A DNA stretch of 33,506 bases, from assembly GCA_965367815.1 (NCBI GenBank), contig CBDUKN010000025.1, positions 1-33,506 on the forward strand, given 5' to 3'. A program made the translations under genes and the position numbers. Source of the stretch: an uncultured Thermoprotei archaeon (GTDB lineage: Archaea > Thermoproteota > Thermoprotei > Thermofilales > B15-G2). Shown piece after piece: positions 1 through 33,506 of this stretch. The notes under the pieces are model-generated. The model was not told the DNA's origin and did not search any database. It worked only from the letters and a program-made list of their open reading frames with translations. Each line of letters begins with the position of its first letter. The first letter of the stretch is position 1.

Positions 1-507
1 AAAGAAACCGTAGAGTACTATGAAAGTATAGTTCAGAGAGCTTGGAAAATGGTTGAGGAAGCAGGTATTCCTGAAGAAAAGTTTAGAGCACTCGCAGAAA
101 ACTTGGAGTGGCTTCTAGTAGATGAAGACTTTAATAAGAAAGTAAAGCGCTTGCCGAAAGCGACCATAAGCTACGACCCTTACTGGGATACTTATTGGTG
201 GTGGTATTGGCACAACTTACCCACTTCAACAGTTCGAACTACTCCAGCTAAGGAAATCAATATATTTGAAGTAGCTGACAGTATAGCAAGTACTTTAGAG
301 AAAACAGCTTCTCAAATATCCTCTAAGATAGAAGAGATTTCAGAGAAAATAGCTGAAGTAGTTGAAGGCGAGAACAGAGAGGCTTCTCGCTCAACAGATT
401 CTCGCTCCTACGAGAGCATAGGGTGTGTCTGTGCGTGCGTTTCATGCGCCTGTGTATGCGCTTGCGTCTCATGCGCCTGCGCTTGTGCTAGCGGAGGAGC
501 TGGGTGA
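1..507 (+). CDS. 5'-partial protein with W/Y-rich patch and C-terminal Cys-rich tail (CVCACVSCA x2, CACASGGAG); putative radical SAM substrate
   Basis: Frame is open from base 1 (KETVEYYESIVQRAWKM...), so the gene starts upstream of the window. 10 Cys in the last 27 aa. Stop lies 4 nt before the rSAM ATG. Confidence 0.8.
   Translation, partial: KETVEYYESIVQRAWKMVEEAGIPEEKFRALAENLEWLLVDEDFNKKVKRLPKATISYDPYWDTYWWWYWHNLPTSTVRTTPAKEINIFEVADSIASTLEKTASQISSKIEEISEKIAEVVEGENREASRSTDSRSYESIGCVCACVSCACVCACVSCACACASGGAG
424..477 (+). repeat. 2 x 27-nt coding tandem repeat (CVCACVSCA)
   Basis: tgtgtctgtgcgtgcgtttcatgcgcc / tgtgtatgcgcttgcgtctcatgcgcc; all differences are synonymous. Confidence 0.85.
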
Positions 508-511
508 AAAC

Positions 512-1810
512 ATGGTCAAGAAAACTAGGTTCCTGTCACATATAGATGAAAAAACAGGACTACATATGCACTTAAGGCTCAATCCCGATAGAACAGGAGT
601 CCTCGTAATAAACGCGTCTAAAGTAATCTACTTAAACAAAACTGCAGCATTTTACGTAGAGCAAATGTTTAAAGGAGCTTCTCCAGAAGAAGCCGCTAAA
701 CGCGCTCGAAGAAAATTCAAAAACGTTACCCTCGAGGAAGCTGAACAAGATTACAGAGACGTTATAAATAAAATACTTAGCTTAGCGTTCAGTAAGGTAT
801 GTCCTATTTCTAGCTTAGGTTTTCATAGAGTAGATCCATTTAACTTCAAGCCCTCGGCTCCATACAGAGTTGACCTCGCATTAACCTATGACTGCAATAA
901 CGCATGTATTCACTGCTACTCTTCTTCGCCTAGAAAAACCTCTACTAAAGAACTCTCCACAAAGCAATGGACTAAAGTAATCGATAAGCTGTTCAACGTA
1001 GGAGTCCCTTATGTCTCATTCACTGGAGGAGAACCTACTCTAAGACCTGATTTAAAAGAGCTCATAGCTTATGCTCAGAAAAAAGGCCTAGTAACAGGGC
1101 TAGTAACTAATGGAAGAAGACTTTCTAATGCACAGTACCTGCACAAATTAGTAGAAGCAGGCCTTGACAGCATTCAAATAACTTTAGAGTCGCCAGATCC
1201 CGAAGTACATGATAAGATTACAGGAGTTAAAGGAAGCTGGAAAGAGACTGTCGAAGGTATTAAAAACACTGTGAAGGAAAATGTCTACCTCGACGTCAAT
1301 ATGACTTTAACTAAACTCAATATAAGGCATGTAAAGAAATGGGTTGTTTTCCTGAGCGAACTTGGAGTAGAAAATATTTCTATAAATAAACTGATATATT
1401 CTGGTAAAGCACTAAGGCTTGTTAAAGACCTTGAACCTCCGCTTAACGAAGTTAAAGAAGTCTTAGCCAAGGTAAAGGAGCTTGCAGAAGATTACGGAAT
1501 GAAGTTCACTTGGTACGGTGTCACAAGATACTGTGAGCTAAATCCGCTTGAATTAGACTTAGGTATTAAGACTTGTTCAGCCGCTCTACTCACGCTCGCA
1601 ATAGAGCCTGACGGCACAGTTATACCTTGTCAAAGCTACTTCGTACCTCTAGGAAATATTCTTAAAGACAAATGGGATAAAATATGGTTTAATGAACTGT
1701 GCATCAAACTAAGGAACCGAGAATACGCGCCTCAAAAATGCAGAAAATGCCCGCATTTCCACGTATGTGGCGGCGGCTGTCCTCTCGAAATAAAGCAGTT
1801 TTCACCATAA
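512..1810 (+). CDS. Radical SAM/SPASM-domain protein with N-terminal PqqD/RRE-like domain
   Basis: CNNACIHC (CX3CX2C), GGEP, SPASM CSAA...PDGTVIPC...CRKCPHFHVCGGGCP. N-terminal LNKTAAFYVE...EAEQDY resembles an RRE. ATG 512 follows GGTGA; the ORF-track start at 425 overlaps the upstream gene. Confidence 0.9.
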   Translation: MVKKTRFLSHIDEKTGLHMHLRLNPDRTGVLVINASKVIYLNKTAAFYVEQMFKGASPEEAAKRARRKFKNVTLEEAEQDYRDVINKILSLAFSKVCPISSLGFHRVDPFNFKPSAPYRVDLALTYDCNNACIHCYSSSPRKTSTKELSTKQWTKVIDKLFNVGVPYVSFTGGEPTLRPDLKELIAYAQKKGLVTGLVTNGRRLSNAQYLHKLVEAGLDSIQITLESPDPEVHDKITGVKGSWKETVEGIKNTVKENVYLDVNMTLTKLNIRHVKKWVVFLSELGVENISINKLIYSGKALRLVKDLEPPLNEVKEVLAKVKELAEDYGMKFTWYGVTRYCELNPLELDLGIKTCSAALLTLAIEPDGTVIPCQSYFVPLGNILKDKWDKIWFNELCIKLRNREYAPQKCRKCPHFHVCGGGCPLEIKQFSP

Positions 1811-2140
1811 TGGCTCTTCTACTATTTTTATAGTGGCTCCACAGTAGGGGCACTCAATATACTCTTGTCCAGGCTTCGGCGGAGGGAGATCTGCCCCGCA
1901 CTTAGGGCACCTAAATTCTTCTACAGATAGCTTACCTCCGGGACTCCACGTTACCTTAACCTCGTATATTCTCGGCCTCGGCTTAAATGCTAAGTAAAAT
2001 AAAGCTAAGCTGACTACTGTAAGCAATACTCCTATTGGAAGGCGGTACACTTTACCAGGTGCAGCCGAAGCTATAATAAAGACTACTCCGAGAAATAGGA
2101 GAACAGCACCTATTAAACTGAGCACGAGTTTTCTTAGCAT
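1802..2140 (-). CDS. Two-TM membrane protein with C-terminal zinc ribbon
   Basis: Two hydrophobic helices, then CPKCG...CPYCG. Start MLRKLV (2140) preferred over 2188. Confidence 0.75.
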   Translation of the reverse strand: MLRKLVLSLIGAVLLFLGVVFIIASAAPGKVYRLPIGVLLTVVSLALFYLAFKPRPRIYEVKVTWSPGGKLSVEEFRCPKCGADLPPPKPGQEYIECPYCGATIKIVEEPLW

Positions 2141-2250
2141 GTAAAAATAGTATCTTGTACAGGAATTTATTTTTTCATACGCGTTCAATTTCTTAAAACA
2201 CGAGCGTACTAAAGTGTAGATTTATCACTCTTTTACTCTTACTTTAAACG

Positions 2251-3633
2251 ATGATTAAAAAAGGCATAATCCTAGTTTTAGCGGCTTTAGTAGTACTTTC
2301 AAGTACTCTCTATGCGCTCCACTTAACTACAAGCAGTAAGTCTCTTGTATCAAGAGACCTTGTAGTATACACCCAAGGCATAGCCTTAATAAAAGAAATA
2401 AGAACAGTTAAACTAAATAAAGGACTAAACGAAATAATAATATCTGATATACCGAGTCAAATCGACGCAACTAGTATAGTTGTTAAAAGCTTAAATTCGT
2501 CAGTCAAAGTGCTTGAACAAAGCTATGATTACGATTTAGTCAATTATCAGAAACTCTTAGCAAGATCTATTGGAAAGAAAATTAAAGTTAAGATAGATAA
2601 TGAAACTATTGAAGGCATATTACTATCATATGACCATAATACACTTGTTTTAGACATCAATGGAAAGCCAGAAATAGTTTTTACGTATAAGGCTAAGTAC
2701 ATTGTACTTCAAACAAATATATCAGAATATACTCTTAGACCATCTCTTAAGGTAGTACTTGAGGCAGAAGAACCAGGAACATATTTGCTTGAGCTCATAT
2801 ATTTAGCTAAAGGCATTTCATGGACACCTTACTACGCTATAATCGTAAGTAGCGATGAAAAACAAATAGAAGAACTTGCTGGCTGGGCTAGAATAGTTAA
2901 CAACGCTGGAATAGATTTTGAAAATGTAGGGCTGAGTCTTCTTGCAGGAGAAGTGCAAATAGTATCTGGTGAAACGTACATAAGGCCTCTAAGCAAAACC
3001 TACTATGAAGCTGGAGGCATTCCATCTCCTCTATCACAGTTTTCTGAAGAAAAATTATTCGAGTACCACATCTTTAAGCTAAATAGAAGGATTGACTTAA
3101 AGAACAATGAAGCTAAACAAATATCCTTTATTACCGCCAAGAACGTAAGCTGCATTAAAGAATACTTCGTCGACTATGTGAGAAAAGGACCTAAAGTCTA
3201 CGTAGCAATATCATTCAATAATACTAAGACAAATAATCTTGGAGTACCTTTGCCTAAAGGCATTATCAGAGTATATAAGAATACTGAAAGCGGGATAGTC
3301 TTTATAGGCGAAGACAGAATAGAGAACAAGCCTGTAAACTCTACAGTAAGAGTAGTTGTAGGCGTAGCATACGACATAACAGTTTCAAGAAAAATGCTTG
3401 AATCGAGAAAAATAAGTGAAAGCAGCTTCAGATACAAGTACAGAATAGTGCTCAAAAATCACGGCGATAAGGCTGTTTCTGTGAAAGTTATAGAACACGC
3501 ATATGGTAGCTGGGAAATAGTTGACACAACACATAGTTACACTAAAGTAGACGCCCATACTTTCGAGTTCAGAGTAGAAGTACCACCTAACTCCGAAGTA
3601 ACAATAGAGTACACGATAATTATTTGGTGGTAA
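2251..3633 (+). CDS. Secreted/anchored DUF4139(-DUF4140) family protein
   Basis: N-terminal signal/TM; LVVYTQGIALIKEIR, YLAKGISWTPYY, LGVPLPKGIIRVY, FIGEDRI motifs typical of DUF4139. Confidence 0.8.
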   Translation: MIKKGIILVLAALVVLSSTLYALHLTTSSKSLVSRDLVVYTQGIALIKEIRTVKLNKGLNEIIISDIPSQIDATSIVVKSLNSSVKVLEQSYDYDLVNYQKLLARSIGKKIKVKIDNETIEGILLSYDHNTLVLDINGKPEIVFTYKAKYIVLQTNISEYTLRPSLKVVLEAEEPGTYLLELIYLAKGISWTPYYAIIVSSDEKQIEELAGWARIVNNAGIDFENVGLSLLAGEVQIVSGETYIRPLSKTYYEAGGIPSPLSQFSEEKLFEYHIFKLNRRIDLKNNEAKQISFITAKNVSCIKEYFVDYVRKGPKVYVAISFNNTKTNNLGVPLPKGIIRVYKNTESGIVFIGEDRIENKPVNSTVRVVVGVAYDITVSRKMLESRKISESSFRYKYRIVLKNHGDKAVSVKVIEHAYGSWEIVDTTHSYTKVDAHTFEFRVEVPPNSEVTIEYTIIIWW

Positions 3634-3678
3634 AGAACAAGACCACATTTAAAATAATTTTATTTATTTTTAGTTATT

Positions 3679-4263
3679 TCAGCTCACTGGCGGTGGTGGA
3701 GGAGGAGGCTGAGGAGAAACCGGTGATTCTTCTTTTATTGAGAAGAAAGATACTGCTTCAAGTACTTTAGCCACTAGCAGTATTATTCCGCCTATAATCA
3801 CTATTAGTAGAGCCGATCCAATTAAGTAGAGAAGGCCTGTAGTCTTGAATAAGTCAATACCGGTTATTTCTGCAACTCTATCGTAGGTTCTTTTGATGAA
3901 TACTCCTCCTACTATACATGCTAACCATAAAACAACTAGACCGGAAATTACTCCAAGAAGCACTGGAAGCCAGCTAACTTTAGGTGTATGTGGCGCCGAG
4001 AATATAGCACTTAGTAGTGTCCCGAAAACTACTAAGAAAAATATTACTATGCCGACTATGTATGCTACCATAGCTATGATCATGTTTTTAAACAGTTGAG
4101 GCTCATTAACCATGTCTGAAAGGTACTTTATGGCAATGAGTATTAGTACAAGCCCCGCTATCGATAGCACTATTCCTATGTGAGGAACAAATGAGAGCAA
4201 AGACAGTAATGCTCCCAGCCCGCCATATATTTTAACATCTCTCATCGTAGGCATAAGCCTCAA
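3679..4263 (-). CDS. DUF996 family membrane protein with polyproline C-tail
   Basis: GGLGALL N-terminus, TGIDLFKTTGLLYLIG, VSFFSI; ends PQPPPPPPPVS. Confidence 0.8.
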   Translation of the reverse strand: MRLMPTMRDVKIYGGLGALLSLLSFVPHIGIVLSIAGLVLILIAIKYLSDMVNEPQLFKNMIIAMVAYIVGIVIFFLVVFGTLLSAIFSAPHTPKVSWLPVLLGVISGLVVLWLACIVGGVFIKRTYDRVAEITGIDLFKTTGLLYLIGSALLIVIIGGIILLVAKVLEAVSFFSIKEESPVSPQPPPPPPPVS

Positions 4264-4327
4264 GCTAAATTACCTTTGAGAAATAAAAGTCTTATCGTAA
4301 AGACCTTTGTTCTAGAAAACAGAGCTA

Positions 4328-4468
4328 TGGTGCCCCGGCCGGGATTTTCCCTCGGAGGGTGTGTGTCCTCCGAGTTTTGAACCCGGGTTCTCCGGCTATG
4401 GAGGAGGCCTTCTCTCTCCGCAGAGGCTCGAAAGGCCGGAATGTTTGACCGGGCTACACCACCGGGGC
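4328..4468 (-). tRNA. tRNA-Glu(UUC) with two 31-nt introns and encoded CCA
   Basis: Reverse complement: GCCCCGG acceptor / CCGGGGC-A-CCA; D arm GTGT-AGCCCGGTCAA-ACAT; anticodon arm CCGGC-CTTTCGA-GCCGG interrupted by 4398-4428; T arm CCGGG-TTCAAAT-CCCGG interrupted by 4345-4375. Confidence 0.92.
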
Positions 4469-4490
4469 AAAATAACCTACAAGCACCCCA

Positions 4491-4504
4491 TAATTAAATT
4501 TTTC
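4491..4504 (-). promoter_or_regulatory. BRE/TATA promoter of tRNA-Glu
   Basis: GAAAAA-TTTAATTA about 23-30 nt upstream of the tRNA 5' end. Confidence 0.6.
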
Positions 4505-4538
4505 TCCTTGTACACGAAGACCCTCTAGGTATCAGCAC

Positions 4539-4688
4539 TTAGTAGAGGCCATATTTAGACAATAGAAAGTTTATCAATTCTTCGACTGTATAGTATTTTC
4601 TACACTTAGGACAATACCATGCGCCCTTATAGGGATCCCAGAAAATACTTCCTCCGCAGTCTGGGCAAGGTACGCTAAGCAATAGCAT
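4539..4688 (-). CDS. 49-aa zinc-ribbon ORF (possibly the orphaned C-terminal domain of the decayed kinase)
   Basis: MLLLSVPCPDCGGSIFWDPYKGAWYCPKCRKYYTVEELINFLLSKYGLY; CPxCG...WYCPxC; absent from the ORF track. Confidence 0.5.
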   Translation of the reverse strand: MLLLSVPCPDCGGSIFWDPYKGAWYCPKCRKYYTVEELINFLLSKYGLY

Positions 4689-5017
4689 TAGCTACACTAA
4701 ACCATATATTCATGCCTTCTTTAAAACTCAATATATTTTTACAAACCCTATTTTCTAAAGTTTCGTCTAAGAGCTCATATGCAATAAAATAAGGTGATGT
4801 TCTCCCAGTCGAGAACTTTAACGATATTCGAGTGGTTCAGTCTACTTATAGCAGAGATTTCTCTTACGAAAACTCCGCCAAGCCTATTTTCTAATTCTTT
4901 TTTAAAAACTTGGAGCGCAGCTTTGATATTCGGGTTCTCTCGTAAATGAGCTTCATACACAATAGCAGTACTACCGGAACCGGTAGGTTTTTCAATAACC
5001 CAAGAACCTATCTCCAC
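4675..5017 (-). pseudogene. Hanks-type Ser/Thr protein kinase remnant (N-lobe to alphaE)
   Basis: GSGSTAIVY G-loop, AALQVF (catalytic K to Q), FVREI..ISRLNHSNIVKV. After a frameshift near 4800: SPYFIAYELL...IWFSVANAIA*. No HRD or DFG. Confidence 0.75.
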
Positions 5018-5131
5018 ATAAATATTGATAAAAACTATTTAATAAAGATGACTAGAGTAGCGTGAATTTCCCATTAAATATAGAAAACAGCAGAGGCAAC
5101 TTTTTCTAAGACAAAAACTACAATATTTTGT

Positions 5132-5842
5132 ATGGAAGTGTACGTAGGGACATCGGGGTGGTCTTACTCTTGGAATCCCGATGGTTTCGCTTGGTACTCT
5201 ACACGCTCAGGCTTAAATGCTGTTGAACTGAATATGAGTTTTTATAGCTTTCCTAGACTGCGCATGATTTATTCATGGGCTAAGAAAACTCGAGGAAATA
5301 TAAGGTGGGCAATTAAAGTAAATAGAATAATTACCCATGTGTATAGACTTAGCGAAAAATCTTACGCAATATGGCATAAGTTTCAAAGACTTTTCAAACC
5401 TCTAGAAGACTATATAGACTTCTATCTTTTCCAAATGCCTCCTAGCTTCAGGCCTAGTCAAAATAATTTAGAAAAAATAGAGAAAATGTTCTATGAAGTG
5501 AATCTAGGTGAGAAATTTGCTCTCGAAATAAGAGATCCTGCGTGGATAAGTGAAGAATACTTAAAAGCATTCAAAAAACTAGGATTAACTTTTGTATCTG
5601 TAGACGCGCCTGAATTCAAGTGGTTTGTTGAAACCAACGGCATAGTTTACTTAAGAGTCCACGGACGAACAAGCTGGTATTCGCACAGATATACAGCAGA
5701 TGAACTTGTCGAGCTAGCAGACGAAGTCCTTAAGCTAAATCCTAGAAAAGTATACGTGTTTTTCAACAATAATCATGATATGCTCGACAACGGTAGAGAA
5801 ATGCTCGAAATACTGAAGAGAAAAACTAATATCAGGCCTTAG
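5132..5842 (+). CDS. DUF72 family protein
   Basis: YVGTSGWSY, AVELNMSFY, LFQMPPSF, YLRVHGR, VFFNN. Confidence 0.92.
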   Translation: MEVYVGTSGWSYSWNPDGFAWYSTRSGLNAVELNMSFYSFPRLRMIYSWAKKTRGNIRWAIKVNRIITHVYRLSEKSYAIWHKFQRLFKPLEDYIDFYLFQMPPSFRPSQNNLEKIEKMFYEVNLGEKFALEIRDPAWISEEYLKAFKKLGLTFVSVDAPEFKWFVETNGIVYLRVHGRTSWYSHRYTADELVELADEVLKLNPRKVYVFFNNNHDMLDNGREMLEILKRKTNIRP

Positions 5843-5856
5843 TAAATATTTCATAG

Positions 5857-5911
5857 CTAATGATGAACACGGGAACGGCCGATAGATGTGGATATCAGCT
5901 TCGGCTGATGT
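5857..5911 (+). ncRNA. C/D-box methylation guide sRNA
   Basis: C ATGATGA 5860-66; 12-nt guide; D' CCGA 5879-82; C' ATGTGGA 5886-92; 12-nt guide; D CTGA 5905-08; intergenic. Confidence 0.85.
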
Positions 5912-5935
5912 AGAGTTAGTTAAATATTTATCCTA

Positions 5936-6652
5936 GTGTTTTCGGCTACTGTGTTGCCTTTAACCGATCTCCATCAACACACTAGCTACTCTCCTTGCGG
6001 CATTGATGTTTCAATGAAAAAGAATATCGAAGTAGCAGCAGCTAAAGGACTTAGAGTAATAGCATTTACTGACCACGGATCTGTAAGTGAGCCTAAGTGG
6101 ATTAACAAGTACTTTGAAGAGCTATCTTCCTTAAAAACTGATAATGTTGAAGTATTATCTGGCATGGAAGTAGATGTCGACTTTAACGGTAATCCTGTTG
6201 TTAAAAGAGAGATTTTAAGAAAATTTGATGTCATTGTAGCAGCCATCCACAAGAAGCCTTCCGGCGTAAGCTTAGATCAGCTTTACTTGTGGTGGAAAAA
6301 GACGTTAATAGCTGTTGCTGAAGGAGGCTTTGCTTTAGTAATAGCTCATCCAACTGATATAGGTTGGTTTAAGCTAACGCCTCCTCTTGAATACTGTTTA
6401 GAAGTAATTGATGTTTTCAAAGAAAACGGTATTGCTGTAGAAATAAACTACCACCATAAAGATCCTAATGACTATTTTCTCTCACTCTGCTTAAAGAAGG
6501 GAGTTAAGCTTACTCCTACTTCTGATGCACACAAGCTAACTGAAATAGGAAACTTGGAGTGGCATAAAGCTAGAGTAGAAAACTTAGGTGTAAAAATTGA
6601 TGAAGTTAACTGGCTTACAGAAAGAGAGCTCTTCGCATATATTAGTCACTGA
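5936..6652 (+). CDS. PHP-domain phosphoesterase (HisK/YcdX-like)
   Basis: DLHQHT, FTDH, GMEVD, IAHP, SDAH. Start uncertain. Confidence 0.85.
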   Translation: MFSATVLPLTDLHQHTSYSPCGIDVSMKKNIEVAAAKGLRVIAFTDHGSVSEPKWINKYFEELSSLKTDNVEVLSGMEVDVDFNGNPVVKREILRKFDVIVAAIHKKPSGVSLDQLYLWWKKTLIAVAEGGFALVIAHPTDIGWFKLTPPLEYCLEVIDVFKENGIAVEINYHHKDPNDYFLSLCLKKGVKLTPTSDAHKLTEIGNLEWHKARVENLGVKIDEVNWLTERELFAYISH

Positions 6653-7586
6653 TATTTCTTTGAGTAAAACTGTTTAGAAGCTCGACTACTGCCGAGTTTT
6701 CTTTGAGTGGAATAGAGTCTACTGAGAGAGACTTCTTTAAAAGCACTCCGTCAACACATCCCAGTTCAACTGCTTTCTTTAGTAGTTCTTCTTCCTGTAG
6801 AGGTGTGTGCAGAAGTAGGCTATGTGAGAGTAACGATAAACCTGATACTAGAGCATATGCTCCCCAGTTCGATGTAGTTGAGACCACTAGTGCTGTGCAA
6901 GAAGTATGGCACGCTATTCCCCCCTTACAGGGACACCTACATACTCTACCATATGGCACTTTTTCTCGAATAATTTCTTCAAGAACCCCCATACCCACTT
7001 CATTTCCTCCATCACCTATCCCTATCACAGTCTTTTTCTCGGCAAGTGCCTTTTTAGCAAGAATATCTACTTTAGCATGGAGGCCGGTAACATTAATGCC
7101 GCCCATAGTGTGGTATTCTCCTTTATAGTTTGCCCCAACTTTCTCTATAAAGATCAGCGCTGAAGGATTATAGCTTTTTAAGAGTTCTTCGGCTCTGATA
7201 TTTGCTTCATTAGGATCGGTAGGAAACTCAAGTACCTTGTATCTGCCTGAAGTATCTACTGTTAGAAGAAGTTCTTTAAGCAATTCCGTGTTCTGAGGCT
7301 CGGTTAACAGTATTGTATCTATGCCTAAATTTGTAAGTGCGCGGGCAAGTACTACTGCTCCGAGAGGACCATCTGTTTCTTGTGCATATACTTTAGGCAT
7401 AATAAATCCTGTAGAAATAAACACTGTCTTATTTTCTTTAATAGCATTAAATAGTGTTAACGATGCCTTCATTATCATAGGCCGGCGATATTTCTCTCTT
7501 AAGGCGCTATAGAGTATTCTCGGAGTTTTTCTAGTATTTAAATCTAAGAGAACTATTTGGCCTAGTACTTCGAAAACTTCTTCCAC
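6642..7586 (-). CDS. D-glutamate cyclase-like (DUF4392) protein
   Basis: TGF, ETDGPLGA, IEK.G, IGIGDGGNEVGMG, SNWGAY, VDG motifs. Confidence 0.85.
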   Translation of the reverse strand: MEEVFEVLGQIVLLDLNTRKTPRILYSALREKYRRPMIMKASLTLFNAIKENKTVFISTGFIMPKVYAQETDGPLGAVVLARALTNLGIDTILLTEPQNTELLKELLLTVDTSGRYKVLEFPTDPNEANIRAEELLKSYNPSALIFIEKVGANYKGEYHTMGGINVTGLHAKVDILAKKALAEKKTVIGIGDGGNEVGMGVLEEIIREKVPYGRVCRCPCKGGIACHTSCTALVVSTTSNWGAYALVSGLSLLSHSLLLHTPLQEEELLKKAVELGCVDGVLLKKSLSVDSIPLKENSAVVELLNSFTQRNISD

Positions 7587-7606
7587 AATTTTAGAGTACT
7601 ACTGCA

Positions 7607-8182
7607 CTAGATAAAACCTAAGGCTTCTATGAGCATTACAACACCAATTATGATAAATACTATTCCTGAAGCTACTTTTATAGCTCTTTCATACTTAGTT
7701 ATTTTCCTTAGAGATCCCCCTATTAGTGACGCTATTAGACAGGACAGAGCAAATGCTAGTATTGCTCCAGTGAAGACTTCAAGATATTTTCCTGTCGATG
7801 CCGAAAGAGAAACTACTGCTAGCTGCGTCTTGTCTCCAAACTCCATTAATGCCACTAGAAGCAGTGCATAGATTCCTTCCGCTGACTTACATTCCTCACT
7901 CTTTTCTCTGTCTTCTCTTTTAAGTATTGAGAATACTCCGAGAACTATGAAGAGTATAGCTGAAGCTACTTTAACTATATATATGGGAATAAGGTACCTT
8001 AAGCCTGCTCCTATAATTAAATTGATTACTGTAATTGCTGCTAGTCCTGCAAGTGAACAGAAAAATACTTTAAAGACGCTTCCTCCGCGGGCAGCAATGC
8101 ATGCTACTGTTATCTGAGTTTTGTCTCCGAGTTCAGCTAGGAATACTGCTGTAAACACAGAGACTATGAGCTCTATTTGCAC
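7607..8182 (-). CDS. TMEM165/GDT1 (UPF0016) Ca/Mn transporter
   Basis: Two copies of E-x-GDKTQ (AELGDKTQ, MEFGDKTQ). Confidence 0.92.
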   Translation of the reverse strand: MQIELIVSVFTAVFLAELGDKTQITVACIAARGGSVFKVFFCSLAGLAAITVINLIIGAGLRYLIPIYIVKVASAILFIVLGVFSILKREDREKSEECKSAEGIYALLLVALMEFGDKTQLAVVSLSASTGKYLEVFTGAILAFALSCLIASLIGGSLRKITKYERAIKVASGIVFIIIGVVMLIEALGFI

Positions 8183-8237
8183 AGAGAGCTTGAATAATAC
8201 GTAATTAAAAATTTTAGGCCCTGTTCGAAGAAAAAAT

Positions 8238-8837
8238 ATGTACTATTTTCTGAAGCCTCCTGGAAAAGCTGCATGGAACTATTTCCTGCTCTACAAAGCA
8301 AGCCGTCTGAAAAAATACTACTGTGGCACGTACTACGTTCCCGGGAAAACTATTTTACCTCTTTTTAATCTTCCAATAGACCGTACTGACAAAAGAGCTT
8401 TCATGAAAGCTTCTCGTAGCGACTTGGAAAAAGCATACAAAATGTTATGCGTTAACTGCGGCCTATGTTGTGTAGAAAACTCAGGAGCATTTGCATTTGA
8501 ACACGAATACAGGCTTATTAAAAACTATACTGAAGCGTTCTTACCTTCAGTAGAAGTCGAGGCAGAGTACATAGGAAAGCTGAGAATATATAGGCTAGAT
8601 GTCGGGCCTCGAGGTAGATGCGTTCTATATGATGTTGAAAAGGGGTGTTTAGTTCACGGGCACTTAAAGCCTATGATATGTATGATACAATACTGCTCTT
8701 TTTTCGCCGAAAAGAATGGTGAAAAATACATTAAGGCTCCATCTAAAAACAAACTCGTATATATTAAAGCGTCAAACAATATTTTCGAGTATTATGTTAA
8801 ATTATTCAGAAAAAGAGCTCTAAAAAAGTCTACTTAA
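8238..8837 (+). CDS. YkgJ-like (CxxCxxCC) Zn/Fe-S cysteine-cluster protein
   Basis: CVNCGLCC, GRCVLYD..GCLVH..KPMIC. Confidence 0.75.
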   Translation: MYYFLKPPGKAAWNYFLLYKASRLKKYYCGTYYVPGKTILPLFNLPIDRTDKRAFMKASRSDLEKAYKMLCVNCGLCCVENSGAFAFEHEYRLIKNYTEAFLPSVEVEAEYIGKLRIYRLDVGPRGRCVLYDVEKGCLVHGHLKPMICMIQYCSFFAEKNGEKYIKAPSKNKLVYIKASNNIFEYYVKLFRKRALKKST

Positions 8838-9299
8838 TTCATAGAAGAAGCGAACTCAGAGGAGACGAAGATCTTCAAGAAGAATTACGCGAAACAGGAG
8901 TCAGAGTTCTGCTCGAAACCGAAGTCAAGAATGTATACTTAAGTAACGAAAACAATCTTGTACTCGAGCTAAAAACACAGAGACGAAGTTTTCACAAAAA
9001 CAGTAGATATTCTAATATACTGCATAGGCTTTGTGCCCAACTCCAAGATATTCAAATAACTCGGAGTTAAAACAGATGATAAAGGATTTATTATTGTAGA
9101 CGAGTGGTGCCGAACAAATATTGAAGATGTTTTCGCATGCGGCGACGTTACAGGAGGACTAGGCGGAGTAATGAAAATAGTAACAGCTGTTACACAAGGA
9201 GTAATCGCTGCCGAAAGCGCCTATAAGTACCTGAAATCACCTTATTGGGCTAGAGAATACTCAGACAAAAAACAGAGCGCTTTAAGTAGAGTGATTTAA
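8822..9299 (+). pseudogene. trxB: Thioredoxin reductase-family remnant (C-terminal half)
   Basis: KKVYLIHRRSELRG, frameshift near 8975, IGFVPNS, in-frame TAA at 9057, GFIIVDEWCRTNIEDVFACGDVTG, AVTQGVIAA. Confidence 0.85.
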
Positions 9300-9335
9300 G
9301 TTAAGCTTATTAGACTATGTTTAAGTCTACTACTA

Positions 9336-9563
9336 GTGTGTTTAGGTGTTCCGGCTAGAGTGCTTGAAGTACACGGAAGAACAGCCATAGTTGATTACGG
9401 TGGAATTAAGCGTGAAGTAGATATTCTCCTAGTACCTGACGTTAAGCCCGGAGAATACGTTATTGTGCACGCTGGAGCAGCTATTTCTAAAATAGATGAA
9501 AAAGAAGCTTTAGAAACCTTAAAGTTATGGAAAGAAGTTCTCGAAGCACTTAAACCAGAATAG
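9336..9563 (+). CDS. hypC: Hydrogenase maturation chaperone HypC
   Basis: MCLGVPARV...GEYVIVHAGAAISKIDE. Confidence 0.97.
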   Translation: MCLGVPARVLEVHGRTAIVDYGGIKREVDILLVPDVKPGEYVIVHAGAAISKIDEKEALETLKLWKEVLEALKPE

Positions 9564-9682
9564 CTTTTACCCCCCAAAATACTTTACAATTATACTGTAA
9601 CTTGAAGTTAGTGTATTAAAGATAATAGCTTGCACTTACAGGTATGCTAGTAAAGTCTGCTTAAAAGTTCTGTGAGCCCCAG

Positions 9683-10675
9683 TCAGCTTGAAGGAGGTGG
9701 AGGAGGCGGGGGAGGAGGCAGATTTACTGTTTTCGCTTTTCTTCTATAGTGTACTAGAAGAACTACTAAAACAGCGCATACTCCTGCTAGAGCTACAACT
9801 AGGTACATTAATTTAAGGTATTCTTGCTGTAGATAAAGGTGTTCCTCGTAAAGCTTATTGTACTTATCTAGTAACTTGTTATACTCATTTTTAAGGCTGT
9901 TGTATTTAGCTTTGTAGTCTTCGAGAATATCTAGCACTTTATAGTGTTGCTGCTGTAGCTCTTCATAGTTTTCCGAAACATTGCTTAAGTGTTTTAATAA
10001 ATTCGAATACAATGTTTTTATTTTAATTAATTCACTAGTTACATTAATATACTTTTTGAAAAGAAGATCGTATCTAGACTGGAGCTCAGAATACCTTTGA
10101 AGTAGACTACTGTAATTTGCTTTCAATCCGCTGTACTCAGATTTAATTTCATTTAATTCTTCTTTAAGCTCACTATTTTCCTGTTTAAGTTGTTCATTTT
10201 TTGAGACTAAAACACTGTAACTGATACTTCTTACAGGTATTGCTCCAACAGACTTCTTTACAGTGTAAGTTCCGTTTTCGTGACTATACTCGAAGTATAC
10301 TTCAAATAGGAGAATAGGGTCTTTAGGTGGCTGTGAAATAGCTACATTAAATACTATTACTTTTTCAATATAAGTATTTTCTTCAACACACGTGTTTTCA
10401 AGAATAGTGCTTGAATGAAGTAAGTAGTAGTTTCCGCATACTTCAACAAGCCACACTTTTAATCTGAGATAGTGCACTGACATGTTTCTGTAAGCACAGA
10501 ACTCGAAAATCAGTCTAAATGGTTGGTTGAGTACTGCTTCTTCGTTGTAGAGCAAGCATATACAGTATTCATTTTCAGTTATTATTCGAGAATAAAGAGG
10601 CTGGGTGCTAACTCCCACGATTATGATAGCTAATACCAATAATATTGCTAAAATAGTAGCTTTGGTTGTTTTCAC
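9683..10675 (-). CDS. Surface protein: signal peptide, beta domain, long coiled coil, C-terminal TM, polyproline tail
   Basis: N-terminal hydrophobic stretch, L/Y heptads over about 130 aa, TM followed by RRKAK, ends LPPPPPPPPPSS. Confidence 0.75.
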   Translation of the reverse strand: MKTTKATILAILLVLAIIIVGVSTQPLYSRIITENEYCICLLYNEEAVLNQPFRLIFEFCAYRNMSVHYLRLKVWLVEVCGNYYLLHSSTILENTCVEENTYIEKVIVFNVAISQPPKDPILLFEVYFEYSHENGTYTVKKSVGAIPVRSISYSVLVSKNEQLKQENSELKEELNEIKSEYSGLKANYSSLLQRYSELQSRYDLLFKKYINVTSELIKIKTLYSNLLKHLSNVSENYEELQQQHYKVLDILEDYKAKYNSLKNEYNKLLDKYNKLYEEHLYLQQEYLKLMYLVVALAGVCAVLVVLLVHYRRKAKTVNLPPPPPPPPPSS

Positions 10676-10756
10676 GTGATAAATATTTATTGGAGGGCTT
10701 AAAAAGCTATGCCTTTGAACAAATGTCTTTCACATTAATTTTCTTTAGAACTTCTA

Positions 10757-11452
10757 TTATTTCAATAAGTTTTTTACAGCTATTTCAAATACAATTTTTC
10801 CTCTTTCACTACTTGCTGTAGACGATACTCCAAAAACGCCACTGTCCGTGTATTCTTTAGTGTCTCCAGGGTAGTATACGGGAAGCCCCTTAAAGACTTC
10901 TCGGGGTTCTTCGTCACAAGTTTTAGTTAAGTCCACTAAGTCAGGGTAGAGAAAAGCTATAAGAGATGTCTCCATTGCCGCGGCGTGCCCTCTTTCTTCA
11001 GGCTTAAAGTACTCGGATAATTCCCTTAAATTCCACCACTGAAAAACTACGATAAGTAGACCTTGCTGCTTGAGCTTACGGGCTACTTCTAGTAAACTAG
11101 CTAGATTGCCGCCGTGTCCATTGACAATTATTATTTTTCGGACTCCATGCTCCTTTAGAGACAAACATATGTCTTTTATGTAGTTTCTGAAAGATTCTTC
11201 GCTGACGTAAATTGTTCCAAGGAAATGTCTATGATGACTGCTTACGCCGAAAGGTACTGGCGGTAGCGTAGCTACTCCCGTTTGTTTAGCAGCCTCTAGC
11301 GCTAGTTTATAGGCTATTAAGTAGTCTGTTCCAAGAGGATTGTGCTTACCATGTTGCTCAGTTGAGCCGACAGGTAGGACTACTATATCATTGTAGCTAA
11401 AGTACTTCTCTGCTTCAGGATAAGGTACTTTACTTAAATCACTGTGTTTCAT
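10757..11452 (-). CDS. Creatininase/creatinine amidohydrolase family protein
   Basis: PVGSTEQHGKHNPLGTD, NGHGGN, GHAAAMETS, SGVFG. Confidence 0.92.
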   Translation of the reverse strand: MKHSDLSKVPYPEAEKYFSYNDIVVLPVGSTEQHGKHNPLGTDYLIAYKLALEAAKQTGVATLPPVPFGVSSHHRHFLGTIYVSEESFRNYIKDICLSLKEHGVRKIIIVNGHGGNLASLLEVARKLKQQGLLIVVFQWWNLRELSEYFKPEERGHAAAMETSLIAFLYPDLVDLTKTCDEEPREVFKGLPVYYPGDTKEYTDSGVFGVSSTASSERGKIVFEIAVKNLLK

Positions 11453-11994
11453 GCTTCCTCGCCTCTCACCAGTATGTAGGCGTTTTCTCCTGCTGAAAGC
11501 AGTGCTTCTTTTAGTGAATTATATTTAGCTAGCCAGAAAAGGAAAACTATTATTCCAGGTATCACTAGGCCTAAGGCTGTCAAGAAAAGTATCAGTATTG
11601 CTATAGGCTTCTTCATGTATATGCGAAAACCGTATCTCAAGTGGTCTCCGACTATATCTGTATAAATGTAGGCTTTGTTAAAGCTATCTGAGTACTCAAA
11701 GTCTAGTTCTGAGCGAGGAGCTTTAATGAAATTAAAGTTCCGTCTAGCAATCTCTTCCTGCAAATGTTTCAAGAACTCCTTTTTCTTCACTCCTATTCTA
11801 AAGAAAACTCTTTCAGTAGTAGTAATAGCGAGCCCTTCCGGCGGAAACTTGAACAAAATTATTATTGAAAGCACTGTTGCTACGGCTACCCCTAAACCTA
11901 TTATTATTGCTAGTGAGCTCAGTACCATTTTGAGGAACTTGATCAGTGTGACGAGGTACTGAAATTGCATAAACATATAATGGTGTAGTCTCAT
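11449..11994 (-). CDS. Hypothetical membrane protein
   Basis: Two hydrophobic segments; 4-nt overlap with the creatininase start; true start may be downstream of 11994. Confidence 0.65.
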   Translation of the reverse strand: MRLHHYMFMQFQYLVTLIKFLKMVLSSLAIIIGLGVAVATVLSIIILFKFPPEGLAITTTERVFFRIGVKKKEFLKHLQEEIARRNFNFIKAPRSELDFEYSDSFNKAYIYTDIVGDHLRYGFRIYMKKPIAILILFLTALGLVIPGIIVFLFWLAKYNSLKEALLSAGENAYILVRGEEA

Positions 11995-12060
11995 TATATA
12001 TTTTGAGTTAGGCTAGCATGCTATTTATTAAACAATTTTTAGTTTCTGACTATATAAAAC

Positions 12061-12837
12061 TTAGCTTTCAGCTATTTCCTCTAAAATCTTCTTTCCTTTA
12101 TCTGTAAGAATATACTTTACTACTATTTTGCCGCTTTCATCTTCCTCAGTCTTCATTTCAACGAGATTATATCCCCATAGGATAGCTACTAAGCTTCTCA
12201 CTGAAGCTCCAGGAAGATTTGTTTGAGACACTAAGTCTTTAAAGACTACTTCCTGGCTGCCAGATAGAGCTTTAAGTATTTTCTTCATGTTTTCGTCGAG
12301 TAGAGAAGCTAAAACACTCTTAGGGGGCTTTTTAGCAACTTCCTTCTTTTCTTTAGGTTTAGGCGGCTGCACTTTTTTCTCTTCTTCTACTTTAACTGCT
12401 GGCTTTTCACCAGCCGACGGCTTTTCAGTAACTTTTTCTTCAGGCTTCTCTAGTTCCTCTGGCTTTCTTTCTACTTCTTCCCTCTTACCTAATAGTAGTT
12501 CCTGTAGAGCCTTTGTTAGGGCCAAACTATCTTCGTAGCTTTTTGAAACAGATATTCCAGCAGTCCTCATTATTTGAAGTTCCCTAGAGAGCTTCTCTTT
12601 TTCTTCTTCAAGTCTTTTTATTTCCTCAATTAGTTCTCTTCTCATATCTTCTAATTCATCAACTTCTCTCCGCAAAGTTTCTACTCTATCTAGAAGACTT
12701 AGTATCTCGTTCTTCAATCTCTCTCTTTCATTAGTCAATCCCTTCAGTTCCAACTTTAGTATCTCAACTTGTCTGCGCAGGACGCCATATGACTTATAGT
12801 ACTCCAGAATGTCAAGGTCTTCTTTATCTAAGTTCAT
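12061..12837 (-). CDS. Coiled-coil + Lys/Glu/Pro linker + C-terminal winged-helix protein
   Basis: Heptads at about aa 15-95; linker; MKKILKAL...FKDLVSQTNL...SVRSLV..L...NLVE...YILTDKGKKIL. Confidence 0.8.
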   Translation of the reverse strand: MNLDKEDLDILEYYKSYGVLRRQVEILKLELKGLTNERERLKNEILSLLDRVETLRREVDELEDMRRELIEEIKRLEEEKEKLSRELQIMRTAGISVSKSYEDSLALTKALQELLLGKREEVERKPEELEKPEEKVTEKPSAGEKPAVKVEEEKKVQPPKPKEKKEVAKKPPKSVLASLLDENMKKILKALSGSQEVVFKDLVSQTNLPGASVRSLVAILWGYNLVEMKTEEDESGKIVVKYILTDKGKKILEEIAES

Positions 12838-13046
12838 TTCATAATATTTTCTCTTTGCCCAAATTTAAGGATAGTGCTTACTTTTCTCCAGAAAAATTTA
12901 AATGCATTAATAAATGCGCCCCAATTGTTCCGTCAAGGCCTTAGATAAACGAGTACTATGCATTCTAGTCGTTAATATTGCCTTGTACTATGTCTAACGA
13001 AACATCGATTAGACAAAAAGGTAATAAGTACACTGTATAGAAAGAT

Positions 13047-13415
13047 ATGGAGATAATGAGACTAAACATACTCTATGTAGTAGCTGGAGTAATAGGTATT
13101 ATCGGCTCAGCACTCTGCTTTATTTCAACGCTTCTATCGCTAATAGGCATTTTAACGAAAATAGGGTCATTTTCACTGGCCTACATTAATGTAGAGCTAC
13201 TTGTCTATGACTTAATAATGCTCATTCTTAGTATAGTCAGCTTAAAGGCCTCCAATAGTTTACGCGTAGGAGGCTACGCTGTGAGAGACAATAGTATAAT
13301 ACTCATAATCATGGGCGCCGTAATGATGTTCCTTAAAGGCGGCACTGGAGCATTTCTAGTGCTCCTAGGAGGTATTTTAGGGCTAATAGCCTACCTTATC
13401 TCGGAAATAGTCTAA
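13047..13415 (+). CDS. Hypothetical small membrane protein
   Basis: Four hydrophobic segments, GA.LVLLGGILGL. Confidence 0.7.
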   Translation: MEIMRLNILYVVAGVIGIIGSALCFISTLLSLIGILTKIGSFSLAYINVELLVYDLIMLILSIVSLKASNSLRVGGYAVRDNSIILIIMGAVMMFLKGGTGAFLVLLGGILGLIAYLISEIV

Positions 13416-13498
13416 AGACACCTCGATATTTCCTAAGTAATATCTCGTTTTCTCGCTATTTGCTTCTAATATATTAATTGACAGGAATTACTGAGAAT

Positions 13499-13711
13499 AT
13501 GAAATACTCTATATACTTCACACCCAAATCTCTTAGGCAGATAGAAAAACTAGACTATTATACTCAGCAAAAAATACTATATACTCTAAGCAAAGCTTCG
13601 CTAAGAGAAGAAACACGGTGTGAAGAAGTCATAGCTGGTTTCCGAGTAAACTATTATCTTGATAAAAAGAGGAGGAATTTAACAGTATTCAACTTGCAAA
13701 CAGGTATATGA
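13499..13711 (+). CDS. RelE/ParE-like small protein (solo)
   Basis: MKYSIYFTPKSLRQIEKLD...QQKI; GFRVNYYLDK...LTVF resembles the RelE pattern. Confidence 0.5.
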   Translation: MKYSIYFTPKSLRQIEKLDYYTQQKILYTLSKASLREETRCEEVIAGFRVNYYLDKKRRNLTVFNLQTGI

Positions 13712-13713
13712 AA

Positions 13714-14001
13714 TTATCTTAAGAGCCTCTCTTTAATTATGTTTATCCAGTCCTTAATATCTTCGACTAAAGCATTTCGGTCTTCAGGATCTTTTATAGG
13801 CTCATAGAGCTTATAATACTTGTTTAAAAACTGTATCCAGTCACTAATGTGTTTCCGTATATCACCGAATTCTTCTTCATCTAAGGTCTCTAAGAGTCCT
13901 TTAAGATTCTCTAAGATTACGTAAACATTTTTGTTTTCTAAGCAAGAATAGTATGCTGCTTGAATATATCTTCCAGCTTCGAAAGCCTCTATTGGATCCA
14001 T
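13714..14001 (-). CDS. Hypothetical helical protein, last gene of the multi-FtsZ operon
   Basis: GGTGA SD; 10 nt after the preceding stop. Confidence 0.75.
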   Translation of the reverse strand: MDPIEAFEAGRYIQAAYYSCLENKNVYVILENLKGLLETLDEEEFGDIRKHISDWIQFLNKYYKLYEPIKDPEDRNALVEDIKDWINIIKERLLR

Positions 14002-14011
14002 AGAGTCACCA

Positions 14012-14974
14012 TTATGCCACTTCTCCTACAAGGCTTCTAATTGTCGGAGATGTTATGCCAGCTGCAATAAACATTACTTTAGGATACTCTACTCTCTCGT
14101 CTAGTCTTAGTCCCCAGAATACTCTTTCTATACCATACCTCTCTGTAATTATTCTAGGTCCTTCACTAGCTTCTTCTAATGTTGTTTTAGGTGAAGAAAC
14201 TACGTAGAGAAGAGCTGCTTCTGCGTCTTTTAGCTCAGCGTCTAGCAACTTGTTTTTAATAGCATTTTCAGTAGCTACATTTACTTTAAGTCCAACTCCG
14301 TGCCCTACAACTCCTAGGCCCATGTCTCTTACAGCTGTAACGAAGTCAGCGTAACCTATGCTGACTATGCTCGGCTTGGTTATTAACTCTATTAGCGACT
14401 TTAGAGTATTGACAAGAATAGAGTCCATGAACTTAAAAGCGAACTGAACGGGAATGCCGCCTATTTTCTTCAACAGTAGATCGTTTAAGTTAACTATAGT
14501 TAAGTCAGCCTGCTGTAGAATTCCGTAAAGACCCAGCCTGGCGTTCTCTATGCGGTTCACTCCCTCGAAGGCAAAAGGGAAAGTCACTAGTGCTATTCTT
14601 AGTGCGTCTGGGAATCTGTTTCTTAGTTCTTCTAGTAGTACTGGTATTCCTCCGCTTGCTGTACCACCACCAAGACCACCAGTAACAATGACTACATTAG
14701 GAACTCCGATTGAGTTAATTATGCGGCTTACATCGTCTCTCATTGCTGCTTCTCCTAGACTTGGGTTTCCTCCTGTTCCATGTCCTCTTGTTATTGTTTG
14801 CCCAATTAATATTTTATTGGGTACTTTAACTGACTGTAAGTGAACAGCCTCAGTATGAACAGCAACAGCTAAAACATCTTCAGTAGCACCAACCTCATAC
14901 AACCTATTCAAAGTATTACAACCACAACCACCAACACCGACAACAACAATACTCGGTTTGGGTATTTCTCCCAT
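14012..14974 (-). CDS. ftsZ: FtsZ/tubulin-family GTPase paralog 5 (subgroup A)
   Basis: VVGVGGCGCN, GGLGGGTASG, PFAFEG..R, T7 SIGYAD. Confidence 0.9.
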   Translation of the reverse strand: MGEIPKPSIVVVGVGGCGCNTLNRLYEVGATEDVLAVAVHTEAVHLQSVKVPNKILIGQTITRGHGTGGNPSLGEAAMRDDVSRIINSIGVPNVVIVTGGLGGGTASGGIPVLLEELRNRFPDALRIALVTFPFAFEGVNRIENARLGLYGILQQADLTIVNLNDLLLKKIGGIPVQFAFKFMDSILVNTLKSLIELITKPSIVSIGYADFVTAVRDMGLGVVGHGVGLKVNVATENAIKNKLLDAELKDAEAALLYVVSSPKTTLEEASEGPRIITERYGIERVFWGLRLDERVEYPKVMFIAAGITSPTIRSLVGEVA

Positions 14975-14978
14975 CGTC

Positions 14979-15935
14979 TCACTCCTCTAAGAACTTTCTA
15001 ACAGATTCTGATTTTACCCCAGTTGCTATGAACGCTACTCTAGGCTGTGTTAGCTCCCAGCTTGGCTTAAATCCGAAGTAGACTACTTGAATATTGTATG
15101 TGGATGTAAGAGTCCCTGAGATATCGTATATATCTGACGTCTGCAGAGCTGTTTCAGTGCCTTCAATGTACACTACTGCTCCTTTACTTCCAGTTATATC
15201 AATATCACAGAACTCTTCTTTCATAGCCTCCTTGAATGCTTCTAGCACTCCTGCTGCTTCTTTGACATTTATTAGTCCTAAGCCTGACTTCATAGCTATT
15301 GCTTTAAATGAACTAAAGTCTACGTTCATTACTCCAGGTATAGGCTTTATTGACTGTAAGCCCAGTATTGCCTGGAGGCTGGCTTCTATTTTATTATCAA
15401 GTATTCTATAAGCTCTTACTAGAGGTAGTGTAGGATGCTTCTCTTTTAATTTGTCATTAAAGTGTACTACGGTTACATCAGATAAGTCTACTATAGTAGA
15501 TAAAGCCATTTTAGCATTGTTTATTCGGTTACTACTTTCTGTTTTAAACGGTATTGTTACAAAAGATATTACTAGTTTGTCGGGATAACTCTCCTTGATT
15601 TTTTCTACTAAGGCAGGATGTCCTCCGCTACCTGTTCCTCCACCTAAGCCAGAAATGATAACTACTACTTCTCCATCGGCTACTTTTTCTACTATTTTAT
15701 AGGCTTGAACTTCCATGGCTTTTCTGCCTAACTCCATTGCGCCGGCGGTAGACCTGCCTTTAGTAATGTCTTCTCCTATTAAGAGTTTGTCGTCGCATCT
15801 AGCTATTGAAAGCGCTGAAGAATCAGTGTCTACTCCAATAGTTTTTACAGGAATTCCTCTTCTCTTGACAGCAGTGAGAGCATTGAGACCCCTCCCCCCT
15901 ATGCCTACAACATATATTTTAAGTTCGGCTGACAT
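14979..15935 (-). CDS. ftsZ: FtsZ/tubulin-family GTPase paralog 4 (subgroup B)
   Basis: VVGIGGRGLN, DTD, GLGGGTGSG, PFKTE, T7 NVDFSS. Confidence 0.9.
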   Translation of the reverse strand: MSAELKIYVVGIGGRGLNALTAVKRRGIPVKTIGVDTDSSALSIARCDDKLLIGEDITKGRSTAGAMELGRKAMEVQAYKIVEKVADGEVVVIISGLGGGTGSGGHPALVEKIKESYPDKLVISFVTIPFKTESSNRINNAKMALSTIVDLSDVTVVHFNDKLKEKHPTLPLVRAYRILDNKIEASLQAILGLQSIKPIPGVMNVDFSSFKAIAMKSGLGLINVKEAAGVLEAFKEAMKEEFCDIDITGSKGAVVYIEGTETALQTSDIYDISGTLTSTYNIQVVYFGFKPSWELTQPRVAFIATGVKSESVRKFLEE

Positions 15936-15945
15936 TTTTTCACCA

Positions 15946-16185
15946 TTATTCTACAGGCTTACTAAGCAGTATTACATCTCCTACTCTTAATACATATGAA
16001 AAAGGTATATTAATTTTAGTTTCTTTTGTTCTCGGCCCTATTTTTTCTATCTTTTTAATGACTAGCTCTACACCTTCGGCGGCTTTTTCTGAAATTACTA
16101 TACTTTCAACTACTCCTACTACTTTACCGTTTACGTCTATTACTTGTCTTCCTATTATTTCTTTATCCGATATTTTTCTGTTCAT
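15946..16185 (-). CDS. PRC-barrel domain protein
   Basis: IIGRQVIDVNGKVVGVVESIVI...IPFSYVLRVGDVILL matches the archaeal PRC-barrel pattern. Confidence 0.88.
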   Translation of the reverse strand: MNRKISDKEIIGRQVIDVNGKVVGVVESIVISEKAAEGVELVIKKIEKIGPRTKETKINIPFSYVLRVGDVILLSKPVE

Positions 16186-16189
16186 TTAT

Positions 16190-17197
16190 TTACTTCACCT
16201 CAAGGTATTGATCCACTAGTGGAGACTTTACCCCTGCAGCCATTAGCATTACTCTCGGGTTATAGAGTTTCCAGTTATATCTGACTCCCCAGAATATAGT
16301 TGATATGCCGTATTTAGTTGCGAGTATACTTGTCATCTCCTCTACTTCGCTCGTCTTTAGCATTGCCTGTGTTCCCTCCATGTATATTACAGCTCCCTTT
16401 GCTCCAGTTAAGTCGGCTTCACAATAGTTTTGCTCTAAAGCGTTTTCAAACGCTGAAAATAATCTTGATCCCTGACCTACACCTACGAACCCTAGCCCGC
16501 TTCTTCTAGTAAGCCTCTCTACATTCGAGAAGTCTATGTTAACTAGTCCTGGTGTCGGTTCAGTGTACTGTAGGCTTGTCAGCGCAGTTATTACTGTCAC
16601 TAAATGCTTGTCCATTTCCCTAAATGCCTGCTGCAGGCTTCGTGAACCCATTTTCTGCTTTAATATGTCGTTGAAGTTTACTAGAATTACGTCTGCTAAA
16701 TCGAGTAGCTCTGCCAGAGCTACTTTAGCGTTTCTTACCCTCTCTGCTCCTTCTGAGGAGAAGGGAGTTGTTACTACTGCCCAGACGAGCTTATCTCCCA
16801 TGTTTTCTTTTATGTATTCTGCTAGTGCTAGTATTCCTCCTGTTCCTGTACCGCCGCCGAGACCAGCAGTAAGAATATACAGCTCAGCATCCTTGACTGG
16901 GGCAAGGACTTTGTCTACTTCGCGGCTCATTATCTCTCTACCAAGAGCAGGACTACCAGCACTACCACGACCACGAGTAACAGTCTCACCAATCAATACA
17001 CGGTACTTAGCTTTAGTCTTATAGAGTACTGCAGCATCCGTGTTTACGGCGACAGTGGGTACGTCTATTCCCGCTCTTTCAAGGTTAGAAATAGTGTTAC
17101 ATCCACATCCTCCTATACCAATGACAGCTATTTTGAGCACTGCTCTTTTAGAAACTACTTCTGCTAGTCTCTGTGCCTCTAGTATTCTACGCGCCAT
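16190..17197 (-). CDS. ftsZ: FtsZ/tubulin-family GTPase paralog 3 (subgroup B)
   Basis: IGIGGCGCN, NTD, GLGGGTGTG, PFSSEG..R, T7 NIDFSN; ATG 17197 follows AGGTGA. Confidence 0.92.
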   Translation of the reverse strand: MARRILEAQRLAEVVSKRAVLKIAVIGIGGCGCNTISNLERAGIDVPTVAVNTDAAVLYKTKAKYRVLIGETVTRGRGSAGSPALGREIMSREVDKVLAPVKDAELYILTAGLGGGTGTGGILALAEYIKENMGDKLVWAVVTTPFSSEGAERVRNAKVALAELLDLADVILVNFNDILKQKMGSRSLQQAFREMDKHLVTVITALTSLQYTEPTPGLVNIDFSNVERLTRRSGLGFVGVGQGSRLFSAFENALEQNYCEADLTGAKGAVIYMEGTQAMLKTSEVEEMTSILATKYGISTIFWGVRYNWKLYNPRVMLMAAGVKSPLVDQYLEVK

Positions 17198-17202
17198 AGA
17201 TA

Positions 17203-17496
17203 TCACCTTCTGCCGCGTCTTTCATCAATCTTCATTCTGAATGCTCTATTGAGAGCATCTATCAGCTGTTCTCTAGAGTATAGACCTCCGTGGCCTTTTG
17301 CTTCAACCCATTCAACGAACTTTACTACTGGTGGCTCAAAAGGCATTTTTTCGAGCTCACAGTACCACGCTATGTCTACTTCGCCGCTCTCTTCTTCAAG
17401 GAACTTTAAAGCTAAGTCGAGTGGGCTGGGGGCAGCAGACTGAGGAGCCGGCTTTTGTTTTTCCTCTTCCTCTTTCTTCTTTCTACCAAACAGCAT
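17203..17496 (-). CDS. Hypothetical operon protein with N-terminal hydrophobic/basic peptide (MLFGRKKK)
   Basis: GGTGA SD; tightly packed between FtsZ paralogs. Confidence 0.75.
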   Translation of the reverse strand: MLFGRKKKEEEEKQKPAPQSAAPSPLDLALKFLEEESGEVDIAWYCELEKMPFEPPVVKFVEWVEAKGHGGLYSREQLIDALNRAFRMKIDERRGRR

Positions 17497-17502
17497 ATTC
17501 TA

Positions 17503-18525
17503 TCACCCGGTAAACCCAGACATAAATTCTTCTACATAATCACATTTAACTGATGTTACAAAAACAGATACTCTCACGTCAACGATATCCCACGTGGGCC
17601 TTAGTCCCATGAATACTGTAGGTATAGCATATCTCTCAGAGAACTGTCTAGTAGTGTTTCTTATTTGAGTCATGTCCAGCAATGTTTCTCTGCCCTCAAA
17701 CATGAGTATTGCTCCTCGAGCTCCCTCGAGCCTAGACCTAGCGTAGTCGTCGGAGAGAGCTCTTATGTAGGCATCGTATATTCTGGGTCCGTCACCTACT
17801 CCGACGAAGCAGAATCCTGAGTTCTGCATTAATCTCTGTACATTAGAGAAGTCTACGTTGATTACTCCTGGGCCTATCATGGGTGATTGCATTCTTACTA
17901 GCGCCTCTACTATTCTGGCAATTCTCTTGTCCATTTCTTTGAATGCATAAGCCATGCTTACTCCCCTCAGTCTTTCTGCTAGTACGTCGTTTGCGTTAAC
18001 TATTATTGCATCTGAAACATCCATGAGTTCTCTGAGACCTATTTGAGCATTTCTTATTCTTTCTTCACCTTCTTCTTTAAAGGGTAGAGTTACTACAGCT
18101 ATTCTCAGAGCATTAGGTCTTCTTGTTCTGAGCTCTCTGAAAAGTACTGGTAGACCTCCTGTTCCTGTTCCTCCGCCTAAGCCTGCTATACCTATGACTA
18201 CATCGACGTTTTCGTCAATAGCTCCTATTGCTTCTTCAATACTCTCTTCCATTGCTTGTGCTCCTAACTCAGGTACACCTCTAGCTCCTCTGGCTTCAGC
18301 CGAAAGTCCTCCTAGAAGAACTCTTACATCACATCTTGTTCTACGCAGAACAGCAGAGTCTGTGTTCATGGCTATTAGCTTAGCGGGCAGACGGAGCCTA
18401 GATAGATTGTTGATAGCGTTGTTTCCGCAGCCTCCTACACCAACAATATTTATTTTAACGGCTGCTTCGCGCTCTTTTTGGGCCAAATACCTTAACTGCT
18501 CACGTAACCTAACCCTATATGACAT
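17503..18525 (-). CDS. ftsZ: FtsZ/tubulin-family GTPase paralog 2 (subgroup B)
   Basis: VGVGGCGNNA, NTD, GLGGGTGTG, PFKEEG..R, T7 NVDFSN. Confidence 0.92.
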   Translation of the reverse strand: MSYRVRLREQLRYLAQKEREAAVKINIVGVGGCGNNAINNLSRLRLPAKLIAMNTDSAVLRRTRCDVRVLLGGLSAEARGARGVPELGAQAMEESIEEAIGAIDENVDVVIGIAGLGGGTGTGGLPVLFRELRTRRPNALRIAVVTLPFKEEGEERIRNAQIGLRELMDVSDAIIVNANDVLAERLRGVSMAYAFKEMDKRIARIVEALVRMQSPMIGPGVINVDFSNVQRLMQNSGFCFVGVGDGPRIYDAYIRALSDDYARSRLEGARGAILMFEGRETLLDMTQIRNTTRQFSERYAIPTVFMGLRPTWDIVDVRVSVFVTSVKCDYVEEFMSGFTG

Positions 18526-18531
18526 AACCTA

Positions 18532-19521
18532 TCACCCTACAGCTTCACTAACACCCACAATATCCGAAATTATTCTAGATCTAACACCACTCGCAATAAT
18601 CATCACATGGCTTTCTCTGAGCTTGGGGTTTACTTTTAAACCCCATATTACTCTCTCAACACCGTATTTGTCGCTGACTATTCTAGGAGCTTCAGCTGCC
18701 TGCCTTAAACTAACTCCGGGAGGAGCGCTCACGTAGACTAAAGCTCCTTTTGCTGAGCTTAATTCTGCATCAAGGAGCTTTGACTCAATAGCTTTTTCGA
18801 CGGCCTTTCTTATGGACCTGTGGCGTCCGTGTCCCACAAAGCTTACTCCAGCTCTTCTAAGTAGTGTAACTAAGTCAGCAAAATCTACTCTAAGCTGCGC
18901 TCCTTTAGGCTGAAGCATGTCTACTATGCTTTCAATAGTATTTGCGAGAATAGCGTCCATCATTCTAAAGCTTTCCTGGAGAGGCAGTGTGCCATAGCGC
19001 TCAAGTAGAATGTCGTTTAGGTTCACTATAACAAAGTCTGCTACATCAAGAGTGTCCCTCAAGCCCATTTGCGTATTCTTGAGCCTCTCTATGCCCTCGT
19101 ATCTAAAGGGTATTGATACTACAGCACCCATTAGTAAGTCAGGATACTCGTCTCTCAGTTGAGCCAAGATATAAGGTGTGGCTCCGGAGCCTGTTCCTCC
19201 TCCGAAACCACATGTAATCATCAGAAAATCAGGCTTTCCTATCGCTTCAAGCACTTTGTCGATGTCTTCTTCAGCAGCCTTTCTTCCCTTAGATATATCG
19301 CCGCCTGTTCCTCTTCCTCTAGTAGTATTTTCCCCAATTTGAATTAATTGGTGAGCCTTAGTTACATTGAGAGAATTTACATCAGTGTTTACAGCGATTA
19401 GCTTTGCTTCAACATTTCTCTCGAATAGATTCGTTATAGTGTTGCAGCCACAATCGCCAACACCTACTACAACAATCTTGGTCACTACTTCTTCTAAGTC
19501 ACTACGTATAGGTCTCATCAT
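18532..19521 (-). CDS. ftsZ: FtsZ/tubulin-family GTPase paralog 1 (subgroup A)
   Basis: VVGVGDCGCN, NTD, TRGRGTGG, GFGGGTGSG, PFRYEG..R, T7 RVDFAD. Confidence 0.93.
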   Translation of the reverse strand: MMRPIRSDLEEVVTKIVVVGVGDCGCNTITNLFERNVEAKLIAVNTDVNSLNVTKAHQLIQIGENTTRGRGTGGDISKGRKAAEEDIDKVLEAIGKPDFLMITCGFGGGTGSGATPYILAQLRDEYPDLLMGAVVSIPFRYEGIERLKNTQMGLRDTLDVADFVIVNLNDILLERYGTLPLQESFRMMDAILANTIESIVDMLQPKGAQLRVDFADLVTLLRRAGVSFVGHGRHRSIRKAVEKAIESKLLDAELSSAKGALVYVSAPPGVSLRQAAEAPRIVSDKYGVERVIWGLKVNPKLRESHVMIIASGVRSRIISDIVGVSEAVG

Positions 19522-19549
19522 ATATACTCGCTATTTATTCACGCGTAAA

Positions 19550-19565
19550 TTATATATAGGTTTCG
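19550..19565 (-). promoter_or_regulatory. BRE/TATA promoter of the multi-FtsZ operon
   Basis: CGAAACC-TATATATAA about 29-37 nt upstream of the first ATG. Confidence 0.55.
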
Positions 19566-19756
19566 CTAAAGGTTCGATTGCTAAAATAAAGTCTTTAGGC
19601 TTTTAAAACACTAATTAATGTAAATTTCTTTTATACATTATATTAAGTAAGCAGTATTTTCAGCATTTCCATAAAACCTAATTACTCTGAGCTTAAATAC
19701 TCTATCGTTAAGTTTATAACTGCATTTCAGAGGAAAGAATCTTACATTACCCGAAA

Positions 19757-21139
19757 TTACTCATACACATGTACTCTGATAAGATCTGTTGCTCCCTCTC
19801 TCATGCCTCCTGTTGAAACAATGATATCTCCGTAAGAAAGCTCTCCCTCATTTTTCAGTATTTCGGTGAGTTCTCTAAGAGAACTGCTTATGTCGCTTGT
19901 AGATGAAAGGTAAGGAGTAACTCCCCATAGGAGCTTGAGCTTTCTCATAACTTTAATATCGTTTGTAATGGCGTAGACAGGTGCTCTAGGTCTAAATCTA
20001 CTTATTCTTCTTGCTGTATTACCTTTCTTAGTGTACAATAGTATTTTAGCGTTTAGCGAATCTGCCAAGAGGACTACTCCTTTAGCAAATTTCGTGTAAA
20101 TGTCTTCTCTTATGGACTCTTCTCCTCTAATATTCGGCAGAACTTTCTCGGCTTCGCTAATTATTCGCTTTAGCCACTTAACAGCTTCTACTGGGTACTT
20201 TCCTATAGCTGTTTCACCAGCTAGTAGCAATGCATCTACTCCTTGCTGTACTGCTACCATAATGTCTACTACTTCTGAGCGAGTGGGGTAAGGCGAATTT
20301 ATCATAGATTCAAGTAGCTGAGTAGCAACTATAACAGGCTTGCTTTTCATTCTAGCTTTTCTCACTAAGTATTCCTGTAATCTGGGTATTTCCTCTAAGC
20401 TAAAGTACATTCCTAAGTCTCCTCTGGCTACTAGTATGGCGTCGGCTTCGTCTAGTATCTGGTCTATGTTTTCGATAGCTTTTCTGGTTTCGATTTTAGC
20501 TATTACTCCTATGTGTTCTCCTCCCTTGTCGTGAAGAATATCTTTGAGAGTCTTTACATCGTCTTTATTTCTAACAAACGATAATGCGAGAAAATCTACT
20601 TTATTTATGCTGAACTCTATGTCTTTTAAGTCTTTATCGGTTATAACTAGTAGCGGCAGTTCTTTGTATGGAAGAATAAGTGTTCTGCGTGGTTTAACTA
20701 CAGCATCGTTTAAGGCCATGCATTTAATAAAGTCGTTTTCGATTTTAGTTACTCTAAGTCTAAGAGCACCTGCTCCTATTACCACTAAGTCTTCTTCATC
20801 TATTATTGAGTAGACTTTGGTATTAGGTATAGGAATGGTTTTGGGTTCGCTAGTTTCACTAGAACACACTATTTTTATTTCCTCTCCTTTCTTAACTGAA
20901 AAAGTCTTATGGCTTCCTGTCCTAATAGTAGGTCCCTGTAAATCTCCTATAATCGGCAGTACTATGCCATAGGATTCTTCGACACTTTTAATAAGCTTAA
21001 TTAAGTTTTCTCTTTCCTCGCCTACTGCGTGAGCATAATTTATACGAACTAAATCTACGCCTTCTCTTATCATGCGAAGCAGTACTTTTTCTGAAGCAGA
21101 AGCAGGGCCTATGGAAGCTATTATTTTAGTTTTAGGCAT
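19757..21139 (-). CDS. pyk: Pyruvate kinase
   Basis: TKIIASIGPAS, DLQGP, IAKIE, VARGDLG, ATQLLESM, PTRSEVVD. Confidence 0.97.
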   Translation of the reverse strand: MPKTKIIASIGPASASEKVLLRMIREGVDLVRINYAHAVGEERENLIKLIKSVEESYGIVLPIIGDLQGPTIRTGSHKTFSVKKGEEIKIVCSSETSEPKTIPIPNTKVYSIIDEEDLVVIGAGALRLRVTKIENDFIKCMALNDAVVKPRRTLILPYKELPLLVITDKDLKDIEFSINKVDFLALSFVRNKDDVKTLKDILHDKGGEHIGVIAKIETRKAIENIDQILDEADAILVARGDLGMYFSLEEIPRLQEYLVRKARMKSKPVIVATQLLESMINSPYPTRSEVVDIMVAVQQGVDALLLAGETAIGKYPVEAVKWLKRIISEAEKVLPNIRGEESIREDIYTKFAKGVVLLADSLNAKILLYTKKGNTARRISRFRPRAPVYAITNDIKVMRKLKLLWGVTPYLSSTSDISSSLRELTEILKNEGELSYGDIIVSTGGMREGATDLIRVHVYE

Positions 21140-21316
21140 AAGAAAAATTCGCGGCCAGCTATATATTTCAAGCTTTTATCTCAATAAATATTCAAGATAA
21201 GTAATTACTTGCCAAGAATGCTTAGCCATGAACTTGAAAAAATCTTTAAACATAGTGCAGCTAATATAAGAGAAAAATAAATATCTTATTTATAATTAGG
21301 GTAAATATGGGAAGTA

Positions 21317-21405
21317 AATAAATTCTATCGAAACATCTTTATCCATATTTATATCCCTCTAAACTATTTAGATAAGATGTTTCAATAAAGTTTATTAACT
21401 TTATT
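21317..21405. repeat. Imperfect ~26-bp inverted repeat plus an overlapping 9-bp palindrome in a divergent promoter region
   Basis: aataaattctatcgaaacatctttatc (21317-43) vs reverse complement of 21371-96 aataaactttattgaaacatcttatc; aataaagtt-tatt-aactttatt at 21384-405. Confidence 0.7.
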
Positions 21406-21422
21406 TGCAAATAAGAACGGTC

Positions 21423-21690
21423 GTGGGCGAAATTCTCAGCGAAATTAAGCAAGTAGCTATAAACGCGAAGAAAATCCTCGGCCTAAGTGAAGAAGAACAA
21501 TAACTGCTTAGAGAAAACAAAGACTCATATTGGCTTTAATGAAAATGTTCATGTGCAACTTCTACATTATTACGAGTAGCTATCTCATAGCTAGACGCAG
21601 AGCTTTTCAAGATATCATTGAAATGCCCCCCGAGCTCTACGAAAGACTTCTATTAAATAAAATAGAAAAGATTTATCCGAGTTATTAAAA
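21423..21690 (+). pseudogene. Degraded ORF, N-terminus weakly resembling protoglobin
   Basis: VGEILSEIKQVAINAKKILGLSEEEQ*LLRENKD; then multiple stops. Confidence 0.3.
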
Positions 21691-21712
21691 ATTATATCAT
21701 AGGGTGATATAC

Positions 21713-22105
21713 ATGAGAAGTATATTTAGATTTAGAGAAATAGAAAGCACTTCAGTTAAAGAAAATCCAACTAAATTAATTGAAAATCTTCTTAAAAAGA
21801 TTGACGGGAAAGTAGCTGTCCTCTTTACTAAGGACGGTCTCCCAGTACTAGTGTATCCAGAGAACATAGTTGCCTCTTGATGCCTCTGCACAAGCATCAA
21901 CTATCATTGGAGTTGTATCAAAACTGGCAGAAGAAATTAGTTAAGTGAAGTCGACTATTTAGTTCTTAGCGGAAAAGAACAAAACATAGTTTTAGTATCA
22001 GGTAAAGAATACGGTCTCCTAGTATCATTCTCGGGCTCAAGTATTGGATTAGCACTGACTTTGACTAAAAAGACTTTGAATAAGTGTATAGAAATACTGT
22101 CTTAG
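21713..22105 (+). pseudogene. Roadblock/LC7 (MglB-like) domain pseudogene
   Basis: GGTGA SD; AVLFTKDGLPV / ASTIIGVVSKLAEE / LSEVDYLVLSG...SIGLALTL in three segments (two frameshifts). Confidence 0.7.
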
Positions 22106-22113
22106 AGGTAAGT

Positions 22114-22433
22114 ATGAAAAAGGATGATAATTTAATTCGAATACTTACAAAAGTTATAGATAGTGTCGGAGAAGAAAGCATACTTTACTATACTGGAAAA
22201 AAGACAAACCTGTATTCTGGTATGGTCATATTGATGGCAATGAAATAGTTTCAGATATACTATCGATGCTTAACAAGCGTTCAGTTAATAGAGTAATAAT
22301 TGAAGAAGATGATATAGCTACTATAGGATTTGAAGACTCGGACAATAAAAAGCTAATACTTGTGGCCAAAAAGGATAGTATTTTTCTACTCTTCCAGCTA
22401 CTGGAAAAGACTATAGAAAATAGCCACCATTAA
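22114..22433 (+). pseudogene. Frameshifted small protein, possibly roadblock/longin-like
   Basis: GAGGTA SD; MKKDDNLIRIL..., frameshift near 22200, then KPVFWYG...RVIIEEDD...LILVAKKDSIFLLFQLLEK*. Confidence 0.45.
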
Positions 22434-22870
22434 CTTAATTTAATTTTCTTAACTACTTTTATGTACTCTATTTTGGTTTCGGGATATTGACCGGTTTCAT
22501 CTTTCTCATATTCTTTAACCATATCCCATATACAGAGCAGGGCTGTTGAAACGGCTACTAGAGCCTCCATTTCAACTCCTGTTTTAGCATATGCTTTAAC
22601 AGTAGCTCTAGCAATAACGCTGTCTTTTTCCAGAGTAAAGTCTACTTCTATATGGGTTAAAGGCAGTTGGTGGCATAGCGGGAGTATTTCAGGAGTCTTT
22701 TTACATGCTTGAATTGCAGCTATTTTAGATACTGTAAAAACATCTCCTTTACGCACACTGCTACTCTTAATTCTCTCTATAGTGCTTTCTTTTAGTTTTA
22801 TTTTGCCTTCAGCTACAGCTATTCTAAGAACATCCTTTTTAGCCGAAATATCTACCATTGATGCAGACAT
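22430..22870 (-). CDS. moaC: Cyclic pyranopterin monophosphate synthase MoaC
   Basis: MVDISAK, KGDVF, LPLCHQ, KTGVEMEAL, IWDMVK. Confidence 0.97.
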   Translation of the reverse strand: MSASMVDISAKKDVLRIAVAEGKIKLKESTIERIKSSSVRKGDVFTVSKIAAIQACKKTPEILPLCHQLPLTHIEVDFTLEKDSVIARATVKAYAKTGVEMEALVAVSTALLCIWDMVKEYEKDETGQYPETKIEYIKVVKKIKLS

Positions 22871-22897
22871 TTTATCACTTACAGTAGAGAATTAGAG

Positions 22898-23818
22898 TTA
22901 CTTAAAGAATGGCTCTCTCAGAGAATTTGCTTTAATGAAAAGTCTTTCTAGAGCTTTTTCTTTTTCACGTAAAGTCATATCGGATTTAATAACATGAATT
23001 AAAGACACTGTATTATCATTTCTCATTAAACAGGGCTTAAGCTTACCGTCATGAGTTAACCTAATTTTTCTACACTTCAAGCAGAAATTCGGGTTCCCAT
23101 AGGACTCTACAAGCTCTACTTTAATTCCTGTAGGAAATACGTATACAGGTCTATTTTGAAGCTCTCTTGTATATTCTTTAACGCAATGTTTTCTTAGGTA
23201 ATTTTTAATGTATTTTAGTGATACATGGTATTTACGATACTCTCTCGGATCTATTCCTAGTGGAATTAATTCGATAAAACACACGTCAGCTCCTATATTT
23301 GATGCAAAATCAATAATCTTAACGTATTCTTCGTGATTTAATTCATTTAATATAACTGTGTTTAATTTTATTCTAAGACCGTAGTCGACCGCGTTTTTTA
23401 TTCCTTCGATAACTTTTTTTAGCCCATTTACTTTAGTTATAGCTTTATAGACTTCTTCGTTTAACGAATGTAAACTAATATTTGCTCTACTGAGTCCTGC
23501 TTCTATAAGACTCTTTACTTTCTCTTTTAAGAAATAGCCGTTTGTTACTAAGGAGACTTCAGCTCCCTCTAGCTGACTTATGTTCCTCACAATATGTTCT
23601 ATGTCTTTCCTTAGCAGTGGCTCTCCTCCTGTTATTTTGAAAAACCTTATTCCTAGCTTGCGTGCTACTCTGCATACTAAAGCTATTTCTCCTACAGAGA
23701 GTTCTGTACTAGACCTACCTTCACCTTCTCTATGACAGAAAAAGCACATATAGTTGCATCTGCTTGTAACAGAGATTCTCAAGTGAGTTAAAGGTCTATT
23801 ATACTTGTCTACTAGCAT
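22898..23818 (-). CDS. moaA: GTP 3',8-cyclase MoaA
   Basis: LRISVTSRCNYMCFFCHREG, TGGEPLLR, FCLKCRKIRLTHDGKLKPCL. Confidence 0.96.
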   Translation of the reverse strand: MLVDKYNRPLTHLRISVTSRCNYMCFFCHREGEGRSSTELSVGEIALVCRVARKLGIRFFKITGGEPLLRKDIEHIVRNISQLEGAEVSLVTNGYFLKEKVKSLIEAGLSRANISLHSLNEEVYKAITKVNGLKKVIEGIKNAVDYGLRIKLNTVILNELNHEEYVKIIDFASNIGADVCFIELIPLGIDPREYRKYHVSLKYIKNYLRKHCVKEYTRELQNRPVYVFPTGIKVELVESYGNPNFCLKCRKIRLTHDGKLKPCLMRNDNTVSLIHVIKSDMTLREKEKALERLFIKANSLREPFFK

Positions 23819-25782
23819 TCATAGATCACCTTACCTGAGTCTTCGTGAACAGAGTATCCTGGAAAGTGAACAATTATTTTGTTTAAGTTACTTGGGTCGA
23901 GCATTTGCACAAGTTCACTACCTATCTTTTTATTCAATATATCTTTACTTAATATGAAATCATATATTTCTGTTGAAATTTTTGTGAAGCCTAGATTATA
24001 TTTTTCTGCAATATACCGTATTGCTACTCCTACGTCAGCTACTCCTCGAGAAATGAGGTATCCTACGGCTTCATGTGTTTTCACCTCATATTCAAATCCT
24101 CTTATCTTATTTTTAAACTCCTGCACTTTTACATCGTGTTTTTCAGCTTCCTTTTTTACGAGCTCCTCTATTAAAGCTCTTGTACCGGATCCCCTATTTC
24201 TATTTATGAATCTCAAGTTTTTCTCAATGATATCTGTGAAAGATTCTACTTTCAAGTTCTTGCAGTACACGAAGCCTTGTTCTCTTAAATACCCTCTTAC
24301 TACAACGAGATTACTGTACCCGTATTTCTCTACATAAGGAATATTGTATTCTCCCGAAGCCGGGTCATAGAGATGAGCTCCTGCTATATCAGCTATTCTT
24401 TTGCCCACTAAATTTAAGCCTGCAAGACTACCTGCGATGAGTACTTTTACAGGATATTTTTCTTTGAGTTTTTCGAGAAGATGTATTGCTAAGGGACAGT
24501 GACTTCCCGCGAAGAGCACACGTTGCTTAAATCTTTCTGAAAATAGTTTAACAGAGACTTTTGCTCCTTCAGCTAAGTACTCTGCGTTCTCGGGTACTAC
24601 TATGAAGCCATCACTGGCGTAAAGTGTATAGAGAGCGCCGCTGTGTGTGCTAAGTGGGTAGGCGTATATTCTGCCTTCTTTTTCGGCGATTACTGCTGGT
24701 ACTAGCTTAATTAAGCCTACTACTCCTCTTATAGGGGAAAGTAGCTCGGCTTCTACTTCCTTCTCAATAGTAATGGGTGATGCTCCTTGAAGTATTCTTA
24801 TCAATGGAATCAACAGTAGTTTAGCTATATTGAGGCAGGATACAGGGAATCCAGGTAGCCCGAAAAGTATTTTGTCTCCTGCTAGTGCTATAACAGTAGG
24901 CCTTCCTGGAGAAACTTTCAATCCATGAACTATTATTCCAGGCTTATATTCTGAGAAAACTCTGTATGTTAGGTCTCCGAGGCCTGCTGAAGTACCTCCT
25001 ATTGTTACTACAATGTCGCTGTCTTTAAGAGCAGAGTTTACAGCGCTCTTTATTTCACTATAGCTGTCTTTAACTATTTTAAATCGCTTTACTTCTGCTC
25101 CAGCTTCCTTTAGTGCAGCTGCTATCATAAATGAATTTGAGTCATATATTTTCCCGTATTCGAGCTCTATTCCAGGCTCTGCTAATTCGTTTCCTATAGG
25201 TATTACTGTTACACGGGGCCTAGAGTATACTTTGACTTTTGTTACTCCTGCCGAAATTAGTACTCCTATGAGCTGGGGGGTTACTACTTCGCCTTTCCAA
25301 GCAACTACTTCTCCTTCAGCGACGTCTGACCCAACTAAATCTATATTCTCTCCTTTGGCTACTCTTCGATAAATTTCTACTTCTGTATGAGAAGTTTTTC
25401 GAGTATATTCTACTGGAATTACAGCGTCTGCGGGGTAGGGTACAGGAGCCCCTGTATCTATTTCAGCGCACTCTCCCTTCTTGAGTTCGAAAGGAGGCGC
25501 CTCACCTACTTTAACTGCGTTTACAAGCTTTAGTTTTACAGGCCTATCCTCGTAGGCAAGCGAAGTGTCTGAGGAAAAAACAGCGTAGCCGTCCATTAGT
25601 GCTCTGCTAAAGGGCGGAACAGGGCTTACTGCTCTAATATTTTCTGCAAGTACTCTCCCTAGTGCTTTTTCCACAAGAACTTCTTCTACACGAGGCTTTC
25701 TTGTCTCAGCAATTTTATAAAGTATTTTAAAAACTTCTTCTAAACTAGCTAGCTTTCTATAAACTTTCCTATATTCTCCCAT
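23812..25782 (-). CDS. moeA: Molybdopterin biosynthesis MoeA fused to a C-terminal PBP/LysR-substrate-binding domain
   Basis: PPFSRALMDGYAV, GGTSAG, GLPGFPVS; C-terminal GSHC, FINRNRGSGTR, THEAVG. Confidence 0.95.
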   Translation of the reverse strand: MGEYRKVYRKLASLEEVFKILYKIAETRKPRVEEVLVEKALGRVLAENIRAVSPVPPFSRALMDGYAVFSSDTSLAYEDRPVKLKLVNAVKVGEAPPFELKKGECAEIDTGAPVPYPADAVIPVEYTRKTSHTEVEIYRRVAKGENIDLVGSDVAEGEVVAWKGEVVTPQLIGVLISAGVTKVKVYSRPRVTVIPIGNELAEPGIELEYGKIYDSNSFMIAAALKEAGAEVKRFKIVKDSYSEIKSAVNSALKDSDIVVTIGGTSAGLGDLTYRVFSEYKPGIIVHGLKVSPGRPTVIALAGDKILFGLPGFPVSCLNIAKLLLIPLIRILQGASPITIEKEVEAELLSPIRGVVGLIKLVPAVIAEKEGRIYAYPLSTHSGALYTLYASDGFIVVPENAEYLAEGAKVSVKLFSERFKQRVLFAGSHCPLAIHLLEKLKEKYPVKVLIAGSLAGLNLVGKRIADIAGAHLYDPASGEYNIPYVEKYGYSNLVVVRGYLREQGFVYCKNLKVESFTDIIEKNLRFINRNRGSGTRALIEELVKKEAEKHDVKVQEFKNKIRGFEYEVKTHEAVGYLISRGVADVGVAIRYIAEKYNLGFTKISTEIYDFILSKDILNKKIGSELVQMLDPSNLNKIIVHFPGYSVHEDSGKVIYEC

Positions 25783-26974
25783 ACAGTTCTACCTCTACTA
25801 CTTCTCCTTCATCAAAACCCTCAAGATCCTCGGGAACAACAACAAAACCATTTCCCAAAACTAAGCTCCTAAGAGAACCTGATCCCCCTACAGTTAGAGG
25901 CTCGGCATAAAGACTACCATTTTTAGTAAAAACTTTGACTCTAGCAAATCCTCTGAAACCTAGCTTAACAGTAATCTTTTTCGTAAGCTTGGCTCTAACA
26001 GTAGGTCTAGGCAAATACTTTACGCCGATCCACTTCTCTAAAATCGGTTTAACCACTAGCTCTAAGCCAGCTAAAGCAGCTACAGGCAACCCGCTTAAGT
26101 TTACTACTAGCTTTCCTTTAATAGAGGAAAGAGCTGTAGTTTTGCCCGGCTGAATAGCTATTCCATGTATATGTGCCTCAGGCCCTAGTTTCTTGACGGC
26201 TTTAACGCTATAGTCTTTTGACCCGAGAGAGCTGCCGCCACATAAGACTACTATATCGTTTTCTTCGAGAAGCTCTTTTAAGAGACTAGCTATTTCATGG
26301 GGGTCATCTCCGGCTATGAGAATTTCTTTAACATCGATAGCATGTTCATAAAGCCATCCTTCAACTATTCTTCTAGTAAATGGCACTGCTTTTCCTCGCA
26401 CAAACTCGTCTCCAGTGCATATAACTGAAGCCTTTATGTATAGCACGGGAACCGCATCAAAACCTAGAGCCTCCAAGGCAGCTAAGTGCCAAGGTCTAAT
26501 TAAGTCTCCTCGCCTTAAGATTACATCTCCTTTAGCTAACTCCTCTCCGGGAAGAGAGACGTTTTCATATTTGCTTACTTTCCTGTAGATCATTATCTCA
26601 CTATTTCTCCTAACTGTATCCTCTACTCTAACAACAGAGTCTGCTCCCTCAGGGAGAAAGCCTCCGGTCTCTATGGCCACTCCTTCTCCAGACCCTATCC
26701 TCACTGAAATTTTTTCTCCAGAGTATATGTGATATGGAAGGAGCTTAATTAGAACGGGACTAGTGTAAGAAGCTTCTTCACAATCCTCGCTTCTGACAGC
26801 ATAGCCATCCATGGTTGCCTTCATGTATGGAGGAAAATTCTTGTTTGAGACAATGTCTGCTCCACATATTTTATTTAAAGCATCTTCGAGGGACAAATGT
26901 ACCATACAGAAATCTCTTTTAAGCAGATTAGATACTTTTTCTACAACATCGTGCACTCTAGTTAATTTCCACAT
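25769..26974 (-). CDS. moeA: Molybdopterin molybdotransferase MoeA
   Basis: ATMDGYAV, TGDE, GGSSLGSKD, PGK, LSGLPVAA. Confidence 0.93.
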   Translation of the reverse strand: MWKLTRVHDVVEKVSNLLKRDFCMVHLSLEDALNKICGADIVSNKNFPPYMKATMDGYAVRSEDCEEASYTSPVLIKLLPYHIYSGEKISVRIGSGEGVAIETGGFLPEGADSVVRVEDTVRRNSEIMIYRKVSKYENVSLPGEELAKGDVILRRGDLIRPWHLAALEALGFDAVPVLYIKASVICTGDEFVRGKAVPFTRRIVEGWLYEHAIDVKEILIAGDDPHEIASLLKELLEENDIVVLCGGSSLGSKDYSVKAVKKLGPEAHIHGIAIQPGKTTALSSIKGKLVVNLSGLPVAALAGLELVVKPILEKWIGVKYLPRPTVRAKLTKKITVKLGFRGFARVKVFTKNGSLYAEPLTVGGSGSLRSLVLGNGFVVVPEDLEGFDEGEVVEVELYGRI

Positions 26975-27038
26975 TTACTTCCTTAGACTCTACCAGTAGC
27001 CAGATATAAGCGTTATATCTCTCCGGAAACAACGCTCC

Positions 27039-27884
27039 CTACACGTATTCTTCTTCGTGTGTAGCTTCACGCTTGTATTCCTCAATAAATTCTCTTAGCG
27101 CAGCAAAAGCTTTCTCTCTGTTTTCGGCCGAAGCCGACGCCACTATAATAGTATCGCCAGGCACTAATGTTCCCGACGACAGCATCACATCTATTTTCAC
27201 ACCATATTTTAAAGATACTTTCTCTGCAATAGCCTTTAGAGAATCCCTGTTAATACCTGCTTTAAACCAAAGCACTCTTTTCCCTTTAGACACTTCCTTG
27301 ACTTTTCCTATGAAAATGCAGATAGCGGGGTCTCTAGTAGACAGAATTTTCTTCATAAAAAGCTGGACATCTTCTATGTCCAGTTTATCTTTTGCCAAAA
27401 CTTCTGCTTTACCCCAGTGAGAGACACCTCTCAGTGTTTCAAGGGCATGTTCAGCTACAGGAAGAATAATTTCTTTCAAAGCCTGCCTAACTGCCGTTGG
27501 TTTACCTGGAACCACGAAAACTAGAGAAGAGCCAATAGTGCCCGCTAAAGCTCTAGACAAAATAGTTTTTACACCCACATCTTTGAAAGATATATTTCTA
27601 AATATTTCGCCGAAACCCTCCAGCTTTTTTTCTAATAGAGGCTCAATAGCCTCTACCGAGAGATCTCTAGGCCCTAGCCCTGTTCCTCCACAGATAACTA
27701 CTATATCTGAGCGTAAAGACTCTTCAAGCACTTTAATTTGAATAAGTCTCTTCTCATTCGGAACAACATAATGACTTATTTCACCTACATGGTCGCCTAC
27801 AGCCTCCTTGACTACATGAAGAATACTGTCAAGAGACCTGTCAATAAAGACTCTATCACTTACTATTATCAGCGAAAGTCTCAC
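27039..27884 (-). CDS. moaB: MoaB/MogA domain fused to a divergent MoaE-like domain
   Basis: IVSDR, GGTGLGPRD, LEGFGEIFR, LSRA.AG, PGKP; C-terminal IFIGKVK...GTLVPGD...NREKAF..L.FIEEYK. Confidence 0.85.
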   Translation of the reverse strand: MRLSLIIVSDRVFIDRSLDSILHVVKEAVGDHVGEISHYVVPNEKRLIQIKVLEESLRSDIVVICGGTGLGPRDLSVEAIEPLLEKKLEGFGEIFRNISFKDVGVKTILSRALAGTIGSSLVFVVPGKPTAVRQALKEIILPVAEHALETLRGVSHWGKAEVLAKDKLDIEDVQLFMKKILSTRDPAICIFIGKVKEVSKGKRVLWFKAGINRDSLKAIAEKVSLKYGVKIDVMLSSGTLVPGDTIIVASASAENREKAFAALREFIEEYKREATHEEEYV

Positions 27885-27913
27885 AAAATATCTTTACAAG
27901 AAAATATTAAAGG

Positions 27914-28162
27914 TTACCTCGTATCTTCTCTATCGGAAGTCTTAAAGAATTTTAGCGCTACATCTTCGGTAGTTGCTCTCTCAGCTAAATACTCTTTTAA
28001 TGCCTTATAGACCCCCTCCTTTACTCCCTGATAAATAACTGCTAAAAATACCTCCCCCTTGCTTACTCCCTTACTTCTCGCCAAGTCTTCGAAGAGAGAG
28101 TCCAAAGTATCTTTAATGGCCCAGTAAATAGCCTCGTAGACTTTCTCCTCTTTCAGCTCCAC
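27914..28162 (-). CDS. Hypothetical helical protein
   Basis: Overlaps the GNAT stop; internal repeat VYEAI..AIKD / IYQGVKEGVYKALKE. Confidence 0.6.
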   Translation of the reverse strand: MELKEEKVYEAIYWAIKDTLDSLFEDLARSKGVSKGEVFLAVIYQGVKEGVYKALKEYLAERATTEDVALKFFKTSDREDTR

Positions 28163-28656
28163 GTTTCTTGATAAAGAAAAGCCTTTATTGAAACTTTCTC
28201 GGCGAGAGCCTTAATCAATAGTACATCGTCCTCGTAAGCTGACATTTTGACTACAATATCGTAGTCTTTAAAGAAATCTAGAAAATACTCGTAGTATCCT
28301 AGCTTCTTGAATAGTTTTCGTGAAGCAATATTATCTGTTGTTGTTGAAGCGAGTGAAAAGACTGCTTTTCTTCTCTTAAAATAGTCTTCTGCTTTAAGAA
28401 CCATTTGCGACGCTATGCCCTTCCTCCTGTATTCTTTCAGTACTCCAACATAGTATATTACACCGCATTTATGTCCTCTGATTTTCGTAACATAGGCTTC
28501 GAGAAAACCTACTATTCTGCCTTCTTTCTCGGCTACAAACACTTTACTCCTTTTAAGTGCGAGAACCGCGTAGTAGCTGTGCCAAAGATCAAAGATCTTC
28601 TCGACTACTTCCGCTACCTTATCTTCTTCACCGCCTTTAACTTCTCTAACAATCAC
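28153..28656 (-). CDS. GNAT family N-acetyltransferase
   Basis: VFVAEKEGRIVGF, VGVLKEYRRKGIA, NIASRKLFKKLGY. GTG 28656 start avoids overlap with hypD. Confidence 0.88.
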   Translation of the reverse strand: MIVREVKGGEEDKVAEVVEKIFDLWHSYYAVLALKRSKVFVAEKEGRIVGFLEAYVTKIRGHKCGVIYYVGVLKEYRRKGIASQMVLKAEDYFKRRKAVFSLASTTTDNIASRKLFKKLGYYEYFLDFFKDYDIVVKMSAYEDDVLLIKALAEKVSIKAFLYQETWS

Positions 28657-28701
28657 TCTACCCGGAATAAAGTTAATAGTCTTTTTATTCACATAAAGCC
28701 T

Positions 28702-29832
28702 GTGCTTAAAACTCCAATAGAGCTCTATAAGCTTTATAGAGACAGGAAGACGGCAGAGAAAATTGTACGTAAAATTCATGATTTGGCGAAGAGTATTGGG
28801 TATAAAATCAAGATAATGAATTTTTGTGGTACGCACGAGTATACTATTACCTACTACGGTATTAGGAGCCTTATGCCCGAAAACATTGAGCTTGTAGCGG
28901 GCCCAGGGTGTCCTGTCTGTATTGTTCCCGCGAAATATATTGATGTGTGTGTAGACTTAGCCTTAAGCGGAATTACTGTTTTCACTTACGGCGACATGTA
29001 CAGAGTTCCTGGAAGTAAGCTGAGTTTAGCTGAAGCTAGGAGCAGGGGAGGCAAAGTTAAAGTTGTGTATGGTTTTCTCGACGTACTGAAGCACCGTGAG
29101 CTCAAGGAAGCAGTTTTCTTTGGTGTCGGCTTTGAGACTACGCAGCCTACTGTTGCTTCCCGTATTGCTGAAAATTTTGTGCCAAATTCCTTGAAGATTC
29201 TTTCTGCTTACAGGCTTACTCCTCCTATAATGAGGTATTTGCTAGAAAATAATGTTGTTGAATTACATGGAGTTATAGCGCCGGGCCATGTGTCGACTAT
29301 TATAGGGTCTTCTTCATGGGAGTTTCTACCTGAGGAATTTCAAATACCCACAGTTGTAGCAGGGTTTGAGCCAATAGATGTTCTACTAGCTATACTGAAT
29401 ATTGTTGAGCAGATTTTCTCGGGTAAGGCGTATTTGTATAATGAGTACTCTAGAGTAGTTAAGAGAGAAGGAAATATTTTAGCTAAGAAGTATGTAGAAG
29501 AGTGCTTTGAGGTATGTGATGCTTCTTGGAGGGGCATCGGTGTTGTTTCTAGAAGCGGTCTTTCTTTTCGAAAGAAATACGAGAGATATGATGCTGTAGT
29601 AGAATATGGGTTGGATTTAAAGGGCGGAGTAGATATTAAGCCTGGATGCAGGTGCAGCGACGTTATACTGGGTAAAGCTAAGCCCACTGACTGCCCGTTC
29701 TTTATGAAGACATGTACTCCTCGCCATCCCTACGGCCCGTGCATGGTGTCTAGTGAAGGTACTTGTAGCATATGGGCTCGCTACGGCTCACTACCTAGAA
29801 ATAGCGAAGCCGAGGAGAGCGAAGACAAATAG
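28702..29832 (+). CDS. hypD: Hydrogenase maturation protein HypD
   Basis: MNFCGTHE, GPGCPVC, GFETT, PGHVS, GPCMVSSEGTC. GTG 28702 preferred over 28405. Confidence 0.96.
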   Translation: MLKTPIELYKLYRDRKTAEKIVRKIHDLAKSIGYKIKIMNFCGTHEYTITYYGIRSLMPENIELVAGPGCPVCIVPAKYIDVCVDLALSGITVFTYGDMYRVPGSKLSLAEARSRGGKVKVVYGFLDVLKHRELKEAVFFGVGFETTQPTVASRIAENFVPNSLKILSAYRLTPPIMRYLLENNVVELHGVIAPGHVSTIIGSSSWEFLPEEFQIPTVVAGFEPIDVLLAILNIVEQIFSGKAYLYNEYSRVVKREGNILAKKYVEECFEVCDASWRGIGVVSRSGLSFRKKYERYDAVVEYGLDLKGGVDIKPGCRCSDVILGKAKPTDCPFFMKTCTPRHPYGPCMVSSEGTCSIWARYGSLPRNSEAEESEDK

Positions 29833-30378
29833 CAGCTTATATGCCTCGATAATGTCTTGTGCCTCGTATTTAACTACTGATCCAGAGACTCTTTTTACGC
29901 CAGGGACTAGTGACACCACGTCAGCTATTGATGAATCTGTAAAGAATACTTCAAGTTCTACGGGTTCTTTCACCTTAAGAGGCTTTATTTCACCCTTTCT
30001 CACTTTATCTAAGGCTCTTTTAGTCGTTTCAGCTATAAGCCGCCGAGCTTTCTCTGGGTGCAGGTGTCTGGCAGCATACCTGCTAATACCGTACTTAACA
30101 GTCACTACTTCAATGTTTTCGATAACTTCCCTAGCTTCGCTAGTAATCTTGTCGTCTCCTGTAACGAGAGCTACGGGAACATCATAGTGTCCGGCGACGG
30201 CCGCGTTTATATAGAATTCACTTGCTTCAACACCATTTATTTTGACGTAATTGATTGACCTACCGGAAATAGTGTGATCCATTATTGCTCCAGCAGTATG
30301 CTTCTTCGCATGATAGCCTATGAAGAATGCTACGTCGAAACTAGAGTCTATTCCTTCCATCATTACGGCGGGCTTAGG
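29791..30378 (-). pseudogene. dppA: 5'-truncated D-aminopeptidase DppA (peptidase M55)
   Basis: MMEGID..FD..FFIGYHAK, DHTIS, SEFYINA..AG...VPVALVTGD. The N-terminal D-x-E-G and DSH metal-ligand region is absent. Confidence 0.8.
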
Positions 30379-30790
30379 ATAAAGAATCCAAATATTTGAT
30401 ATACAGCTATAGAACACTAACTCGTTATAAAGATGGTTTTCCTCGAAACTACTTTAATATTGTGCTTAAGCATTCTGGAAATTTTCGGGAGGGCGGTTAT
30501 GTTTATTGTTTGTTTTTGTTCCACTAGTATAGGAATCTGTATGGTACTCCCATTAAGCTCTCCTCTACAACGACGATTACTGTGTCACCTTTATCCTTTA
30601 CTATAAGTATTTCTGTAGAATAATGTGTCAAAAATATTTGAGTAATTGCTCAAGTAAAATTGACACTTCTCACAAAACACAAAGTAAATTAAACTCAAAT
30701 ACACGGAGAAAATACTCTCCACATAAAAATTAAAAGGCTTAAGAAAAAGAAAACTGAAACCTACCCAGCTTAAAACAAGCCCCATCAATA

Positions 30791-31076
30791 CTCCCTACTA
30801 TCTTTTAATTATTAAAACTGTAGCTGAAGCCGATAAACTTATACGACAGCTTATACTTTCTATTATCTTTTGATTGTTAATTCATTTTCTCTGCGACTGT
30901 CTCGGGGAACGGGTCTGTCTTTCTATTATCTTTTGATTGTTAATTAACAGTTATAGTTACTTGCACCTGTGGACGGTAGTCCACTACTTTCTATTATATT
31001 TTGATTGTTAATCTTAAGGGTGTAGACTTATGGCAGGAGTCGCTCGTGAGCTTTCTATTATCTTTTGATTGTTAAT
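30791..31076 (-). CRISPR. CRISPR mini-array: 5 x 26-bp repeats (ATTAACAATCAAAAGATAATAGAAAG), 4 spacers (38, 42, 37, 39 nt from the leader end)
   Basis: Repeats at 30856, 30919, 30987 (1 mismatch) and 31051; degenerate trailer repeat at 30791-30816 (20/26 identity). Confidence 0.92.
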
Positions 31077-31150
31077 AGGGTCATTGTTTTTTCTCTTTGG
31101 GATTTTTCCAGAATTATTTGTTTTGGTAGAGGTATTTAAGGGTTTGGCTA
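31077..31150 (-). promoter_or_regulatory. CRISPR leader with BRE/TATA
   Basis: AT-rich; AAACCC-TTAAATA on the minus strand (31133-45); lies opposite the degenerate repeat. Confidence 0.6.
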
Positions 31151-31244
31151 GAGTGTTAATAGTAAAGTAACGTTATCTACAGATATTTCCTGCCTTAATT
31201 CAAGCAAGAGCATTTTCTAGTTTCCCTAACTTTAAAGTCTGAAA

Positions 31245-31970
31245 TTACTCGGCGACAAGTACAATTAAGCCAAATTTATATGAAATAATCTTCTTTAGCC
31301 TGAGTCTTTTCTTCGGCTTAAAAGTGGGCTTTGCTAGTAAAACAGGCAAGTTATCCAAGTTATCTGCACACACAACATAGACTCTTTTACGCGAGTCTCT
31401 AGCACAGCTACTCCACACTACAGGAATATCTACATCAAATACTTCAACTAAACTACCATAACACTTCTCCACAGAATAAGGGCCACTAAAACCACACTTC
31501 GCCGCTAACTCTACTCTCTCTTTATTAGTAAAGTATATTGCTTCCGCTTCAACAATACGCTCTTCACCAGACTTATGTAGATCTAAGGTACCCTCAACAA
31601 CTAAAATATCGTCGTAAACAGGCACAACTACCTTAAACTCCTCTGTCTTGACTCGCTTCAAAGTAAAACTACTATACCTTCTCCTAGCGTCATATAGATT
31701 CACAATAAAGTCTAAGAAAAAGCTGCCATACCATACTCTATCAAGAACACTATTCCTAAAAACCCAAGGAGTATCAAGTAAGCGCTTACTGAGCTCATCT
31801 CTTAAGTAGAGAGCTAGGAAAGCAAAATCACGGTAACTCCACTTACCCACATAAAAGAAACTATAGTCTCTTACATCAAGCCACATTCTACTCATAGCCA
31901 CTGCTACAAGAAACTGCTTATCTAAGCACTCCCACAGCAAATCTAAGCCATACACACTAGAAAAACACAT
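31245..31970 (-). CDS. Hypothetical protein
   Basis: 241-aa ORF with G/T-rich codons; no recognised motif. Confidence 0.55.
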   Translation of the reverse strand: MCFSSVYGLDLLWECLDKQFLVAVAMSRMWLDVRDYSFFYVGKWSYRDFAFLALYLRDELSKRLLDTPWVFRNSVLDRVWYGSFFLDFIVNLYDARRRYSSFTLKRVKTEEFKVVVPVYDDILVVEGTLDLHKSGEERIVEAEAIYFTNKERVELAAKCGFSGPYSVEKCYGSLVEVFDVDIPVVWSSCARDSRKRVYVVCADNLDNLPVLLAKPTFKPKKRLRLKKIISYKFGLIVLVAE

Positions 31971-32109
31971 AAAATAATTTAAAATACACTAAAATACACT
32001 AAAACTACTCCATTGTACTTATTTTTCATTTCCTTTTACTTGCCTAAAGTTTTTATTAAGTTCTTTTAACTCCTTTAAAAATACAGAAAAGAACATAAAG
32101 CAAAAATAT

Positions 32110-32574
32110 TTGCAGTACGCTATACACACTAGCATGGAGCTAAACATTTTTCAAAACTACTTCAATAGTATTCTAAAAAAACTATGGAATAGATTCACTA
32201 AACTAGACCGTGAAATCTCATTCTACACATACATCTGCCTAAAATACGGAATACCTCCAAAAGAACTCTACAACAGCACACTACACCAACACACACTTAT
32301 ACTAAAAAAGAATAGAGTTGAGCTAGAGGAAGTCTATTCCTCTATTTTAAAGAAAATAGGTTCACCTAAAGAAAAGTGGAGTAGTGTTGATAGCTTCGTT
32401 AAAGCAGTTTCACGCGAAGTCAAGTCAGCTCAACACACTAAAACAAAACTAAATTTCATAGAACTAATAGTCTTACGCAATTTACTCAAAAGACAAAACA
32501 TGCGCATAAGCACATCAACTTTCACTAAACTCCTAAAACTATACTTAGAGCTTTTAGAGAAAAGGGGTATTTAA
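32110..32574 (+). CDS. Hypothetical protein (weak tyrosine-recombinase box I resemblance)
   Basis: YICLKYGIPPKELY resembles L..TGxRxxE but lacks the Arg; start uncertain. Confidence 0.45.
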   Translation: MQYAIHTSMELNIFQNYFNSILKKLWNRFTKLDREISFYTYICLKYGIPPKELYNSTLHQHTLILKKNRVELEEVYSSILKKIGSPKEKWSSVDSFVKAVSREVKSAQHTKTKLNFIELIVLRNLLKRQNMRISTSTFTKLLKLYLELLEKRGI

Positions 32575-32634
32575 GTGTCTTCTCTGTACAGAGAGAAACC
32601 TTTATAAATCTTCGCCGAGCGATTCTTAGACGGG

Positions 32635-32922
32635 GTGAAAATGCACTTCAGAATAGTAGTACTTTCCTCGGATAAGTATGCAGAAGACGAAAAATATGAA
32701 ATAAGAGAAAAACTCCAGAAAAGAGTGAAGGCAGACTATATAGACTTCATGGAGTCGTATACTCCAGTCCGCTTCGAGTACTGTTTTAAGGAGAAAGAAT
32801 ACGTGTGGTATACATTCATATACGAAAAAGGAAAGCTGAAATACCTTGGCCTAGGACTAGTTCTTCCTCAAAAATGGGAAGAAAAGTATGAAACAGTACT
32901 AGTATACGACGCCCATATCTAG
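32635..32922 (+). CDS. Hypothetical protein
   Basis: 95-aa ORF preceded by GAAACC-TTTATAAA and a GGGGTGA motif. Confidence 0.55.
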   Translation: MKMHFRIVVLSSDKYAEDEKYEIREKLQKRVKADYIDFMESYTPVRFEYCFKEKEYVWYTFIYEKGKLKYLGLGLVLPQKWEEKYETVLVYDAHI

Positions 32923-33212
32923 CTACTTAATTTTTCTTTTTCTATTCTTTGAGTATTAATTATTTCAGCTATTTTACTTAAATACTCTGCTACAATTTTC
33001 CCTTTCTCAGTAAGCCACACAAGCCTCAAAGGATAAAAAGCAATCTCAGAACGCACTTCAATTAACCCTGCTTCAAGAAGCCTATAGATAATGGCATAGT
33101 CTGTACTACCTATAACTCTAAACAAGTAGCTAACAGAACAAATACCCTTCTTCCTCTTAATTACGAGAAGAGCCATAATCTCGTTTCTACCAAGCTTCCC
33201 CAGAATCTCCAC
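32919..33212 (-). CDS. Winged-helix DNA-binding protein
   Basis: IYRLLEAGLIE...RLVWLTEKGKIVAEYL. Confidence 0.75.
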   Translation of the reverse strand: MEILGKLGRNEIMALLVIKRKKGICSVSYLFRVIGSTDYAIIYRLLEAGLIEVRSEIAFYPLRLVWLTEKGKIVAEYLSKIAEIINTQRIEKEKLSS

Positions 33213-33261
33213 AATCTAAATTATTTAAGCAAACTTAATAAATTCTATTCACTTACATAAA

Positions 33262-33506
33262 CTAGATGTACTTAGTCTTAACAAGTGTAGGGAACTTTAT
33301 TAAAGGAGTATTTTTCGTCGGAAAAATACCATCAGCTATAGTATACTTCAACTGGAGAATAAAAACAGTACACGTAGAAAAACTAAGGCCACTACTAGAT
33401 CTAGAACTCAGTAAAGCAACTCTCATAGCATATACTTCAACCAAGAAACACAGGCAGCTATACAAAAGACTAGCAGAAAAATTCACTAGAATATCGCTCA
33501 TTCCAC
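33262..33506 (-). CDS. Possible partial hypothetical ORF at window edge
   Basis: Frame open to the window end; no motif. Confidence 0.25.
   Translation of the reverse strand, partial: GMSDILVNFSASLLYSCLCFLVEVYAMRVALLSSRSSSGLSFSTCTVFILQLKYTIADGIFPTKNTPLIKFPTLVKTKYI

What the first reader, a model, noticed from the sequence alone, without database searches (positions are those of the whole stretch)
13714..19521. Operon of five divergent FtsZ/tubulin paralogs with a PRC barrel: candidate new multi-subunit archaeal cytoskeletal or division system
Seen: eight co-oriented genes with 4-10-nt gaps, one TATA upstream and a GGTGA/GGAGTGA SD before each internal gene. Order: FtsZ-A1, FtsZ-B1, orf97, FtsZ-B2, PRC, FtsZ-B3, FtsZ-A2, orf95. 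All five GTPases are intact, strongly diverged from each other and carry GGGT(G/A)(S/T)G. Established: FtsZ-using archaea typically have FtsZ1 and FtsZ2 at separate loci (plus dispersed CetZs), and characterised Thermoproteales/Sulfolobales lack canonical FtsZ. Inference: an ancient tandem expansion co-expressed to build one heteromeric structure. I know of no described five-FtsZ operon but cannot search to confirm this.
Basis: partly seen in the sequence, partly recalled or inferred. Interest (0 to 1): 0.95.

Follow-up and report, generated by a model that had tools for sequence, protein, structure and literature searches.

The report
Conserved archaeal operon of five FtsZ paralogs
A rare group of hot-vent archaea carries a tightly packed, evolutionarily conserved operon of four or five very divergent FtsZ (tubulin-like) proteins plus small partner proteins, which probably build one mixed-subunit filament and has not been described in the papers that could be searched.

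Summary
Eight co-oriented minus-strand genes (19521-13714) encode five intact FtsZ-family GTPases (A1, B1, B2, B3, A2), a PRC-barrel protein and two small helical proteins, spaced by -4 to 10 nt.

- **Second cluster:** the same genome holds a three-gene cluster (B2'-B3'-A2').
- **Other machinery:** no canonical FtsZ, SepF, CdvA or Snf7 match was found. Crenactin is present.
- **Synteny:** the core order A1-B1-orf97-B2-A2, with or without a PRC-B3 insert, recurs in eight genomes of at least two Thermoproteota classes and in 12 of 12 metagenome loci found through orf97.
- **Phylogeny:** each paralog is a separate, well-supported orthologous clade, and all lie outside FtsZ1, FtsZ2, bacterial FtsZ and CetZ.
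- **Rarity:** about 11 of 1.84 billion cluster representatives belong to the family.
- **Catalytic loop:** only A1 keeps both acidic residues of the T7 loop. A2 and all B classes have each lost one, and the loss is conserved.
- **Tails:** none has a C-terminal tail.

Best reading (inferred, untested): an obligate heteromeric FtsZ-like filament with dedicated adaptors, working on the alpha/beta-tubulin principle. Whether it serves division or cell shape is open. Divergent Thermoproteota FtsZs have been glimpsed in trees, but no paper searched describes the operon.

The parts
19550..19558 (-). TATA-like box (TATATATAA) about 30 nt upstream of the A1 start; the only A/T box ahead of the operon
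   Evidence: Read directly from the sequence. Its function as a promoter is inferred, not tested.
18532..19521 (-). FtsZ paralog A1 (329 aa). It is the only class that keeps both acidic residues of the T7 loop (RVDFAD).
   Evidence: Pfam Tubulin 1e-36 and FtsZ_C 2.6e-11. TIGR00065 scores 236 bits, below the 295 cut-off. Best solved match is M. jannaschii FtsZ1 at 190 bits, against 42-49 bits for CetZ. A1 clade support is 100/96. T7 table.
17503..18525 (-). FtsZ paralog B1 (340 aa), T7 loop NVDFSN (second Asp replaced)
   Evidence: Pfam Tubulin 2.9e-33 with no FtsZ_C hit. Best solved match 160 bits to 1W58. B1 clade support 96/100. T7 table.
17203..17496 (-). orf97: small accessory protein. It has a conserved N-terminal M-x-F-x-R-K-K motif, a variable linker and a confident four-helix domain. 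It sits between B1 and B2 in every operon seen.
   Evidence: No Pfam or NCBIfam hit. Alignment of 7 orthologs. AlphaFold2 model has mean pLDDT 82.6, with blocks covering residues 31-90 at 93-95. Present at the same position in 8 of 8 genomes and 12 of 12 metagenome loci.
16190..17197 (-). FtsZ paralog B2 (335 aa from the ATG at 17197; 338 aa from the GTG at 17206), T7 loop NIDFSN
   Evidence: Pfam Tubulin 3.6e-31. GGTGA precedes the ATG at 17197. B2 clade support 85/97.
15946..16185 (-). Stand-alone PRC-barrel protein (79 aa)
   Evidence: Pfam PRC PF05239 3e-9. Solved stand-alone archaeal PRC-barrel proteins 8qzo 3e-5 and 1pm3 6e-4. Orthologs at the same position in L010, L046/L160, L150-L153, L158 and L161.
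14979..15935 (-). FtsZ paralog B3 (318 aa), T7 loop NVDFSS (second Asp lost)
   Evidence: Pfam Tubulin 1.3e-31. B3 clade support 100/98. T7 table.
14012..14974 (-). FtsZ paralog A2 (320 aa). T7 loop is SIGYAD (Asn and first Asp lost), T2 loop is HTE instead of NTD, T4 is GGGTASG.
   Evidence: Pfam Tubulin 7.9e-36 and FtsZ_C 5.7e-9. A2 clade support 100/98. First T7 Asp lost and T2 H-[TA]-E in 10 of 10 A2 rows.
13714..14001 (-). orf95: small helical protein, last gene of the operon; found only in the closest lineages
   Evidence: No family above threshold. Relatives only in G001 and G003. Model shows four helices, pLDDT 72. No fold match at E <= 0.001.
16799..17012 (-). 214-nt tract inside B2 that is letter-for-letter identical to the B2' copy on contig C1 (gene-conversion tract)
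   Evidence: exact run of 214 nt against about 75% identity overall. Contigs of other runs end at its edges.
14586..14947 (-). 362-nt tract inside A2 identical to the A2' copy on contig C1 (gene-conversion tract)
   Evidence: Contigs of runs X1-X3 end at its edges, and X7 record 26 (14223-15167) runs through it.

Best explanation
The operon encodes a dedicated, multi-subunit FtsZ-family cytoskeletal system.

- **Co-expression (inferred):** four or five paralogs (A1, B1, B2, optionally B3, A2) are made together from one promoter in near-fixed ratios. This follows from 4-10-nt spacing, one overlap and a ribosome-binding motif before each gene.
- **Co-assembly (inferred):** they build one mixed protofilament or oligomer in which each paralog holds a defined place.
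- **GTP use (sequence shown, consequence inferred):** all five keep the GTP-binding signature. Only A1 keeps both acidic residues of the T7 loop, which activates GTP hydrolysis in the neighbouring subunit. GTP would then be hydrolysed efficiently only at the interface fed by A1. At the other interfaces it would serve mainly as a structural cofactor, as at the alpha/beta-tubulin intradimer interface.
- **Anchoring (inferred):** the proteins lack the C-terminal linker and peptide through which canonical FtsZ binds SepF, and SepF was not found. Anchoring and bundling would fall to the operon's own small proteins. orf97 has a basic-hydrophobic N-terminal motif, a linker and a helical domain. In some lineages there is also a CdpB-like PRC-barrel protein and orf95.
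- **Cellular role (open):** division ring or shape-determining filament. I lean slightly towards division or constriction in the lineages that have no other FtsZ, SepF or ESCRT-III (G000, G001, G003, G057), and towards an accessory cytoskeleton where canonical FtsZ coexists (G287, G462).
For: **Genes and packing**
- Anatomy and families.

**Orthology and age** (careful IQ-TREE, 80 rows; support given as UFBoot/SH-aLRT)
- A1 100/96, A2 100/98, B1 96/100, B3 100/98, B2 85/97. Each clade holds members from several genomes.
- An AU test does not reject a single A+B clade (p 0.306).

**Inheritance as a unit**
- The order A1-B1-orf97-B2-(PRC-B3)-A2 is seen in G000, G001, G003, G057, G287, G461, G462 and G463.
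- All 12 metagenome loci found with orf97 show it too: B2 follows orf97 in 12 of 12, and B1 precedes it in 11 of 12. The twelfth contig ends there.
- No genome with only one class was seen. Among 401 sampled Thermoproteota genomes, exactly 3 have four or more Tubulin matches, and all three are clustered. In the class, 4 of 120 genomes have any match, each with at least four.

**T7 loop pattern**
- Both Asp kept: 12 of 12 A1 rows.
- First Asp lost: 10 of 10 A2 rows, which also have T2 H-[TA]-E in 10 of 10.
- Second Asp lost: 7 of 8 B1, 5 of 5 B2, 5 of 5 B3 and 2 of 2 Bx rows.
- Both Asp kept: 28 of 28 canonical FtsZ rows.
- That these residues are needed for GTPase activation is recalled textbook knowledge on E. 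coli and M. jannaschii FtsZ, not a call.

**No tails, no SepF**
- Lengths are 309-345 aa, ending right after the C-terminal domain.
- No SepF match in G000, G001, G003, G057 or G461.

**Second cluster**
- B2'-B3'-A2' lacks its own A1, B1 and orf97. Exact 214-nt and 362-nt conversion tracts cover its GTPase cores. This fits exchangeable isoforms that must fit the same partners.
Against: - No experiment or computation here shows that any two of these proteins touch.
- No RNA data exist to show co-transcription.
- Canonical FtsZ1 and FtsZ2 of Haloferax coexist with distinct roles without being known as obligate heteropolymers, so paralogs in one cell need not copolymerise.
- T7 substitutions are not always lethal to function. 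One canonical reference (Methanobrevibacter) has Ser in place of the T7 Asn. The effect of Asp-to-Asn, Ser or Gly in these proteins is inferred from other FtsZs.
- The separate B2'-B3'-A2' cluster shows that a subset can be transcribed apart from A1 and B1.
- G287 and G462 also carry canonical-type FtsZ, and G287 carries SepF. The system is therefore not necessarily the divisome.
- Thirty-eight of 41 genomes of the same order manage without it.
- The position of the B classes near the CetZ outgroup may be a long-branch effect, so the depth of the family is uncertain.
Confidence: 0.55

Rival explanations
1. The paralogs form independent homopolymers with separate jobs, like FtsZ1/FtsZ2 or the several CetZs of haloarchaea. 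On this view they sit in one operon only for co-regulation.
For: All five keep an intact GTP-binding signature. Archaea are known to run two FtsZs and several CetZs side by side (PMC9723716 and PMC9856176, passages read). A subset (B2'-B3'-A2') exists as its own cluster.
Against: - Four of the five classes have conservatively lost a T7 acidic residue. Homopolymers of A2 or of any B class would then be expected to be poor GTPases. This expectation is inferred.
- The classes are never found singly: 3 of 401 and 4 of 120 genomes have them, always as clusters.
- Gene order is fixed across at least two classes of Thermoproteota.
Confidence: 0.25
2. The system is the cell-division ring itself. It would be a replacement Z-ring for Thermoproteia that have lost canonical FtsZ/SepF and ESCRT-III. 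This is a sub-case of the best explanation that fixes the function.
For: - G000 is 99.4% complete and has no canonical FtsZ: all 8 Tubulin hits are family members.
- It has no SepF, no CdvA and no Snf7 match.
- Vps4_C hits lie only in 720-740-aa Cdc48-like frames.
- A PRC-barrel gene is embedded in the operon, and PRC-barrel proteins act in archaeal division (10.1101/2023.03.28.534520, passages read).
Against: - Thirty-eight of 41 genomes of the same order divide without any FtsZ-family gene.
- G287 and G462 carry the operon together with canonical-type FtsZ, and G287 also has SepF.
- The Snf7 control barely detects Sulfolobus, so missing ESCRT-III is weakly shown.
- Crenactin is present and is the proposed cytoskeleton of these lineages (PMC9723716, passage read).
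Confidence: 0.3
3. The operon is a mobile-element, plasmid-partition or conflict system built on a tubulin-like motor, in the manner of TubZ or PhuZ, that has landed in the chromosome.
For: - Distribution is patchy across at least two classes.
- GC is slightly raised (0.39-0.445) against the flanks (0.33-0.38).
- It carries small uncharacterised partner proteins.
Against: - Flanks are housekeeping genes: pyruvate kinase, MoaA, MoaC and a creatininase-family gene.
- No tRNA and no Rfam element is in the window.
- The sequences are far closer to FtsZ (160-190 bits) than to any other solved tubulin-family protein. The only non-FtsZ solved hits are CetZ at 42-50 bits, and no TubZ or PhuZ chain is listed at E <= 1e-5.
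- The pyruvate-kinase neighbour is kept in the same-genus relatives.
Confidence: 0.05
4. Assembly artefact: a chimeric contig that strings together FtsZ genes of several organisms or collapses repeats.
For: Two exact repeats (214 and 362 nt) are shared with a second cluster, and contigs of other runs break at them. An assembler could switch clusters at these points.
Against: - Contigs of four other runs cover all 30 bins and bridge every gene junction. X7 record 26 runs through the A2 tract.
- Five separate assemblies give the identical order at 82-100% identity (L010, L150-L153).
- More distant genomes give the same order at 37-66% identity.
- Composition is smooth across the region.
Confidence: 0.02

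Closest known systems
Archaeal dual FtsZ1/FtsZ2 divisome with SepF and PRC-barrel CdpB proteins (Haloferax volcanii model)
   Same: Several FtsZ-family GTPases act in one cell, and a small stand-alone PRC-barrel protein is associated with them. The best solved sequence match of A1 and B1 is an archaeal FtsZ1.
   Different: - The paralogs lie outside the FtsZ1 and FtsZ2 clades and score under the NCBIfam ftsZ cut-off.
- They have no C-terminal tail, and SepF was not found.
- All genes sit in one operon rather than at separate loci.
- In the arCOG survey only one genome, a Micrarchaeota archaeon, had a PRC-barrel gene beside ftsZ/sepF (10.1101/2023.03.28.534520, passage read).
Alpha/beta-tubulin and bacterial BtubA/BtubB(-BtubC) heterodimeric tubulins
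   Same: Adjacent paralogous genes come with a small accessory gene in one operon, as in btubA-btubB-btubC (PMC9871819, passage read). The catalytic T7 residue is kept in one paralog and lost in the partner; the alpha-Glu versus beta-Lys contrast in tubulin is recalled, not from a call.
   Different: These are FtsZ-like rather than tubulin-like in sequence. There are four or five classes instead of two. No structure or polymer is known. orf97 has no detectable similarity to any known family.
CetZ paralog families of Euryarchaeota
   Same: Multiple tubulin-superfamily paralogs occur per genome, and a role in shape rather than division is possible.
   Different: CetZ forms a separate clade with 100/100 support on a long branch. 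A1 and B1 score only 42-50 bits against solved CetZs, versus 160-190 bits against FtsZ. CetZ genes are dispersed, not in one operon.
Uncharacterised 'FtsZ-like' clade reported for Culexarchaeia, and the 'divergent FtsZs' of Crenarchaeota
   Same: Published trees note deep-branching FtsZ-like sequences from unclassified Thermoproteia, Bathyarchaeia and Thermoplasmata lying outside FtsZ1 and FtsZ2 (PMC9723716; PMC9871819; passages read). Some of those sequences may be members of this family or of its tail-less sister group (P0014, P0024, P0025, P0031, P0063).
   Different: The passages read mention no operon, no paralog classes, no accessory genes and no T7 pattern. The supplementary trees that would show the overlap could not be opened.
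Chloroplast FtsZ1/FtsZ2 (FtsZA/FtsZB) heteropolymers (recalled, not from a call)
   Same: Paralogous FtsZs co-assemble, and one of them lacks the C-terminal anchoring peptide.
   Different: That system has two classes with dispersed nuclear genes, and both keep the catalytic T7 residues.
FtsZl1/Tubulin_2 operons (Makarova and Koonin 2010, PMC2875224; seen in search listing only)
   Same: A divergent FtsZ-superfamily protein sits in a conserved operon with uncharacterised partners.
   Different: Tubulin_2 (PF13809) matches are weak and below cut-off (17.8-19.6 bits against 27). The genome scan finds none at E <= 0.001.

Membership tests
FtsZ/tubulin superfamily | Tubulin/FtsZ GTPase domain (Pfam PF00091) over the gathering score | tested here: met
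   All five score 109-128 bits against a cut-off of 33.
FtsZ/tubulin superfamily | Glycine-rich T4 signature motif GGGTG[ST]G | tested here: met
   A1, B3: GGGTGSG. B1, B2: GGGTGTG. A2: GGGTASG.
Canonical FtsZ (cell-division FtsZ, NCBIfam TIGR00065 equivalog) | Score at or above the curated equivalog cut-off (295.2 bits) | tested here: not met
   Scores are 236, 180, 195, 166 and 217 bits.
Canonical FtsZ | Complete T7 synergy loop N-x-D-[FY]-x-D | tested here: not met
   None of the five has the full motif. A1 keeps both Asp but has Arg for Asn. A2 lacks the first Asp. B1, B2 and B3 lack the second. Twenty-seven of 28 canonical rows have the full motif and 28 of 28 keep both Asp.
Canonical FtsZ | C-terminal linker and conserved C-terminal peptide for membrane anchors (SepF or FtsA) | tested here: not met
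   The proteins end within about 10 residues after the C-terminal domain and are 318-340 aa long, against 344-421 aa for canonical rows.
Canonical FtsZ | Placement inside the clade of bacterial FtsZ plus archaeal FtsZ1 and FtsZ2 | tested here: not met
   The canonical clade (27 rows) is supported at 98/100 and excludes all 42 family rows.
Archaeal FtsZ2 | Clade membership and an upstream cdrS (RHH) gene | tested here: not met
   The FtsZ2 clade (98/96) holds the cdrS-linked references L139, L140 and L141 and no family row. No RHH gene lies upstream of A1; the 235-nt spacer leads to pyruvate kinase.
CetZ | Clade with Haloferax CetZ1 and higher similarity to CetZ than to FtsZ | tested here: not met
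   The CetZ clade has 100/100 support and includes L144, which is CetZ1 (845 bits to 4B46). No family row is in it. A1 and B1 score 42-50 bits to CetZ structures against 160-190 to FtsZ.
FtsZl1 / Tubulin_2 | Pfam PF13809 over cut-off | tested here: not met
   Best score is 19.6 bits against a cut-off of 27. The genome scan finds no match at E <= 0.001.
PRC-barrel proteins (CdpB/CdvA-type archaeal division adaptors) | PRC-barrel domain (PF05239), small stand-alone protein | tested here: met
   37.2 bits against a cut-off of 21.2, covering residues 5-74 of 79. Solved archaeal PRC-barrel proteins match at 3e-5 and 6e-4.
PRC-barrel proteins (CdpB orthology and division function) | Orthology to CdpB1/2/3 and binding to SepF | not tested
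   No PRC phylogeny was made. SepF was not found in this genome, so the known partner is missing.
SepF (considered for orf97 because of its N-terminal motif + linker + small domain layout) | SepF domain (PF04472) with its alpha/beta fold | tested here: not met
   No Pfam hit at E <= 0.01. The confident model is all-helical, with four helices.

The most novel reading that the evidence does not exclude
An archaeal lineage independently arrived at the tubulin principle and took it further. It would make a fixed-order hetero-oligomer of four or five FtsZ-derived subunits in which only one interface, fed by the A1 T7 loop, hydrolyses GTP, while the others hold structural nucleotide. The oligomer would be tethered and bundled by its own adaptors (orf97, a PRC barrel, orf95). 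In the Thermofilales-like carriers that lack FtsZ1/2, SepF and ESCRT-III, this machine would be the long-sought division apparatus.
Probability: 0.25. Interest if true: 0.92.

Novelty: new variant of a known kind. Interest (0 to 1): 0.8.

Why it matters
- **Origin of tubulin heterodimers.** How obligate heteromers with a catalytic and a non-catalytic interface arose from homopolymeric FtsZ-like ancestors is an open question. Here natural selection seems to have partitioned the T7 catalytic residues among four or five co-inherited FtsZ paralogs. That makes the question testable with small thermostable proteins.
- **Division in Thermoproteales-type archaea.** How archaea without FtsZ and without ESCRT-III divide is unknown. 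Some of their relatives carry this system as their only tubulin-family machinery.
- **New partners.** orf97 and orf95 belong to no known family, and the operon contains a rare PRC-barrel/FtsZ gene linkage. This offers candidate FtsZ-binding adaptors that do not depend on SepF.
- **Rarity.** About a dozen 50%-identity clusters among 1.84 billion representatives belong to the family, all from hydrothermal samples. This explains why it has been overlooked.

Tried and rejected
- **Complex prediction** of B1 + B2 with orf97 as partner: no answer, score 0.00, controls not run. This is no evidence either way.
- **RNA evidence**: no RNA holder listed among 21 runs, so expression and co-transcription could not be examined.
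- **Fold of orf97:**
  - Foldseek against PDB gave no match at E <= 0.001.
  - VIA-align wide gave a best Z of 6.3 (MCM N-terminal helical bundle). That is within the noise the tool states for helical models.
  - The ESM Atlas gave no usable hit by features, and structural rows were under the bar.
- **Fold of orf95:** the model has pLDDT 72. Foldseek gave only generic four-helix bundles at E >= 0.6.
- **Sister group search:** a genome-contig scan with the tail-less sister group (alignment A6) used patterns that were too general. It returned only canonical FtsZ at 41% identity or less. The genomic context and taxonomy of the sister group stay unknown. The loci were reused as named references.
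- **Labelling FtsZ1 and FtsZ2:** I first tried similarity to the solved M. jannaschii FtsZ1. This was misleading, because the higher-scoring Thermoproteota clade falls in FtsZ2. I replaced it with the cdrS-linkage criterion and the tree.
- **Tandem proteins:** P0002, P0005 and P0009 (744-840 aa, two stretches) at the top of the representative search looked like Rosetta-stone fusions. Both halves have canonical T7 loops and long linkers, so they are not members of this family.
- **PDB codes in papers:** a search for the codes 8QZO and 8ONW did not identify those entries, so I do not call them CdpB.
- **Supplements:** the supplementary trees of PMC9723716 and PMC9871819 and the neighbourhood table of 10.1101/2023.03.28.534520 could not be read. 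They may already contain some of these proteins.

Full report
**1.

The minus strand between 19521 and 13714 carries eight open frames in a row:

| Gene | Coordinates | Length |
|---|---|---|
| A1 | 19521-18532 | 329 aa |
| B1 | 18525-17503 | 340 aa |
| orf97 | 17496-17203 | 97 aa |
| B2 | 17206-16190 | 338 aa (GTG start) |
| PRC | 16185-15946 | 79 aa |
| B3 | 15935-14979 | 318 aa |
| A2 | 14974-14012 | 320 aa |
| orf95 | 14001-13714 | 95 aa |

- The gaps are 6, 6, -4, 4, 10, 4 and 10 nt.
- Every internal gene has GGTGA or GGAGTGA a few bases before its start. For B2 this is true only of the ATG at 17197, which is therefore the likelier start (335 aa, gap +5).
- A TATATATAA box lies at 19558-19550, about 30 nt before the A1 ATG.
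- All five large proteins match Pfam Tubulin/FtsZ (E 1e-36 to 4e-31). The 79-aa protein matches the PRC barrel (3e-9). orf97 and orf95 match nothing.
- The five are 29-42% identical to each other and keep the glycine-rich signature.

**2. The contig is not a chimera.**

- Seven DNA runs from hydrothermal vent or sediment metagenomes hold at least half of the sampled words of the stretch.
- Contigs of four of those runs, laid on 12000-21500, cover all 30 bins and bridge the gene junctions:
  - X3 record 23 spans 16989-21500.
  - X1 record 3 spans 15621-16828.
  - X1 record 2 spans 14918-15648.
  - X3 record 17 spans 12017-14612.
- Contig ends pile up at two places only, 14586-14947 and 16799-17012. 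These are exact repeats shared with a second cluster (section 3). X7 record 26 runs through the first.
- Five independent assemblies (L010, L150-L153) show the same gene order at 82-100% protein identity.
- The flanks are ordinary chromosomal genes: pyruvate kinase, MoaA, MoaC and a creatininase-family gene. The window holds no tRNA and no Rfam match.

**3. What else the genome holds.**

The window is one whole contig of a 2.45-Mb assembly that is 99.4% complete.

- A Pfam Tubulin scan of the genome finds eight genes. Five are in the window. Three sit together on contig C1 as B2'-B3'-A2', of 335, 309 and 323 aa.
- The copies are 74%, 58% and 81% identical in protein to their window counterparts.
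- At the DNA level the clusters are about 75% identical. They nevertheless share exact runs of 214 nt (inside B2) and 362 nt (inside A2) over the GTPase cores. This points to recent gene conversion.
- There is no canonical FtsZ. All eight hits are family members.
- Scans found no SepF, no CdvA, no Snf7 at E <= 0.01 and no Tubulin_2. The Snf7 control rings only weakly in Sulfolobus, so that negative is soft.
- Vps4_C matches fall only in 720-740-aa Cdc48-like frames.
- There is one actin-family gene, which scores 396 bits to the solved entries 4CJ7 and 4BQL. That these entries are crenactin of Pyrobaculum is recalled, not from a call.

**4. Distribution.**

- In 120 species genomes of the same class, 4 have any Tubulin match at E <= 1e-10, and each has at least four.
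- Of 41 genomes of the same order, 38 have no FtsZ-family gene.
- In 401 sampled genomes of the phylum, 158 have a match. Only three (G000, G057, G287) have four or more, always clustered. The rest have one to three dispersed, longer, canonical-type genes.
- Targeted searches added three more carriers:
  - L046 (record title 'Thermoproteota archaeon B8_G17')
  - L047 ('uncultured Candidatus Bathyarchaeia archaeon')
  - L048 ('Candidatus Bathyarchaeota archaeon B24_G1')
- A scan of 241 million metagenome records with the orf97 alignment gave 12 loci. Three have the contig lengths of MAG contigs already seen.
- A profile of 18 family members scored against 1.84 billion cluster representatives gave 24,271 hits at E <= 0.001:
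  - Only 15 hits score over 290 bits; below that is a plateau at 275 or less.
  - Three of the 15 are tandem canonical fusions, whose two domains add up.
  - One is a tail-less relative (P0014).
  - Eleven are family members.
- For A1 alone, only six 90% clusters at 54-95% identity exist among 5.8 billion. The next hit is an A2-type at 41%, and all others are at 39% or less.
- The system is therefore real, old and very rare.

**5. Architecture.**

Two forms exist.

- **Core form, A1-B1-orf97-B2-A2:** seen in G057/L019, G461/L047, G463/L048, L157 and, with very divergent third genes, G287/L020.
- **Long form, with PRC-B3 inserted between B2 and A2:** seen in the window, G001/L010, L150-L153, G462/L046 and L158/L161. 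G003 probably has it too, but the operon is split over two contigs there, with B3 and A2 on one.
- An orf97 relative sits between B1 and the next gene in every case. This includes a 78-aa frame in G287 with the same N-terminal motif.
- orf95 was found only in G000, G001 and G003.

**6. Phylogeny.**

Named references were obtained from Haloferax denitrificans, a Thermococcus MAG, Methanobrevibacter, a Jordarchaeia MAG and Syntrophoarchaeum.

- FtsZ2 was labelled by the upstream RHH (cdrS) gene. The cdrS-ftsZ2 link is from PMC7439475, whose search listing and abstract only I saw.
- CetZ was labelled by near-identity to solved CetZ1 (845 bits).

The careful tree (80 rows, LG+C20+F+G4 by PMSF) gives these supports as UFBoot/SH-aLRT:

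| Clade | Rows | Support |
|---|---|---|
| CetZ | 6 | 100/100 |
| Canonical FtsZ (bacteria + FtsZ1 + FtsZ2) | 27 | 98/100 |
| FtsZ2 | 16 | 98/96 |
| A (A1 + A2) | 22 | 100/98 |
| A1 | 12 | 100/96 |
| A2 | 10 | 100/98 |
| B1 | 8 | 96/100 |
| B3 | 5 | 100/98 |
| B2 | 5 | 85/97 |

- The two aberrant third genes of G057 and G287 join each other as long branches (80/32).
- No family row lies inside FtsZ1, FtsZ2 or CetZ.
- With the root at CetZ, the B classes branch first, then A, then a small group of other tail-less FtsZs (P0014, P0024, P0025, P0031, P0063), then canonical FtsZ.
- An earlier tree without CetZ joined A and B (SH-aLRT 94). An AU test does not reject A+B as one clade (p 0.306).
- I read the basal position as fast evolution with possible long-branch pull, not as proof of pre-LUCA age.
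- Similarity agrees with the tree. A1 and B1 score 190 and 160 bits to M. jannaschii FtsZ1, canonical Thermoproteota FtsZs score 327 and 278, and CetZ structures score only 42-50. All five fall below the NCBIfam ftsZ cut-off.

**7. The most telling feature.**

In the alignment of 42 family and 28 canonical rows, the T7 loop is N-x-D-[FY]-x-D in 27 of 28 canonical rows, and both Asp are kept in 28 of 28. Within the family the pattern depends on the class:

| Class | T7 loop | Rows |
|---|---|---|
| A1 | [RH]-x-D-[FW]-x-D, both Asp kept | 12 of 12 |
| A2 | [SG]-I-[SG]-[FY]-x-D, first Asp lost | 10 of 10 |
| B1 | N-V-D-F-S-N, second Asp lost | 7 of 8 |
| B2 | x-x-D-F-S-N, second Asp lost | 5 of 5 |
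| B3 | N-V-D-F-x-[VMS], second Asp lost | 5 of 5 |
| Bx | second Asp lost | 2 of 2 |

- A2 also has H-[TA]-E for the T2 N-T-D in 10 of 10 rows, and GGGTASG in 8 of 10.
- The C1 copies follow their class.
- From what is known of E. coli and M. jannaschii FtsZ (recalled), these two aspartates of one subunit activate hydrolysis of the GTP held by the next subunit.
- The losses are class-specific, conserved across class-level divergence, and sit in proteins that are otherwise under purifying selection. The simplest reading is that A2 and the B classes never need to activate hydrolysis on their own, because they work next to other classes.
- This is the logic of alpha/beta-tubulin, extended to four or five subunits. 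It is an inference.

**8. Accessory proteins.**

- None of the FtsZs has a C-terminal linker or peptide.
- **orf97:** it has a conserved N-terminal M-x-F-x-R-K-K motif, a linker of variable length and a confidently modelled four-helix domain. The layout recalls a membrane-targeting adaptor. The fold is all-helical, so it is not SepF, and no known fold or family could be assigned.
- **PRC-barrel protein:** it resembles solved stand-alone archaeal PRC-barrel proteins. PRC-barrel proteins (CdpB1-3) are division factors tethered by SepF in Haloferax. The survey behind that work found only one genome with a PRC-barrel gene beside ftsZ/sepF (10.1101/2023.03.28.534520, passages read). An embedded PRC gene in an FtsZ operon without SepF is therefore unusual.
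- **orf95:** a generic four-helix protein.

**9. Function.**

- **Division is plausible** for G000, G001, G003 and G057. The operon is their only tubulin-family system, and SepF was not found. For G000, CdvA and Snf7 scans were also negative.
- **Against a universal division role:**
  - Thirty-eight of 41 genomes of the same order lack any FtsZ.
  - G287 carries the operon with a canonical FtsZ and two SepF genes.
  - G462 has two further canonical-type genes, judged by score and length only.
  - Crenactin is present in G000.
- I therefore commit to the heteromeric-filament mechanism (0.55) and leave division versus shape open.

**10. Novelty.**

- Seven full-text searches and passages of four papers turned up no description of a multi-FtsZ operon.
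- PMC9723716 describes a new FtsZ-like clade that includes sequences from 'unclassified Thermoproteia' and Bathyarchaeia.
- PMC9856176 does not mention these lineages.
- Supplementary trees and tables could not be read and may list some of these proteins. The library also lacks most subscription journals.
- I rate it a new variant of a known kind: an FtsZ-family cytoskeleton, but multi-subunit, tail-less, SepF-independent and with its own adaptors.

Noticed in passing
G000 contig C1:172145-175044 (L009 7145-10044, minus strand): A second, three-gene FtsZ-paralog cluster, B2'-B3'-A2', without A1, B1, orf97 or PRC. It is also present in the same-genus genome G001 (L023).
   Followed up: yes
window 16799-17012 and 14586-14947: Exact 214-nt and 362-nt identities with the C1 cluster against about 75% overall identity: recent gene conversion over the GTPase cores. 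Contigs of other runs break at these tracts.
   Followed up: yes
G000 contig C9 (L018 1288-2544, minus strand): A 418-aa actin homolog scoring 396 bits to solved entries 4CJ7 and 4BQL (crenactin, by recall). The organism therefore combines crenactin with eight FtsZ-like genes.
   Followed up: partly
window 12061-12837 (minus strand): A 258-aa coiled-coil protein with a lysine/glutamate-rich middle lies downstream of the operon. It is kept beside it in G001 (58% identity) and weakly matched in G057. Only sub-threshold coiled-coil Pfam hits were found. A possible cytoskeleton-associated partner; not examined.
   Followed up: no
window 13047-13415 (+) and 13478-13711 (+): A 122-aa predicted membrane protein and a 77-aa ORF lie convergent to the operon end. 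Both are conserved next to orf95 in G001 (L024/L049) and belong to no family.
   Followed up: no
proteins P0002, P0005, P0009: Natural tandem FtsZ-FtsZ fusion proteins (744-840 aa) with two complete canonical domains joined by low-complexity linkers. They are unrelated to this family but curious in themselves.
   Followed up: partly
proteins P0014, P0024, P0025, P0031, P0063: A small group of other tail-less FtsZs of 319-341 aa. The four retrieved (P0014, P0024, P0025, P0031) have canonical-type T7 loops; P0063 was not inspected. The group branches between this family and canonical FtsZ. Its hosts and gene context are unknown.
   Followed up: partly
L026-L045 (Thermoproteota canonical FtsZ loci): Both canonical FtsZ groups sampled from Thermoproteota fall inside the FtsZ2 clade (98/96). 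L036 has a cdrS-like RHH gene directly upstream. This agrees with the published remark that Crenarchaeota mostly kept FtsZ2.
   Followed up: partly
window 14001-19000 versus flanks: GC of the operon (0.39-0.445) is a little above the flanks (0.33-0.38). This could reflect glycine/alanine-rich coding or foreign origin.
   Followed up: no
window 15667 to 16749 (table 5): Contigs in three runs join B3 to B2 while skipping 1081 nt, with 47-49 letters on the shorter side. This may be a variant or a hybrid between paralogs in the population, or cross-mapping from the C1 cluster, where B2' abuts B3' without a PRC gene.
   Followed up: no

Follow-up and report, generated by a model that had tools for sequence, protein, structure and literature searches.

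FtsZ and tubulin polymers form their active site between subunits, the one above the nucleotide completing it with its T7 loop. The superfamily also holds precedents for paralogue pairs that assemble together: the chloroplast ring is reportedly built from two FtsZs, namely FtsZ1 and FtsZ2, and the BtubAB pair of Prosthecobacter was gained by horizontal transfer, is encoded by an operon and comes with an accessory gene, the catalytic T7 residues of FtsZ1/FtsZ2 and of BtubA/BtubB being kept in at least canonical form. The hydrolysis motif is described as NxDxx[D/E] (PMC12583498). In tubulin, E254 of the alpha subunit makes a live longitudinal interface and K254 of the beta subunit a dead one; the Asgard heterodimer AtubAB, encoded by an operon, has one interface that is defective in GTPase, an arrangement which its authors consider to have arisen convergently (PMC13394414, Sci Adv 2026, where BtubAB is also mentioned). 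CetZ proteins are extra archaeal FtsZ/tubulin paralogues that occur beside canonical FtsZ, with functions believed to lie outside the division ring (PMC9723716); a PRC-barrel protein, CdpB, has been linked to archaeal FtsZ function, with several FtsZ paralogues acting jointly (PMC10936438); and Santana-Molina (2023) described divergent FtsZs that branch outside the canonical groups (PMC9871819).

The window analysed here is the 33,506-nt contig CBDUKN010000025.1 (assembly GCA_965367815.1) of an uncultured Thermoprotei archaeon of Thermofilales B15-G2. ORF calling in this heat-loving archaeon gives five tandem FtsZ-family genes on the minus strand at 14012-19521, and they are part of an operon of eight closely packed genes, A1-B1-s97-B2-PRC-B3-A2-s95, with spacers of 6, 6, -4, 4, 10, 4 and 10 nt in that order. 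Its features, in the direction of reading, are the following.

19522..19756, minus strand: AT-rich 235-nt spacer upstream of A1, from its sequence a putative operon promoter region, with TATATATAA at 19550-19558, about 30 nt ahead of the ATG (sequence reading)
18532..19521, minus strand: A1, FtsZ-like paralogue, 329 aa (PF00091; PDB 1w58, E 6e-55; TIGR00065, 236.4 bits)
17503..18525, minus strand: B1, FtsZ-like paralogue, 340 aa, start 6 nt past the A1 stop (PF00091; TIGR00065, 179.9 bits)
17203..17496, minus strand: s97, conserved protein of no known family, 97 aa (phmmer homologues)
16190..17206, minus strand: B2, FtsZ-like paralogue, 338 aa, start overlapping the s97 stop by 4 nt (PF00091; TIGR00065, 194.7 bits)
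15946..16185, minus strand: PRC-barrel protein between B2 and B3, 79 aa (Pfam PF05239, E 3e-9, 37.2 bits against a cut-off of 21.2)
14979..15935, minus strand: B3, FtsZ-like paralogue, 318 aa (PF00091; TIGR00065, 165.5 bits)
14012..14974, minus strand: A2, FtsZ-like paralogue, 320 aa, start 4 nt past the B3 stop (PF00091; TIGR00065, 216.6 bits)
13714..14001, minus strand: s95, conserved protein of no known family, 95 aa, 10 nt past the A2 stop (phmmer)
13661..13680, minus strand: T-rich stretch CCTCCTCTTTTTATC, about 35 nt past the s95 stop, a putative operon end (sequence reading)

All five paralogues match the Pfam Tubulin/FtsZ family (E 1e-36 to 4e-31; cut-off 33 bits), and the reading frames are intact both here and in a second, partial cluster elsewhere in the genome that has B2', B3' and A2' only. 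According to our analysis they are FtsZ-like, not canonical FtsZ: none reaches the 295.2-bit cut-off of the FtsZ equivalog TIGR00065 (165.5-236.4 bits), and the C-terminal tail is absent from all of them. With the archaeal FtsZ1/FtsZ2-SepF-CdpB system the cluster shares multiple FtsZ paralogues and a PRC-barrel protein, but FtsZ1 and FtsZ2, like two canonical copies in Korarchaeum-type genomes, have NxDxxD, reach the TIGR00065 cut-off, carry C-terminal tails and rely on SepF, whereas the cluster paralogues stay below that cut-off and are tail-less, and a search of the window genome for SepF found none. The likeness to CetZ lies in extra family paralogues that coexist with canonical FtsZ; unlike CetZ, A1 is far closer to FtsZ (6e-55) than to the FtsZ/tubulin-family chains 3zid, 4b46 and 4b45 (E 4e-12 to 9e-10), which we take to be CetZ structures. 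The 'non-canonical FtsZ-like sequences' of Korarchaeia and the divergent FtsZs of GTDB Crenarchaeota are most likely the same proteins as those of the cluster. In the excerpts covered, the Korarchaeia sequences are mentioned as uncharacterised, and we found no description there of T7 complementarity, of the five-orthogroup structure or of an operon with PRC-barrel, s97 and s95 genes.

A sequence-only reading of the window had listed five T7 hexapeptides, and translation of the reverse complement of the 18-nt intervals returns every one of them exactly. A1 has RVDFAD (18874-18891), with both Asp residues and Arg in place of Asn; B1 has NVDFSN (17842-17859) and B2 NIDFSN (16523-16540), with Asn in place of the last Asp, for which B3 has Ser (NVDFSS, 15309-15326); A2 has SIGYAD (14345-14362), where the last Asp alone is retained. 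In pairwise HMMER alignments of A1, B1 and A2 to M. jannaschii FtsZ1 (PDB 1w58) the hexapeptides fall on 'nvdfad'. N-x-D-x-x-D is present in 38/38 canonical FtsZ references, and when the full library was searched with HMMER, 129 of the 150 best hits had NxDxx[D/E].

These variants are near-fixed within orthogroups across Korarchaeum-type genomes and three other lineages. The orthogroup tree, built by a quick method, has 11 rows for A1 (SH-aLRT 96), 22 for B1 (99), 9 for B2 (97), 7 for B3 (92) and 18 for A2 (94), and since the rows include near-identical sequences and kin, counts over them overstate independent events. [RH]xDFxD occurs in 11/11 A1 rows, NxDxxN in 21/22 B1 and 9/9 B2 rows, and NVDFx[VIS] in 7/7 B3 rows; for A2, [SG][IV][SG][FY]xD is found throughout (18/18), with the last Asp in 18/18 and the Asn and first Asp in 0/18 each. 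The B1 exception, on the long branch of genome G287, has SIDFSD, where the last Asp is present and the Asn is lost, and the T7 partition is therefore not absolute. The same states recur among the top hits of the full-library search and in wider word-index searches. Thus the motif reads and tallies bear out what the sequence-only reading had claimed, that the B proteins lack the equivalent of D212 while the A proteins keep it and lose the Asn, A2 being also without D209; and drift, which it had connected with variants not conserved in orthologues, is rejected, as the variants are orthogroup-specific and conserved. The full NxDxxD is in none of the five paralogues singly and is complete across the set, as complementary degeneration of an active site formed at an interface would lead one to expect. 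Purifying selection on all five paralogues is strong: in the comparison of the window genome with G018, of the same genus, dN/dS is 0.019 for A1, 0.020 for B1, 0.024 for B2, 0.048 for B3 and 0.059 for A2, ratios that are approximate because dS is above 1.

The further claim that the GTP-binding elements are kept in all five proteins is true of the three that the sequence-only reading named, T4, PFxxE[GS]xxR and [FY]xxxD, but needs qualifying for T2 of A2, T3 of B3 and some orthologues; among orthologues the pockets are not uniformly retained. T4 is GGGTG[ST]G except in A2 (GGGTASG, 17/18 rows of its orthogroup), whose T2 loop has HTE instead of NTD (17/17 rows with a complete T2, one further row being truncated there). 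T1 and T3 are altered in B3 (GGRGLN, GRSTAG), the T4 Thr is substituted in 4/11 A1 and 4/7 B3 orthologues, and the H7 Asp is Asn in 12/22 B1 orthologues. The pocket of B2 is the most canonical of the five (NTD 9/9, GGGTGTG 9/9 in the orthogroup). That B1 (NTD 22/22) and B2 have the most canonical pockets, while those of A1, A2 and B3 are altered, fits the tubulin analogy.

As in alpha/beta-tubulin, one partner has the catalytic T7 acid (E254 in alpha, the last Asp in the A types) and the other does not (K254 in beta; in the B types Asn, Ser, Val or Ile); unlike there, the proteins are FtsZ-like (the best PDB match is FtsZ, E 6e-55), the paralogues are five instead of two, the A types also lose the Asn and A2 the first Asp, and the heterodimer is here a prediction. 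AtubA and AtubB are likewise adjacent operon paralogues; their genes overlap or abut and one of their interfaces is predicted to be GTPase-defective, but they are bona fide tubulins whose stable heterodimer was shown biochemically, whereas the cluster belongs to the FtsZ branch, is known from its genes, and has five members together with a PRC-barrel gene and small accessory genes. The chloroplast and BtubA/BtubB pairs have two members, not five, and no PRC-barrel, s97 or s95 partners.

The order A1-B1-s97-B2-PRC-B3-A2 is repeated in three Korarchaeum-type loci, and a reduced version, A1-B1-s-X-A2, is found in G017 and G287. X is a degenerate paralogue that occupies the B2-PRC-B3 place in these four-gene clusters; it is without the T4 Thr, T5 Phe/Gly, T6 and H7 Asp, and in both genomes has a long branch (1.48 and 1.64). 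As G017 and G287 have this X and no B2, a fixed five-subunit order is not universal. In the Korarchaeum-type loci, G017 and G032 the genes abut or overlap at the A1/B1 junction and at that of B3/A2 (or X/A2). In the survey of 120 genomes of the class, 4 match B1 at E<=1e-10 and each holds at least four paralogues; in the phylum sample of 401 genomes the cluster is in 3, and the other 90 with matches carry 1-3 copies of about 30-37% identity and mostly canonical length. A lone paralogue of the cluster was not found in either set. Korarchaeum-type genomes have, besides the cluster, two canonical FtsZ (TIGR00065 333.2 and 377.5 bits; T7 NVDLND and NVDLAD) and SepF, which makes the cluster an additional module in those genomes and not just the divisome. 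With this coexistence, a role other than division, or additional to it, is as likely as a divisome role, and the paralogues might form mixed polymers with canonical FtsZ or singly have roles of their own.

The complementary T7 pattern, which distant relatives share, points to joint assembly of the proteins, much like that of alpha- and beta-tubulin. These sequences are best read as coding for proteins that co-assemble into a heteropolymer in which some interfaces are hydrolytic and others non-hydrolytic, a reading to which we give about an even chance of being right. The operon would encode a dedicated filament system derived from FtsZ, in which the five tail-less paralogues function only jointly. 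The T7 loop would be partitioned among them, A1 alone having both acids (DxxD) with Arg or His for Asn, A2 the last Asp only, and B1, B2 and B3 the Asn and first Asp, with Asn, Ser, Val or Ile for the last Asp. Mixed protofilaments or stable hetero-oligomers would be the most likely outcome, with A1-B1 and B3-A2 pairs as the probable minimal units. The nucleotide under a B subunit may stay unhydrolysed and structural, like the N-site GTP under K254 of beta-tubulin, and that under A1, perhaps also A2, may be hydrolysable, like the E-site GTP under E254 of alpha-tubulin; B1 and B2, with their most canonical pockets, would supply the exchangeable, hydrolysable sites. A single operon with spacers of at most 10 nt, a gene order conserved in Korarchaeum-type genomes and the finding of no lone paralogue in the scanned genomes all fit obligate co-function.

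The paralogues may instead be independent, sub-functionalised homopolymers, each forming its own filament, with T7 changes that tune hydrolysis and an operon that serves co-regulation without any co-polymerisation; we regard this as possible, though on balance unlikely. The B proteins would then be very slow or dead GTPases making stable scaffolds and A1 a dynamic filament, comparable to the roles of CetZ or of FtsZ1/FtsZ2 in archaea. E. coli FtsZ D212 mutants reportedly still assemble without GTP hydrolysis, so homopolymers with a dead T7 are physically plausible, and the age and distinctness of each orthogroup in the tree, the varying number of paralogues by lineage (four or five per cluster, with B2'-B3'-A2' in addition in the window genome) and the canonical FtsZ beside the cluster in Korarchaeum-type genomes agree with it. 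However, no paralogue is seen alone in the scanned genomes, the gene order and the abutting or overlapping junctions are conserved, and the losses are complementary, not random, since the A types keep the last Asp and lose the Asn and the B types do the reverse (21/22 for B1).

It is rather improbable that A1, perhaps with B1 or B2, is the working polymer and the others are sub-stoichiometric nucleators, end-caps or stabilisers, which would offer an inactive T7 face or a degraded pocket in analogy to gamma-tubulin or truncated FtsZ paralogues. A filament end can be terminated or stabilised by a subunit whose T7 or pocket is dead, degradation is greatest in the pockets of B3 (T3/T4 changes) and X (T4 Thr, T5, T6 and H7 Asp lost), and truncated bacterial FtsZ paralogues are said, in a paper devoted to them, to 'tune' division. 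Against it, one tight operon argues for similar dosage of all the genes, and B1 and B2 are conserved as strongly as A1 (dN/dS 0.02). Decay of redundant duplicates under relaxed selection, with the T7 variants as remnants of no specific function, would suit the degenerate-looking, long-branched X (1.48 and 1.64) but is hardly credible given dN/dS of 0.019-0.059 in all five genes, intact frames, and T7 loops identical or nearly so between lineages in which orthologue identity is only 36-64%, a divergence that argues against recent transfer from a single source.

For the co-assembly reading, the PRC-barrel protein, s97 and s95 are proposed as accessory or tethering factors that would replace the absent C-terminal tail and SepF link. 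A 2023 preprint on archaeal FtsZ and PRC-barrel CdpB proteins reportedly ties the PRC-barrel to FtsZ function, and a PRC-barrel ORF has the equivalent position in Korarchaeum-type loci (L128:12329-12583, E 4e-8; also by phmmer). The sequence-only reading had missed the PRC-barrel gene and the two small ones. Searches of Pfam for s95 gave sub-threshold matches only, and those of Pfam and NCBIfam for s97 gave no match. Homologues of s95 are near the cluster by phmmer in G018 (E 2e-52), G032 (5e-15) and Korarchaeum-type loci (4e-8 and 9e-8). Those of s97 (E 7e-54 to 7e-14) are at the equivalent position in G018, G032, G017 and the Korarchaeum-type loci, always after B1, and align with MxLFRRKK as the N-terminal peptide, then a linker that varies and is Pro-rich or charged, then a domain of about 65 aa. 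With the second cluster B2'-B3'-A2' in the window genome, the stoichiometries of the paralogues may be unequal.

Translation of the five FtsZ-like paralogues (A1, B1, B2, B3, A2) yields exactly the T7 hexapeptides that the sequence-only reading had assigned to them, listed here with the genes. According to our analysis the locus comprises eight genes and not five, in the order A1-B1-s97-B2-PRC-B3-A2-s95, where s97 and s95 are conserved small proteins without a known family and PRC is a PRC-barrel ORF.

18532-19521, minus strand: A1, intact ORF, T7 RVDFAD, PF00091
17503-18525, minus strand: B1, intact ORF, T7 NVDFSN, PF00091
17203-17496, minus-strand operon member: s97, between B1 and B2
16190-17206, minus strand: B2, intact ORF, T7 NIDFSN, PF00091
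15946-16185, minus-strand operon member: PRC-barrel ORF of 79 aa, PF05239 (E 3e-9, 37.2 bits; cut-off 21.2)
14979-15935, minus strand: B3, intact ORF, T7 NVDFSS, PF00091
14012-14974, minus strand: A2, intact ORF, T7 SIGYAD, PF00091
13714-14001, minus-strand operon member: s95, after A2

The spacers between these genes are 6, 6, -4, 4, 10, 4 and 10 nt, an AT-rich spacer of 235 nt with a TATA-like element lies 5' of A1, a T-run lies 3' of s95, and we infer from the sequence that the eight genes form one operon. It is flanked by housekeeping genes, such as pyruvate kinase and molybdenum-cofactor genes. The PRC-barrel assignment is repeated in the whole-genome scan of the window genome (G000) by a match at C25:15964-16173, and this genome has a second PRC-barrel gene besides the operon copy. 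An ESM Atlas search with s97 gave no usable match. In Haloferax, PRC-barrel proteins have been linked to FtsZ/SepF division (PMC10936438), and a preprint (10.1101/2023.03.28.534543) reportedly makes the same connection.

The T7 residues of E. coli FtsZ are numbered N207, D209 and D212, and mutants in them have described phenotypes. The T7 hydrolysis motif is given as NxDxx[D/E] in PMC12583498; none of the five window paralogues has it, against 38 of 38 canonical references. Related clusters were collected from a genome of the same genus (G018), one of the same order and another family (G032), one of the same class and another order (G017) and one of another class (G287), as well as from three Korarchaeum-type loci, whose B1 proteins are 90-97% identical to P0015, a protein named by NCBI as belonging to Ca. 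Korarchaeum cryptofilum. The tree (IQ-TREE quick, LG+C20+F+G4, SH-aLRT) has 107 rows, 103 of them different, and no outgroup. Left out were the KorC rows, which nearly duplicate KorA and KorB, fragments below 250 aa including the A1 fragment of G032 (RVDFPD), and P0121-P0125, P0131 and P0241, which are near-identical to window genes. Some of the canonical references came from a locus search with the B1 alignment, which was keyed on generic T1/T4 patterns and returned canonical FtsZ loci only.

Groups in the tree of FtsZ-like proteins, with rows, SH-aLRT support and T7 state
Canonical FtsZ, bacterial and archaeal: 38 rows; SH-aLRT 100; stem length 0.81; NxDxxD 38/38
A clade (A1 + A2): 29 rows; SH-aLRT 92
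A1: 11 rows; SH-aLRT 96; Asn 0/11 (Arg or His instead), DxxD 11/11
A2: 18 rows; SH-aLRT 94; Asn 0/18, first Asp 0/18, last Asp 18/18
B clade (B1 + B2 + B3 + X): 40 rows; SH-aLRT 99
B1: 22 rows; SH-aLRT 99; NxDxxN 21/22, the exception being SIDFSD of G287
B2: 9 rows; SH-aLRT 97; NxDxxN 9/9
B3: 7 rows; SH-aLRT 92; NVDFx[V/I/S] 7/7
X, degenerate long-branch pair: 2 rows; SH-aLRT 95

The complementary loss of T7 catalytic residues, proposed from the window proteins, is thus borne out in their orthologues: the last Asp is kept by all 29 A-type rows and is missing from 37 of the 38 B-type ones (B1 21/22, B2 9/9, B3 7/7), counts which are not those of independent events, since the rows include kin and near-identical sequences. 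The tubulin-like division of labour that had been read into the locus holds to the extent of this conserved complementary partition.

A HMMER search of the full protein library with a B-clade profile returned 4722 proteins at E<=1e-30. Among the best 150 of these, 129 carry NxDxx[DE], and the non-canonical ones high in the ranking repeat the T7 states of the orthogroups, new representatives included: P0248 (B3-type, NVDFAM), P0253 (A1-type, RVDFPD), P0256 (A2-type, GISYAD) and P0261 (A1-type, HVDWAD). Three top matches, P0249 (744 aa), P0250 (826 aa) and P0252 (840 aa), contain two complete FtsZ domains in tandem in one polypeptide; we considered them as A-B 'Rosetta stone' fusions and rejected this, because both halves have the canonical NxDxxD and the proteins fall outside the A/B family. 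Two further proteins are basal in the tree: P0137 (HVDFAD; 54% identical to A1, 47% to A2) to A1, and P0008 (NVDFHN) to B1. For both, the contig on record is 12558 nt long, a hint at a lineage whose A+B set is simpler; for this contig the genome-contig scan gave no match and the metagenome-contig scan one unrelated match of 38%.

All five paralogues belong to the Tubulin/FtsZ superfamily (PF00091; scores of 109.4-127.5 bits, the cut-off being 33), and within the set the others are 29-43% identical to A1. The FtsZ structure of M. jannaschii FtsZ1 (1w58) is matched by A1, B1 and A2 at E 6e-55, 6e-46 and 8e-54, and in these HMMER alignments its T7 'nvdfad' takes the position of the hexapeptides. 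The NCBIfam equivalog model for canonical FtsZ, TIGR00065, has a whole-protein cut-off of 295.2 bits, and A1, B1, B2, B3 and A2 score 236.4, 179.9, 194.7, 165.5 and 216.6, all below it; canonical FtsZ from the cluster-bearing genomes, used as a control, reaches 333.2, 377.5 and 350.4 bits. The proteins are 318-340 aa long and end with the globular domain, being aligned to about residue 340-346 of the 364-aa 1w58 chain, so that the linker and tail of canonical FtsZ are wanting; of the anchors of canonical FtsZ, SepF was looked for in the window genome and not found. They are not canonical cell-division FtsZ. Nor is A1 closer to CetZ than to FtsZ: with 3zid, 4b46 and 4b45, which we take to be CetZ structures, it gives E 4e-12 to 9e-10, while its FtsZ match stands at 6e-55. 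Among canonical proteins with a name, A2 is nearest to 'FtsZ 1' of P. abyssi (38% identity), which brought up FtsZ1 as an identity for the A types; we did not assign them so, since A, B and canonical proteins are three separate groups in a tree without an outgroup. The locus belongs among FtsZ/tubulin paralogue sets with differentiated interfaces, a kind already known.

The GTP-binding elements had been described as kept in all five, and within the window this stands for T4, PFxxE[GS]xxR and [FY]xxxD; the orthogroups differ. The B2 pocket is fully canonical (NTD, GGGTGTG and FRxMD, each 9/9) and that of B1 nearly so, with NTD in 22/22 and the H7 Asp replaced by Asn in 12/22. A2 has a fixed, non-canonical pocket, with GGGTASG in 17/18 and HTE in all 17 rows with a complete T2, the remaining row being cut short at this point. 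The T4 Thr is missing from A1 in 4/11 and from B3 in 4/7, the T3 loop of B3 is altered, and the pocket of X, the paralogue which stands in the place of B2-PRC-B3 in the four-gene clusters of G017 and G287, is degraded throughout. The best pockets are therefore in the proteins with a presumably dead T7, and the sole DxxD T7 is in A1, a protein that in some lineages has a relaxed pocket itself. By analogy, this split of pocket and T7 would correspond to the arrangement of alpha/beta-tubulin (PMC13394414).

We propose that the five paralogues co-assemble, and see about an even chance of it. GTP would stay unhydrolysed at interfaces under the B subunits and be hydrolysed at those under A1, and possibly A2; the smallest units would be the pairs A1-B1 and B3-A2, with s97, s95 and the PRC-barrel protein as accessory factors. 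The gene junctions bear on the pairs: A1/B1 and B3(X)/A2 abut or overlap in the Korarchaeum-type, G017 and G032 lineages, which suggests two coupled pairs. Independent homopolymers with a tuned or dead GTPase would be another reading of the same T7 states, and we find it rather unlikely; that some paralogues act as caps, nucleators or regulators seems to us quite unlikely. Decay or drift of duplicates, which the sequence-only reading had named as what would overturn it, is hardly credible and we reject it, because the T7 states are fixed per orthogroup in the 107-row tree and dN/dS between G000 and G018 is 0.019-0.059 over all five genes, with dS saturated.

Co-assembly may also be put in a bolder form, which we regard as unlikely. 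The FtsZ-derived polymer encoded by the operon would then be an obligate heteropolymer with a set order of subunits: a multi-protofilament tubule, or else protofilaments built up from A1-B1 and B3-A2 heterodimers, to which B2 would add a further, exchangeable subunit. In it only the interface under A1 would hydrolyse GTP, and the nucleotides under B would be structural. The tubulin-like design of one live and one dead interface would have arisen independently for a third time, inside the FtsZ branch. The system would have tethers of its own (PRC-barrel protein, s97, s95), would move as an operon between hyperthermophilic archaea, and would serve as a cytokinetic or shape filament in Thermoprotei without FtsZ, SepF and Cdv.

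In the Korarchaeum-type loci the genes likewise run A1-B1-s97-B2-PRC-B3-A2, and a homologue of s95 lies some 1 kb off; the order in G017 and G287 is A1-B1-s-X-A2, and the G032 cluster lies on two contigs with all five paralogues, s97 and s95 present. Distribution is patchy, 4 of 120 genomes of the class and 3 of 401 in the phylum sample, and a lone paralogue was never seen in either scan. Despite belonging to the same order as G000, G032 has copies that group with the Korarchaeum-type sequences and not with G000/G018 in all four orthogroups where it is present (B1, B2, B3, A2), a sign that the operon may have been transferred horizontally as a whole. A Roadblock/LC7 ORF of 121 aa (L133, G287:C37, 6692-7054, minus strand; PF03259, E 9.8e-8) stands directly upstream of the A1-like gene in the reduced cluster of G287, and none was seen beside the other clusters examined.

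The window genome has a second, partial cluster, B2'-B3'-A2' (L009, G000:C1:168000-180000, at 4145-7044, minus strand; 335, 309 and 323 aa), with T7 NIDFSN, NVDFNV and SISYAD and without A1, B1, s97 and PRC; G018 carries the same one. Identity is 100% between A2 and A2' over nt 61-360 and 98-100% between B2 and B2' over nt 181-360, with 50-78% elsewhere, so the two sets of copies appear joined by gene-conversion-like tracts.

PF00091 and SepF content of cluster-bearing genomes
G461, G462 (Korarchaeum-type): 7 PF00091 matches each, 5 cluster and 2 canonical; SepF present
G287: 5 matches, 4 cluster and 1 canonical; SepF present
G032: 5 matches, cluster only; SepF not found
G017: 4 matches, cluster only; SepF not found
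G000 (window genome): 8 matches, two clusters only (five in the window and B2'-B3'-A2' on C1); SepF not found

From this make-up the cluster is an add-on module in genomes with canonical division genes and the sole FtsZ-family set in those without them. The canonical proteins of G461 are at L136:916-2187 (423 aa, T7 NVDLND, TIGR00065 333 bits) and L137:288-1490 (400 aa, T7 NVDLAD, 378 bits), and its SepF at G461:C69:31469-31702. The window genome (2.45 Mb, 99.4% complete) has no FtsZ of canonical length among its eight PF00091 matches and no match to SepF PF04472, the control for which was positive in 7 genomes; CdvA was not found in it. Snf7 was not found there either, with a weak control (the Sulfolobus match lay under the cut-off), so the absence of ESCRT-III from G000 is weakly supported. 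ESCRT-III is missing from Korarchaeota and Thermoproteales (PMC8178401). The sole actin-family gene of G000 (L047, G000:C9:14988-15815; in an open frame of 424 aa, of which the matched part gives PF00022 at E 6e-13) may be crenactin-like. The cellular role of the cluster may lie in division, in shape or elsewhere.

Korarchaeota have been listed simply as FtsZ-positive (PMC4164004), and PMC9723716 mentions for Korarchaeia 'non-canonical FtsZ-like sequences', the role of which it leaves undetermined. We found no publication describing this operon or the T7 partition; an earlier description is possible, for instance in the supplementary trees of PMC9723716 and PMC9871819. The 2026 study of Asgard AtubAB argues that a heterodimer design with one GTPase-dead interface arose more than once (PMC13394414). 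Our results bear on the open question why alpha/beta-tubulin is a heterodimer of this kind. If the proposal is true, a conserved FtsZ-branch operon with T7 catalytic residues split among its members would be a further independent case, and would show neatly how complementary degeneration can lock duplicated subunits into an obligate hetero-assembly. It would also lend itself to experiments, its proteins being small, tail-less and thermostable and expected to be expressible from one operon, and Thermoprotei lineages without detected canonical FtsZ, SepF, CdvA and Snf7 would have in it a candidate for their cytoskeletal or division system.

Some neighbours of the operon may be mentioned. Downstream of it, with a plus-strand membrane-protein ORF (13047-13415) in between, is a minus-strand gene (12061-12837) for a 258-aa protein with a long coiled coil; its matches to ZapB, SMC and similar proteins are weak and all below cut-off, and its C-terminus has a weak winged-helix match (HTH_45, E 0.025). 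The minus-strand molybdenum-cofactor run at 22430-27884 consists of MoaC, a MoaA-like radical SAM protein, MoeA fused to a PBP-like domain (656 aa), a second MoeA and a MoCF_biosynth-MoaE fusion. At 425-1810 on the plus strand lies a 461-aa radical SAM protein with SPASM and PqqD-like domains, of a type known from peptide-maturation systems.
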